A stretch of DNA of 51,422 nucleotides, from contig CBFGTA010000001.1 in NCBI GenBank assembly GCA_965651595.1, forward strand, positions 1 to 51,422, read 5' to 3'. The stretch is from an uncultured bacterium. GTDB taxonomy: Bacteria; Actinomycetota; Actinomycetes; S36-B12; UBA10799. The position numbers were made by a program, and so were the translations under genes. This document shows positions 1 through 51,422 of the stretch, one piece after another. How positions within the stretch are numbered: position 1 is the stretch's first letter; each line of letters begins with the position of its first letter. The notes beneath the pieces are model-generated. The model had not been told where the DNA came from, made no database searches, and saw only the letters and a list, made by a program, of their open reading frames with translations.

Positions 1-1
1 T

Positions 2-1390
2 TTCTACGACCCAGACACCAACCGCTCCGACCTTGCACGTCGCTTCGACTACGTGCGGTCCGGAATGCTCGAAAAGGGGTGGATCACTCCCGCACAGAGC
101 GAGAAGCTGCGTCTGCCCCGGTTCGCGAAATACACGAAGGCCGCGAACTACTACTCGGGTACCAACGGTTACTTGCTCGATGCCGTCGAACGGCAACTGC
201 TCACGATGGGCTACTCCGAAAAGGAACTGGCTGCTGGCGGATTTCGAATCGTTACCACCTTCGATGAAGACGACCAGGCCGCTGCTGTCAACGCTGTTCG
301 CAATTCGGGCCCTCCGGCCGCGCCGGGACTTCGCATGGGCCTAGCGTCTGTTGATGCCCAGACCGGTGAAGTGCTGGCCATGTACGGAGGCCAGGACTAC
401 CTGGAGAGACAACTGTCCGATGCCGATCAGTCGATTGCTCTGGCCGGGTCTACCTTCAAGCCGTTTGCCCTGGCTGCCGCCGCCGAAGCAGGTATCAGCC
501 TCTATTCGACCTGGGACGGCAACTCCCCTCGGACGATCGATGGCTACACCTTGCAAAACGAAGGCAACAGCAGTTACGGGACCATCAACCTGATCCAAGC
601 CTCCGCCAACTCTGTCAACACGGTGTTCGTCGAACTGGGCAATCGAGTCGGCAATGAGAAGGTTCGCGAGGCCGCAATCCGGGCAGGCGTTCCCGAGAAC
701 ACTATGGGACTTGGCGCTGACCCGACCACAGTCCTCGGCACCGCTTCTCCGACTGCCTTAGACATGGCCAGTGCCTATGCCACGTTCGCCAATGGCGGCG
801 TGCGGGCGGAACCGACCAAGATTCTCGAGTTACGCCGCCACGGCAAACTCGAGTACTCCTTCACGCCGACGACTACCCGCGTGTTCTCGACTGAGACGGC
901 CGAGTATGTCAACACCGCTCTGCAGGCGGTCGTGACGAGTGGTTCCGGCCGGGCCGCCACAGCTTTGGGACGTCCCGCGGCTGGCAAGACGGGGACATCT
1001 GACAACAACCGGTCGGCATGGTTCGTGGGCTACACCCCACAGATATCCACGGCAGTCATGATGGCGAAGCAGGACGCCGCGGGCAATTCGATCTCGCTAC
1101 GCGGAACCGGGGGGATGTACTCCGTCTACGGCGGCAGCTACCCGGCAAGCATCTGGACTGCCTACATGATTCCGGTCATGAGCGGCCTACCGTATGAGTC
1201 CTTCACTGGATCCGGGTCGGGGTGGGCTCCCCAGATCCCGGCGACCCCTAGCGAGACACCCAGTGAGTCGCCGAGCCAGACGCCTCGTCCGAGTCGAACG
1301 CCGACTCCTACCCCGACCCCGACACCCACTCCGACGCCCCAGCCCACGGCCCCCACAACGCCGTCGGCAACCGCGCCGCCGACCCCCTAA
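2..1390 (+). CDS. ponA: Class A penicillin-binding protein (PonA1-like), transpeptidase half; 5' end lies outside the window
   Basis: The frame is open from nt 2 (FYDPDTNRSDLARRFDYVRSGML...), so the listed GTG at 53 is internal. Transpeptidase motifs are readable: GSTFKP (SxxK), SANS (SxN), GKTGTS (KTG). The C-terminal tail is Pro/Thr-rich. The position next to an Rv0051-type membrane protein and rpsF-ssb-rpsR-rplI-dnaB matches the mycobacterial ponA1 neighbourhood. Confidence 0.9.
   Translation, partial: FYDPDTNRSDLARRFDYVRSGMLEKGWITPAQSEKLRLPRFAKYTKAANYYSGTNGYLLDAVERQLLTMGYSEKELAAGGFRIVTTFDEDDQAAAVNAVRNSGPPAAPGLRMGLASVDAQTGEVLAMYGGQDYLERQLSDADQSIALAGSTFKPFALAAAAEAGISLYSTWDGNSPRTIDGYTLQNEGNSSYGTINLIQASANSVNTVFVELGNRVGNEKVREAAIRAGVPENTMGLGADPTTVLGTASPTALDMASAYATFANGGVRAEPTKILELRRHGKLEYSFTPTTTRVFSTETAEYVNTALQAVVTSGSGRAATALGRPAAGKTGTSDNNRSAWFVGYTPQISTAVMMAKQDAAGNSISLRGTGGMYSVYGGSYPASIWTAYMIPVMSGLPYESFTGSGSGWAPQIPATPSETPSESPSQTPRPSRTPTPTPTPTPTPTPQPTAPTTPSATAPPTP
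1226..1387 (+). repeat. Low-complexity Pro/Thr/Ser-rich C-terminal tail of the PBP, including a (PT)n run
   Basis: Translation reads APQIPATPSETPSESPSQTPRPSRTPTPTPTPTPTPTPQPTAPTTPSATAPPTP. The DNA shows reiterated ccgac/cccac units. Confidence 0.8.
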
Positions 1391-1419
1391 TGCGTGGGAT
1401 ACCTCGTTAGCGGTGCCGC

Positions 1420-2841
1420 TTAGTCCGATACGGGACCGGCAACTGTGGCACTTCGAGGACCGACCGCGTCCCGCGCTCCGTCGAGGACACCACCGCCTGG
1501 ATCGTCGGCATCGTCAGGCCAGCCGTCGTTGCGAACCGGATCCCCGGAGGGTACGAGAATGTCGCGGATCACCACCGATGCCAGAAAGATCGTGGAGGCC
1601 ACGTGGGCCAAGATTCCCACTGCGTACCACTGCTCCGGCAGTCCTCGATCTGCTTCCAGACCCGCCAGATACAGCCAGATGCTGGCGAAGTAGACGACCT
1701 GCCCAGACTGCCACCACAGGAAATCTCGCCAACGGGGGCGAGCTAAGGCTGCGAGAGGAATCAGCCAGAGGACGAACTGGGGCGAGTACACCTTGTTGGT
1801 GAGGACGAATGCGATCAGAACCAGCAGGGCGACCGACGCGAATCGCGGCCGGCGGGGAGCGCGGAGAATGAGAACCGCCAGCGCGATACACAAAGCACCG
1901 AACAGAGCCAGCGCCACGAAGTTGAGGGTGTCGGGCGCAATTGTCAGGCCGAGGCTCGACAACATCATCCAGACGGAGCCGAAATCCTGCCCGCGGTCCT
2001 GGCTGAATACATAGAAGTGTGACCAACCTTCAAAGTTCGCCACCATGAAAGGCACATTGATGATCAACCACGTAGCCACTGCTATGGCGGCGGTGCGCGC
2101 GAACGCGCGAAGTGCGCCAGCGCGCACACACAAGATGAGAAGCGGGCCGAGGAACAAGATCGGATAGAACTTGGTGGCGATTGCCAGGCCGAGGAAGACT
2201 CCGGCCCACGTGAGTCGACGTCGAGACCAAGCGAGAAAGAACGCAGCTGACAACGCAACGGCCAGTAGGTCCCAGTTGATGGTGGCGGTGAGCCAGAGCG
2301 CAGGTGCAAGAGCCACCATTGCCGCATCCCAGGGACGTCGCCGCACCGTCAAGGCGGTGGCGACGACCGTAACGATCAACGCTGCTAGAAGTCCGAGTAC
2401 GTTCCAGAAGAAGAAGATGCGCGAGGGGTCGGCCGATCCAGCCGGTGTGAGCCAGGCGGCCGCCTGCATGTACAACCCGGTCAACACGGGGTACTCGAGG
2501 TACTCCTGGCCCGGAAGAGGCTCACCCAGGAACGGGAACACGCCAGCTGCGAATCCCCGCAGTTGGTACAGCGGGGAGATGTCCGTGTAGCACATGGTGA
2601 AGTACCGATCCGGCGACGCCCATGACGAGGCAATACACGGCGACTTCTGGATCAACCCGATCACGAAACCGATGCCACTGAGCACCACCAGGATCCGCAG
2701 CGGACTCCACCAGGAGCGCCGCGGTCGAGATCCGGCGGGAACCGGCCCGCCCCACGCTTCGGTCGCTGCCGCGACCACCGGGTCCTCCCGAGACGGGAGC
2801 ACGATGTCCCATTCCGGGTCGGGAGGGCGAGCAGATGTCAC
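1420..2841 (-). CDS. Polytopic integral membrane protein, GT-C-like (Rv0051-type, DUF2029/GT87-like)
   Basis: The 491-aa ORF has many hydrophobic segments (LRILVVLSGIGFVIGL, FFFWNVLGLLAALIVTVVATAL, FLGLAIATKFYPILFLGPLLIL and others). A GTG at 2841 overlaps the upstream gene's TGA (GTGA), so I prefer that start over 2895. Synteny next to ponA supports the call. The family assignment is from memory only. Confidence 0.7.
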   Translation of the reverse strand: MTSARPPDPEWDIVLPSREDPVVAAATEAWGGPVPAGSRPRRSWWSPLRILVVLSGIGFVIGLIQKSPCIASSWASPDRYFTMCYTDISPLYQLRGFAAGVFPFLGEPLPGQEYLEYPVLTGLYMQAAAWLTPAGSADPSRIFFFWNVLGLLAALIVTVVATALTVRRRPWDAAMVALAPALWLTATINWDLLAVALSAAFFLAWSRRRLTWAGVFLGLAIATKFYPILFLGPLLILCVRAGALRAFARTAAIAVATWLIINVPFMVANFEGWSHFYVFSQDRGQDFGSVWMMLSSLGLTIAPDTLNFVALALFGALCIALAVLILRAPRRPRFASVALLVLIAFVLTNKVYSPQFVLWLIPLAALARPRWRDFLWWQSGQVVYFASIWLYLAGLEADRGLPEQWYAVGILAHVASTIFLASVVIRDILVPSGDPVRNDGWPDDADDPGGGVLDGARDAVGPRSATVAGPVSD

Positions 2842-4121
2842 GAGGTTAAGCCCTCGAGTCGGTCGAATGCGGCTGTTGTGTGTCGAACGCGGCACTCGAG
2901 CTGATCACCCACTGTGGGAACTCGGTGGCCGCCTCCGACTGCCTGCCGCACGTCGTCGTCGGCAATCCAGATCATCGACACGTGCATGTGGGGGGGTTCG
3001 GCAAACCAGCGCCGCTTGCCATTCCAGGTGAATGGTGACAGTGAGCGGCCGACTGCTTCGAGCGCCCCGGTTCCAGCGGCGACCATGCGTTGGCGCAGCG
3101 ACGCCGCTGGCGTGGGCGCCTCGAGAGCCACTCCATGAGACGTGCCACCTGAAACAACGAGAACTAGCCCCGACTTGGGCGAACGCTTCTGCCGGTAACC
3201 CAGTGACTGTCCGCGAGAAATCTCGTGGACGGCCAACACGGTGCCGGTGGCGTGAAGAGCGCCGGGATCGCCGAGCCACAGCCGAGTTCCGACTCGCAGG
3301 TGGATCGGCACGTCGGGTAGTGCGGTGCGTAACGCGACGAGCTCTTCGTCTGTCAGGTGTGACAGCCAGAGCGCCACAGCATCCCCAGTGAGAGGCACTC
3401 CGGCCTCCTCCATCGCGGCAACGGCACGAATCCAGGTCAGAGACCAGGCCCACGCCTCGCGCACCTTGGGTGTGGCGCCTTGGGCCAGTTGCGGGGCCTG
3501 GTCACTGTCGTGCCACTGCGACTGCATCGTTTCGATGTGCGGCGCGGCCGGTGCGGCGATCGGTAGGTGGACTGCCAGTCCAGCCAAGGCAATGCGGTTG
3601 GAACGCAACGCCTCTCGAACTGCTGCGTCAGCGAGGAGGGCATCCAGGTCGGGCTCGCCGAGTCCGAACCGTCGCATGCTCGTCAGGCCCTCGACCACGA
3701 TGCGGATTGGCCCGTCGGCGCAAATGTCACTGACGGCCAGTGCGTGTAGCGCCTCATTGCTGGCGATGGTGAGGATCACGCGCTGAAATTGGTGCCGTTC
3801 GCGCAGGTAATCCCATACTTCTTGAGAGCCAACGTCGCGCGGGTCCCACGGTTGCATCACGAGCACGTCGCCGTCAAAGGTACGAAGAATCTTGGCCGCC
3901 TCGATAGCGGTTCCCACCGCAATGCGGTCGCTACCGAGGCGGGTGGTCTCGGTAGCCAACCGGGCTAAGCCGAACCCGTACCCGTTGCCTTTCGCGACGG
4001 GAACGATGTCGCCCCCACGCCCCCGCAGTTGCGGAGTCTGAACCGCAGATCTGACTGCGTCACGGACGGCTTCAGTGTGGCCACGCCACTGCTGACCGTC
4101 GACGTGCAGGGTGAACGTCAT
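2838..4121 (-). CDS. Alanine-racemase-fold PLP-dependent enzyme (racemase-like, specificity unknown)
   Basis: PVAKGNGYGFG resembles the Alr PLP-lysine motif (V-K-A-N-A-Y-G-H-G). The C-terminal half (SLGYRQK...HMHVSMIWI...VGDQLE) resembles the Alr beta-domain. The ATG at 4121 (MTFTLHVDG) overlaps the upstream stop as ATGA. The longer ORF start at 4229 would run through the femAB-like gene. Confidence 0.65.
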   Translation of the reverse strand: MTFTLHVDGQQWRGHTEAVRDAVRSAVQTPQLRGRGGDIVPVAKGNGYGFGLARLATETTRLGSDRIAVGTAIEAAKILRTFDGDVLVMQPWDPRDVGSQEVWDYLRERHQFQRVILTIASNEALHALAVSDICADGPIRIVVEGLTSMRRFGLGEPDLDALLADAAVREALRSNRIALAGLAVHLPIAAPAAPHIETMQSQWHDSDQAPQLAQGATPKVREAWAWSLTWIRAVAAMEEAGVPLTGDAVALWLSHLTDEELVALRTALPDVPIHLRVGTRLWLGDPGALHATGTVLAVHEISRGQSLGYRQKRSPKSGLVLVVSGGTSHGVALEAPTPAASLRQRMVAAGTGALEAVGRSLSPFTWNGKRRWFAEPPHMHVSMIWIADDDVRQAVGGGHRVPTVGDQLECRVRHTTAAFDRLEGLTS

Positions 4122-5305
4122 GCCGCTGCCTCTCGGCCCGCAGGTCGAGACTTCCGCCGCATCAGTTCGTTGCGTCGGAGGTACAGGTCGAAGGCCCGCG
4201 CGATCGCTGGACGCAACGGATAGTCCCACTCGCCGACGTACTCCTGGGCGTAGCCACCGGTACCGAGCTTGAACCGAATGAGCCCGAAAAGCGGATCTTC
4301 GGGATCGAGAGTGTCGCTAATGCCACGCATGTCGTATATCCGGCATCCGGCACTGAGGCTGTCGCGCATCATGGCCCACTGAATCGCGTTCGACGGCCGG
4401 GCCTCGCGACCCACTGCCGACGAGGCGCCGTATGAGTACCAGGCGTGATCTCCCACCCGGACCATTGTGGTGGCAGCGACCGGTTCGCCGCCGAAGCGGG
4501 CGATGTACAGCCGCAAGCGTCCTGGATCTTCGCTGGTCATGGCGTCCCACATGCGTCGGAAGTACTCTTCACCGCGGGGAATGAAATTATCGCGGTCAGC
4601 AGTCTCGACGTAGAGTCGGTGGAATTCCGGGAGGTCTTCGCGGGTTCCGACAGTGACCTCGACGCCCATCTTTTCGGCCTTACGCACATTGCGGCGCCAC
4701 AGTTGGTTGAACCCGCTGAACAGTTCAGCCTCAGTTCGGTCCGCGAGAGGAATCTGGAACACGTAACGAGGCTGAACATCGCCGAATCCGGCCCCTTCGG
4801 AGGCCCGCTGAACCCAGCCCATTCCGCGAAGAGTCTCTCGCACCCGCAGACCTGCGTCGGAGATGTCGGATGGCTCGACGTCACCGAGTCGGGTCACCGT
4901 TCCGGAGTCAGACGCGGCGATCGCTGCCTTGAGAGTGGGCGAATCCCAAGAACGCACGGCCACCGGCGGACCAATCTTGACTTGAAAACTTCCCGTCGAC
5001 TTCAGATAGCGCAGCAGCGGATCTAACCACTCCACTAACGTGAAATCGTTGTCGTCCCCAGTCCAATCGATGGTCGGTCCCTCCGGAACGTAGGCCAAAG
5101 TTCGCCTCAACCCGGGAATTGCTCGGGTGAGGACGAGGGCCGCTCCGACCAGAGTGGGGCCAGCGAACCAGCCCACACTGCGGTGGCCCCATTCGGCCTT
5201 GACTCGCGCCCACGACGGCAACTGAAGGAAGGAAGCCGACGGGATGGAGTCCACATATCCGAGATGCATCGACGCATCGATCGGACGGACTTGCAGTTCT
5301 CGCAC
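4118..5305 (-). CDS. FemAB-family peptidoglycan interpeptide-bridge aminoacyltransferase (lipid II:aminoacyl-tRNA transferase-like)
   Basis: LQVRPIDASMHLGYVDSIPSASFLQLPSWARVKAEWGH resembles the N-termini of actinobacterial FemX-type proteins. The rest has the typical length (about 395 aa) and GNAT-like features. The ORF-track N-terminal extension (5306-5788) runs into nfo and looks non-protein-like. The start is taken at GTG 5305; ATG 5269 is an alternative. Confidence 0.75.
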   Translation of the reverse strand: MRELQVRPIDASMHLGYVDSIPSASFLQLPSWARVKAEWGHRSVGWFAGPTLVGAALVLTRAIPGLRRTLAYVPEGPTIDWTGDDNDFTLVEWLDPLLRYLKSTGSFQVKIGPPVAVRSWDSPTLKAAIAASDSGTVTRLGDVEPSDISDAGLRVRETLRGMGWVQRASEGAGFGDVQPRYVFQIPLADRTEAELFSGFNQLWRRNVRKAEKMGVEVTVGTREDLPEFHRLYVETADRDNFIPRGEEYFRRMWDAMTSEDPGRLRLYIARFGGEPVAATTMVRVGDHAWYSYGASSAVGREARPSNAIQWAMMRDSLSAGCRIYDMRGISDTLDPEDPLFGLIRFKLGTGGYAQEYVGEWDYPLRPAIARAFDLYLRRNELMRRKSRPAGREAAA

Positions 5306-5467
5306 GCAGACCAGCCTACGGTTTGTGCCCGTCTGCGGTACGTTCAGACCCGCCGCGGCGGTACGGCAGTGGTCAACTGTTCGGCCATCAGACGGGTCGG
5401 GCGTGCACCGACGCGGCACGGCTAGGCTGGATCCTGATTTCGGTGTTGTCGAGCGAGAGGGATCGTC

Positions 5468-6250
5468 ATGTCGCAGGTACGGGTCGGAGGACACGTTGAC
5501 CGGGACGACCCGGCGGCCGGGGCCGCCGCCATCGGAGCCGATTGCGTGCAAATATTCCTGTCGGATCCCCAGTCGTGGAAGAAGCCCGACCTGGGCGCCG
5601 ATGCGGTGGCGGTCTTGTCCGACTCCCTCCAGAACGCCGACGTCGACCTGTACATTCACGCCCCGTACGTCATCAACGTTGCCACCATGAACAATCGGAT
5701 CCGCATTCCGAGCCGCAAGCTGCTGCAGCAACACGTCAACCTGGCTGCCCAAGTCGGTGCCCGTGGCGTCGTGGTTCATGGCGGCCACGTCTCACAAGGA
5801 GACGACCCCGGAGTCGGATTCGACAACTGGCGCAAAGCCGTCGACCAACTCGACTTTGCCTGCCCGGTCTTCATCGAAAACACCGCCGGTGGCAACTTCG
5901 CCATGGCTCGGCGGCTCGAAGCACTCGAGCGGCTATGGGACTCAGTGGGCCACTCTGAGATCGGATTCTGCCTGGACACTTGCCATGCCTGGGCCGGTGG
6001 GATCGGGGTACCGGAAGTGGTCGAGCAGGTGCGAGCGATCACGGGCCGAATCGACTTGGTCCATGCCAACGATTCCGAAGGCGACTTCGATTCCGGCCGT
6101 GATCGGCACCGGAACTTTGGTGAGGGCACCCTCGGTGAATATCGAATCTTGGAGTGCATTGCGGCTGCCGCTGCACCCGTCATTTGCGAAACCCCAGCTC
6201 CAGGCATTGCTGGAGACATTGCCGCCATCCGGGAGCACTTGGGCCAGTAG
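5468..6250 (+). CDS. nfo: Deoxyribonuclease IV / AP endonuclease family 2 (TIM-barrel)
   Basis: Motifs read HAPYVINVAT, VVHGGH, ENTAGG, CLDTCHAWAGG, HANDS and GRDRHRNFGEG, which match Nfo metal-binding blocks. A GAGAGGG sequence precedes the ATG. Confidence 0.85.
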   Translation: MSQVRVGGHVDRDDPAAGAAAIGADCVQIFLSDPQSWKKPDLGADAVAVLSDSLQNADVDLYIHAPYVINVATMNNRIRIPSRKLLQQHVNLAAQVGARGVVVHGGHVSQGDDPGVGFDNWRKAVDQLDFACPVFIENTAGGNFAMARRLEALERLWDSVGHSEIGFCLDTCHAWAGGIGVPEVVEQVRAITGRIDLVHANDSEGDFDSGRDRHRNFGEGTLGEYRILECIAAAAAPVICETPAPGIAGDIAAIREHLGQ

Positions 6251-6426
6251 TCACCAGCGCTGCACGTATCCGGGTTTCCGGAGGATCTGGGATCTGGGTC
6301 GGCGGCTCGGTTCTGGTCCGCGGCCGTGTGGCCGTCTTGTCCGCGTTCGTCGGCGATCGACGCGCCTCAGCGTCTGTTGATCGCTAGCGTTGCCCTCACC
6401 GCCGACCACGAATAGAGGAATGGGCC

Positions 6427-8097
6427 GTGAGTACGACGACTGAGAACAACCCGTTGACTGGCAAGGCCAAGTATCTGGCGTTAGCAGCCATGATGTTTGC
6501 CACGTCGATGATGTTCATCGACATGACGATCGTCTCCTTGGCAGCCCCTGACATTGAAAAAGACCTCGGCATTTCCGACCAGGCCGTTCAGTGGGTGATC
6601 AACGGATACCTGCTCGCCCTCGCCGCCACGTTCGCCTTCTGGGGCCGAGTCGCCGACGTGGTGGGCCCCAAGCGGATGGTGCTCATCGGTGTCGTCGTAT
6701 TCGCCGTGTCGTCAGCGATGTGCGGATTCACGCCAGCTGGTGCGTTCGCTGATGCATGGATCATTGGCTTCCGAGTTACCCAAGGCCTCGGTGCGGCGAT
6801 GATGTTCCCGGCCGCGCTCGCGGTCGTCGTGTCCGTGTTCGCGGTGGCCGAACGCGGCAGGGCCCTGGCTTTGTTTTTCGCCATTACTGGCGGTCTGACC
6901 GCGGTTGGGCCGATCGCTGGAGGTTACCTGACAGAGATTTCGTGGCGAACGATTTTCTGGATCAACATTCCGATCGCGATTGTGGCGCTTATCTTGACGG
7001 CGCGAATTGCCAATCCGCAGGCCCCGCGCAAGGAACCGATCGACTGGGCTGGCGCCGTGTTAGTGACGATCGGAATGGGCCTGTCGGTGCTCGGGTTCCA
7101 GAACGCGAGCACCTGGGGCTGGACGAGTGTAGCCACGCTCGGATGCATCATCGTGGGCATTGTCTTCATTGTCGGGTTCATCTTCTTCGAACGCGGTCGG
7201 GAGTACCCGCTCATCCGGATCACGATCTTCCGTGACCGGGCGTTCTTTGCCGACAACTTCGTGTTGTTCTTCTCGATGATGACCTTTGTCCCGATCTTCT
7301 TCTTCATGAGTCTCTACGCCCAGGTCGTACTGGGAGAATCGACCTCTGCCGCTGGCCTGTCGCTGATGTGGTACTTCCTCGGATTTGTGATTGCCGCCCA
7401 GGTCGGTGGGCAGCTGATCGACCAGATCGGCTCCAAGATTCCGATGTTGCTCGGCAGCCTAGTGGCGGCTGTTGGCTACGCCGGTTGGGCCGTTCAAGTA
7501 ACGGCCCTGTCAGCGAGCGCCATCGTCCCGTGGACGATCGTGGCCGGAGCGGGAATCGGCCTATTGCTCGGACCAGCCTCGACCGACGCCGTGAACCGCG
7601 CCATCAACGCCTCATACGGCGAAGTCACCGGCATCACGCAGACCCTGCGCAACTATGGGTCGGCAGTCGGAATGGCCATTCTGGGCACGCTGATGCTCAC
7701 TACCGTTTCATCAAAACTGACCACTTCACTCGTTGGGTTCGGAGTGCCAGCGGACCAGGCCGACTCGATAGTTGCTTCTATCTCCAGCCACACCTCGTCC
7801 GGCGGCGGAACGGCCGATCCAGCGACCAGCCGGATCCCCGAGGCGATGAGGGATCAGGTGCTCTCGGCCATGAAGATGGACTTTGCGCTAGCGATTCGCG
7901 CAGTCTTGATTGGCATGGTGGTCATGATGGTCGTATCAGCCGTGGTTGCCTTGATCCATCCCGGTGGCAAGGTGGAAGTGGCCGGAACCCCCGCGCCAGA
8001 CGGTGATCAGCCCAGTGCCGGTAAGCAACTCCTCAAGCGGCTTGTCATCTTCGCTGTGGTCTTTGCGGCTATCTACATCGTGATTTCTCTGCTGTAA
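6427..8097 (+). CDS. MFS transporter, DHA2 (EmrB/QacA-like, 14-TMS class)
   Basis: The 556-aa product is hydrophobic throughout. The N-terminal block FIDMTIVSLAAPDIEKDLG...QWVINGYLLALAA...GRVADVVGPKRM is typical of DHA2 drug:H+ antiporters. Confidence 0.85.
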   Translation: MSTTTENNPLTGKAKYLALAAMMFATSMMFIDMTIVSLAAPDIEKDLGISDQAVQWVINGYLLALAATFAFWGRVADVVGPKRMVLIGVVVFAVSSAMCGFTPAGAFADAWIIGFRVTQGLGAAMMFPAALAVVVSVFAVAERGRALALFFAITGGLTAVGPIAGGYLTEISWRTIFWINIPIAIVALILTARIANPQAPRKEPIDWAGAVLVTIGMGLSVLGFQNASTWGWTSVATLGCIIVGIVFIVGFIFFERGREYPLIRITIFRDRAFFADNFVLFFSMMTFVPIFFFMSLYAQVVLGESTSAAGLSLMWYFLGFVIAAQVGGQLIDQIGSKIPMLLGSLVAAVGYAGWAVQVTALSASAIVPWTIVAGAGIGLLLGPASTDAVNRAINASYGEVTGITQTLRNYGSAVGMAILGTLMLTTVSSKLTTSLVGFGVPADQADSIVASISSHTSSGGGTADPATSRIPEAMRDQVLSAMKMDFALAIRAVLIGMVVMMVVSAVVALIHPGGKVEVAGTPAPDGDQPSAGKQLLKRLVIFAVVFAAIYIVISLL

Positions 8098-8186
8098 CAA
8101 CCGAACGTCCACGGCAGCTCCGAGAAGCCGCCGATCGAAGGGGCTAACCAGCGTGGGCGGGTTGCTGCCCGTTGTGCCCGAAGGCC

Positions 8187-9416
8187 CTACGTCGCCAGGT
8201 CGTTGGCGGGGGCGAGCGCACCCCGGTGGCGCCGACTGATGATGGCGAAGATGGGTACTGTGATCAAGATGAGGGCCACCGCAACGCCGGTCAGGCGCAC
8301 CCAGTTGTCATCTGGACCGGCGGCAGCAGCCGCCAGATTGGGAGCGATGAATCCCGCTATCAAGCCTGCCCCGGCAACCAGTGCCGGTAGGCGGCCGGAC
8401 GTGTCGAGGCGTGCGGCCGTTCCATAGAACACCGGGGTCATGGCGTAATACGCCAAGTTCAACAGCTGCATGCCCACCACGAACCAGGCGCCAGTGACGG
8501 CCAGTCCGACCGCAGCGTTGCCGACGGCCAGCGCTATGACGAACAACGGCAGTGCTCTGAGTCGTCGAGCGGATGAACCGGTGAACCCGGTGAAGAAGGC
8601 ACCCAGCAGGCCAGTGACTTGGGTCAGCCCCAAGACGAGGCCAGCTTGGGAAGCGCTGAGACCGGTGGCAATCCCGATGTTCTCCGCGAACGTCCAGATC
8701 GCGAAGTTGCCGACGTTGACGCACAAGATGGCCCCGAGAAATACGAGTCCGTGAATTCTGACGGGTGTGGGGGCGGTCGAGGGCACGGTTGCTTGGCGTC
8801 GGTCCCCTGTTGTCACGCACGATTCGGTGAGCGCGAGGCGAGCGGGAGACATGAGCAGCACAGCCACTGTGGCTAGCGCTGCTGCAGTGGCGGCAACCGC
8901 GAAGGGTGCCGCCGCAGCAGGAAGCGGTAGTTTGTCGTCGACCTGCGGAACGATGGCGATGAGAGTAGACCCGATGATGACGGTCGCTATCGTGGCGGCC
9001 GCGAACGCTCGAACTGGCTGTCGGGCTGTGGCGAGTGAGGCGTTGCCGGCGGCCGAGGCAGCCCCCGACGCTAGCCCAATGACGACGAGAATCACGGCCA
9101 GAGCTGAAGTGGCGTGGGTGGTGCTGGCAACCGCCCATCCGATCACCGCGATCGTCGCCCCCCCGATGCCCCACCACAGCCGCGGCACTCGCGAAATGAT
9201 GAGAGCTGATCCGATCACTCCGATCGCGAGACCTCCCTGGTTAGCGCTGATGAGGGCGCCGACCGTGCTGGTGGCTAGACCACGATCGGCCGACAGGCTG
9301 TGGGAGAGCAGGGGCGCGAAAAAGGTGGGAATGAGGCTGACGAGAAGGAGGCCGACGCATCCGGCGACAAGCCAACGGTCGCCAGCCAGCCCCGCTTCGG
9401 AGTCTGTTCGGCTCAC
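8187..9416 (-). CDS. MFS transporter (12-TMS class)
   Basis: The 409-aa product is Ala/Leu/Gly-rich and polytopic. It overlaps the upstream MFS gene by 4 nt (9413-9416). Confidence 0.7.
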   Translation of the reverse strand: MSRTDSEAGLAGDRWLVAGCVGLLLVSLIPTFFAPLLSHSLSADRGLATSTVGALISANQGGLAIGVIGSALIISRVPRLWWGIGGATIAVIGWAVASTTHATSALAVILVVIGLASGAASAAGNASLATARQPVRAFAAATIATVIIGSTLIAIVPQVDDKLPLPAAAAPFAVAATAAALATVAVLLMSPARLALTESCVTTGDRRQATVPSTAPTPVRIHGLVFLGAILCVNVGNFAIWTFAENIGIATGLSASQAGLVLGLTQVTGLLGAFFTGFTGSSARRLRALPLFVIALAVGNAAVGLAVTGAWFVVGMQLLNLAYYAMTPVFYGTAARLDTSGRLPALVAGAGLIAGFIAPNLAAAAAGPDDNWVRLTGVAVALILITVPIFAIISRRHRGALAPANDLAT

Positions 9417-11008
9417 TGAGCTGGCTCTTTGTCGCTCAGCGCGGCCAGGCGACGTAGCTCATCGTCATGCTTGGGGTAGAACACGGCAACCAGGACACCT
9501 GCCACCACGACCATGCCTAGGGCGAACGCGAATGCCCAGTTCGCTCCCTGCAGGAACGCCGTTTGAGCCCATCCCATCAGGGTCTGGGCCGGGACTTGGG
9601 GGAGTCCGGCGGCCACGCTCTCAGCACCAGCGAACGATTGGGTCATGAGTGCGACGGCCTGGTCGGACACCGATTGCCGTTCAGATTCCGGGACGGTATT
9701 CAACGAGGCCGTCAGATCGGCCGAATATTTCACGACGAGCAAAGAGCCCATCACCGACTGCATGATGGCGCCGCCGAGGTCGCGCTGGAGGTCGTTCGTT
9801 GCTGACCCCATGCCCGCCTTGTTGGGGGGAACCGCTGCCATCACTGCTCGGCTGGCTGGACTAGCGGCCATGGCGACGCCGGCACCGAGGGATGCGTACG
9901 AAATGCCGATCACCCAGTAGGGACTGTCGGCCTGCCACACGAACATCCCGACGAACCCGGCGGCGAGCAAGGCGAAGCCGATTAACAGGGTGATCCGCGA
10001 CCCGACTCGATTGATCACGATCGCCGCGACCGGCGACAGCACGACCATGGCGATCGCCGACGGCAGGATCGCCAAGCCCGCGGACAACGTCGAGTACCCC
10101 ATCACGTCCTGGAGGAACTGCTGCCCGATGAAGAACGAACCCATCAGTGATCCGAACACAATCAGGCCAGCAACTGCGGCCACCCAGAAAATGCGATTGC
10201 GGGCGATCCGGAAGTCGAACAGCGGGTTCGCTACTCGCAGCTGTCGGCGAACAAACACAACGCAGCTGGCGATCGCGATGACACCAAGTACTGCCGCGAC
10301 CGTGGCTAACCCTGGCTGCGGGGCGAAGCTGATGGCCAGAATCAAACTCGCCACGAAGATGACCGACAGGACCCCCCCGAAGTTGTCGACCGGTCGCGGG
10401 TCGCAGGTCGAGGCGGGTACTCCCACAATCACCAACACGAGAGCGATGGCAGCCAAGGGAATCGTGATGGCAAAGCCGGAGCCCCACCAGCTGAAGGTGA
10501 GTAGCCAACCGACGACGGTCGGCCCCAGGCTGGACACGCCCGCTCCGATCCCCGACCACAGCGCGATAGCGGTGACAAGTTTCTTACCGGTGTAGAGCGT
10601 GACGATGATCGACAAAGTAGTGGGGTACACCATTCCGGCAGCGATTCCGCCAACTAGCCTGCTGATGATCAGGAAATCCATGCTGGGGGCCCAGGCGGCA
10701 CAGGCCGCGGCTGGAATCGACACGATGAGGCCGATGATGAGCAGCCGACGACGGCCATGGTGGTCGCCGATTGCTCCCAAGTAGAGAACGGAACCGGCCA
10801 GGCCGAGGGTGAAGCCCACCGCTACGAGGTTCAGGCTGGCCTGACTCGCTTCGAAGTGGCGTCCAATGTCGGGTAGTGCGACGTTCGCTACCGCCAGGTT
10901 CAAGTTGGCGACGCAAGCGGCGGCGATCAAAGTGAAGAGGGCGAAGCCAGCGCGGGACCGGACAGCCGCAGTCGGCGAGTTTTCCACAAGCGCACGGTAT
11001 TCGATCAC
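9413..11008 (-). CDS. MFS transporter, DHA2 (EmrB/QacA-like)
   Basis: The 531-aa product carries NLNLAVANVALPDIGRHF...LNLVAVGFTLGLA...GDHHGRRRLL, the DHA2 signature region. It is divergent from rpsF. Confidence 0.85.
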   Translation of the reverse strand: MIEYRALVENSPTAAVRSRAGFALFTLIAAACVANLNLAVANVALPDIGRHFEASQASLNLVAVGFTLGLAGSVLYLGAIGDHHGRRRLLIIGLIVSIPAAACAAWAPSMDFLIISRLVGGIAAGMVYPTTLSIIVTLYTGKKLVTAIALWSGIGAGVSSLGPTVVGWLLTFSWWGSGFAITIPLAAIALVLVIVGVPASTCDPRPVDNFGGVLSVIFVASLILAISFAPQPGLATVAAVLGVIAIASCVVFVRRQLRVANPLFDFRIARNRIFWVAAVAGLIVFGSLMGSFFIGQQFLQDVMGYSTLSAGLAILPSAIAMVVLSPVAAIVINRVGSRITLLIGFALLAAGFVGMFVWQADSPYWVIGISYASLGAGVAMAASPASRAVMAAVPPNKAGMGSATNDLQRDLGGAIMQSVMGSLLVVKYSADLTASLNTVPESERQSVSDQAVALMTQSFAGAESVAAGLPQVPAQTLMGWAQTAFLQGANWAFAFALGMVVVAGVLVAVFYPKHDDELRRLAALSDKEPAQ

Positions 11009-11249
11009 TGGCCGGGGAAGCTCGACTAGTGTGCACCGAGCAGCCCAAGCACCCGGTCAACGTGACTCTCGTCCCTCGAGTAACAGCCAGAATACCGGGC
11101 CTATCGGTTGTTGGGTCGGGGCCAGGAGAGTACTCTAGGACAGTTACCCACCCGCTTCGAGCCGCTCATGGCTACGCGGTGAAGGTGGAGTGACCTCCTG
11201 TCACGGAAAGGCCGTGACCGATTGAGACCAAAGGAGGCGTGCGCTTCGC

Positions 11250-11555
11250 ATGCGTAAGTACGAAGTCATGGTCATCTTGGACCCCGATCTTGAGGAACGT
11301 ACGGTCCGTCCGAGCATGGACACTTTCCTCAACGTTATTCGGACAGCTGGCGGCAATGTCGAAGATCTCGAAGTATGGGGTCGACGCCGTCTCGCCTACG
11401 AGATCAACAAAGCGGCAGACGGAATCTACGTGGTCGCTACCGTCACCGCCGAATCTGAAGCAGTGGGTGAACTTGATCGCCAGCTGAACCTCAATGACGC
11501 CGTCTTGCGCACCAAGGTCGTGCGCCTACCCGAGAATCACGGATCTGCCGCATAG
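11250..11555 (+). CDS. rpsF: 30S ribosomal protein S6
   Basis: [16 protein letters not shown]...[12 protein letters not shown] is the canonical S6 sequence. An AAAGGAGG sequence lies upstream. Confidence 0.97.
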
Positions 11556-11629
11556 TTCGGGAACGGTCGGCTCTGCCTTCGGGGAGTCGGCTCTCGAGCC
11601 GCTTGTGGCAGTTGGAGAAAGGAAGTCCC

Positions 11630-12097
11630 ATGGCAGGAGAACCACAGATCACTCTGGTGGGAAACCTCGTTGACGATCCCGAACTTCGGTTCACGCCCTC
11701 TGGGGTAGCGGTGGCACGCTTTCGTGTTGCTTCAACTCCGCGGACGTTTGATCGCCAAGCCAACGAATGGAAAGATGGCGAGTCGGTGTTCCTGACCTGC
11801 CAGGCCTGGCGGCAGTACGCCGAGAACGTGGCGGAGTCGCTCAGCAAAGGCACCCGCGTTATTGTCGTGGGTCGTTTGCGTCAGCGCAGCTATGAGACAA
11901 ATGCTGGGGAACGCCGTACCGTCTATGACGTAGAAGTTGATGATGTCGGTCCCGCCCTGCGTAATGCGACAGCCTCTGTCTCGCGGGTCAACCGCAGTGG
12001 TGGTGCCCCCAGTTCTGGCGGTGGATCGGCGCCAGCCGCATCCGATCCTTGGAGCACTCCGGCTGCCTCGGCTGGTGCGGACGAACCACCGTTCTAA
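11630..12097 (+). CDS. ssb: Single-stranded DNA-binding protein
   Basis: [35 protein letters not shown] is an OB-fold N-terminus, followed by a Gly/Ser-rich linker and an acidic DEPPF tip. A GGAGAAAGGAAG sequence precedes the ATG at 11630. The ORF-track start at 11603 is probably too long. Confidence 0.95.
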
Positions 12098-12180
12098 TCC
12101 CTCATCCTTGACCGTCCGGCCCTGCCGTGCCCACGCGAGCAGTGACCGGGCGGGCCCCTCTTAACTGAAAGAAGATCACT

Positions 12181-12432
12181 ATGGCAAAGAAGGAAGCCCC
12201 ACAGGCCCCTGTGCGGAAAATCAAGAAGAAGGCTTGCCCGTTTTGCAAGCAAGAGAACCCGTACGTCGATTACAAAGATGTGAACATGCTGCGTAAGTAC
12301 ATTTCTGACCGGGGAAAGATCCGCGCCCGTCGGGTCACCGGTAACTGCACCCAGCATCAGCGCGAGGTTGCCACGGCGGTCAAGAACGCCCGCGAAATGG
12401 CCCTCTTGCCCTACACCGCCAGCACGCGCTAG
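12181..12432 (+). CDS. rpsR: 30S ribosomal protein S18
   Basis: [59 protein letters not shown] is the canonical S18 sequence. Confidence 0.97.
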
Positions 12433-12443
12433 GAAGGCTACTG

Positions 12444-12890
12444 ATGAAGATCATCCTTACTCAGAATGTGGACGGCCTCGGTGAGGCGGGAGACATCGTC
12501 GAGGTGAAGTCCGGCTACGGCCGCAACTACCTGGTTCCACGTAACCTGGCCATCGTCTGGTCCCGTGGGGCAGAAAAGAACGTCACTGAGATCAAGCGTG
12601 CCCGTCAATCCCGGGCCGTTCGTGACGCGGCGCATGCTCACGAGTTGAAGACGCAGCTTGAGGCCGCGCCGGTCACCGTATCGGTGCGCGCCGGTGAAGG
12701 AGGCCGTCTGTTCGGTTCGGTATCTGGTGCGGCGATCGCTCAGGCGATCCGTTCGGCTGGCGGTCCGGCAGTCGACAAGCGAGCCATCGAGGTTGACGGC
12801 ACCATCAAGACGGTGGGCGACTATCGTGCGGCAGTTCGCCTGCATGGCGACATCGCCGCTCGCATCACGGTCACCGTGGTGGCGGCCTGA
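12444..12890 (+). CDS. rplI: 50S ribosomal protein L9
   Basis: MKIILTQNVDGLGEAGDIVEVKSGYGRNYLVPRNLA is the canonical L9 N-domain. Confidence 0.97.
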   Translation: MKIILTQNVDGLGEAGDIVEVKSGYGRNYLVPRNLAIVWSRGAEKNVTEIKRARQSRAVRDAAHAHELKTQLEAAPVTVSVRAGEGGRLFGSVSGAAIAQAIRSAGGPAVDKRAIEVDGTIKTVGDYRAAVRLHGDIAARITVTVVAA

Positions 12891-12932
12891 TCACTACGTA
12901 GCGGGCCCGCCCAGGCCTTGGCTAGACCCTCT

Positions 12933-12971
12933 CCCGGTGGGGCAGTCCGCTTCGGTGGCTGCCCCACCGGG
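12933..12971. terminator. Strong hairpin between the convergent rplI and LMW-PTP genes (likely bidirectional intrinsic terminator)
   Basis: CCCGGTGGGGCAG (12933-12945) pairs perfectly with CTGCCCCACCGGG (12959-12971), giving a 13-bp stem and a 13-nt loop. There is no clear U-tract, as is common in high-GC actinobacteria. Confidence 0.6.
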
Positions 12972-13065
12972 TGGTTAAGCGCAGTGGTCGACCGTTGCGC
13001 CTCGCCAGAACCCGATCCCGCCGATCCGACCGAGCACATCCGCGATGCCTGCCGCCAACCCGGTG

Positions 13066-13590
13066 TCATAGCTGCAGCCGCGCATAGTCAACAACTCCGC
13101 GCGAACAGCGCTGAACCATTCCCAGAACCGCGTCGAAGTCCGAGTCGTCGCCGTAGTAAGGGTCAGGGACTTCCAGGCGGCTGTCATTGTCAGGAAGGTG
13201 CATGAGGTCTGCGTCAAACGAACGCAGGAGCCGAATTCGTTCGAACTCATCGTCGGACCTGGCCAGATCTTGAAGCGCAGCCAGGTTGGCTCGATCCATG
13301 GCCAGCACTAGATCAGCTGAATCAAACCAGTGGGAGCGGAACACAGCGGCCCGATGCGAGGGGGAGTATCCGGCCTCCCGCAAGACCTTCTGGGTGCGAG
13401 GATCAGCTGGCTCCCCGGCATGCCACCCGGCCGTACCGGCTGAACGAACCGTGACGCGGTCAGCCAGGCCAGCATCAGCGAACTCCGCCCGCAACACCGC
13501 CGCGGCAATCGGGGATCGACAAATGTTGCCCAGACAGACAGTGACGACCTCCCAAGTGTGAGGTGCGTTGGACGACTCAACAATGACCAC
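13066..13590 (-). CDS. Low-molecular-weight protein-tyrosine phosphatase
   Basis: The P-loop reads VCLGNICRSP (CX5R), and DPYYG lies near the C-terminus. The ORF is open to 13734, but LMW-PTPs start only a few residues before the P-loop. GTG at 13590 is the nearest upstream start codon I can see. The start is uncertain. Confidence 0.8.
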   Translation of the reverse strand: MVIVESSNAPHTWEVVTVCLGNICRSPIAAAVLRAEFADAGLADRVTVRSAGTAGWHAGEPADPRTQKVLREAGYSPSHRAAVFRSHWFDSADLVLAMDRANLAALQDLARSDDEFERIRLLRSFDADLMHLPDNDSRLEVPDPYYGDDSDFDAVLGMVQRCSRGVVDYARLQL

Positions 13591-13948
13591 GCACCCATCA
13601 TATGGGTCCGAGTTGGGTGCGAGTTGGGCGAAGAAATTGTTTCCCACAGGCTGTGAGCACCGGCGGGCCTGCCGTACAGGGTGTTGAGGTCGCTGTTGTG
13701 CTGAGCCGTTGACCGCTGTCAACAGGTCGTCCACACCCGCACTGCCACTATGCCCAGAGTCTCCACAAGTCCAGTAACAGCTTGTCCACAGCCGTCCGGA
13801 GGAACCGGTCTGCTCGCGTAGTCAATGTCGGAGCGGGCAGCCATGATGTACGAGGACTTGCTGTTGGGGGGCAGCGTCTAGCTGGCGATGCTCCCCCGCG
13901 ACCTGCGGGCGGAAGTACGTGCCGGTGGTCGTGGGCAAGGAGGACTGC

Positions 13949-15310
13949 GTGAGTATTGCGGACTTAACGGCACTGCCAGGCTCCCAGCGGGATTCAGTCA
14001 TGCGCACGCCCCCGCAGGACTTGATGGCCGAGCAGTGCGTGCTCGGAGCGATGTTGCTGAGCAAAGATGCCATCGCTGACGTAGTCGAGGATCTCCGCGA
14101 GGACGACTTCTACAAGCCAGCCCACGCCGTGGTCTACGGGGCGATTCTTGATCTGTATGGGCGGGGCGAGCCCGCCGACGCCGTCACCGTGGCCAGCGAA
14201 CTCACCAAGGCTGGCTCCATCGGCCGGGTCGGTGGTGCCACCTATCTGCACACCTTGACGCAGGCGGTGCCGGTCGCTGAAAGCGCGAGCTACTACGCCC
14301 GGATCGTGGTTGAGCAGGCCACTCTGCGCCGGTTGGTGACGGCGGGAACCAAGATCACGCAGCTGGCCTATGCGGCGGAAGGCGAAGTTGACGATCTGGT
14401 TGACCGAGCCGAATCGGAGATCTTCCATGTCTCGGCTCGCCGCAGTGGCGAAGACTACGAGGCTCTCGAGACCTTGATGCCCGCTGCCATCGAAGAGATC
14501 GAAGCGATTCATTCCCGCGGTGGCCAGCTAGTCGGAGTGCCTACGGGGTTCGCTGATCTCGATGACCTCACCAATGGGCTTCATCCCGGCCAAATGATCA
14601 TCGTGGCGGGGCGTCCGGCAATGGGTAAGTCGACCTTGGGTTTGGATTTTGCGCGCAGTGCGAGCATCAAGAACGGCGCCACTAGCGCGATCTTCTCGCT
14701 TGAGATGTCGCGCAACGAGATCATCATGCGCCTGTTGTCAGCGGAGGCACGTGTGCCTTTGCAACACATACGTAACGGCTCGATGACAGAGCAAGACTGG
14801 ATGCGGTTAGCGCGGTGCCAGTCCGAGATGAGCGATGCGCCCCTTTACATCGACGACTCGCCGAACCTGTCGCTGATGGAGATTCGAGCGAAGTGCCGTC
14901 GACTCAAGCAACGTCACGAGCTCAAGCTCGTAGTGGTGGACTATTTGCAGTTGATGACATCTGGCCGAAAAGTGGAGAGTCGGCAGCAGGAAGTCAGTGA
15001 GTTCTCCCGATCGCTGAAGCTGCTCGCCAAAGAGCTTGAAGTTCCGGTGATTGCCATCAGCCAGCTCAACCGCGGTCCCGAGCAGCGAACGGACAAACGT
15101 CCGATGGTCAGTGACTTGCGCGAATCGGGCAGCCTCGAACAGGATGCGGATGTCGTTTTGCTCGTCCACCGGGAAGACTTCTACGATGCTGACTCGCGCC
15201 CGGGTGAGGCTGATCTGATCGTCGGCAAGCATCGCAACGGACCCACCAAGACGATCACCGTTGCCTTCCAAGGCCACTACTCCCGCTTCGTGGACATGGC
15301 CCACGAGTAG
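13949..15310 (+). CDS. dnaB: Replicative DNA helicase DnaB (no intein)
   Basis: Readable blocks are PPQDLMAEQCVLGAMLLSKDAI, Walker A GRPAMGKST, DYLQLM and SQLNRGPEQR. AAGGAGG at 13937-13943 lies 5 nt before GTG 13949. The length of about 453 aa leaves no room for an intein. Confidence 0.95.
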   Translation: MSIADLTALPGSQRDSVMRTPPQDLMAEQCVLGAMLLSKDAIADVVEDLREDDFYKPAHAVVYGAILDLYGRGEPADAVTVASELTKAGSIGRVGGATYLHTLTQAVPVAESASYYARIVVEQATLRRLVTAGTKITQLAYAAEGEVDDLVDRAESEIFHVSARRSGEDYEALETLMPAAIEEIEAIHSRGGQLVGVPTGFADLDDLTNGLHPGQMIIVAGRPAMGKSTLGLDFARSASIKNGATSAIFSLEMSRNEIIMRLLSAEARVPLQHIRNGSMTEQDWMRLARCQSEMSDAPLYIDDSPNLSLMEIRAKCRRLKQRHELKLVVVDYLQLMTSGRKVESRQQEVSEFSRSLKLLAKELEVPVIAISQLNRGPEQRTDKRPMVSDLRESGSLEQDADVVLLVHREDFYDADSRPGEADLIVGKHRNGPTKTITVAFQGHYSRFVDMAHE

Positions 15311-15313
15311 GTA

Positions 15314-15341
15314 CCGAGCTGTAGGTTCCCGACCTACTCGG
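15314..15341 (+). terminator. Imperfect hairpin just after the dnaB stop
   Basis: The sequence is CCGAG-ct-GTAGGT tcccg ACCTAC-TCGG, a 10-bp stem with a 2-nt bulge. A second imperfect hairpin lies at 15427-15456. Confidence 0.3.
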
Positions 15342-15600
15342 TCACGTCCCGCGCACGCCACCACCCGCCACACTGCATGCCGCAACGAATGCGCGCGGCG
15401 GCGGGGCGTGGCAGCCACCCACCGCTCTTTGCCTGGCGCGAACACGCCGAGCAAAGCACCAGCACCATGTACTGGGCGCGCGTACGTACGCCACCCACCG
15501 CCTGATGGGCAGCGCCTGCTAACTCGCCGCAGCGTCGAGGGCAGACACCTAGTGCGCTATGAGATCGAGACGATCGGTCACCTCTCAGGAGCGACGGATG

Positions 15601-15660
15601 TGCTTGGAATTACAATCAAGAGGCGGTATGTGAGCATCAAATGCTTGGTATTGCAATCAA
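15601..15660 (+). promoter_or_regulatory. Two copies of a 19-bp element upstream of hipB (candidate HipB operator / promoter region)
   Basis: TGCTTGGAATTACAATCAA (15601-15619) and TGCTTGGTATTGCAATCAA (15642-15660) match at 17 of 19 positions and their starts are 41 bp apart. The second copy contains the palindrome ATTGCAAT. The local sequence is very A/T-rich for this genome. The element ends 30 bp before the hipB start. Confidence 0.45.
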
Positions 15661-15689
15661 TTGGTTCCGAGTTGTTGTAGTCTGAACAT

Positions 15690-15974
15690 GTGCGACGGAT
15701 GCTCAGTTCGAAGGAATGGGAAGCCGAGATTGGTTCCCGCATTAAGCGTGCGCGGACTCGTCAACACCTCAGCCAAACTCAGTTGGCGACACTGGCGAAT
15801 GTTTCTCGATCTGCGGTCCAAACCCTCGAATCCGGTGCCGGTAGCAGCCTTAAAACTTTCATCGCGGTCATGAAAGCTCTCAACTCAGATCCTGAACTCG
15901 ATGCCTTCTTGCAGCACGCAATTCAACCCACACCCATGGAAGTTCTGCGGCAACAACAAAGGAGGCAGTCGTGA
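15690..15974 (+). CDS. hipB: XRE-family HTH antitoxin (HipB-like)
   Basis: IGSRIKRARTRQHLSQTQLATLANVSRSAVQTLESG is a Cro/C1-type HTH. The product is small (about 94 aa). Its stop overlaps the hipA start (GTGA at 15971-15974). ATG 15699 is an alternative start. Confidence 0.85.
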   Translation: MRRMLSSKEWEAEIGSRIKRARTRQHLSQTQLATLANVSRSAVQTLESGAGSSLKTFIAVMKALNSDPELDAFLQHAIQPTPMEVLRQQQRRQS

Positions 15975-17269
15975 CGGTCGGGCCCACCATGATTCCTGCC
16001 TTAGAAGTACGCGCATGGGGTCACACGGTTGGAGCCATAACGCTCGATAACACAGGTATTGTCGAATTTGAGTACGCAGAAGACTGGGTCACGCGTCGTA
16101 TCGACCTGGCACCAAGACACCTTCCCGTCACAACGGGTCGCCAACCCACATTCCGATTTCCCGATCTTCCACGAGCCACGTTTAGAGGGCTCCCGGGAAT
16201 GCTCTCCGATTCGTTACCCGACAACTTCGGTAACAGCGTCATCAACGCATGGCTGGAAAGCCATAACATCGACAAGAACTCTTTCACCGTTCTCGACCGG
16301 CTCGCATACATCGGTGAACGCGGTTTCGGTGCACTCACCTACCATCCGGCAACCCCCATCGACACCGACACCACGAGCAGCGTCTTAGACATTGCCGCGC
16401 TCGTGACCGCGGCGCGATCTGCAATCAAGGGAACCGTCGACAACACCGAAACGCTGAGCCATCTCATCCGCGTCGGCTCATCCGCTGGCGGTGCTCGTGC
16501 GAAAGCGATCATCAACTACAACACGGAGACCGGTGAACTCACCGAAGGTCACCTCGAGCCGGAACCAGGATTCGAACCGTGGCTCATGAAACTCGATGGC
16601 GTCAACCCGAACGCGTCCGTACTCGGGCACACCGAACCGTACACACGCATCGAATACGCCTACCATCTCATGGCCATGGATGCGGGAATCATCATGAATC
16701 CATGCGAACTTATTGACGAAGGTCCACGCGCACACTTCATCACGAAACGATTCGACCGAACCCGGACTAACGATCGGGTGCATATGCAAACACTGTGCGC
16801 CTTAGACCATCTCGACTTCCGGCAACCCGCCGCCCACAGCTACGAACAACTCCTACGCCTCACCAGCGACCTCAACCCCGACCCGTACCAGCGCGGCGAA
16901 GCGTACCGACGGCTCGTGTTTAACGTCCTCGCAGTGAACCGTGACGACCACACAAAAAACACCAGCTTCCTTTACACCCCAGACGATGGCTGGCATCTCA
17001 GCCCCGCTTACGACGTGACGTACGCACACAATCCCGACGGCCTATGGACCGCCACCCACCAAATGACCATCAACAAGAAGACCGCCACCATTACCCGTGA
17101 CGATCTGCACTACGTGGGCGACAAATACGGGATACCCGGTTACCGCGACATCATCAAGACAGTGACAGCCGCCGTTGCCGACTGGGAAACATACGCACAA
17201 CAAGCAGGTGTTCCCGAATCCGTCACGAAACGCATCCGTGACGACCTCAACACCGTGCGGCTCTCGTAG
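15971..17269 (+). CDS. hipA: HipA-family serine/threonine kinase toxin (type II TA)
   Basis: The N-terminal coupling domain reads LEVRAWGHTVGAITLDNTGIVEFEY. It is followed by the GSSAGGARAKAI loop, the catalytic NRDDHTKNTSFLY motif and LSPAYDV. At 432 aa it has the typical length. Confidence 0.9.
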   Translation: MTVGPTMIPALEVRAWGHTVGAITLDNTGIVEFEYAEDWVTRRIDLAPRHLPVTTGRQPTFRFPDLPRATFRGLPGMLSDSLPDNFGNSVINAWLESHNIDKNSFTVLDRLAYIGERGFGALTYHPATPIDTDTTSSVLDIAALVTAARSAIKGTVDNTETLSHLIRVGSSAGGARAKAIINYNTETGELTEGHLEPEPGFEPWLMKLDGVNPNASVLGHTEPYTRIEYAYHLMAMDAGIIMNPCELIDEGPRAHFITKRFDRTRTNDRVHMQTLCALDHLDFRQPAAHSYEQLLRLTSDLNPDPYQRGEAYRRLVFNVLAVNRDDHTKNTSFLYTPDDGWHLSPAYDVTYAHNPDGLWTATHQMTINKKTATITRDDLHYVGDKYGIPGYRDIIKTVTAAVADWETYAQQAGVPESVTKRIRDDLNTVRLS

Positions 17270-17870
17270 CCGTCCACGCCGACCGGGGGCAGCACCTCGG
17301 CGACCTGAAAGACAACCTCATCGACGTCCTCGACCTGTCCTCCGCGATCGGACACTCGACCGCATCACCTGGGGACTTCCAGTCTTTAGTCGACACCTGC
17401 GGAAACACTCTGACGTAGTTCGCAAAGATCTGTCGTATCAGCAGGTATCGCGTATCAGCGGGAACGCCAAGTGGCGTTACCCGCAATGCAGTACCAGCAT
17501 TCGTTCGGAACTCAGTTGATGGTAGATCGGTTTCGGCGATGAGCTGTCGGATGTTCAGATGCTCGGACCATCCCTGGCGTCCGCTGAGATCAGTGACGGT
17601 GTTCCGCACTGCAGTCGTACACCGTTTTCGCGCCAGCAAAAAAGTCTCAGCCAACGTGAGCCAGGACTTGGTGTGCTGGCGATCTGTTGCCAGTGCCCGT
17701 GGGCGCCGCCGGTCCAGTCGGCGAATTCTTATGTAGCTGCAGATCTCTTTGATGATCGCGAACACTTTCCGTTTCGGCGGGGCTGCTGGACCAGCCTCCC
17801 CTAGGTGGAGGTGTGTGGCATGGCGAGCACGATCGCGGCGATCCCCGACGAGGTGGATAGGTTGGTGCAT
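17247..17870 (-). other. ORF of unknown function or decayed gene remnant in the A/T-richer patch
   Basis: Only the central part (KVFAIIKEICSYIRIRRLDRRRP...WLTLAETFLLARKR...GWSEHLNIRQLIAE) looks protein-like. Both ends are Arg/Cys/Pro-rich junk and overlap the neighbouring genes. No family was recognised. Confidence 0.2.
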
Positions 17871-18170
17871 CTCGGGGACTTCGGCCTAATGGGCTCCGGT
17901 TTCGACACGTTCCTTTACAAAGTTAATAGGGCCGCGGCTGCCCGCGGCGTGGATGTTCGTGTGGTGCCTGGGAACCACGAAAACTATGACTGGATCGCCC
18001 GCCAGCCCACCGATGGCGACGGTCTTATTGCCGCCGACTGGATCCGGTTGTTCCCCCGCGGATACCGGTTCACTGTTGAAGGCGTGACGTTCTGCGCGGT
18101 CGGAGGCGCCGTCAGCGTGGATCAAGGACGGCGCACGCCGGGAAAGAGTCGGTGGCCGGCCGAAGCGGCG
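17805..18170 (+). pseudogene. Calcineurin-like metallophosphoesterase fragment (truncated or decayed)
   Basis: VHLGDFG, VVPGNHENYDW and CAVGGAVSVDQGRRTPGKSRW match the middle blocks of phage/actinobacterial metallophosphoesterases. The N-terminal DxH block is missing. After about nt 18170 the frame becomes non-protein-like and runs into the convergent monooxygenase gene. Confidence 0.45.
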
Positions 18171-18570
18171 CGTCAGGTTGGCCAGCGCCTTGGCATCAGG
18201 CCGCGGGAGGTTGAACGGTGCATCGACGCGTGGTGGCAGTGGCCATCCCGATGTGGTGCGCCAGAGCCGGCCCGTGATCCGGAAGTGATTGAAGGCCCGG
18301 CCGTCATCGACACGCGTGCAGCGACGGTGGTGCGGATGCGCGTCCGCGAACAAGAACAACTCCAGCTGCTCGACATCCGTGCATGCACCGCCGGACACCC
18401 CATGGTCCTGCTTCTCGACGTGCGGCAAGACGGAATCGCGACGACGCGCCAGTCAACAAGACTCGCCGGGCGCCATGTAACAGGATATGTGTCAGGTACT
18501 GGTGGGGCAGTTGTAGCCGCGGGCGACGTCTGCGAATGTCCGCCAGGTTGTGTGCAACCGTGCGTGGCCG

Positions 18571-20181
18571 TCAAGCTTGGGCCGGGGAGAAGCCGTAGCA
18601 ATGGTCGATTGCTGCTTGGAGGGAGCCGGGGCGCGCCTCGGTGCGGCACGCGATATATCCGTCGGGCCGAACGAGCATCCAGGTCGGACCTGTGATCGAA
18701 AATTCTTTCTGGATTCGCTGGCCAGGATCTTGCAGCAGGGTGACGCCATCCAGAAGTCGCGGCGGCTCTCGGTCGGTCACGACGAAAGCGCTCAGGTTAT
18801 CGAATCGGGAGTTAGCGGCGGACAACTCCCCAAGGGCCGGGTGAGTCGGTTCAGCGAACAGGATTAGGCGGTGGCCGAGGCCGCGGATCGCTTCCCGCAA
18901 GGTCATTTCAGCACCGTCACGGACGATTCCAGTGCTGTGAGGTAGCCGATCTCCCGCACCGGGGCAAGCGTGAGACCGGTCCGCGTGCCTCGCCACGATA
19001 GGGCTGCGGTGGTAATGGATCGACGTCTGGGCGATCTGCCGAGACTGTTCGGTGGTCCACCCGTCGTGGTGGTAGAGGTGGCGGAGCACGCGATCACGCA
19101 TCCGTTGGGTTGTGCCGTGCGTGAAGGTTGTCAGGCGCTCTTGGAGTCCAGCCTGGTGCACGATGGCGGTGTCGATTGGTCGTCGTTCGGCGTCGTAGCT
19201 GTCCAGGATCCGCGGTGATACCAGGTCGGCTTTGACCATGGCGAGTTTCCAGGCGAGGTTCCACCCGTCCTGGATACCTGCGTTCATCCCCTGCAAAGAG
19301 ATGGGGCTGTGTTCGTGGGCGGCGTCACCGGCTAAGAACACCTGCCCGGACCGGAAGCGGCGCGCGTGATGGTGGTGGACCATGAAGTATGTGGTCCAGA
19401 CCGCGTCAACGACGCGGGCCGGTGTCGGTAGAACCGCATCGAGCATGTCTTGAAAGTCACTGACGGTGGGATTTGGTGGACGGCCGCCCGGGGCGAGCGG
19501 ACCACAGTTGACGAAGATTCGCCACCGGTTGTCCGGCATGCTGTAGATCTGTACCGACCCGCGATGCTTCATGAACGCCGCTGCTTCGTGGGCGTCGCCG
19601 TCTGGCCAATCGAGGTCGACATCCCCGAGTGCGTAGCTGGTGGGGTAGTCGCCGCCGACATAGTCGATGCCAGCCAAGTGGCGCACTGTCGAATGAGGGC
19701 CGTCGGCGCCGATCAACCAACGGGACCGGTGTTCTTCACGGCCCTTTGGGGTCGCCAGGGTTGACACGACTGATGCGGACTCCTCTCGTAGTTCGGTGAG
19801 TTCGCTTTGCCAATCGATCTGACCACCGAGGTCGTGGAGGTGGTCGGTTAGCCGAGCCTCGGTCTCGTTTTGCGGCAGGCTGAGAATAAACGGATAGCGG
19901 GTCGGCAACCCTGTGAATGTTGTCTCCCCGATGCGCTCGCCATCGGAGTAATACGCCAGACACTTCCAGTTCACCCCGGCGTCCAGGAAGGAATCGACGA
20001 TGCCGAGTTCCTCGAAGATCTCTAGTGTGCGAGCTTGTAGGCCAGCGGCCTTCGACAGGCCAGCTGGCCCGCTGGCTTTGTCGATCAAGCGGACCGACAA
20101 GCCGCGCCGCACTAGTTCCGCGGCAACGAAGATACCGGTGGGCCCGGCCCCGGCAACGAGCACATCTGAGTAGGAAGCCAT
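18571..20181 (-). CDS. FAD-dependent aromatic-ring monooxygenase (PHBH fold with C-terminal thioredoxin-like domain; PcpB/TfdB/RdmE-like)
   Basis: Starting at ATG 20181, the sequence reads MASYSDVLVAGAGPTGIFVAAELVRRG (GxGxxG). IGADGPHSTVR and FLAGDAAHEHSPISLQGMNAGIQDGWNLAWKL follow. The size of about 537 aa fits this class. The ORF-track extension to 20355 is not protein-like. Confidence 0.85.
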   Translation of the reverse strand: MASYSDVLVAGAGPTGIFVAAELVRRGLSVRLIDKASGPAGLSKAAGLQARTLEIFEELGIVDSFLDAGVNWKCLAYYSDGERIGETTFTGLPTRYPFILSLPQNETEARLTDHLHDLGGQIDWQSELTELREESASVVSTLATPKGREEHRSRWLIGADGPHSTVRHLAGIDYVGGDYPTSYALGDVDLDWPDGDAHEAAAFMKHRGSVQIYSMPDNRWRIFVNCGPLAPGGRPPNPTVSDFQDMLDAVLPTPARVVDAVWTTYFMVHHHHARRFRSGQVFLAGDAAHEHSPISLQGMNAGIQDGWNLAWKLAMVKADLVSPRILDSYDAERRPIDTAIVHQAGLQERLTTFTHGTTQRMRDRVLRHLYHHDGWTTEQSRQIAQTSIHYHRSPIVARHADRSHACPGAGDRLPHSTGIVRDGAEMTLREAIRGLGHRLILFAEPTHPALGELSAANSRFDNLSAFVVTDREPPRLLDGVTLLQDPGQRIQKEFSITGPTWMLVRPDGYIACRTEARPGSLQAAIDHCYGFSPAQA

Positions 20182-20227
20182 TGCCTGATTATGGGCGATA
20201 CCAGTGGCGATTGCGACGTCAAGATTG

Positions 20228-20270
20228 CTGCACGGCGGCCGCAACCGTAGGCAGGACTGCACGGCGGCCG
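20228..20270. promoter_or_regulatory. Perfect 14-bp direct repeat in the divergent monooxygenase intergenic region
   Basis: CTGCACGGCGGCCG occurs at 20228-20241 and again at 20257-20270, with starts 29 bp apart. The repeat lies 47-90 bp upstream of the 20181 start. Confidence 0.3.
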
Positions 20271-20617
20271 GGACACGTTTTCCTAGTACCCTACGGCGTG
20301 TTCCGGGCCAGGTGCCGACACCAACGTGATTGGAGGACGAACGAGGTGCGTCCACAATTTCGGCCTCCCGGTCAGCGCTTGGGCCACCTAGTAATTGGAT
20401 GTGGCGTCACTGTCCGGAGGCGTGGATACGGGGACTGGTAGGCCGTCAATTGTGTGTCCAGCCAAGGTGCCAGACCGTGTTACGGCCACCGCCATCTGAT
20501 GTTGAAGCTGCGCGTAGGCGCATATGGCTCATCTAGTATGGCTGCGTCAGTCTGCAACGAGATCAACCCGTGTTCGGGTAGCGCGATGGGGAGCCGGAAG
20601 TGCCGAGGAGGAAACCG

Positions 20618-21757
20618 ATGCGAGTACTCGTCATCGGTGGCGGGATAGCAGGGCTGACCCTGGCGGCTCATCTGCGCATTCGCGGGATCACGCCGGTGGT
20701 GATCGAGCGAGCACCCGAGTACGGCGATGTCGGGTTCTCGATTGGGCTGTATCCGTTCAGCGCCAACACGCTGCGCGAGATCGGGGCATACGACGAGTAC
20801 ATCCGCCAATCGAAGCCGATGCGCAACTACTTCATGCACGACCAACGAGGCGACGTGCTGCAAGAATTGTCCATGCCCGACGTGCTCTCGACTATCCCTG
20901 GTGAGATGCGGATGCTCCATAGAGCTGCCTTGGTCGAGATCCTGCTCGCCGCCGCCGGGGTCGACGTCCGCATGGGTACCACTGTTGCGAACATCGCAAC
21001 AGGCGATGACCGCGTCCGGGTCGCGTTCAGCGATGGGGACGACGGGGAGTTCGATCTTGTCGTGGGAGCCGAAGGCATGCATTCGCCAACCCGTGCCTCG
21101 CTGGTGCCGGACCAGGACACGACGAAGGACTGGGGATTCACCGCGCTCACGTGGTGGATACCGGACGACGACGCAATCGGCTCAGACGTGCATGAGTATT
21201 GGGGGGCCGCAGCCTTCTTCGGCGTCTATCCAATTCCGGGCAAGGTCATGGCGATTGCTGCCGCACCAACTCCACCAGACATTGACGAACTGTCGCAAGA
21301 CCAACTGCGCGAAATCGCCATTGAGGCAGCAAATCAGTTTTCTGATCTAGCGCAGGGAGCTGCCGCAAGGATCGGTGACCAAGACGTGTTTGCGTGGCGT
21401 ATGATCGATCAACTCAGCCCGACGTGGTCACAAGGCCGAGTTGCTGTCGTTGGTGATGCGGCTTCGGGGTTCCTTCCGACCGCTGGCGTAGGTGCATCAA
21501 ATGCGATGAAGAGTGCTGCGGTACTCGCTGACGAACTCGGCAGAGCGGATGCGGCAACGATTCCGCTCGCCCTCAAATTGTGGGAAGCGAGGGCCCGCCA
21601 GAAGGTCGAAACGAATCTGAACGCATCCAGAACGATCGGCAAGTTCACTTTCATTAAAGGCAAGTCTGCCGCCCATGTGCGCGATCTCCTCATCCGGCAT
21701 TACCCAGCAGAACGCGCGGTCAAGCAGATCCTCGACTGCAACACCCAGCCGTTCTGA
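20618..21757 (+). CDS. FAD-dependent monooxygenase (UbiH / salicylate-hydroxylase-like)
   Basis: MRVLVIGGGIAGLTLAAHLRIRGITPVVIER (GxGxxG), VVGAEGMHSPTR and VAVVGDAASGFLPTAGVGASNAM are readable. GAGGAGG lies 6 nt before ATG 20618. Confidence 0.85.
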   Translation: MRVLVIGGGIAGLTLAAHLRIRGITPVVIERAPEYGDVGFSIGLYPFSANTLREIGAYDEYIRQSKPMRNYFMHDQRGDVLQELSMPDVLSTIPGEMRMLHRAALVEILLAAAGVDVRMGTTVANIATGDDRVRVAFSDGDDGEFDLVVGAEGMHSPTRASLVPDQDTTKDWGFTALTWWIPDDDAIGSDVHEYWGAAAFFGVYPIPGKVMAIAAAPTPPDIDELSQDQLREIAIEAANQFSDLAQGAAARIGDQDVFAWRMIDQLSPTWSQGRVAVVGDAASGFLPTAGVGASNAMKSAAVLADELGRADAATIPLALKLWEARARQKVETNLNASRTIGKFTFIKGKSAAHVRDLLIRHYPAERAVKQILDCNTQPF

Positions 21758-21910
21758 CACGTACCGCAGCTAGGTCGCCAGTTGCGACACCGCACGTCGG
21801 GCGAAGGTGACGACACGAGTCGCTGCAATACAGACCTACCACGGTTCTGACGTTTGGAGTGGACCGCCTTCTTCTGAGTTGTCTAGTTGATCACCACTGC
21901 GACCCGTGTC

Positions 21911-24900
21911 ATGATTTCCCGCATGAATCTCTCTCGGGGGCGTGCTCGGCCCACCATCGTAGTTGGTGCGGTCGGAGCCCTCATGGCAGCTGCAGTTGCG
22001 CCTTTCGCCCTCAGTACTGCTCAGGCAGCCACGGTGGAGTACGGCTTCACTGGCTCGCTGCAAACGTGGTCGGTGCCGGTTGAGGTCGTCACCGCAGCCG
22101 CCACTCTGACCGGAGGGCAGGGCGCCAACAGCCCCGACACCGGGGAGGTGGGCCCAGCCGAGGGAGGACAAGGTGCGCAAGTATCAGCGGTGTTCGAAAT
22201 CCCGGCCGAAACGACTCAATTGAATGTCTATGTGGGTGGTTCAGCTAGCGGGTCTGCTGGCGGCTGGAACGGTGGTGGCGACGGCGGCTCGGGTGATTTC
22301 GCTGGCGATTCCGGCGGTGGCGGAGGGGGAGCGAGCAGCATCAGCCAAACCGATGGGACGCCGATTCTCGTTGCTGGCGGCGGTGGCGGCGCCGGAGGAT
22401 TCAACGGTGAGGGTGATGCCCCCGGTAACGGTGGTGACGCCGGAACTGGCACTGACGGTGTCGGATCTCCGGGCAGCGCCAGTCCGACCGGGGAAGCCGG
22501 TGGAGCGGCCGGCATTGTCGCCGGCGGTGCTGGCGGGGCCGGGGGAACGGCACCGTCGGACAGCAACAGCGGTGGGGGCGGCGGCGGAGGCGCGGGCTTC
22601 AACGGTGGCGGTGGCGGATCCGCGGGCGGGAGCCTGCTGTCGGCTTCCTCAAGCGGTGGCGGTGGCGGGGCAGGATCGTCTTTCGCAGCCGTCGGCACTA
22701 GCAACGTGAGCTACGAGACCGCCGGTGACCAGCCGAACGGAGGGTCAGTGCAGCTGACGTGGATCGACATGTCGCCGACCGCGCTCGGGGCCCTGGCGGT
22801 GGGATCCTCGGCTTCGATTCCTCTGTCGTCGACGTACTCTGGCGGCTCGATCACCTGGTCAGTCGTTGGCGGCCAGTTGCCGCAGGGGCTGACCCTCAAC
22901 GGCTCCGCCATTTCCGGCACGCCGATCGCGACCGAGAACTACCAGTTCACCCTGCAAGCCGCCGATCCGGTGGCAGGTTTGGTGTCTCAGTTGCAGTTCA
23001 GCGGCACCGTCACGGGCGCCCCGACGGTCACAGTTCAGCAGGCGTCATCGATCACGGCACATGCAGCAACCGGCAACGGGCAGGTCAATCCGGGCAATGA
23101 GGCGGTCACGTCGATCGAGTGCCGCGTCGCCGCCGATCCCGCCCAGGTCGCGAGCGGGAAGCGGTTCCCCGCTACGCCCTCGACGTTGACCGCATCCGAT
23201 AGCCCCACTCCCGTCACTTGCGGGATGTCGGGCCTCATTTCGAACACCGAATACCATTACGCGTTCTACGCGACCAACGCCTCCGGCACCGGCAACTCGA
23301 TCGCTGAACCATTCACGACAGCGACGCAGTTGCCGACGGTCAGCACCGAGCCTGCCCAGGCCATCACCCCCACAACCGCGATTGGTGTGGGTACGGTCAA
23401 TCCTCATCTCACCGAGGCCGACCTTTCTTGCCGAGTGGCGACGTCCATCGCCGGGATCGCTGGATCCACTGCCGTGGCAGCCAGCCCTTCCCCAACAGCC
23501 CCGGTGGATACAAAAGTGGCGGCGATCTGCGCGTTCACTGGCTTGGCTCCCGACACGACGTACTACTACCGGTTCTATGCCGAAAATGAAGCTGGCGAAA
23601 ACTCTGGCAGCGTGCAGTCGTTCACCACCGGTGCGACCGCCCCGATCGTGACCGTCGGGGCCGCCACCGACGTCGGCTACACGTCCGCGACCGGTACCGG
23701 TACCGTCACAGCCACCAACGACCCGATCGACGACGTCTATTGCCGCGTCGCTTCATCCCCCGAGACGGTGACGAGTGGGACGAGGGTCACCGCCACTCCT
23801 TCCACAGTCGACGCCGCGGCCGTGGCTGTGCCGGTCAGCTGCGGCTTCACCGGACTGACCCCCGGGACGACCTACTACTACCAAGTGTTCGCCGTCGACT
23901 CGGCCGGTACTGGAACAGGACAGTCTCCCGCAACATTCACGACGGCCCTGAGCGAGCCGGTGATCTCGGTAGGGACAGCCAGCGTGGTGAGTTCAACCTC
24001 GGCGATCGGTCACGCCACGGTTTCGACCTCCAGCCAGGCAGTGAGTTCCTTGGAGTGTCGGGTTGCCTCCAGTCCTGACACCGTCAGCAGCGGCAAGAGA
24101 TTCTCGGCAACGCCAGCCACGGTCGCGCCCCAATCGTTCGGCGTAGCCGTCGAATGCCCGCTGGCCAATCTCACTCCTAACTCCACCTACTACTACGCAG
24201 TGATCGCGGTGAGTAGCGGCCAGCACTACAGTTCTGCAGTCTCCGACGGATTCACGACCCCTGGAGCGGTGCCTACGGTGAGCGGCGCGACGCCAACTGC
24301 GGTCGGAACTACGGCAGCGCGGATCCGAGCGCGCGTCACAGCCAATAATTCCTCGGTGTCCGGGATCGAGTGCCGCATATCGACGTCTCCGTCTGACGTG
24401 GATGATGGTGTCGTTTTTCCCGCCACCCCCGCAGCAGTCCCGGCCAGCGCTGATCGCAAGCCGGTCACGTGTGCCATCGAGGGTCTGGACGTGGACACCG
24501 TCTACTACGTTCGTGCCTACGCCACCAATGCAGTGGGCACAGCTGCCGGGGCCGGGGCTAGCTTCACGACTTCCGCCAGCCCGCCGATGGTCACCACTCA
24601 GGCCCCGACAAACGTCACGTCTGCGCGGGCCACTGGCCACGCCACTGTCACCGCCACCGGTGAACCGGTAACAGACATTGGTTGCGCTTACTCCACAAAT
24701 GCTGGATCGGTGGGTCAGGGCACAGTGGTTGCCGCCAGTCCGTCGTCGGCCCAGGCCACGGCCGAGGATGTCCCGGTCGCCTGCGCATTGACTGGCCTGC
24801 AGCCCAATACGACTTATTACTATTCCGCCTTTGCTTCCGATGCCGATGGCACGGCTTGGTCGACACCCGTCGTGCCGTTTACAACGGCCGCAATCACACC

Positions 24901-25489
24901 GAGCGTCACCGGCCTGACCGCAAGTTCTATCACGGTGGTCACGGCTCAACTGACAGCAACAATTAACCCGCAGAACAGCGCGGTCACTTCGGTGTACTGC
25001 CAGGTGTCCACGTCGATCAGTTCCCTCTCGCAGGCTCCGCGCCTGGTCGCGCAGCCTGCGAGCCTTGGCCCATCGATGACCCCACAGAAGGCCGTCTGCC
25101 CCGTATCCCACTTGACGGCTGGCCAGCCGTACTTCTGGCAGTTGACGGCCGTCGGTTCAGCCGGAACCACGTCGAGCTCCCCAGCTAGCTTCACCACCGC
25201 TGGTCGTTCTGGCCCGCCGGTGGTACCGCCTCAGAAGATCAAGAAGAAGGGCAAGACCGTGCTGCTGTCTGGCCCGAGCTACAGCACCTCTGGCCAGCGA
25301 ATTGGCGTCACACTGAAAGTCACACCGAGGGGGGCCGCACCGAACAAGCCCGATTATCGGGTCGTTCGCAAGAACGGGCGCGTCGCGATCAAGACCTATG
25401 GGCATAAGCTGCGAGTCACAGTCATCTACCGAGCATCCGCCCCTGCGGGTGGATCGGGATATAAGCTGTCCCGGACCTACCGAACCTAG
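21911..25489 (+). CDS. Giant secreted multidomain protein: signal peptide, ALK/LTK-type glycine-rich domain, putative Ig (He_PIG-like) domain, 7 FN3-like repeats, basic C-terminal domain
   Basis: The signal peptide reads MISRMNLSRGRARPTIVVGAVGALMAAAVAPFALSTAQA. Residues of about 48-292 of the track ORF (nt 22028-22762) read YGFTGSLQTWSVPVEV..LTGGQG...LNVYVGGSA..GGWNGGGDGG..GGGGGGASSI...ILVAGGGGGAGG, the pattern I associate with Pfam PF12810. LPQGLTLNGSAISGTPIATENYQFTLQAAD (nt 22772-22972) is He_PIG-like. Seven units ending in FTT follow. The start is ambiguous (TTG 21887, ATG 21911, ATG 21923). Confidence 0.85.
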   Translation: MISRMNLSRGRARPTIVVGAVGALMAAAVAPFALSTAQAATVEYGFTGSLQTWSVPVEVVTAAATLTGGQGANSPDTGEVGPAEGGQGAQVSAVFEIPAETTQLNVYVGGSASGSAGGWNGGGDGGSGDFAGDSGGGGGGASSISQTDGTPILVAGGGGGAGGFNGEGDAPGNGGDAGTGTDGVGSPGSASPTGEAGGAAGIVAGGAGGAGGTAPSDSNSGGGGGGGAGFNGGGGGSAGGSLLSASSSGGGGGAGSSFAAVGTSNVSYETAGDQPNGGSVQLTWIDMSPTALGALAVGSSASIPLSSTYSGGSITWSVVGGQLPQGLTLNGSAISGTPIATENYQFTLQAADPVAGLVSQLQFSGTVTGAPTVTVQQASSITAHAATGNGQVNPGNEAVTSIECRVAADPAQVASGKRFPATPSTLTASDSPTPVTCGMSGLISNTEYHYAFYATNASGTGNSIAEPFTTATQLPTVSTEPAQAITPTTAIGVGTVNPHLTEADLSCRVATSIAGIAGSTAVAASPSPTAPVDTKVAAICAFTGLAPDTTYYYRFYAENEAGENSGSVQSFTTGATAPIVTVGAATDVGYTSATGTGTVTATNDPIDDVYCRVASSPETVTSGTRVTATPSTVDAAAVAVPVSCGFTGLTPGTTYYYQVFAVDSAGTGTGQSPATFTTALSEPVISVGTASVVSSTSAIGHATVSTSSQAVSSLECRVASSPDTVSSGKRFSATPATVAPQSFGVAVECPLANLTPNSTYYYAVIAVSSGQHYSSAVSDGFTTPGAVPTVSGATPTAVGTTAARIRARVTANNSSVSGIECRISTSPSDVDDGVVFPATPAAVPASADRKPVTCAIEGLDVDTVYYVRAYATNAVGTAAGAGASFTTSASPPMVTTQAPTNVTSARATGHATVTATGEPVTDIGCAYSTNAGSVGQGTVVAASPSSAQATAEDVPVACALTGLQPNTTYYYSAFASDADGTAWSTPVVPFTTAAITPSVTGLTASSITVVTAQLTATINPQNSAVTSVYCQVSTSISSLSQAPRLVAQPASLGPSMTPQKAVCPVSHLTAGQPYFWQLTAVGSAGTTSSSPASFTTAGRSGPPVVPPQKIKKKGKTVLLSGPSYSTSGQRIGVTLKVTPRGAAPNKPDYRVVRKNGRVAIKTYGHKLRVTVIYRASAPAGGSGYKLSRTYRT
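23018..25198 (+). repeat. Seven tandem protein-level repeats of 101-105 aa (FN3-like), each with a conserved Cys pair
   Basis: Hand-counted unit boundaries in track-ORF residues are 378-479, 480-581, 582-686, 687-791, 792-895, 896-1000 and 1001-1104. The shared pattern is P.V...A..IT...A.G.G.V........(E/Y)C(R/Q)V(A/S)......(26-29 aa)...C...GL.P.TTYYY...A.....G......FTT. The units are diverged, so there is no near-identical DNA repeat. Confidence 0.8.
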
Positions 25490-25531
25490 GCCCACATTGA
25501 TTGGTGAAGGGCAAATACTGGAGAGGTGTTG

Positions 25532-26794
25532 ATGAGCACCGCGCGGACCACTACCTGGTGGATGCTGGCCTGCCGGATCATTCTGTGGGCGGCAGTCGCC
25601 GCATCCGTTGCCTACTACGTTCATGAATCGGCCACAACCGTCATGTACGACCTGGATGTCTACATTGAAGGCGCTCGCGCGGCACTAGGGGGAGGCGATC
25701 TTTACGGTGATCGCTTCGGACCCATCGGACTTCCGTTCCTCTATACACCGATCTCGGCCGTGCTGTTCATGCCGTTCACCGTCGTCAGTACTACGTCTGC
25801 TCAGGTCGTGTGGGGGATCGTCACGCTGGCCAGCGCGCTCGGGCTAGCTGCACTGGCGGTTCGCCACTACAGCTCCTGGAGTGATACCCAGCGTTGGGCG
25901 ATTCCGATCGTGACCCTCGGTGTCCTGTGGTCAGACCCCTTCAACACTGGTTTCGGGTTCGGGCAGATCAACGTCCTGCTCGCCCTGCTGGTTGTGGCGG
26001 ACTTGACGCGATCCACTGGCCGCTTGCCGCAGGGTGTCTTGATTGGGGTCGCTGCGGCGATCAAGCTCACTCCACTGTTCCTCATCGCCTACTTCGTCGT
26101 GACTCGCCGCTATCGAGCCGCCGCCTGGTCGTCGGCGACGTTCGTTGGTGTCGGTCTCATGGGCTTCCTCGTCCTGCCTGCCCAATCGGCCACGTACTGG
26201 TCGGGACTGTTCCTCGATGCTGATCGAGTGAACGGCTCCTACCTGTCAAACCAGTCGTTTACCGCCGTTGTACTGCGAGTCGTCGAACGAGAAGGCGACG
26301 GAGGGCTGCTCGTCCTCGCCCTCACTGGCCTCCTAGCTGTGGCCGCACTGGCGTGGGCTCACTACGCCTATCCGCGACTACCCCGGGCCACGGACGCAGT
26401 CTTACTCGTGATCATTCTCCTGGTTAGCCCCCTGGCCTGGACTCACCATTGGATCACGGCACTTCCACTCGTGCTCGTCGCTGTGACATGGCCGATTTCG
26501 TCAGGCCCCAAGGCCGTGGGGTGGGCTGTCCGCTGCTCCGGGATCTTGTTTGCTGCGGTGCTTGTGACGGGTTGGGTCTGGAGAGCTCCCCACGATGACG
26601 ATCGAGAGTTTGGGTGGACGGTCAGCCAGTCCTTGGTGGGCAACAGTTACGTCCTGGTGGCGTCTTTGGTGGTAGCGCTGATCGTTGTCGGCAGTTTTTG
26701 TCGACCTGCGCGATCCCCCGATCAATCAGAGACAGGCACGACAGGCACCGGACAACCAGGCGCCGTCGAGACTGTCGCGGCGCCACCTCGGTGA
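25532..26794 (+). CDS. GT87-family (DUF2029) polyprenol-phosphate-sugar-dependent glycosyltransferase, polytopic membrane protein
   Basis: MYDLDVYIEGARAALGGGDLYGDRFGPIGLPFLYTPISAVLFMPF and GVAAAIKLTPLFLIAYFVV are the blocks typical of GT87 mannosyltransferases. There are about 10 TMS. The gene starts 42 nt after the giant gene with no intervening hairpin. GGAGAGG precedes ATG 25532; GTG 25526 is also possible. Confidence 0.8.
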   Translation: MSTARTTTWWMLACRIILWAAVAASVAYYVHESATTVMYDLDVYIEGARAALGGGDLYGDRFGPIGLPFLYTPISAVLFMPFTVVSTTSAQVVWGIVTLASALGLAALAVRHYSSWSDTQRWAIPIVTLGVLWSDPFNTGFGFGQINVLLALLVVADLTRSTGRLPQGVLIGVAAAIKLTPLFLIAYFVVTRRYRAAAWSSATFVGVGLMGFLVLPAQSATYWSGLFLDADRVNGSYLSNQSFTAVVLRVVEREGDGGLLVLALTGLLAVAALAWAHYAYPRLPRATDAVLLVIILLVSPLAWTHHWITALPLVLVAVTWPISSGPKAVGWAVRCSGILFAAVLVTGWVWRAPHDDDREFGWTVSQSLVGNSYVLVASLVVALIVVGSFCRPARSPDQSETGTTGTGQPGAVETVAAPPR

Positions 26795-28071
26795 GTAGCG
26801 CATCAGACTCTGCCGGGAACAGCCAACTGGACCGGCGGCTTGGCCTCCGCGACGCCACCGCCATCGGCCTGGGGTCGATGGTCGGGGCGGGAATCTTCTC
26901 GGCCTTCGGGCCAGCTGCGGGAGCCGCTGGCCCGCTGCTGCTCGTTGGCTTGCTCATTGCCGGGGCAGTAGCGTTCTGCAACGCCACCAGTTCCGCCCAA
27001 CTCGCTGCCCAGTATCCCGCTTCCGGCGGCACCTATGTTTACGGTCGGGAACGACTCAATCACTGGTGGGGGTTTCTGGCCGGGTGGGCATTTGTGGTCG
27101 GAAAGATCGCCAGTTGTGCGGCGATGGCTCTGACGTGCGCGGCCTATGTGTGGCCTGGGTCGGGTTCTCGCATTGTCGCGGTGGTCGTCGTGGTTGCGGT
27201 GGTCGCTGTCAACTACCTGGGCGTCACGCGCACAGCGAGCGTGAGTCGGGTTATCGCGACCGTTGTCATCGTCGGATTGCTCGTCATTGTTGCGGCAGCG
27301 TGGCTGACAGGCACGCCCACGGTGGATGTCACAGCGCCCGAGCCTGCTACAGGATCGTGGTACGGAGTGCTGCAGGCCTCGGGATTCCTGTTCTTCGCGT
27401 TCGCGGGCTACGCCCGCATCGCCACCCTAGGCGAGGAGGTGCGTCGCCCTGAGCAGACTATTCCGCGGGCCATTGTGGGAGCACTTGGCGTCGCCCTGGT
27501 CGTCTACGTGGTTGTCGGCGTCACCTTGGTGGCGTTCCTGCCTAGCACCCAGATTGCCGCATCGGGCAATCCCCTGTTCGTATTGACGGAGCAACTCGGG
27601 CTGTCCAGCCTTGGCGTGCTGGTGGTGGTGCTCGCGGCGATCGCCAGCGGGGGCGCCTTGCTGGCTCTCGTCGCTGGCGTCGGCCGGACCACCTTCGCGA
27701 TGGCTCGCGAGGGGGATCTGCCGAAACCGCTGGCTGCAGTGCACCCGCGCTTTCGAGTCCCCCATCGCGCTGAACTGCTCGTCGGCGCAGTCGTTGTCGT
27801 TCTTGTCGTGGCCACCGACCTGCGGTCCGTGATTGCCTTCTCATCTCTCGGAGTGCTGGTGTACTACGCCATCGCCAACGCTGCCGCTCTCACTCAGACA
27901 GGCGCTTACCGGCGGTATCCGCGGGCCCTGCAATGGCTCGGCCTCGCAGGCTGCGCCATGCTGGTGGCGACCCTGCCCATACCAGCATTGCTCACCGGTC
28001 TGGCAGTTCTTGCCGTTGGTCTGGGTGGACGCTGGGTCTTAGTCCACTCCCAACGTCTTCGCCGTCGGTGA
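26791..28071 (+). CDS. APC-superfamily amino acid/polyamine permease
   Basis: The GTG at 26791 overlaps the GT87 stop (GTGA). The product reads VSSASDSAGNSQLDRRLGLRDATAIGLGSMVGAGIFSAFGP..., a typical APC N-terminus, and has 12 TMS. The ORF-track upstream extension (26614-26790) lies inside the GT87 gene in another frame. Confidence 0.85.
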   Translation: MSSASDSAGNSQLDRRLGLRDATAIGLGSMVGAGIFSAFGPAAGAAGPLLLVGLLIAGAVAFCNATSSAQLAAQYPASGGTYVYGRERLNHWWGFLAGWAFVVGKIASCAAMALTCAAYVWPGSGSRIVAVVVVVAVVAVNYLGVTRTASVSRVIATVVIVGLLVIVAAAWLTGTPTVDVTAPEPATGSWYGVLQASGFLFFAFAGYARIATLGEEVRRPEQTIPRAIVGALGVALVVYVVVGVTLVAFLPSTQIAASGNPLFVLTEQLGLSSLGVLVVVLAAIASGGALLALVAGVGRTTFAMAREGDLPKPLAAVHPRFRVPHRAELLVGAVVVVLVVATDLRSVIAFSSLGVLVYYAIANAAALTQTGAYRRYPRALQWLGLAGCAMLVATLPIPALLTGLAVLAVGLGGRWVLVHSQRLRRR

Positions 28072-28704
28072 CGCGGGTACCTCGTCCTTGTCGGGGAAGG
28101 TGCCCAATATGTGGTCCGCAGCGTGATTCGTCACACCCATCCAATACTGCTCATTTCGGTAGTGGTGCAGCCGGTGAGCCCGCTCCAGGTACCGGGCATA
28201 GCGGTTCTTCGGTCGGCAGCCGGAGTGAACATAGAAGTGTGTCCACTCGTAGACGTTGCCGATCGCGGCGAGAGTCGCCAGCGCCGTCAATGCCAGGCCA
28301 GGCGTCGGAAGCACGACAAAGGCCACGACGACAGCAACCGGGACGATTACGAGCAGACTACGAGTCGGGATGAAGACCGCATCGATGACGCGAGGATCAC
28401 GGTGGTGGCGGCGATGCTCCTTGGCGAGGTGGAAGTCCAGCACCCAGCGCCCAATGCGTCGTGGCCGATAGTGGAGAACAAACGTGTGGATCAACCACTC
28501 CGTGAGCGGATGGAAACCCACCATCGCTACCACGATGACAAGGTCCCACCAGCTCCAGCCACCAACAAACAAACGAGCCGACGCCGCCACGGCCAGTCCG
28601 ATCAGTAGTATCCACGGACTGACATGGCGAAAGTAGACGGGCAAGACATCTGGGATGCGGGTGGACGAAGCGAACCGGACTGGCGCGGTGGTGGTGTCGG
28701 GCAT
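28039..28704 (-). CDS. Fatty-acid hydroxylase / sterol-desaturase superfamily membrane di-iron enzyme
   Basis: Three histidine boxes are present: HTFVLH (Hx4H), HRRHH (Hx2HH) and HRLHH (Hx2HH). Four hydrophobic segments are visible. The ATG at 28704 shares one nt with the GntR stop (TGATG) and is preceded by GAGGAGGAA. Confidence 0.8.
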   Translation of the reverse strand: MPDTTTAPVRFASSTRIPDVLPVYFRHVSPWILLIGLAVAASARLFVGGWSWWDLVIVVAMVGFHPLTEWLIHTFVLHYRPRRIGRWVLDFHLAKEHRRHHRDPRVIDAVFIPTRSLLVIVPVAVVVAFVVLPTPGLALTALATLAAIGNVYEWTHFYVHSGCRPKNRYARYLERAHRLHHYRNEQYWMGVTNHAADHILGTFPDKDEVPASPTAKTLGVD

Positions 28705-29435
28705 CAGGATTCCTCCTCGGCGGTTTCTAGGGCAGAGATCAACTTCTCCCATTCATCGTCGCTTCGTGTCAGGAGCGATCGTGCCGCTGACTCGGCGGAA
28801 CGCTCACTCCCGCGCTCGATGGCTTTGACCAGACGGGCGTGGGTGGCGTCGTCGGCGATCTCGTTTGCCACGATCTCGACGATGACGTCTTGGATCGGCG
28901 CGTAGGTAGCCCGCATGCTGTTGAACGCAAGTTGGTAGGCGATGTTGCCGCTTACCTCGACCACCGTGGACCAGAAGTCGAGGTCGCGGTCCTGTCGCTG
29001 CTGCAGTTGCTCAGCTTCGGCGAGGGCCACTTGGGCCCGCTGAATCTTCGCAACATCGGTGGGCCGGCGGTGGCGGGCAGCAAGCCGACTCGCGTCCGCC
29101 CCAATCGCTACCCGCAACTCCAAGAGCGAACGCAATACCTGCGGATTGATCCCTCCTTGTACGGAGACCAGGAGTCGAGGTAGCAACGCGAGATCGGTGG
29201 AGGCTCGAAAGTCGAGTATTCGGGTACTTTCACCCTGACGGATTTCGACGAGTCGGGATTGTGCCAAACGTTGGAGAGCTTCCCGAACCACCGCCCGCGA
29301 CACACCCAATTGTCCTGCTAGCTCCCGCTCACCCGGCAAGGCCTGGCCCGGCACGAGTTGGCCCGTCACGATTTGGTCGGCAACTTGTTCGTAGACGGCC
29401 GTGGCCGCGCTTTGTTGGTTGACAGCAGTGAACAT
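28704..29435 (-). CDS. GntR-family transcriptional regulator (FadR subfamily, FCD domain)
   Basis: VYEQVADQIVTGQLVPGQALPGERELAGQLGVSRAVVREALQRL is a GntR winged HTH. The C-terminal domain is helical. Confidence 0.9.
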   Translation of the reverse strand: MFTAVNQQSAATAVYEQVADQIVTGQLVPGQALPGERELAGQLGVSRAVVREALQRLAQSRLVEIRQGESTRILDFRASTDLALLPRLLVSVQGGINPQVLRSLLELRVAIGADASRLAARHRRPTDVAKIQRAQVALAEAEQLQQRQDRDLDFWSTVVEVSGNIAYQLAFNSMRATYAPIQDVIVEIVANEIADDATHARLVKAIERGSERSAESAARSLLTRSDDEWEKLISALETAEEES

Positions 29436-29500
29436 TCCATCAGGGTATCAGGTGGTCAGACCAGTGGCGCGGTGTCGTGCGGCCGTTTGGCGGCTCGAGT

Positions 29501-31759
29501 TCAGCCGGAGGTGGGCGAGTCCTTGCGATCAGGGTCCCGGAAGGCGTCATTGAGGTAGTCACTTAGCCACATGAGGTGGCTGATCCACTCTTCCACCACC
29601 GCCAAAGTCTGGGCGCTGCGCCCGACAGTGGCAGGATCGGCCTCGTCGGCAAGTTGTGTGAAGCACTTGCGCACACTGTCGGTCAGACGTTCTAGGGAGT
29701 CGTTGCTCGTGGTGTTGCTCCTCGAAGGGCGGTACGGAGACAGGATGGCGTCGGCACTGTGGCCATCACCGGCGAGGGTCTTGGCCGAAGCGATGCGGTC
29801 AGCAGCAGCACTGAGTTGGGCTCGCACCACATGCGCACACACCAGGACACGGTCCGCAACATCGGGACACATGCCGATGGATTTGCCCGTACGCATGAGG
29901 AAGCGGATCAAGTCAGCCGAGTAGATGACCTGGGCACTGACGTTGCTGGCCAATGCCCAATGCCGGTAGTCAGGACCCGAAGTTCCCCGCCCACTGGCAG
30001 CGAGGTCGAAGGTTTCGTTCGCAAGTGCCACTGCTGCCCTGGCATTGTTGCTCTCACTGGCCATCAGGTCATCAACAACCGGGCCGAGAGACAACCGTTC
30101 GTATGTCGCCACGAGGTAGGTTGCCGAACTGCGTACGGAGTTGGCCAGAGTTCGGCGCACTTGCGGATACACACCACGGGGCCACATGAGGGCCGATACG
30201 AGCAAACTCACGCCGAGCCCAGCTGCGACATCGATGAGTCGGACCTCCGCGACAGTCGTGCTGGGTCCATCGATGAGCCCCAGTAAGACCACGACGAACA
30301 AGGTAAACATGGCTTGGCCCGAGACGAAAGAAATGGCTGACGATGCATAAGAGGCGCCAAAAACTGCGAGGGGAAACGCGATGGCATAGACAACGACGTT
30401 GTCGCCGACAAGACTCACACCAACGAACGCAGCGACGAAGCCAATAGTGGTACCGAGGATCGCCTGCAAGGCCGTTCGGCTGGTTCCAAGGGCGTCGAAG
30501 CGCAGGGCAGTCAGTGCCCCCAACACCACCCAGAAGCCGTGGTCGAAGTGGCCGATGTGGGCGACAGCAACTGCGGCCGCCACGGCGAGGGACGTGCGGG
30601 CAGAGTTGCGAAACCACGGTGAGCTGAGAGTGAACTGGCGTCTGAGCGATTCGCGAGCTGAGACCCCAGCAATCGGTAAACCAGTTCCTTCGAAGAGTGA
30701 CTGCTGGTCGGTGGTAATGGATTGTCCGGCTGCAGCTGGCGTCAAGGTGGTGATGATCTCGCTACCGAGGGAGGCTAGCCGTAGCCGAAAACTGCGATCG
30801 AGGTGGGCGTGGGTGGCGTCAACATCACCAGCACCCAGGAGTGCCGCTGCTTCGTCTTCGGTAGCTGACAAGTGCTGCATTCGAGCTCGTTCCAGCACTT
30901 GTGCATCGGGGCTGGCGCCACCAGAGGCGAGGCAGTCGGCGCAGTCGCGCAACGATGCGGCAGTGGCGAGCGCTAAGTCAGCGTCAGCGGCAGAAGGATC
31001 GACAACATCGCTCGATTGCCAGAGCAGCCCGACTGAAACGCGGTCGAGCTGCTCCACTATCTGCCCCAGTGCCCTGTCTCGCTCGCTCGCCGAACCGGGA
31101 CGATCCAGGTGGCCGTCATAGTAGTTGTGGAGCGCAGCGTGGCGGGCCATGAGGTCCCGGGCCCGCGCGGCCCGACTCGTGGGGTCGGTGTCATCGACTG
31201 CACCAGCGGGAAGGGCCCACGTCGCCTGGACCAGGTGAGCGCAGGCGCGGAGTGCGTCGGCCAAGAATCGGCGCAGACCGTCGACGCGGTGCACTGGCCA
31301 GAGAGTGATTGCGGCTACAGCAGACAGGACGGTTCCCACCGCAAAGGCGAGCATGGTGGCGGGAAGGTCCGGTAAGGGCGTGGCTGAGGTGACGGCAATG
31401 ACGAACGGAAGAAGCAGCGCGGTCGTCGCCGTTGCAACGTAGCCGCGCAGGACGGCCGCAAAGGCGACGACGAAGACAAACACGACCGTACCGATGATGG
31501 CGGACACCAGGTGGTAGCTAGCGAAGGTTCCCAGGGCGATCGCAATGGTGCCGACGAACCCGGTCAGGATGTAGGCCCAAAAACGGGGGCCAGTTCGGCC
31601 ACCGAAGTCTGTGAGGGCCAGGAGAGCGAACACTGCGAACACTGTCAGCATGGCTGCCGGACCGAGTCCTAGGCCGTAGTTGGCAATGACGTAGCCGATC
31701 GGAGCGACGACGGCCACCCGAATCGCTCGGCGCAGAGCCAGCCGCTTGCGATCAACCAC
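29501..31759 (-). CDS. FUSC-family (aromatic/fusaric-acid-resistance-like, YccS-type) membrane protein
   Basis: The 752-aa product has two hydrophobic blocks separated and followed by long helical soluble regions. The N-terminus reads LRRAIRVAVVAPIGYVIANY and the second block starts with NSARTSLAVAAAVAVAHI...GFWVVLGALTAL. Confidence 0.75.
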   Translation of the reverse strand: MVDRKRLALRRAIRVAVVAPIGYVIANYGLGLGPAAMLTVFAVFALLALTDFGGRTGPRFWAYILTGFVGTIAIALGTFASYHLVSAIIGTVVFVFVVAFAAVLRGYVATATTALLLPFVIAVTSATPLPDLPATMLAFAVGTVLSAVAAITLWPVHRVDGLRRFLADALRACAHLVQATWALPAGAVDDTDPTSRAARARDLMARHAALHNYYDGHLDRPGSASERDRALGQIVEQLDRVSVGLLWQSSDVVDPSAADADLALATAASLRDCADCLASGGASPDAQVLERARMQHLSATEDEAAALLGAGDVDATHAHLDRSFRLRLASLGSEIITTLTPAAAGQSITTDQQSLFEGTGLPIAGVSARESLRRQFTLSSPWFRNSARTSLAVAAAVAVAHIGHFDHGFWVVLGALTALRFDALGTSRTALQAILGTTIGFVAAFVGVSLVGDNVVVYAIAFPLAVFGASYASSAISFVSGQAMFTLFVVVLLGLIDGPSTTVAEVRLIDVAAGLGVSLLVSALMWPRGVYPQVRRTLANSVRSSATYLVATYERLSLGPVVDDLMASESNNARAAVALANETFDLAASGRGTSGPDYRHWALASNVSAQVIYSADLIRFLMRTGKSIGMCPDVADRVLVCAHVVRAQLSAAADRIASAKTLAGDGHSADAILSPYRPSRSNTTSNDSLERLTDSVRKCFTQLADEADPATVGRSAQTLAVVEEWISHLMWLSDYLNDAFRDPDRKDSPTSG

Positions 31760-32094
31760 GCGAGGACCTTTCTGTCGGGGCGAGCAGGCTGCTAATAGAT
31801 CTGATTATGCAACCGGACCGCGCGGGAGGTCCGATCCAGCGGCGATCGTGGAGTCGTTTGCACAGTGAACCAGTTCTGGCTGACTATTGCCATTTCTTCA
31901 CCCGTGGGTTCGGAGGGGAATCAGCTGCCCTGGTAGCAAGTGTCCGGGGGATCTTGTGCGTGCCCTCACCGCGATCGTATCGAGACGCATTCCAGGGGAA
32001 GGATCGACACACCTGTTGTCTCAGCTGATGCAGGCGAGCTAAGGGGGGTCGGAAGGCCGTAGCCTCGCACTAGCGCAGTACGGAGGAGGGGAAC

Positions 32095-33231
32095 ATGACG
32101 ATCGTGGCTGGTGCCCGCGTGGCAGTGGCCGACCATGTTATTGAACAGGGTTGGGTCGAGTACGAAAATGAGACAATCGTCGCTGTGGGAGCTGGTCGTG
32201 CTCCAGGACCAGTCGATCACGATCTGGGCGGTCGCAGTTTGCTGCCGGGTTTCGTTGACCAACACTGCCACGGCGGCGGGGGTGCGTCGTTCATCACGAC
32301 CGATCGTGACGAAGCACTCGCAGCCGTCGCCACCCACCGCGCACACGGAACCACCTCCCAGATGGCTTCGCTGGTGGCTGGGTCGGCCCAGGACTTGTTG
32401 GAGCAAGTGGGAACCTTGGTGCCGTTGGCAGCCGCTGATGAGATCGTCGGAATCCACCTCGAGGGGCCGTGGATTTCCACCTTGCACTGTGGGGCCCACG
32501 ACCCCGCGCTATTGCGGGCACCAGACCTTGGGGAAGTAGCCGAGTTACTCGCTGCTGGCGAAGGACACATTCGGATGATTACGATTGCCCCCGAACTGCC
32601 GGGGGCGATCGAAGCAATCGAGTTGATGGCGGACGCGGGGGTAATTGCGGCCGTGGGACACACTGATGCGGACTTCGTGACGACCAAACGGGCCATCGAT
32701 GCCGGGGCAGCTGTCGCCACCCACCTTTCCAACGCGATGCGGCCCCTTCACCATCGCGAGCCAGCCGCAATCGGAGCGTTGCTGGAGGATCCTCGGGTGG
32801 CGGTGGAAGTGATCGCTGACGGCACGCACGTGCACCCAGCCGTTCTGCGGATCCTGTTTCGGGAGGCCGGGGACGAGCGCGTCTGCCTCATTACGGACGC
32901 GATGGCAGCCGCCGGTGCCGATGACGGGCATTACCGCCTCGGCAAACTCCATGTCGAGGTCGTGGACGGAGTAGCGCGGCTTGAGGAGACCGGTGCGATC
33001 GCCGGATCGTCTCTGACAATGGATGGCGCGCTGCGGTATTTGAGCTTGGAGCACGGCACTGCTCTTGAGCGCTTGTGTGTGCGCCTGTCGACGAATCCGG
33101 CCCGCGTGCTGGGCCTCGATGATCGCGGAACGATTGCCGTTGGCCAACGGGCCGACTTCGTGGTTATCGATAACTATTTGCAGGTGCGGACGGTGATTCG
33201 GCGAGGCGAAGTCGCATCTGGTGCCTGGTAG
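32095..33231 (+). CDS. nagA: N-acetylglucosamine-6-phosphate deacetylase
   Basis: LLPGFVDQHCHGGGGASF, GIHLEGPWIS, VGHTDA and ATHLSNAM match conserved NagA metal and substrate blocks. Confidence 0.9.
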   Translation: MTIVAGARVAVADHVIEQGWVEYENETIVAVGAGRAPGPVDHDLGGRSLLPGFVDQHCHGGGGASFITTDRDEALAAVATHRAHGTTSQMASLVAGSAQDLLEQVGTLVPLAAADEIVGIHLEGPWISTLHCGAHDPALLRAPDLGEVAELLAAGEGHIRMITIAPELPGAIEAIELMADAGVIAAVGHTDADFVTTKRAIDAGAAVATHLSNAMRPLHHREPAAIGALLEDPRVAVEVIADGTHVHPAVLRILFREAGDERVCLITDAMAAAGADDGHYRLGKLHVEVVDGVARLEETGAIAGSSLTMDGALRYLSLEHGTALERLCVRLSTNPARVLGLDDRGTIAVGQRADFVVIDNYLQVRTVIRRGEVASGAW

Positions 33232-33248
33232 TTCACAGAGCGCCTGTA

Positions 33249-33272
33249 CCCGGCCGAGTGCGTATCGGCGGG
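33249..33272. terminator. Hairpin between the convergent nagA and SIS genes
   Basis: The sequence is CCCGGCCGA gtgcgta TCGGCGGG, an 8-bp stem with one bulged G. Confidence 0.3.
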
Positions 33273-33300
33273 ACATAACAATTCGTGAGCAGAATCGGCT

Positions 33301-34344
33301 TTAGTGAGTTTCGGTGACTTTACGAAGTCCGCGGGGAGCGTCGGGATCTCCTCCGCGCGCCACGGACAAGGCGTGAGCGAGTTGCTGCAAGGGGATGATC
33401 TGGATGATGGGCGAGACTTCTTCCGCGATTCCCCGCGGCAACTCAATGAGGTCGGCAGCTCCCTGGGCTCGGTTGCGGTCACCGACAACGAGCAGGTCGG
33501 CTCCCGACTCACGCAGACGCTGGAGGACCGGTTCGATCGCTTCACCGCCGATACCTTCGGGCGCGATGGCAACGACGGGGTGGGTGGCGTCAATCATGGC
33601 GAGTGGTCCATGCATGAGGTCGGCTGATGAGAAAGGATGGGCAGACAAGTAACACGTCTCCATGAGCTTCAGCGCGGCCTCCCGAGCAGTCGGATAGGCA
33701 TAACCCCGCCCGGTCGTCACAATCTTCTCCACGAAGCGGTAACGGCCAGCCGCTCGAGCGCCGTCGTTGCCGTCCACGACGGCACTTGCGAATTCCGGGA
33801 GACTACGCGCGAGGGAGGCATCGCCGCCAGCGAGGGAGTCGGCCAACAGGTAGAGGGCAAGAAGTTGATTGGTATAGCTCTTGGTTGCGGCCACAGCTCG
33901 CTCCGGACCGGCCTTGACGTCGATGGTGAACTCGCACGCCTGGGCCAGCGGTGACTCGGGTGCGTTGACGACAGCTACGGTCGTGGCCCCACCTTCACGC
34001 GCGGCGACTGTCGAGTCGACGAGGTCGGGTGACCCTCCCGACTGGCTGACTGACACCCACAACACATCAGTGAGGGCCGGACGGGCACCGTAGGCGGTGA
34101 ACGTCGACGGAGAGGTAAGTCCGACGGGTAGGCCGAGCTTGATCTCCATCAAGTACTTGAAGTAGATAGCCGCATGGTCACTCGTGCCTCGCGCGCACAT
34201 CAGCACAAATCGCGGCTGCCGTTGTCGGACCGCGGCCGCGATCTCACGAATTGCGGGCAGCTCGCATTCGAGCAGTCGGGCCAGGGTGTGAGGTTGCTCG
34301 GCAACTTCGGCTGCCATGAGCGCACCGGGTTGCGCCTCCGTCAC
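33301..34344 (-). CDS. SIS-domain sugar isomerase/deaminase (GlmS-isomerase-like; glucosamine-6-P deaminase NagB-II/AgaS type)
   Basis: Two SIS repeats are visible: FVLMCARGTSDHAA...VSVSQSGGSPD and a second half ending in VVGD. The size of 347 aa is typical. It clusters with nagA, the ROK kinase and the sugar porter. The start is a GTG preceded by GAAGGAG. Confidence 0.8.
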   Translation of the reverse strand: MTEAQPGALMAAEVAEQPHTLARLLECELPAIREIAAAVRQRQPRFVLMCARGTSDHAAIYFKYLMEIKLGLPVGLTSPSTFTAYGARPALTDVLWVSVSQSGGSPDLVDSTVAAREGGATTVAVVNAPESPLAQACEFTIDVKAGPERAVAATKSYTNQLLALYLLADSLAGGDASLARSLPEFASAVVDGNDGARAAGRYRFVEKIVTTGRGYAYPTAREAALKLMETCYLSAHPFSSADLMHGPLAMIDATHPVVAIAPEGIGGEAIEPVLQRLRESGADLLVVGDRNRAQGAADLIELPRGIAEEVSPIIQIIPLQQLAHALSVARGGDPDAPRGLRKVTETH

Positions 34345-34370
34345 GGTCGAACTCCTTCGTGGGTATCGTC

Positions 34371-34410
34371 GGTCCAGGTCGGTCCAGGTCGGTCCAGGTC
34401 GGTCCAGGTC
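34371..34410. repeat. Perfect 4x tandem repeat of the 10-mer GGTCCAGGTC, flanked by degenerate copies
   Basis: The four copies occupy 34371-34380, 34381-34390, 34391-34400 and 34401-34410. Degenerate copies are GGGTATCGTC at 34361-34370 and GGGTTAGGTC at 34411-34420, the latter containing the ROK TAA stop. The repeat lies in the 69-nt spacer between the ROK stop and the SIS start. Confidence 0.95.
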
Positions 34411-34413
34411 GGG

Positions 34414-35640
34414 TTAGGTCGTCGGGGATTCGGTAGAGGCGGTGGCCTTCTTGGCCGGTTGTCTGCGGGCCGGAGTCTTGCGTGCTGCGGCGGGTGCTGC
34501 AGCTTTCTTGGCCGTCGCAGATGTTCGGGCCGGACTCCGGCGGGCTGGCGCCTTGGTGGCGGGCGCCTTCTTGGCTGCGGCGGCCTTGGCTGCGGGGGCT
34601 TTCTTAGCCGCCGGCGCCTTTCGGGCAGGGGTCTTCTTGGCGGGCGCCTGAGCGGCGGGAAGGGAATCGGAGACGAGTAGGGAGGCTCCAATCGCACCGC
34701 CGAGGTCGCCGAGTTCGGCCAACAGAACCTTGGGTGGGGACTGCGGCTTGATGAGGTGGGGCTGCGTGGCCGCCTCCACCTTGTCGACGAACGGTTGGCC
34801 GAGCCGGATACCGAGCCCCCCGCCGATGACCACGGCCTCAACGTCCGTGAGATTGACCGCTGATCCCACACCAGCCCCAAGGGCCCAGATCGCCCGATTG
34901 ACGAGCTTGGTGGCCATCTTGTCCTTGTGCTTGAGCGCTGAATACCAGACTCCACTGGCGAGGCGCGGCTTGCCCTTCTTCTTCATGATCTTGAAGAGGG
35001 AGGTCTTGTGGCCTTGTTTGACCCACTTGCGGGCCTGAATCTCCATCGCGGCTCGACCGGCATAGGCCTCCATGCAGCCGCTGCGACCGCAGGTGCAAGG
35101 AGCGCCCCCCTTGGCCTGAATGCACAGGTGACCGATCTCGCCAGCTGCTCCGCGGCCTAACCACATTTCGTCGTTGATGACCACTCCACCACCGACGCCG
35201 GTGCCGCAGAACACGCCCAGCATCGACGTGTAGGGCCGACCGGCTCCCAAGCGCAGTTCCGCTTTGACCGCCACCTGAACGTCGTTGGCGACGAACACCG
35301 GGACTCCGCCGAGACGTTTGCTCATCTCGGTGGTGAGTGGGTAGGTCAGCATCCAGCCGGGCAGGTTGCCAGCGTTGGAGACGGTGCCAGCCGAGGGGTC
35401 GACTTGACCCGGAGCACCAATTCCGGCCCCGGCGAGTAGAGAAAACTCGGCCCCGGCGTCACGCATTGCCGCCCGAACCGATTCGGCCATTTGGTCGGCT
35501 ACTCCGTCGGGTGTTCCGGTGGTGGGGGTGGGGCGTCGGTCCTGGCCGACGACCTTGTGGTTTTCGTCGACTACCACGGTTTGAATCTTCGTCCCACCGA
35601 GGTCGATGCCTGCTCTGAGCATGCGGCTGATCTCCTTCAT
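34414..35640 (-). CDS. ROK-family sugar kinase (glucokinase / GlcNAc-kinase-like) with a C-terminal Lys/Ala/Pro-rich histone-H1-like tail
   Basis: GIDLGGTKI (ATP-binding), FCGTGVGGG and the ROK zinc motif HLCIQAKGGAPCTCGRSGCMEAY are present. There is no N-terminal HTH. Residues of about 325-408 read AAQAPAKKTPARKAPAAKKAPAAKAAAAKKAPATKAPARR...AKKATAS. An alternative start at ATG 35622 is preceded by GAAGGAG. Confidence 0.85.
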   Translation of the reverse strand: MKEISRMLRAGIDLGGTKIQTVVVDENHKVVGQDRRPTPTTGTPDGVADQMAESVRAAMRDAGAEFSLLAGAGIGAPGQVDPSAGTVSNAGNLPGWMLTYPLTTEMSKRLGGVPVFVANDVQVAVKAELRLGAGRPYTSMLGVFCGTGVGGGVVINDEMWLGRGAAGEIGHLCIQAKGGAPCTCGRSGCMEAYAGRAAMEIQARKWVKQGHKTSLFKIMKKKGKPRLASGVWYSALKHKDKMATKLVNRAIWALGAGVGSAVNLTDVEAVVIGGGLGIRLGQPFVDKVEAATQPHLIKPQSPPKVLLAELGDLGGAIGASLLVSDSLPAAQAPAKKTPARKAPAAKKAPAAKAAAAKKAPATKAPARRSPARTSATAKKAAAPAAARKTPARRQPAKKATASTESPTT

Positions 35641-35719
35641 TCACATTCCCCGTAGGTGCGAGTCTGCCTCGGATTGGATCCTGATGCTTAGTTGGCGACC
35701 GATTTGCCGTATCGCAGCC

Positions 35720-37246
35720 CTAGCTAGAACGGTTGTCCGTGCCCGAGGATTCGACCTGCTCGGGCCATTTCCCGCCATTCACCCAGTACGCCTGAATATC
35801 GTCGAGGTCGCGGCCTTTCGTCTCGGGTGCCACCTTGAACACGAAGACCCAGGCGACGACAGCGAGTGCGGCAAACAGTCCGAAGGATCCGGCTCCGCCG
35901 ATCGTGGCCATCACCGTGAGGAAGAACTGCGCAATGAGCAGGTTGGCGAATAGGTCGGCACCGAGCATCATGCTGGAACCGTAGGCGCGCAGACGCGAAG
36001 GGAAGGATTCGGACGAGTACACCCAGACGAGGCTGCCGAAGCCGAACACGAATCCAATATTGATCAATGCCAGGCCAATGAATCCGGCCGTGATTTGCCA
36101 TCCGACGAGAGTGTCGCCTTCTTGGGACGCGAAGGTGATCACCATGATGATCTGTGCGACGATCATGATGGAGATTCCGCTGAGCAGAACGGGCCGGCGA
36201 CCCCAGCGGTCCACATAACGCATGGAGAACAGCACGGCGATCAGTGCAAACACCTGAACCAGCATCGACATCATGATGTTCTGGGTGTCGCTTTGGATTC
36301 CCATCGACTTGAAAATCTGGGGACCGTAGGTGACGGTCGCGTTGATGCCGGTTATCTGAATGAAGAAGCCCAAGACCAGCACGAACATGGTGGCCCGCCG
36401 GTACGGTTTCCTGAGCATCTCGCGCAGCGCCCCGCCTGTCTCCTCATCGTTGAGTCGTTTCAGGTTGGCGAGCTCTTCGGTGGGGTCGACAGTCGGATCA
36501 GTGCGCAGCATAGACGCGCGCGCATCGTCCCAGCGGTTCTTCATGGAGTACCAGCGGGCCGACTCCGGCAGCCGGAAGACGATCGGCAGAATAATCAACG
36601 CGGGCAGCGCGGCCAGGCCGAGCATGATTCGCCAGCTGGAATCCTCACCGCTGACCCAGAACGGATGATAGTGAGCGTAGGCGGCCCGGGTGGCTGCCTC
36701 GACTGCAGGCCCGGTGTCGTCTGGTCCCGGGCTGCCAGCAGACGCGGCGAGCACGAGAGAAAATCCGAGGCCGAGGATGATGCCAACCACGCACATCACC
36801 TGATACAGCACGAGGCTCTTGCCCCGAACTGCGGCCGGAATCGACTCGGCGACATAAACCGGAACCGCGATGAGAGAGATGCCGATGCAGAATCCAAGCA
36901 GTACCCGCGAGATGACGAGCATCTCCACATTGACTGAGAGTGCGCTGGCCAATGAGAACAGCACATAACCGGCGGCGAGCAAAACCATCGAACCCTTGCG
37001 GCCGATCTTGTTGATGAATATGCCACCGAGGACGGCGCCGACGAGTTCGCCCCACACCAACGAGGCGACCACCGTTTGGATGGTGCCATCACTGAGTCCC
37101 CAGTCGCGCTGCAGGTAGATCTGTGCACCGCCGATGACTCCACCGTCGTATCCATAGATGATGCCGAGCATGGCGGCGGTAGCCGTGATGATCACGACCG
37201 TCCTCGCCAGCTTACCCCCGGTTGCTGGACCGGCTGCTGTACTCAC
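35720..37246 (-). CDS. MFS sugar porter family transporter
   Basis: GRKGSMVLLAAG, PESARWY and PETKGR are sugar-porter signatures. The 508-aa product has 12 TMS. Confidence 0.9.
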   Translation of the reverse strand: MSTAAGPATGGKLARTVVIITATAAMLGIIYGYDGGVIGGAQIYLQRDWGLSDGTIQTVVASLVWGELVGAVLGGIFINKIGRKGSMVLLAAGYVLFSLASALSVNVEMLVISRVLLGFCIGISLIAVPVYVAESIPAAVRGKSLVLYQVMCVVGIILGLGFSLVLAASAGSPGPDDTGPAVEAATRAAYAHYHPFWVSGEDSSWRIMLGLAALPALIILPIVFRLPESARWYSMKNRWDDARASMLRTDPTVDPTEELANLKRLNDEETGGALREMLRKPYRRATMFVLVLGFFIQITGINATVTYGPQIFKSMGIQSDTQNIMMSMLVQVFALIAVLFSMRYVDRWGRRPVLLSGISIMIVAQIIMVITFASQEGDTLVGWQITAGFIGLALINIGFVFGFGSLVWVYSSESFPSRLRAYGSSMMLGADLFANLLIAQFFLTVMATIGGAGSFGLFAALAVVAWVFVFKVAPETKGRDLDDIQAYWVNGGKWPEQVESSGTDNRSS

Positions 37247-37312
37247 GTGGCCTCCCCGGAGAGCCTCGGTTCCTGTGCTCAGTCGTGTTGCCGTGCGGTT
37301 GTCGGACGGCCG

Positions 37313-37328
37313 ACTAGCCTCGACTAGT
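37313..37328. promoter_or_regulatory. 16-bp inverted repeat ACTAG-N6-CTAGT upstream of the sugar-porter gene (candidate operator)
   Basis: ACTAGCCTCGACTAGT lies 67-82 nt upstream of the transporter start (37246). It also contains GACTAG twice in direct orientation. Confidence 0.25.
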
Positions 37329-37354
37329 GATCGTTGTGCAAACGGGGCGGGATG

Positions 37355-38917
37355 TCATGTCGAACGGTTCTCGGAAGGAGCAATCTCGGCGAATGCACAG
37401 TGGACTCCGACGAGGGTGACATCGTCGCGGCGCCAGTCGACGGACCGGTCGCGGGCGGCCGACAAGACCGTCGGCACCCAGGCAGCTGGTTCGCGCGGAC
37501 CGGTGATGAGGGCCTGGGAGAGGTAGTGGTCGAGGCCGCCGTCGTCGAGCTGATCGTGGTCTCCGTTGCTACTTTCGGTCAGCCCATCGGTCCACAACGC
37601 GAGGAGATCGTCAGATTCGACGGGCAGTTGGCCGAGTTCCCATGTCCCACCGAGTTCGGACAGTAGCGGCCCCGTCAGGGTTAGGCTTGCTATACGTTGT
37701 TCGCCGCGCCAAACGCTCGGAGCCGGGTGTCCGGCGTTGAGCCATTCGAGCGTTCGTTGAGTCGGGTCAATGACGACGACGGCGAGAGTCGCGAAGTGGG
37801 CGTCATCGTTGGCGAACAGGGCCGCTGCCCGCCGGGCCAACTCCGACAACGATCCTCCTGCTTCCAGAACGCTACGGATGGTCAGCTTGAGTCGGAGTCC
37901 GGCGATTCCGGCGGCTGGGCCGTGGCCGGACACGTCCGTTATTGCCACGGCCGTTCGACCATCGGGCATCGCTATCGAGTCCCACCAGTCTCCCGCCAGC
38001 ACACCTTCGGCAGGTTGCATCTGGCCGAATATTTGCAGGCCGGGCGCCCAGGCCGTGTCGGGTCGAGACAGTTCTGCGCGAATCGCAGCCACGACAGGGC
38101 CCTCCTGGGCGAGGCCCTCCCGGGCCATCCGGGCCTCGTCGATTTCGGACACCAGTTGGCGACGCATGTGCTCGGCGTCCGCCCCGACTGCCAAGAGTTC
38201 AGGGGGTCCGTCAGGAATGATCGGCGTCTCATGGTCGCCTTCCTGGGCCACTCGACGCAGCTGTCTGCGGAGCCGGTCCAATGGGCCCAGAATCCACCAC
38301 TGGCTAGCCACCGCCGTCACGATCAGGCCCGCGAGCAGCAGTAAACCAGACACGGTCAGGGCGATGGATAGGTGGTTGGCGAAGGTGGCGAGTTGGTCGA
38401 ACTTGCTGCGCCGCTGATCGTCGATCCCGGTCTGCAGTACCCCGACGGCGTCTTCTAGCGCCTTGAACTGTTCAGCAGAAACAGGGGAGTTGAGCAGCGC
38501 ATGGGCCTGACGTGGATCTCCCTGGCGAACCTCACGAATAGCAGGCAGCGCGACCGTGTCGATCCACTGTTGCTGGATGGCGCGGGTTGCAGCGACGAAG
38601 TCGTCGACGATCGGGTAGTCGTCGCCGAGCAGATTCGTCAGTTCGTCGTAGTAGTCCTGCGACGCAGTGCGGGCTTGGCGGAATGGTGCCAGGCTGGCTG
38701 GCCGACCCGTGACGATGTAGTTGCGGACGCCTCGCTCAAGTTGTGGCACAGCGGCAGCCAGATCGTTCGCAACGTTTGAGGCTGGCTGCAGTTGCTGAGC
38801 GACTTGTTGGGCGCGGTCTTGAGCTTCTAGGAACTGGCTGCTGGTGGCGACTGCAGCCACGAGGAGGACGATGAACCCGACGATCGCCATAATCGTGACT
38901 CGGGTCCGCAGCCTCAC
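37355..38917 (-). CDS. Membrane sensor PP2C (SpoIIE-type) phosphatase with extracytoplasmic CHASE3-like domain and HAMP linker
   Basis: An N-terminal TM (VTIMAIVGFIVLLVAAVA) is followed by a helical sensor of about 160 aa (ERGVRNYIVTGRPASLAPF...). A second TM and a HAMP-like region (LDRLRRQLRRVAQ) come next, then the PP2C blocks AGDWWDSI and AITDVSGHGPAAG. Confidence 0.8.
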   Translation of the reverse strand: MRLRTRVTIMAIVGFIVLLVAAVATSSQFLEAQDRAQQVAQQLQPASNVANDLAAAVPQLERGVRNYIVTGRPASLAPFRQARTASQDYYDELTNLLGDDYPIVDDFVAATRAIQQQWIDTVALPAIREVRQGDPRQAHALLNSPVSAEQFKALEDAVGVLQTGIDDQRRSKFDQLATFANHLSIALTVSGLLLLAGLIVTAVASQWWILGPLDRLRRQLRRVAQEGDHETPIIPDGPPELLAVGADAEHMRRQLVSEIDEARMAREGLAQEGPVVAAIRAELSRPDTAWAPGLQIFGQMQPAEGVLAGDWWDSIAMPDGRTAVAITDVSGHGPAAGIAGLRLKLTIRSVLEAGGSLSELARRAAALFANDDAHFATLAVVVIDPTQRTLEWLNAGHPAPSVWRGEQRIASLTLTGPLLSELGGTWELGQLPVESDDLLALWTDGLTESSNGDHDQLDDGGLDHYLSQALITGPREPAAWVPTVLSAARDRSVDWRRDDVTLVGVHCAFAEIAPSENRST

Positions 38918-38992
38918 ATGCGCGAGGCTACAAGATTACGGCCTGGCGTGCCCTCCTCATGCAGTCACTGCACCGTTGCCCACGTACACCCG

Positions 38993-39622
38993 TCAGCGGT
39001 CGGCCTTGCGCTCCTTGCGAGGTGGTTTGCCGTTCTCCCAGAGGAACTTGGCGGGGTTGACTTGCTGCTTGCCTTTCAGAACCTCGAAGTGAAGGTGAGG
39101 CCCTGAGCTATTGCCGGTCGAGCCGACTTGACCGATGGACTGGCCGCGCTCGACCTTGTCGCCGGTGCTGACACCCATCGACGATAGGTGCGCGTACTTG
39201 GTGCGCAGGCCGTTGTCATGGCGGATGGTGATGACTTGGCCGTAGGCACCTTCCCACTCGGCCTGAACGACGGTACCGCTGTCTGCGGCGAGGACGGGAG
39301 TGCCAGACGAGGCGGCGAAGTCGAGACCGGTGTGTTGGCCTGAGCTCCAGCGGTGGCCGCTCTGACCGAAGTGTGCCGTGAGGGTATAACGCTTGGTGAT
39401 GGGGGAAGTCAGCGGCATGACCTTGGTCTTGGCGACCACGGGAGTGTCTGCGACCGTCTCGGGGATTGTGCCCTCGTAGGCGTGTGACGGTATCGAGGCG
39501 CCAGCGGTAATTGCTGCTGCGGCAATACTGGCCCCGACAGTCCTGACGATGATCTGCTGGCGCGTCATCGACGAGTGGTGCCGGTTGATGCGGCGGTCTC
39601 GGCGGGAACGTTCCTGCGACAT
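38993..39622 (-). CDS. M23-family metallopeptidase (secreted peptidoglycan endopeptidase)
   Basis: HTGLDFAA and GSTGNSSGPHLHFEV are M23 zinc-ligand blocks. A signal-like segment reads IVRTVGASIAAAAITAGAS. GGAGG lies 7 nt before ATG 39622, so the ORF-track start at 39658 is probably too long. Confidence 0.85.
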   Translation of the reverse strand: MSQERSRRDRRINRHHSSMTRQQIIVRTVGASIAAAAITAGASIPSHAYEGTIPETVADTPVVAKTKVMPLTSPITKRYTLTAHFGQSGHRWSSGQHTGLDFAASSGTPVLAADSGTVVQAEWEGAYGQVITIRHDNGLRTKYAHLSSMGVSTGDKVERGQSIGQVGSTGNSSGPHLHFEVLKGKQQVNPAKFLWENGKPPRKERKADR

Positions 39623-40001
39623 CGAGTGACCTCCAAGGGTATGCCACGCGCGGTTCATGCGGGGACTTCACTGCGGGAGATGGGCCACCAGAACGAGCGC
39701 CATAGGGACAGGCCTCGCTAGCTGCGGAATGCGGTGGCTGTGACGGGAGCGACGTACATGCGCTCCTGATGTAGTTGTTGCGCTGCGTCTTTCCCAGGTC
39801 AGGAGCTCATCAAAACCCGAGAAACGCACAAAACGGACGAATCGGCTGTGACTTGCCTCTCAGGCAGTAGCAGTGCAGCTGCAGCTGTAACCGGAGCGAC
39901 GGCGTATCGTGGGATCGGCAGCTAACGTACGCTGACTGGTGGCTTGGTGGGCCTCTCAGCCGTGCGTCACTAAACCCCGATCAGGGATAGGTGGTCCATC
40001 C

Positions 40002-41156
40002 ATGACACGTCCGCTGGGTCGGTCAGTACTGCGGTCGGCGCCGAGCTACCGGGCTGGCGCCCGAGCTGAAGGGCTTGCGGGATTGACTCCGTACAAGCTC
40101 TCTTCCAACGAAATGCCTCACGCCCCTCTACCGTCAGTAGCGCGAGCGCTCGACGCCGCCACCCAGGAAGTGAACCGCTATCCCGATCCGGCCAGCACAG
40201 AATTGCGGTCAGCCATCGCCGACTTCCACCAGGTCGAGCCCGACAACATCGCGGTGGCCACCGGTGCCGTGGCCCTGTGCTATCAGGTGGCGCTGTCGAC
40301 AGCAGTGGCCGATATTGGGAGTCAGGGGGATGGCCTTGCCGGAAACCCGGCAGAAATTGTCTTCGCGTGGCGTTCGTTCGAGGCGTATCCCATTGTGGCG
40401 GCAGTGGCCGGAGCTCGCCCCCGCCCGATCCCGTTGCGTGATGGATTCTCACACGACTTGTCGGCCATGGCTGCAGCAATCAACGAGCGCACCCGAGTCG
40501 TGTTCGTGTGCTCGCCCAACAATCCCACCGGAACTGTCGTGTCGGCCGCCGAATTTGATCATTTCATGCACCAGGTGCCCCCGCATGTCGTGGTCGTGCT
40601 CGATGAGGCCTACGGCGAGTATTGCCGGGACCGGCAAGCAGTCACGGGCGGACGCTTATTCGAAAAATGGCCCAACCTGCTGGCCTTGCGCACGTTCTCG
40701 AAAGCCTACGGCCTGGCGGGCCTACGGGTCGGATATGCGGTTGGCAACACCGAACTGGTGGAGGTGGTGAACGCGAGTGCATTGCCGTTTGGGGTGTCCG
40801 GACCAGCAAGCGCAGCGGCCGTCGCGTCGCTGGCCGCTGCCGCTGAACTAGGCGAACGGGTGGAAGCAACAGTCGCAGATCGCTCGGCCCTGGTCGTGGG
40901 ATTGCGGGAGCGAGGTTGGAACGTGCCCGATACCGAAGCCAATTTCGTGTGGCTACCCGTGGGTGAGTACACCGAACAACTGGTCGCGGCCTGCGATGCC
41001 CGAGCGTTGGCCGTGCGGGGATTCCCCGGGGAGGGCATTCGGGTGACAGTGGGTGAACCCGAGGCAGTGGCCCGCTTTCTCGCCACCATCGATGAGTTCA
41101 CCGACCACGTCATGACCCGTGGGGCTTCGCTCCACTCTCGGGTCACGAAAGGGTGA
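40002..41156 (+). CDS. Class I/II PLP aminotransferase (histidinol-phosphate / aromatic aminotransferase-like)
   Basis: YPDP, NPTGT, VVLDEAYGEY and TFSKAYGLAGLRVGY (PLP lysine) are present. The start is taken at ATG 40002 (MTRPLGRS...). Confidence 0.8.
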   Translation: MTRPLGRSVLRSAPSYRAGARAEGLAGLTPYKLSSNEMPHAPLPSVARALDAATQEVNRYPDPASTELRSAIADFHQVEPDNIAVATGAVALCYQVALSTAVADIGSQGDGLAGNPAEIVFAWRSFEAYPIVAAVAGARPRPIPLRDGFSHDLSAMAAAINERTRVVFVCSPNNPTGTVVSAAEFDHFMHQVPPHVVVVLDEAYGEYCRDRQAVTGGRLFEKWPNLLALRTFSKAYGLAGLRVGYAVGNTELVEVVNASALPFGVSGPASAAAVASLAAAAELGERVEATVADRSALVVGLRERGWNVPDTEANFVWLPVGEYTEQLVAACDARALAVRGFPGEGIRVTVGEPEAVARFLATIDEFTDHVMTRGASLHSRVTKG

Positions 41157-41159
41157 ATC

Positions 41160-41957
41160 ATGCCAACCATTAGCCTTGTTCAGCTGAAAGTCGACGCCTG
41201 CGAATCGCTCAACGAGCGCGTCAGCACGGCCGAGCGACTCATCGGGCAGGCCAGCGACGAGACCGAGTTGATCGTTTTGCCGGAACTTTGGCAGACGGGT
41301 CCGTTCTTGGTCGAACAGACTCTGCACCTCGCCCAACCCCTTGATGGGCCGTTCGTCGAAACTGTCTCCATGTGGGCGCGGGAGCGCGGGGCGTGGATTC
41401 ATGGCGGATCGTTCCTGGAACGCGACGGCAGCGACGTGTACAACACGGCCGTCTTGGTGAGTCCCGACGGGGACCTCGTTGCGCACTACCGCAAGATTCA
41501 CCGATTCGGCTTCGACGCTGGAGAAGCACGGGTACTGACGGCCGGGCGCGACGTTGTGTGCGTGGAAACACCGCTCGGGCGCACGGCGCTCGCTACCTGC
41601 TACGACCTGCGATTCCCGGAACTGTTTCGCGCTTTCGTTGACGCTGGCGCTACCGCGGTTGTCGTAGCCAGCGGGTGGCCCCTGGTTCGCAAGCAGGCGT
41701 GGTCGGTCATGGTGCAGTCACGAGCCATGGAGAACCAAATGTGGGTCGTCGGCTGCAACCAGGTCGGCAATCAAGGCGGGGTCGAACTCGGCGGGGACAC
41801 GGTCGTGGTGAGCCCGCGGGGCGATCGGATGGCCGAAGTTCATCCGAGCATCGCGTCGAATGTTCTGTGTGAAGCAACCATTGACCCTGACGAGCCAGCC
41901 GGGGTTCGCGCCAGCTTCCCGGCGCTCAAGGATCGCCGCACCGGCCTGTTTGCTTGA
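41160..41957 (+). CDS. Carbon-nitrogen hydrolase (nitrilase superfamily; omega-amidase-like)
   Basis: The E-K-C triad context is readable: LPELW, HYRKIHRF and ATCYDLRFPE. The gene starts 3 nt after the aminotransferase stop. Confidence 0.85.
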   Translation: MPTISLVQLKVDACESLNERVSTAERLIGQASDETELIVLPELWQTGPFLVEQTLHLAQPLDGPFVETVSMWARERGAWIHGGSFLERDGSDVYNTAVLVSPDGDLVAHYRKIHRFGFDAGEARVLTAGRDVVCVETPLGRTALATCYDLRFPELFRAFVDAGATAVVVASGWPLVRKQAWSVMVQSRAMENQMWVVGCNQVGNQGGVELGGDTVVVSPRGDRMAEVHPSIASNVLCEATIDPDEPAGVRASFPALKDRRTGLFA

Positions 41958-42025
41958 ACCGTGCCAGCACGTGCCAGCAGTGACTAGTTCCGTTTCCTGC
42001 AGGAGAAGAGCGGCTTCTTTCCGAA

Positions 42026-44158
42026 TCAGGTGATCGGGGGGCCGGATGCGGGAGGTCGCTCACCGCGATGGCGTTCCTCCCAATCGTCTGATCGGCCTTG
42101 GAGCGCCTTCAGGTAGGCGTTGTAGTCGGCGAGCTCGGTGTCGCCGTGCTGGTAGGTATAGCGGTCGCGTCGTTTACCGGCCCGCAAGTCGCTGCGGCTC
42201 CACTGGATTCCGATGATGACCATGAGTAGCAGCGACGGCAGTTCCGCGATGCCCCAAGCGACCTGACCACCGATCATGCTGTCCTTGACCACGTCCTCGA
42301 TCCATGGGGGTTGCACGAGAACAAACCACGGGTCACCCACCGCGATAGTGGTTTGCATCATCGCGAGAGCAAAAAACGCATGCAAAACAATCGTCACAAA
42401 GACCATAACTAGGCGGGCCCAGTGGGCAAGTGGCTTCGGCCGCGGATCGATACCAATCACCACCCAGGTGAACAGCAGTCCGCTGATGACGAAGTGGCCG
42501 GTCATGAAGATGTGCCCAGCGTGGTTGCTCATTAGGATGCCGAACAGACTCGTGAAGTACAGCACGTACAAGCTGCCGGCGTAGATGGCGACCACCACCA
42601 CCGGGTTCGTGATGATGGCTGCGAACCGCGAATGCAAGGCGCCGAGTAGGAACTCCCGTGGGCCGCGCCCGCCGGTCGGCGACGGCGGCAAGGCGCGCAA
42701 GGCGAGCTGGATGGGAGCTCCGAGGACCAAGGGGATTGGGGAGAGCATGGTGATTGCCATGTGTTGCACCATGTGCCAGCCCACTGAGACTTCCGCGTAG
42801 ACAGCAATGCCGCCCGAAGTGGACCACAAGAAGACGACAATGCCGATCAACCAGGAGGTGGTCTTGGCCCAGGACCAGTGATCTCCCCGCTTCTTCAAGC
42901 GCATGACGCCCGCGAGATACAGCACGGCCGCCGCCACGGCCAGACCAGCAAACAACAAGTCGAGCTGCCACCCGAACATCACTGAACCGAACGTTGGCGC
43001 TGGCGGGAACGGCTTGCCGAGGATCTGCTCGCCGAGAGTGGCGAACTGCTGCTCGGTGCGCGGAGGAGCCGACAGGGTGAGGGCCGCTCCCAACCCGCTG
43101 GCCAGCGTCATCACCGCGAGCTCGAGTCCGATCGCCAGCGCGAATGTCCGGCCGAGTGCTTGAGATCCGCTGGTACGGGCCGCGGCCAACGCTGGCAAGA
43201 TGCGCTTGCGCAGGCGCAACGCTAGGGCCATGAGGGCCATAAACGCCACAATCTTGATCAGCACCACCCGCCCGTAACCGGTTGTGACAAGTTCGCTCGG
43301 CCCGTTGATGCTGGCATAGGTGAACGCCACGCCCGACACGAGGAGCACGATGACGGCGGCTAAGGCGAGGTTGCTGAAGCGCAGGGTCGCCGCCGTGAAG
43401 TCCTCAGTGGAGTTCGGCGCTTTTCGTCCGGTGAACGTGGCCACGCCGATCGCGAGCAAGCCGCCCACCCATAAACTCGCCGCCACGGCGTGCGAGACAC
43501 CTCCGACCATTGCGATTGCGTGGTCGCCCAGAGTTGACGAGTGGCCGGTCAAGGCTGGGAGGGCGATGGCAATAACTGCGGCAGCGAGCCACCAGGTGGC
43601 CGCCGTCGCCCGGGCGGTGAACCACAACCCGATCGACAGAACCAGTGCGATGAGCCCGGATATCAGTAGCGAACGCAGTGGAATGATGTCCCAGGCATAG
43701 ACCGACCACAGCTCGGGATTGAGTGCGGCGGTCCAAGTTTGGCCGAGAGCGACGGCAAAGAACAGGGACGCAGCAATCCAGGTAACGACTGCCCACACAA
43801 GCGACAACACGGCGGCCCTAGTGATCGCCCGGCGCCCCGCTGGAGTCACATAGCGACTCTTGTTGCTTGCGGACAGTATCGCGGCGTAGAGCAATAAGCC
43901 GACCACTGCTATGCCCAACGCGAGAGAGAGGCCCTTGAATGCGGGCCACGCCCAGGACGTGAACGCCCCGGAATCGGGTAACGGGTCGGGCAGTGACTGG
44001 TATCCGCTGCCGGAAAGCCACAATCCCGCCAGAGTGCCCACAGAGACCCCGACCACGAACACCAAGCACACCCGGGCCCAGGAGCTGACTAGGCTGGGTG
44101 CGGCCGGCCCGGGCTCGGTGGGTGAGGACCGGTCGACTTCGGGGCTAGTCGCGCTCAT
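42026..44158 (-). CDS. Fused CopD-type copper-resistance membrane domain and CtaG (caa3-type cytochrome oxidase assembly) domain
   Basis: The 710-aa polytopic product has an N-terminal half that follows the CopD pattern. The C-terminal half reads WHMVQHMAITMLSPIPLVLGAP...HAGHIFMTGHFVISGLLF, which is typical of CtaG/caa3_CtaG. It overlaps copC by 14 nt. Confidence 0.75.
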   Translation of the reverse strand: MSATSPEVDRSSPTEPGPAAPSLVSSWARVCLVFVVGVSVGTLAGLWLSGSGYQSLPDPLPDSGAFTSWAWPAFKGLSLALGIAVVGLLLYAAILSASNKSRYVTPAGRRAITRAAVLSLVWAVVTWIAASLFFAVALGQTWTAALNPELWSVYAWDIIPLRSLLISGLIALVLSIGLWFTARATAATWWLAAAVIAIALPALTGHSSTLGDHAIAMVGGVSHAVAASLWVGGLLAIGVATFTGRKAPNSTEDFTAATLRFSNLALAAVIVLLVSGVAFTYASINGPSELVTTGYGRVVLIKIVAFMALMALALRLRKRILPALAAARTSGSQALGRTFALAIGLELAVMTLASGLGAALTLSAPPRTEQQFATLGEQILGKPFPPAPTFGSVMFGWQLDLLFAGLAVAAAVLYLAGVMRLKKRGDHWSWAKTTSWLIGIVVFLWSTSGGIAVYAEVSVGWHMVQHMAITMLSPIPLVLGAPIQLALRALPPSPTGGRGPREFLLGALHSRFAAIITNPVVVVAIYAGSLYVLYFTSLFGILMSNHAGHIFMTGHFVISGLLFTWVVIGIDPRPKPLAHWARLVMVFVTIVLHAFFALAMMQTTIAVGDPWFVLVQPPWIEDVVKDSMIGGQVAWGIAELPSLLLMVIIGIQWSRSDLRAGKRRDRYTYQHGDTELADYNAYLKALQGRSDDWEERHRGERPPASGPPIT

Positions 44159-44714
44159 CGCTGTTGTCGGCGCTAGCTCGGACCCGCCTAATCCACCATC
44201 CAGCTAGGCCCGCAACGAGCAGAACCACGACGAGGGCTATGACGGGCAACACCCAACCTGGCAAGCCGCCGGATTCTTCGGTGTGTGTTGAGTCGTCGGC
44301 AGCGATGGCCGGAGTGTCTGGCCCTGGTTCGTAGGTCGTTCCGGTGGTGACTGCAAATGTGAACTCACCGGTTTGCGGGTGCCCGTCTGACCCCACGTTG
44401 CGCCAGATGACCGTGAATCGGCCAGCTGGTTGGCCTTCGGGCCAGGCGGCTGTGGCTGTCGTTCCCGACACGCTGACTGGCGACAAGTCGATCGTTTCGC
44501 CTGTCGGAGTTTGAGCGACCATTCCGGTCGAATCGGCCAAGGGGCGGTCGTTGAACGTCAGCGTGATGGACGAGGGCTGCTCAGCCAGGCGCGCATTGTC
44601 AGCTGGCTGAGACTCCACGAGATCTGCGTGGGCTAGGGCCGGGCCAGCAAGCAACCCAGCAGTGGCCAGCACCACAGCGACTAGGGACGCAAGGGCAGGC
44701 AATCGAAATGCAGT
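44145..44714 (-). CDS. CopC-domain periplasmic copper-binding protein with C-terminal membrane anchor
   Basis: The signal peptide ends ...GPALAHADLVESQPADNARL, with the mature N-terminal His typical of CopC. A C-terminal TM reads WVLPVIALVVVLLVAGLAGWWI. The start is taken at GTG 44714, after GAAGGGG; the ORF is open to 44819. Confidence 0.8.
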   Translation of the reverse strand, partial: TAFRLPALASLVAVVLATAGLLAGPALAHADLVESQPADNARLAEQPSSITLTFNDRPLADSTGMVAQTPTGETIDLSPVSVSGTTATAAWPEGQPAGRFTVIWRNVGSDGHPQTGEFTFAVTTGTTYEPGPDTPAIAADDSTHTEESGGLPGWVLPVIALVVVLLVAGLAGWWIRRVRASADNSDERD

Positions 44715-44782
44715 CACGCTCACCCCTTCACCATAAGCCACCGTGAGCCCGGGCCCACGGGCAGATGCTCGTACACAACGCA

Positions 44783-44819
44783 GTGGGCCCGCCTCCCGTG
44801 TGTGAGGAGGCGGGCCCAC
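44783..44819 (-). terminator. Intrinsic-terminator-like hairpin downstream of the acyl-CoA dehydrogenase gene
   Basis: GTGGGCCCGCCTCC (44783-44796) pairs perfectly with GGAGGCGGGCCCAC (44806-44819), giving a 14-bp stem and a 9-nt loop. The hairpin begins 18 nt after the stop at 44838 on the minus strand. Confidence 0.7.
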
Positions 44820-44837
44820 CAGAAAGGCGCTGCGCGG

Positions 44838-46670
44838 TTAGAACAGCTCTTCGGGCATGTCCATGATGTCGAGCTCGGTTGCCTCGGCTACGGCACGCTC
44901 GGCGGCGATCAGCGGAAGTTGGTTCTGAGCAAACCACTTGGCGGTGTGAATCTTGCTGGTGTAGAAGTTCACGTCCCGCTCCGACGGGCCCGCAGCCAGG
45001 GCCGCCGTCGCCACGTCGGCCTGCCGGAGCAGCAGCCATCCGATGACTAGGTCTCCACAGGCCATCAACAAGCGCGAAGTGTTGAGGCCCACGCGGTACA
45101 GCTCGCTCGGGTTCTCTTGCACCTTCATGAGCCAGCCGCCCATGACGCCGATCATTCCCTGGACGTCTTCGAGGGCCTTGCCGAGCAGTTCGCGCTCAGC
45201 AGCGAGGAGGTCGCCATCACCGGTCGCCTTGATCGTCTCGGTGATCTCCCCGGCCAGTTTGGTGACTGCCTGGAACTGATCGCGGACCATTTTGCGGAAG
45301 AAGAAATCCATGCCCTGGATGGCGGTGGTTCCTTCATACAGCGTGTCAATCTTGGCGTCGCGGACGTACTGCTCGAGTGGGTAGTCGAGCAGGAAGCCCG
45401 AGCCTCCGAAGGTCTGCAGCGATTCTGTGCCCAGCAGTACCCAGGCGCGTTCTGAGCCCACGCCCTTCACGATCGGCAACAGCAGGTCATTGAGTCGATC
45501 ACTCATATCGCCGTCGCCGTGCGTCGAGTGGTGCAGCATGACGTCGTCCTGCTGCTTGGCCGTGTAGTGCACCAGTGCCCGTAGGCCTTCGGCATAGGCC
45601 TTCTGCCGCATCAGGCTGCGGCGCACATCAGGGTGGTGGGTGATTGTCACGCGCGGGGCTGTCTTGTCGAGCATCTGCGTGAGGTCAGCGCCTTGGACGC
45701 GGTTCTTCGCGTAGTCGAGAGCATTGAGATAACCCGTAGACAAGGTGGCGATTGCTTTCGTGCCCACCAGCATGCGGGCGTACTCAATGACCTTGAACAT
45801 CTGGGCGATGCCGTCGTGGATGTCACCGACGAGCCAGCCGATGGCCGGTTCTCCGTCGCCGAAAGTGAGTTCGCATGTGGTCGACGACTTGATGCCCATC
45901 TTCTTTTCGAGGTTGGTTGTGTAGACGCCGTTGCGCTCGCCGAGGTCACCAGTCTGTGAGTCGAAGTGGAACTTCGGTACCACGAACAAGCTCAGGCCCT
46001 TGGTGCCCGGCTGTGCGCCCTCAGGTCGGGCAAGAACCAGGTGGATGATGTTCTCGTTGATGTCGTTTTCACCATTGGTGATGAAGCGCTTGACGCCTTC
46101 GATGTGCCACGTGCCATCAGGCTGTTCGGTCGCCTTGGTGCGCCCGGCTCCCACGTCGGAGCCAGCGTCGGGCTCGGTCAAGACCATCGTGGCGCCCCAC
46201 TTGCGCTCAATCATGATCTGCGCCCAGTGCTTCTGCTCCTCGTTGCCGAGGGCGTCGAGGATTGCCGCGAAACCGGGTCCGGCCAAAGTCATGTAGGCCG
46301 CGGGGTTCGAGCCCAAGAAGAGTTCAGCCATTGCCCAGTTGATGCTGGGGGGCGCGCCGGAACCGCCTAGGCTTTCGGGCAGGGGGGCTGCCCAGTAGCC
46401 GCAGTCCCACAGCTTGTCGAAGGACTCTTTGAACTTTTCGTCCAACACGACCGTCTTTGCTTCCGGGTCGAAGATGGGTGCGTTGCGGTCACCGGATTCG
46501 AAGCCTTCAGCCAAAGGCCCCACGGCGAGTTTCTCGGCCTCGCGCAGCAGGTCCCGAGCGACATCGGCATCCATTTCAGAAAACGGCCCCTGACCGAGTC
46601 GATCTTCCAGGCCAAACACCTCGAAGAGGTTGAACTCAATGTCGCGCAAGTTGCTCTTGTAGTGGCCCAT
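44838..46670 (-). CDS. fadE5: Long-type acyl-CoA dehydrogenase (FadE5-like, about 610 aa)
   Basis: [34 protein letters not shown] resembles the N-terminus of mycobacterial FadE5 as I recall it. The ACAD middle-domain block [16 protein letters not shown] and the C-terminal extension typical of this subclass are present. Confidence 0.88.
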
Positions 46671-46779
46671 GGCCTCTGCTCCTTCTCCGTTAGCTGTCGC
46701 TGATTCCAGCCTGACAGTTCATGCGTGTGCGGTTGGTCGCGCAAGTGAGACTGGCCGCGTAACACTGCATACATCCATG

Positions 46780-46799
46780 ATGCTACTCGCGAGTAACAT
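46780..46799. promoter_or_regulatory. Near-perfect 20-bp palindrome upstream of the fadE5-like gene (candidate repressor operator)
   Basis: ATGCTACTCGCGAGTAACAT has a perfect 12-bp palindromic core (TACTCGCGAGTA). The arms extend to 9 of 10 matches. It lies 110-129 nt upstream of the start at 46670. Confidence 0.4.
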
Positions 46800-46871
46800 G
46801 CGCGACGAACTTGGGTAGATCGCCCGCGAGATCTGAGTCACTCAGCGGCGCGTCGGGATCGGTTGCTCGTG

Positions 46872-47345
46872 TCAACCCGCCAAGTGGCGGTCGTCCTGGG
46901 TCAACCCCCGGACCAGGCCAGCCGTCACTGTCAGGCCAGCGATGATGTTCATCAGTGACAGCAGGACTCGAGTCGACGCGGGGACTTCCGGGGGCTGAGC
47001 CAGCGGTCCGGTGAGGGACACAGCCGTGAGAAACAGCCCGGCCACCGCCACGACGGGAACCGGCTTACGTACCAATCGGGCAACAATGCCTGCTGCCAGA
47101 CCACCTGCTAGTCCGGCGAGCAGAGATGCACCAGCAACAGACAGAGCTGTCACCCGATCGATGGTGCCATTTACTTCGACGTAGGCCTCAAAGGGAACCC
47201 CCACGGCACTCCCGATGGTCCACACAGCGACGTTCGCCGCGGCAGCCATCAGTGCCCAGATCAGTCCCGCGCGGATACTGCGTCGAATCCGGCGCAGCGG
47301 ACGCGGGTCACGGGGCGGAGGGGCAGGAGCGGGCACAGTGGCCAA
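46872..47345 (-). CDS. Small integral membrane protein of unknown function (4 predicted TMS)
   Basis: A Pro/Arg-rich N-terminus is followed by four hydrophobic segments: LIWALMAAAANVAVWTIG, VTALSVAGASLLAGLAGGLAAGIVA, VPVVAVAGLFLTAVSL and LLSLMNIIAGLTVTAGLV. The start is TTG or GTG. Confidence 0.55.
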   Translation of the reverse strand: MATVPAPAPPPRDPRPLRRIRRSIRAGLIWALMAAAANVAVWTIGSAVGVPFEAYVEVNGTIDRVTALSVAGASLLAGLAGGLAAGIVARLVRKPVPVVAVAGLFLTAVSLTGPLAQPPEVPASTRVLLSLMNIIAGLTVTAGLVRGLTQDDRHLAG

Positions 47346-47438
47346 GCTAACTCAGTCGTTATCTGTACGGAGCCCCCGGCACGCCCGCCAGTCATCAGCG
47401 GGAGCGCGATAGGCCAGCTGCGGTCGGGTGTTCGGTCC

Positions 47439-48434
47439 TCAGCGGGGAATGATCCAGATTTCGTCGGTGGCGGTAGCCACAGTACGAAGGAACAGGTTGG
47501 TGGGTTTGGCACCGCGACCGGGTAGACCGTAGTTCGCCTTGAGCGATCTCACATGTTGGCGGAAAGCCGTGGTGACCACCGGAGTTCGCTCGGAGAATCC
47601 GGTGGCCCGCTTGATGCGCTTGACGGACACGTGTTGCCCCCGGGCCTTCACGGCCGCGCGCAGCCGAGGACCGTGGACCTTCAGCCGCTTCCAGAGGCGT
47701 TGGGGCTCCCAGACGAGGCTTTGCGGCAAAGACAGGTAGTTGTAGCGGCTCTGTGCGGCTGGAGTGTCGGCTCCGGGTCCAGTCGCGGGGGCGCAACCTC
47801 GGAAGGTGGCCAGGTGTAGATGTGGTCCGGTGCTGTTGCCGGTATTGCCGCTGTATCCGAGCAGGGTTCCGGTACCAGCAATGGGCCGTCCCTGGGCATC
47901 TAGGCGGGGGCTCGACACCGTCTGCCCGACAGTGACCGGGATCCCGGGAGACATGTGCTGCCAGTAACTCGACACTTGCTTGCCAAAGATGGTGTGACAG
48001 ATGAGAACCCAGTTCGACGGTGCGCCCGAGCCGGGATTGAATCCGGGCGGGTTGTTCGCGACGCCATCATTGACGCCAATGACAACTCCGCGGCGAGGAG
48101 CGTACAAGGGTGTGCCGCTCCACATCGCCACGTCCCACGCCCGGTGGGCACGGTTATTGCTGTAGGCCCAGCTGGCTGACAGACGAATGGCGCCGATCCA
48201 GGCTGGGCTCGACACCATCGTGCCAGCGAAGGTCGTGTTGGGCGGTGGGGCCGTCTGGGGGGTGGTGATGGGCGGAAGGGTGGCATCTCCGTCTTCACCG
48301 GTCCAGCCCTTTTGGGCTCCGACCTCAGACGTGTTCGTGGGCCCGCCGGGAATCGTTACGACCAGCATTGCTACCGCAGCGCATGCAGCTCCCGCCAGCG
48401 TCAGGCGATGCCTGCTGCGGATGGTGGATGCCAC
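47439..48434 (-). CDS. M23-family metallopeptidase with signal peptide and a basic C-terminal extension of about 100 aa
   Basis: HRAWDVAM and GYSGNTGNSTGPHLHL are the M23 blocks. The signal/TM segment reads LTLAGAACAAVAMLVVTI. AAGGAGG lies 6 nt before the GTG start. Confidence 0.8.
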   Translation of the reverse strand: MASTIRSRHRLTLAGAACAAVAMLVVTIPGGPTNTSEVGAQKGWTGEDGDATLPPITTPQTAPPPNTTFAGTMVSSPAWIGAIRLSASWAYSNNRAHRAWDVAMWSGTPLYAPRRGVVIGVNDGVANNPPGFNPGSGAPSNWVLICHTIFGKQVSSYWQHMSPGIPVTVGQTVSSPRLDAQGRPIAGTGTLLGYSGNTGNSTGPHLHLATFRGCAPATGPGADTPAAQSRYNYLSLPQSLVWEPQRLWKRLKVHGPRLRAAVKARGQHVSVKRIKRATGFSERTPVVTTAFRQHVRSLKANYGLPGRGAKPTNLFLRTVATATDEIWIIPR

Positions 48435-48744
48435 GGTTGTCCTCCTTGGTCGGCCAATCCCCGTTCCCCTACCGTGCGTGCAACAGACCCACTGATGCGA
48501 CCGCAGCCTCGCCTAAGCAGACGATTACTACTGGAACTTGTGGACTTTCACATCTGAAGTCGGGAAGGTTCGGCTTGTTGGCACGGCTCGTGATGCAGGG
48601 TCTATGGCTCTGAAGTCATCCGTGCCGCGCAGGCTCTCACGGCACCTTTGGCCGCTGGCGCTACACGTGGGATTGCTAGCGACGGGCCGGACGTGTACAG
48701 ATGGAGGAACAACATGAGGTGCTCAGGCTGGCAAGGAGGATCGG

Positions 48745-49236
48745 ATGGTCGACCTCAAGAAACTCGGGATTCTGGCCATTGCCATTCTTGTGGTGGGGGC
48801 TGGCGCGGGGGCGTGCGCTGGCGACACAGACGCAACCGGAGCAGTGGAACAGCAACAATCAGCGACGCCCAGTGGCTTTCATTTTGCGATTGACTTCGTC
48901 GGCGCGGGCGACGTCGAGAGTGTGACGTTCTGGATTTTCGACGACACGGGAGTGCTGCAAGGCTCAAGCTGTGTGGGAGCCCGGGCTGCCCGCAGCCACT
49001 CGAAACCTCCTGCCGCGCTGCTCGCGGCCCACTCGGCGGTCTACGTAGGGGCTTCGTCGTCTGAGCAGCAGTGCCACGCCGATCCGCCAGCCGGGGCAGC
49101 CCCGCAGCCAGATCCCACGGACCAGATCACCTACACGGACCGGTGCTGGCGATCAGAGTTTTTGGCCAGCAATCCGGTCGATCTTGGATACAGAGCAGAT
49201 TTCGCAACCGCAGACGTGCCTTTGTGTACGTCGTGA
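48745..49236 (+). CDS. Putative lipoprotein of unknown function
   Basis: MVDLKKLGILAIAILVVGAGAGAC has a lipobox-like GAGAC. Four further Cys residues are present. AAGGAGG precedes the start. Confidence 0.55.
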   Translation: MVDLKKLGILAIAILVVGAGAGACAGDTDATGAVEQQQSATPSGFHFAIDFVGAGDVESVTFWIFDDTGVLQGSSCVGARAARSHSKPPAALLAAHSAVYVGASSSEQQCHADPPAGAAPQPDPTDQITYTDRCWRSEFLASNPVDLGYRADFATADVPLCTS

Positions 49237-49266
49237 TGCCGGAATGGTGAATTGAGAGGTGGGACC

Positions 49267-49779
49267 ATGAACCGGATCTGGAAGGTACTCCTGGCCGGAT
49301 TGACGGCCGGAACGCTCGTGGGCGCAATCACACTGGCAGCTGCCGGGCCAGCCGCAGCAAGTTGCATCTACAACCTCGGAGACAACGTCGCCAGTGACAT
49401 CGGTGAGCCAGCCACCAGCGTCATTGCAGTCGGATTCTCCAGCACGGGCACCGGTGTCGAGGGCTACTCCAGCGAGTACCTTCCGCCGGGCTCCTCGCAG
49501 TGTTGGAACGATCATGGCTGGGCGGGTGGTTTCGTGACCAACTCCGGTTGGGGTGGCGACCTCGCGGTGGCGCAGTTCTTCAACGGATTGACTATCGATG
49601 CGGGAGAATGGATCGTCGTCGGGGCCGTGAATGACCCTGCCGCGCAACGCAACGATTTGTGTTCAGGTCCTTTCGTCCCAGCCGGGTGGGCACAGTACAA
49701 CGTCAACAACGGGCCGTGGTTTGCTAGTCAAACGGACACTGCCTTCGACTGTGCGAGCGTCGTTCCCGGTGAGGAATAG
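49267..49779 (+). CDS. Secreted Cys-containing protein of unknown function
   Basis: The signal peptide reads MNRIWKVLLAGLTAGTLVGAITLAAAGPAAA. The mature part has 4 Cys and is Gly/Trp/Asn-rich (WNDHGWAGGFVTNSGWGGD). No family was recognised. Confidence 0.55.
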   Translation: MNRIWKVLLAGLTAGTLVGAITLAAAGPAAASCIYNLGDNVASDIGEPATSVIAVGFSSTGTGVEGYSSEYLPPGSSQCWNDHGWAGGFVTNSGWGGDLAVAQFFNGLTIDAGEWIVVGAVNDPAAQRNDLCSGPFVPAGWAQYNVNNGPWFASQTDTAFDCASVVPGEE

Positions 49780-49845
49780 CCAGCGGGCACTTGTGGGCGA
49801 GAACCCAGTCGGTGGCCAGTTGTGGCCGCTCGCGCGCCTAGCAGT

Positions 49846-51267
49846 CTAGGGACGGGGCATTTCGTCTGTGGGGATCCAGGCACCATGCAGCCCCATCGGA
49901 ACGCGATTGGGAATTTTCACGGTCGCGACCGGGCCCGTTGACACATCGTCGGAAGGCAGGATCAAGAAGTAGCTGGACCGGTCCGACACCCGTGCCGCGA
50001 ACGAGACGTAGTAGCCGCCCCTGTCGCCGCTCGGGCTTGGGACAAAGCAGGGTTCACCCAGGGCGAGCCCGTCTGATTGGTAGAAGGTGCCATCCCCGGT
50101 GATGGTGTCTACCGTGAGTACCCCGTCAAAGGATCCAGTAGGCAAGTCGTCGAGGGTCCCGCGAGCGCCGACCGCTGCCTGGGCATGTTGTGATCCAATG
50201 AGCCTGTCGTCGATGCGCGGGAACTCCATCGCCCTTTCCACGATTGCGGTTCGGGACAACTGCGTCCCCCCAGATGGGAGCCGGATTGACTCGTAGGCGG
50301 CCCTCGGAGTAGGCAATCCGGGCGCCAGACCGCCACCCAAATTGCTCCAGGTGACGGCCTGGAGCTCGACCCCATCGTCGCTGTCGAAAGCGTTGGCAAA
50401 ATGCCAAACCCAGAAAGGTTCTCCTTCGTACCAGCGAATTGCACCCTCACCAGATCGCGGGATAATGGCGACTTTCGATCCGAGTTCGGGCTTCCACTGC
50501 AGTGGAGAACCGCCATTCATTGCCGCGGCGATGTCGAGCACAGCAGGGTTGAGAGAAAGAACAATCTTGGTTTCGGTGATCGCGAAGTCGTGCACCATGT
50601 ACGCCACTCCGCCCGTGTCAACTTCGTGGGGCCCGGTCTTGACGCTTCCGTCGGGGTTGAGGATCAACCATTGGAGGAATGGGGCCTCCATGTTGTAGGT
50701 GAAGGTCACCATTTCCCCCGTCCTCGGGTCAACCTTGGGATGAGCCGCTGCCCCTTGGGGGAAGGCACCACCAAAGTCGTCCACGTGACCGGTCACCAGC
50801 TGCGGAGAAATACGGTAGGACTTGGTGGTCTCTGCCAGGGCGATCAGGGTGCCGTGGTGACAGACGACGTTGATGGCGGGCATGTCCCGAAAACTCCACG
50901 CCAGTTCTGGCCCTACATCATCCGGCCCGGGCAGGGCCCCGCTCATGATGCTCGGCCACAGGGCATGACCGGCCGCCTCTTCAATGTCCAGCATCGGCGT
51001 TCGCACGTAGGCATTCCGGTAGCTAGCCTTCCCGTTCTGCAAGCTGAGGGCATGGATCATGCCGTCACCTTCCATGGGATAGACGTAGGCGCCGAGTGGT
51101 GTAAATCGAGGGTTTGGCCCGTTGCGCAGGTAGCTACCGTCGAGGTCCCTTGGGATCTCGCCTTGTACCACTTCCAGATCCTCGGCGAAGATCTCGGTCT
51201 GGACCGGCTCGAAAACACCTGTCAGATGAGGGTTGGTCGTGGGATCGATCGGCGCAGGCAGCGGCAT
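49846..51267 (-). CDS. Carotenoid/apocarotenoid/stilbene cleavage dioxygenase (RPE65/CCO family)
   Basis: NPHLTGVFEPV, YLRNGPNPRF, MVHDFAITE, WHFANAF and GLHGAWIP contain the four-His iron-ligand contexts of CCOs. The start is taken at ATG 51267; the ORF is open to 51342. Confidence 0.85.
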   Translation of the reverse strand: MPLPAPIDPTTNPHLTGVFEPVQTEIFAEDLEVVQGEIPRDLDGSYLRNGPNPRFTPLGAYVYPMEGDGMIHALSLQNGKASYRNAYVRTPMLDIEEAAGHALWPSIMSGALPGPDDVGPELAWSFRDMPAINVVCHHGTLIALAETTKSYRISPQLVTGHVDDFGGAFPQGAAAHPKVDPRTGEMVTFTYNMEAPFLQWLILNPDGSVKTGPHEVDTGGVAYMVHDFAITETKIVLSLNPAVLDIAAAMNGGSPLQWKPELGSKVAIIPRSGEGAIRWYEGEPFWVWHFANAFDSDDGVELQAVTWSNLGGGLAPGLPTPRAAYESIRLPSGGTQLSRTAIVERAMEFPRIDDRLIGSQHAQAAVGARGTLDDLPTGSFDGVLTVDTITGDGTFYQSDGLALGEPCFVPSPSGDRGGYYVSFAARVSDRSSYFLILPSDDVSTGPVATVKIPNRVPMGLHGAWIPTDEMPRP

Positions 51268-51422
51268 GGTGGAAGTCAACCGGTTGCGGGAGAAAGTTGC
51301 AAGATCGTTAGACCCGAAGGGGGGCACCCAACCGCACTTCACGGAGCGGGTATTCGGCTGCGCCTGCGACCGTTCCTAAACACTGAGCAGGAGTGAGTCC
51401 TGCCCCGTGTGCCCCCGCGAAC

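Follow-up and report, generated by a model that had tools for sequence, protein, structure and literature searches.

A predicted adhesin-like protein with an ALK/LTK-type glycine-rich domain and its GT87 and permease gene neighbours in an uncultured actinobacterium

In ALK and LTK, a TNF-like domain is combined with a glycine-rich domain (TG/GRD, here GRD; PF12810; PDB 7nx1, 7nx4, 7n00, 7lrz and 7ls0), and GRDs of this type are very common outside animals. To our knowledge, bacteria have no known ALKAL-type ligand. The same fold class is found in phage tip proteins, namely gp24 of cyanophage Pam3 (7ypx), the tail tip of mycobacteriophage Bxb1 (9d93) and the related gp38 of phage S16. Receptor binding has already been assigned in this phage work, where the TNF-like as well as the glycine-rich domains of Pam3 gp24 recognise the host receptor (PMC9608196). 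In the literature consulted, we found no function for a GRD in a cellular bacterial protein, the only assigned function being that in phage tail fibres.

A second described system of relevance is PimE, the polyprenyl-phosphate-mannose-dependent alpha-1,2-mannosyltransferase of mycobacteria. This GT87 enzyme is reported to lengthen the O-mannose chains that mannoproteins of mycobacteria carry, and further actinobacterial GT87 enzymes are thought to act alike, while the first mannose in the known O-mannosylation pathway is added by the GT39 enzyme Pmt and not by GT87 (PMC12757957). Thus, the premise of a preliminary description of the present locus, that GT87 enzymes act on lipoglycans and not on proteins, is outdated, and a secreted protein as the substrate of a GT87 enzyme would be no novelty in kind, since PimE elongates protein O-mannose. 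The locus lies in a window of 51,422 nt (the whole stretch of DNA that was analysed) from an uncultured member of the Actinomycetes, and comprises genes for a giant GRD protein, a GT87 enzyme and a permease.

Architecture of the secreted protein

The first gene (21911..25489, forward strand) encodes 1192 aa when translated from ATG 21911, the start codon adopted here; alternatives are ATG 21923 and TTG 21887, and the database entry begins at Met25, which cuts the signal peptide. Its GC3 of 71.8% is in line with that of the neighbouring genes. Motif reading and a hydrophobicity scan delimited a Sec-type signal peptide at aa 1-39 (22028 being the first position after it; 21911..22027), with a basic n-region, a hydrophobic core at aa 12-30, which is the sole hydrophobic window of the protein, and the cleavage motif AQA/A. 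No twin-arginine motif was seen on reading the leader sequence. The motif and hydrophobicity scans found no LPXTG-like motif and no C-terminal transmembrane or hydrophobic segment, and the protein carries neither of the signals for covalent anchoring, a sortase sorting signal with basic tail or a lipoprotein lipobox. The protein is predicted to be extracellular.

The signal peptide is followed by a TNF-like plus glycine-rich domain of about 250 aa with 32% Gly (aa 40-290, 22028..22780), identified through a family HMM, a sequence profile and AlphaFold/Foldseek analysis. The Pfam model PF12810 itself did not match the full-length protein, the excised domain at E<=10 or, at E<=1, the window sequence that heads alignment A1 as its member 1, for which the composition filters and corrections of HMMER may be responsible. 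The domain is, however, alignable end to end with domains of the metagenomic proteins P0002-P0004, P0011, P0020 and P0028-P0030, and 13 of the 14 domains in the alignment match PF12810 (best E 9e-19). An HMM built from these 13 domains, with the window sequence left out, gave the window GRD 115.7 bits against at most -11.3 for 1000 shuffles; when the null2 composition correction was omitted, the same model scored 211 against no more than 124 for the shuffles. These sequence comparisons robustly point to a full-length homologue of true PF12810 members, beyond an effect of composition.

The relationship to ALK and LTK was apparent at several levels. The order of the glycine-rich motifs is the same, and the A1 profile (window sequence plus 13 relatives, 246 positions) matched eight distinct ALK and LTK chain sequences in the PDB with E values from 2.8e-6 to 9.2e-6 over profile positions 11-238 of 246, i.e., nearly the whole domain, with an identity of only 17-21% between the window GRD and the ALK/LTK domains. 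In the AlphaFold (AF2) model of the domain (pLDDT 81, pTM 0.82), the N- and C-terminal segments form beta strands, while DSSP assigns no secondary-structure class to the Gly-rich stretches, in agreement with a TNF-like beta-sandwich that carries a glycine-rich lattice. A Foldseek search of the PDB with this model returned ALK/LTK at all of ranks 1-15 (probability 1.00, E down to 7e-7, TMq, the TM-score normalised to the query, 0.44-0.48), followed by the Bxb1 tail tip (9d93, E 1e-4) and the Pam3 fibre (7ypx, E 1e-2). The TM-scores to ALK/LTK are moderate (0.45-0.48). Among viral proteins, 129 matched at E<=1e-3, with TMq up to 0.69; some of these are virion structural or tail proteins. The ALK/LTK-type assignment, which had been proposed from motif order, therefore stands on profile and predicted fold, without a direct Pfam match.

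The remainder of the protein is as the preliminary description had read it. Pfam placed a He_PIG (PF05345) Ig-like domain at aa ~291-370 (22781..23020; the excised segment scored 41.2 bits, the cut-off being 24, with E 2.3e-10), followed by seven FN3-like repeats at aa 371-1096 (23021..25198). The latter region exceeded the cut-offs of PhoD_N (77.8 bits), Pur_ac_phosph_N (77.3 bits) and fn3 (63.9 bits), and a seven-fold alignment resolved it into repeats of 100-105 aa with 27-46% mutual identity, each with a conserved Cys pair and joined by short Thr/Ser/Pro/Ala-rich linkers. The C-terminal 96 aa (aa 1097-1192, 25199..25486) contain 21 Lys and Arg and a single acidic residue, with a pI of 11.5; the body of the protein, in contrast, is acidic. 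This C-terminal domain is an orphan: a homology search returned no homologue, only the C-terminus of P0003 is weakly similar, and the model is all-beta with low confidence (pLDDT 44). Pfam searches revealed neither an S-layer nor an SLH-type domain in the protein.

This architecture differs from those of the described GRD proteins. The protein has no EGF-like domain, transmembrane segment or kinase as in ALK/LTK, and its GRD instead forms the N-terminal end of a bacterial Ig/FN3 stalk. Phage tip proteins, in turn, possess an N-terminal helical or baseplate-docking part, form trimers and depend on chaperones, whereas a signal peptide, a cellular gene context and an N-terminal GRD with the long stalk C-terminal to it characterise the window protein. 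The sole family-level relatives found were P0002, P0003 and P0004 (796-845 aa), which share the whole arrangement of signal peptide, GRD, He_PIG-like Ig domain, Cys-pair FN3-like repeats and C-terminal tail at 32-34% identity, and P0020 (1137 aa), with GRD, He_PIG and FN3 domains. The former carry three or four FN3-like repeats compared with seven in the window protein, and, in P0002 and P0004, the tail bears no relation to that of the window protein.

The downstream glycosyltransferase and permease genes

A spacer of 42 nt (25490..25531, forward strand) separates the giant gene from a gene for a GT87 polytopic GT-C mannosyltransferase of 420 aa (25532..26794, forward strand). The spacer contains a Shine-Dalgarno-like GGAGAGG (25520-25526), 5 nt upstream of the ATG at 25532, and, as the preliminary description had stated, no unusual hairpin (z -0.36); no terminator-like site was found in it either. 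The GT87 protein covers the whole PF09594 model (144 bits, cut-off 25) and shows about 10 hydrophobic segments in a simple scan, in agreement with a polytopic GT-C topology. Thus, of the Pfam families named in the preliminary description, PF05345, fn3 and PF09594 were matched, but PF12810 was not.

Alignment with Mycobacterium abscessus PimE (PDB 9dm5; E 4e-29) paired D40, Y44, Y71, Q145, K178, W303, H305 and H306 with PimE D58, Y62, Y92, Q163, K195, W319, H321 and H322, which comprise the catalytic Asp, placed where the first juxtamembrane loop has its tip, together with residues that have roles in activity or in binding of polyprenyl-phosphate-mannose (PMC12041525). On the acceptor side, D160 and Y161 of the M. 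abscessus enzyme are replaced by G142 and F143, and the score against the PimE equivalog NF009915 (173 bits) lies under the cut-off of 413. In addition, the gene lies near dnaB, unlike PimE, and not in a PIM/LM gene context. The protein is a true GT87 enzyme and an active-looking member of the PimE family whose donor would be polyprenyl-phosphate-mannose; its acceptors may be many secreted proteins or glycolipids, perhaps with the giant protein among them.

The third gene (26791..28071, forward strand) encodes an APC-superfamily amino-acid permease of 426 aa. Its GTG (26791-26793) overlaps the GT87 stop codon TGA (26792-26794) in the tetranucleotide GTGA, as described before, and this start is supported by homologues that align from residues 1-13. 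The permease matched AA_permease_2 (PF13520; 144 bits, E 6e-42) and PF00324 (131 bits) and reached no NCBIfam equivalog cut-off; a simple scan counted nine hydrophobic windows, compared with about 12 transmembrane segments expected for APC. It is a member of a widespread soil-bacterial family without a link to GT87. All three genes are on one strand and their spacing is compatible with co-transcription, which may occur in the source genome.

Gene neighbourhoods of related loci

The preliminary description had proposed that the giant protein, the GT87 enzyme and the permease constitute a functional module. Comparative analyses of all three genes, however, recovered no recurrent adjacency among them in any related sequence. 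No GT87 gene adjoins the genes for the proteins of similar architecture P0002/P0004, P0020 and P0015. P0003 is also similar in architecture, and its loci are silent on the downstream genes because the contigs end ~90 nt after the gene. This sample is small, with five such proteins and three distinct informative contexts (L001/L004, L013 and L014/L015). Among the permease relatives (53-62% identical), none of 80 loci contained a GT87 gene, 50 of them having at least 1.3 kb of upstream sequence.

From the side of the glycosyltransferase, four close contexts were available, many contigs being short, and neither the giant gene nor the permease was found to adjoin the closest GT87 relatives, P0033, P0034, P0036 and P0039. 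The genes for P0034 and P0036 share their syntenic region, rpsF-ssb-rpsR-rplI-dnaB ... FUSC, with the window gene. In these two loci (L009/L010), the GT87 gene is located between dnaB and FUSC without the giant gene or the permease alongside, in an orientation relative to dnaB opposite to that in the window. The proteins of the region are 74% (DnaB), 76% (RpsF), 57% (FemAB), 54% (a second GT87) and 39% (FUSC) identical to those of the window, and the GT87 enzyme itself only 38%; with this identity and the opposite orientation, the latter is a putative orthologue by position. As these relatives keep a positional orthologue in the dnaB-to-FUSC interval, the GT87 protein is better seen as a general envelope enzyme than as a dedicated partner, and it is typical of the PimE family, its position on the chromosome being conserved. 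Such an orthologue in a conserved context without the giant gene is the outcome that had been set beforehand against the module. Thus, at the level of gene order, the dedicated GT87/permease module, the more unusual claim, fails the comparative test, and the adjacency of the three genes is lineage-specific and most likely incidental.

Proposed role and alternative explanations

Taken together, these data are best explained, and in our view probably so, by an adhesin-like surface fibre encoded beside a general mannosyltransferase, the adjacency of the three genes being most likely incidental. In this model, the giant protein would be exported by Sec and form a fibre on the actinobacterial surface. 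The N-terminal GRD would serve as a ligand-binding tip, which we infer from the fold, since it engages ligand in ALK/LTK and host receptors in the tail fibres and tail tips of phages; Pam3 gp24 offers the best functional analogy for such a distal tip. The He_PIG domain and the seven FN3-like repeats, presumably disulphide-bonded, would constitute an acidic stalk, and the charge of the strongly basic orphan C-terminal domain suggests that it probably retains the fibre non-covalently on the anionic cell envelope.

An alternative hypothesis is that the protein is released, as a biofilm, S-layer-like or substrate-binding matrix protein whose basic tail binds an external anionic polymer. The lack of a sortase motif, lipobox or transmembrane anchor, the orphan nature of the C-terminal domain and the contrast between acidic body and basic tail would all suit such a protein. 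Although no observation speaks against it directly, we regard release as rather unlikely: cell-attached adhesins typically have long Ig/FN3 stalks with a binding domain at the distal end, and no S-layer or SLH-type domain was found. The variation of the C-terminal ~100-130 aa among similar proteins (window, P0003, P0002/P0004), and the occurrence of RHS-type domains in the GRD protein P0030, are reminiscent of polymorphic toxins, in which a conserved body of GRD and repeats would deliver a variable C-terminal toxin domain. This is very improbable, as Pfam detected no known toxin domain, the next gene encodes a 10-TM glycosyltransferase and not a small immunity-like protein, and neither T7SS nor LXG signals accompany the leader, which is of the plain Sec type. 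Even less credible is a prophage or tailocin tail-fibre remnant: the structural similarity that Foldseek revealed to the tail tip of Bxb1, the fibre of Pam3 and the 129 viral proteins is outweighed by the Sec signal peptide, by neighbours that are FAD monooxygenases, GT87 and permease genes with no phage gene among them, and by a GC3 that matches that of host genes. In addition, no tRNA genes were found in the window, and therefore no tRNA-linked integration site is visible.

A dedicated operon, in which the Thr/Ser-rich protein is either mannosylated specifically by the GT87 enzyme or anchored by it to mannan or lipoglycan, would be consistent with the operon-like look of the three genes (same strand, a short gap with a Shine-Dalgarno sequence and without a terminator-like site, then the GTGA overlap), with the composition of the inter-repeat linkers, with acceptor-site residues unlike those of PimE and with the precedent of O-mannose extension by PimE on mannoproteins (PMC12757957). 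Nevertheless, we regard it as unlikely: the three genes did not co-occur at any comparable locus, giant-like genes having no adjoining GT87, the closest GT87 relatives having neither partner in the same conserved interval and the permease relatives having no GT87 nearby, and the first mannose is the product of GT39 Pmt in the known pathway. A recently assembled operon of this lineage, in which a GT87 enzyme with a non-PimE acceptor pocket builds or extends mannose on the fibre linkers or on the envelope polymer bound by the C-terminus, is a similarly long shot, if anything slightly longer. If true, the display of an ALK-type glycine-rich adhesin would be coupled to a dedicated GT-C mannosyltransferase, which would provide a first handle on the ligand of a cellular bacterial GRD.

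For the favoured reading, an adhesin-like fibre beside a general mannosyltransferase, the meaning lies in the GRD family itself. The profile retrieved 26,857 clusters at 50% identity, several GRD copies per giant protein being common, and the gene described here is one family member among thousands. It is, however, a clean and compact case, in which a plain signal peptide is followed by just one GRD, set on the tip of an Ig/FN3 stalk, and could help to test the ligands of bacterial GRDs.

Architecture of the giant protein

The giant gene is best read from ATG 21911 to TAG 25489 on the + strand, with a product of 1192 aa. It is followed on the same strand by a GT87 glycosyltransferase gene (25532-26794) and an APC-family permease gene (26791-28071); these three ORFs, together with the domains and the extracellular nature of the giant protein, hold as the preliminary description had them. 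Only one 19-residue window of the giant protein is hydrophobic (aa 12-30), and because it follows a basic n-region and precedes AQA-A, the leader is a plain Sec signal peptide. The database gene call (P0001, 1168 aa) starts at Met25 and loses the n-region and half of the hydrophobic core of this signal peptide, while a canonical leader is obtained from either ATG 21911 or ATG 21923 (region 21911-21982). An obvious Shine-Dalgarno site is absent at all candidate starts.

The exported part begins with a glycine-rich domain (aa 40-290; 32% glycine, pI 4.05), followed by a He_PIG Ig domain (aa ~291-370; E 2.3e-10 for the excised segment), seven FN3-like repeats of 100-105 aa each (aa 371-1096), which match the PhoD_N, Pur_ac_phosph_N and fn3 models, and a C-terminal tail of 96 aa containing 21 Lys+Arg and one acidic residue (pI 11.5). 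The repeats are 27-46% identical in pairs, with two conserved Cys in each. This modular architecture is uncommon but unremarkable.

Identity of the glycine-rich domain

The glycine-rich domain had been proposed to belong to the ALK/LTK type (PF12810). Pfam returned no PF12810 match on the window protein, either in full or as the excised domain, even at E<=10, and phmmer found no match to PDB sequences. These failed searches were resolved by profile searches, and the ALK/LTK-type assignment is correct, resting on a family HMM, a profile-to-PDB match and the predicted fold. The nearest relatives (metagenomic proteins P0002-P0004), all of which carry PF12810, are 32-34% identical, as found in a word-indexed search of 5.8 billion clusters in which the 8000 best candidates were scored and which glycine-rich words may have swamped. 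The domain aligns end to end with the corresponding domains of eight PF12810-carrying proteins, sharing non-glycine motifs that include F.YTG..Q.W.VP, V.VGG.G, GGWNGGG, GGGGGASDIR and VAGGGGG. PF12810 is matched by 13 of the 14 aligned domains (best E 9e-19), the window copy being the sole exception. When scored with an HMM built from the other 13, the window domain reached 115.7 bits versus at most -11.3 for 1000 composition-matched shuffles, and 211 versus at most 124 without composition correction. In addition, the family profile matched the human ALK and LTK ectodomains in the PDB (E~3e-6, positions 11-238 of 246).

A confident AlphaFold model from the family alignment (pLDDT 81, pTM 0.82) shows beta strands supplied by both ends of the domain and glycine stretches without a DSSP class. 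In a Foldseek search of the PDB with this model, ranks 1-15 were all ALK/LTK TG/GRD structures (E down to 7e-7, TM 0.44-0.48), followed by the mycobacteriophage Bxb1 tail tip and the cyanophage Pam3 fibre. Against predicted viral structures (BFVD), the model gave 129 matches at E<=1e-3, with TM up to 0.69, including virion structural and tail proteins. Many of the phage and giant-virus proteins with this fold are automatically named 'receptor protein-tyrosine kinase', apparently an annotation artefact that goes back to the family being named after ALK; the list also contains matches called virion structural, tail collar or minor tail proteins.

Clustered at 50% identity, the sequences collected by the profile form 26,857 clusters, 16,474 of them at E<=1e-10, and many copies often occur within one giant protein; the giant gene adds a new member to this known and very large domain family. 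A metagenome scan with the family alignment confirmed none of 600 matched stretches, the patterns chosen being glycine-rich and of low complexity. A function of the domain outside animals, receptor binding, has already been given by phage work, which proposed a glycine stem that is conserved and a distal tip that is hypervariable, and noted a resemblance of the phage domains to C. elegans ALK (PMC9608196). Confidence in our model is lowest over residues ~141-180 (model numbering), where the family alignment is richest in indels; this would fit such a variable tip.

Genomic setting of the giant gene, GT87 and permease

The preliminary description joined the giant protein, the GT87 and the permease in one cell-surface module. 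This grouping was not borne out, as no GT87 adjoins the giant-like genes in the informative loci recovered, and relatives of the GT87 and of the permease occur without these partners. Among proteins of the same or similar architecture, the next gene after those for P0002 (L001) and P0004 (L004) lies on the opposite strand; it has a weak collagen-like match in L001, and in L004, where it is cut, no Pfam match. P0015 (L014/L015) has a toxin-antitoxin pair and transposases downstream. P0020 (L013) has a MoxR-like gene on one side and a VWA/Rv0959-like gene on the other. No GT87 was found near any of these four genes in their loci, and P0003 is uninformative in this respect because its contigs stop ~90 nt past the gene. 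At the P0020 locus (L013, 1-6500), this GRD-He_PIG-FN3 protein and its two neighbours, a MoxR-like AAA_3 ATPase and a protein with VWA_2, Mb0984_helical and Rv0959_3rd domains, are all encoded on one strand, and the neighbours are possibly a different partnership for proteins of this architecture.

Two metagenomic contigs, L009 and L010, share synteny with the window, in the order second GT87, Ala-racemase-N-like, FemAB, rpsF-ssb-rpsR-rplI-dnaB, GT87 and FUSC. Identities are 74% for DnaB, 76% for RpsF, 57% for FemAB, 54% for the second GT87, 39% for FUSC and 38% for the GT87 beside the giant gene. Between dnaB and FUSC, L009 and L010 contain no giant gene and no permease beside the GT87, which is oriented opposite to that of the window; the orthology of the two is positional. 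A GT87 orthologue that keeps a conserved setting with no giant gene beside it had been named in the preliminary description as refuting the module, and L009 and L010 show this arrangement. At 14 kb in the window versus ~5.6 kb in the two contigs, the dnaB-FUSC interval is a variable region: in the window it additionally carries hipBA, two FAD monooxygenases, a fatty-acid hydroxylase and a GntR regulator. On either side of P0033, the closest GT87 (45% identity), lie alanine dehydrogenase and another GT87 gene, and the setting of P0039 is different again. Among species-representative genomes the best GT87 match was 36% identical, and therefore no close genome is present in that collection. Neither a GT87 nor a giant-like gene occurred in any of 80 metagenomic loci with permeases 53-62% identical to that of the window, although in 50 of these loci the sequence upstream extends for 1.3 kb or more. 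Overall, the comparison draws on a small number of close relatives, found on short contigs.

At 71.8%, GC3 is the same in the giant gene as in its neighbours; composition thus gives no hint of recent import, and recent horizontal transfer was rejected on this ground. A prophage origin was also rejected, with no phage or tRNA genes nearby.

Several other genes of the window were noted. The second GT87 (1420-2895), Ala_racemase_N-like (2838-4229) and FemAB-family (4118-5788) genes form a cluster on the - strand, left of rpsF-ssb-rpsR-rplI-dnaB, which is kept at 54-57% identity in L009 and L010 (L009 7130-10492) and looks like a conserved cell-envelope gene set of the lineage. Three consecutive MFS transporter genes (6427-8097, +; 8187-9416, -; 9413-11008, -) form an insertion between FemAB and rpsF, at the place occupied in L009 and L010 by an AP-endonuclease-family gene. 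The hipBA-type toxin-antitoxin pair (15690-17269, +) consists of a 94-aa HTH ORF (15690-15974) and a HipA kinase gene (15971-17269) overlapping by 4 nt, and lies within the dnaB-FUSC interval, in the stretch where the GC of the window falls to its minimum (58%). As called, the 3' end of the permease gene (stop 28071) overlaps convergently by 33 nt (28039-28071) with that of a fatty-acid-hydroxylase-family ORF (28039-28752, -), which also overlaps the next GntR/FCD gene (28704-29435).

The GT87 enzyme and the proposed role of the giant protein

The GT87 (420 aa, about ten hydrophobic segments) matches PF09594 at 144 bits and the NCBIfam PimE model at 173 bits, under its cut-off of 413, and aligns to Mycobacterium abscessus PimE (PDB 9dm5) with E 4e-29. 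All eight PimE residues reported as the catalytic base or required for activity (D58, Y62, Y92, Q163, K195, W319, H321 and H322; PMC12041525) are kept, as D40, Y44, Y71, Q145, K178, W303, H305 and H306, whereas D160 and Y161, which bind acceptor mannoses in M. abscessus PimE, are replaced by G142 and F143. Because the former are kept and the latter changed, the enzyme is very likely, judging from its sequence, an active polyprenyl-phosphate-mannose-dependent mannosyltransferase with an acceptor other than Ac1PIM4. It is an ordinary PimE-family enzyme adjoining the giant gene. The 42-nt spacer before it contains GGAGAGG five bases upstream of ATG 25532, and no terminator-like site or unusual hairpin (z -0.36). 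The permease, a clear APC-family member, has its GTG at 26791, overlapping the GT87 TGA (26792-26794), and this start is supported because homologues align from residues 1-13. No sigma-70 promoter was found in 21000-29000, in a scan that is uninformative for Actinomycetota. Co-transcription of the three genes is possible.

The most likely reading of the giant protein is an adhesin-like fibre exported by Sec. By analogy with ALK/LTK and phage fibres, the glycine-rich domain would be its distal binding module; the Ig and FN3 domains may form a disulphide-stabilised acidic stalk, and the basic orphan tail, to judge by its charge, may hold the protein on the anionic envelope. A homology search with the C-terminal 97 aa found nothing, and BLASTP against the P0003 and P0002 tails was not significant; phmmer against all fetched proteins gave a reciprocal weak match to the P0003 tail alone (E~0.3), and an AlphaFold model from a two-sequence alignment (pLDDT 44) was too poor for a fold search. 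The GT87 would be a general envelope mannosyltransferase, and the permease unrelated. A sequence scan found neither a lipobox nor an LPXTG-like motif nor a C-terminal membrane segment, as would suit a released matrix or binding protein, a reading that we consider unlikely. Slightly less likely still is a dedicated glycosylation module, which the close spacing of the genes would suit and the differing neighbourhoods of their relatives oppose.

A polymorphic-toxin-like effector with a variable C-terminus is very improbable. A phage-fibre remnant, to which the viral fold matches might point, is the most improbable of all in these surroundings.

The view that characterised GT87s act only on lipoglycans is outdated: according to a 2025 review, PimE extends the mannose chain on mycobacterial mannoproteins, and other actinobacterial GT87 members appear to extend mannoprotein chains after the first mannose is added by the GT39 enzyme Pmt (PMC12757957). 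By analogy, the GT87 could well act, as a general enzyme, on the Thr/Ser/Pro/Ala-rich linkers of the giant protein, and this would not be a new kind of system.
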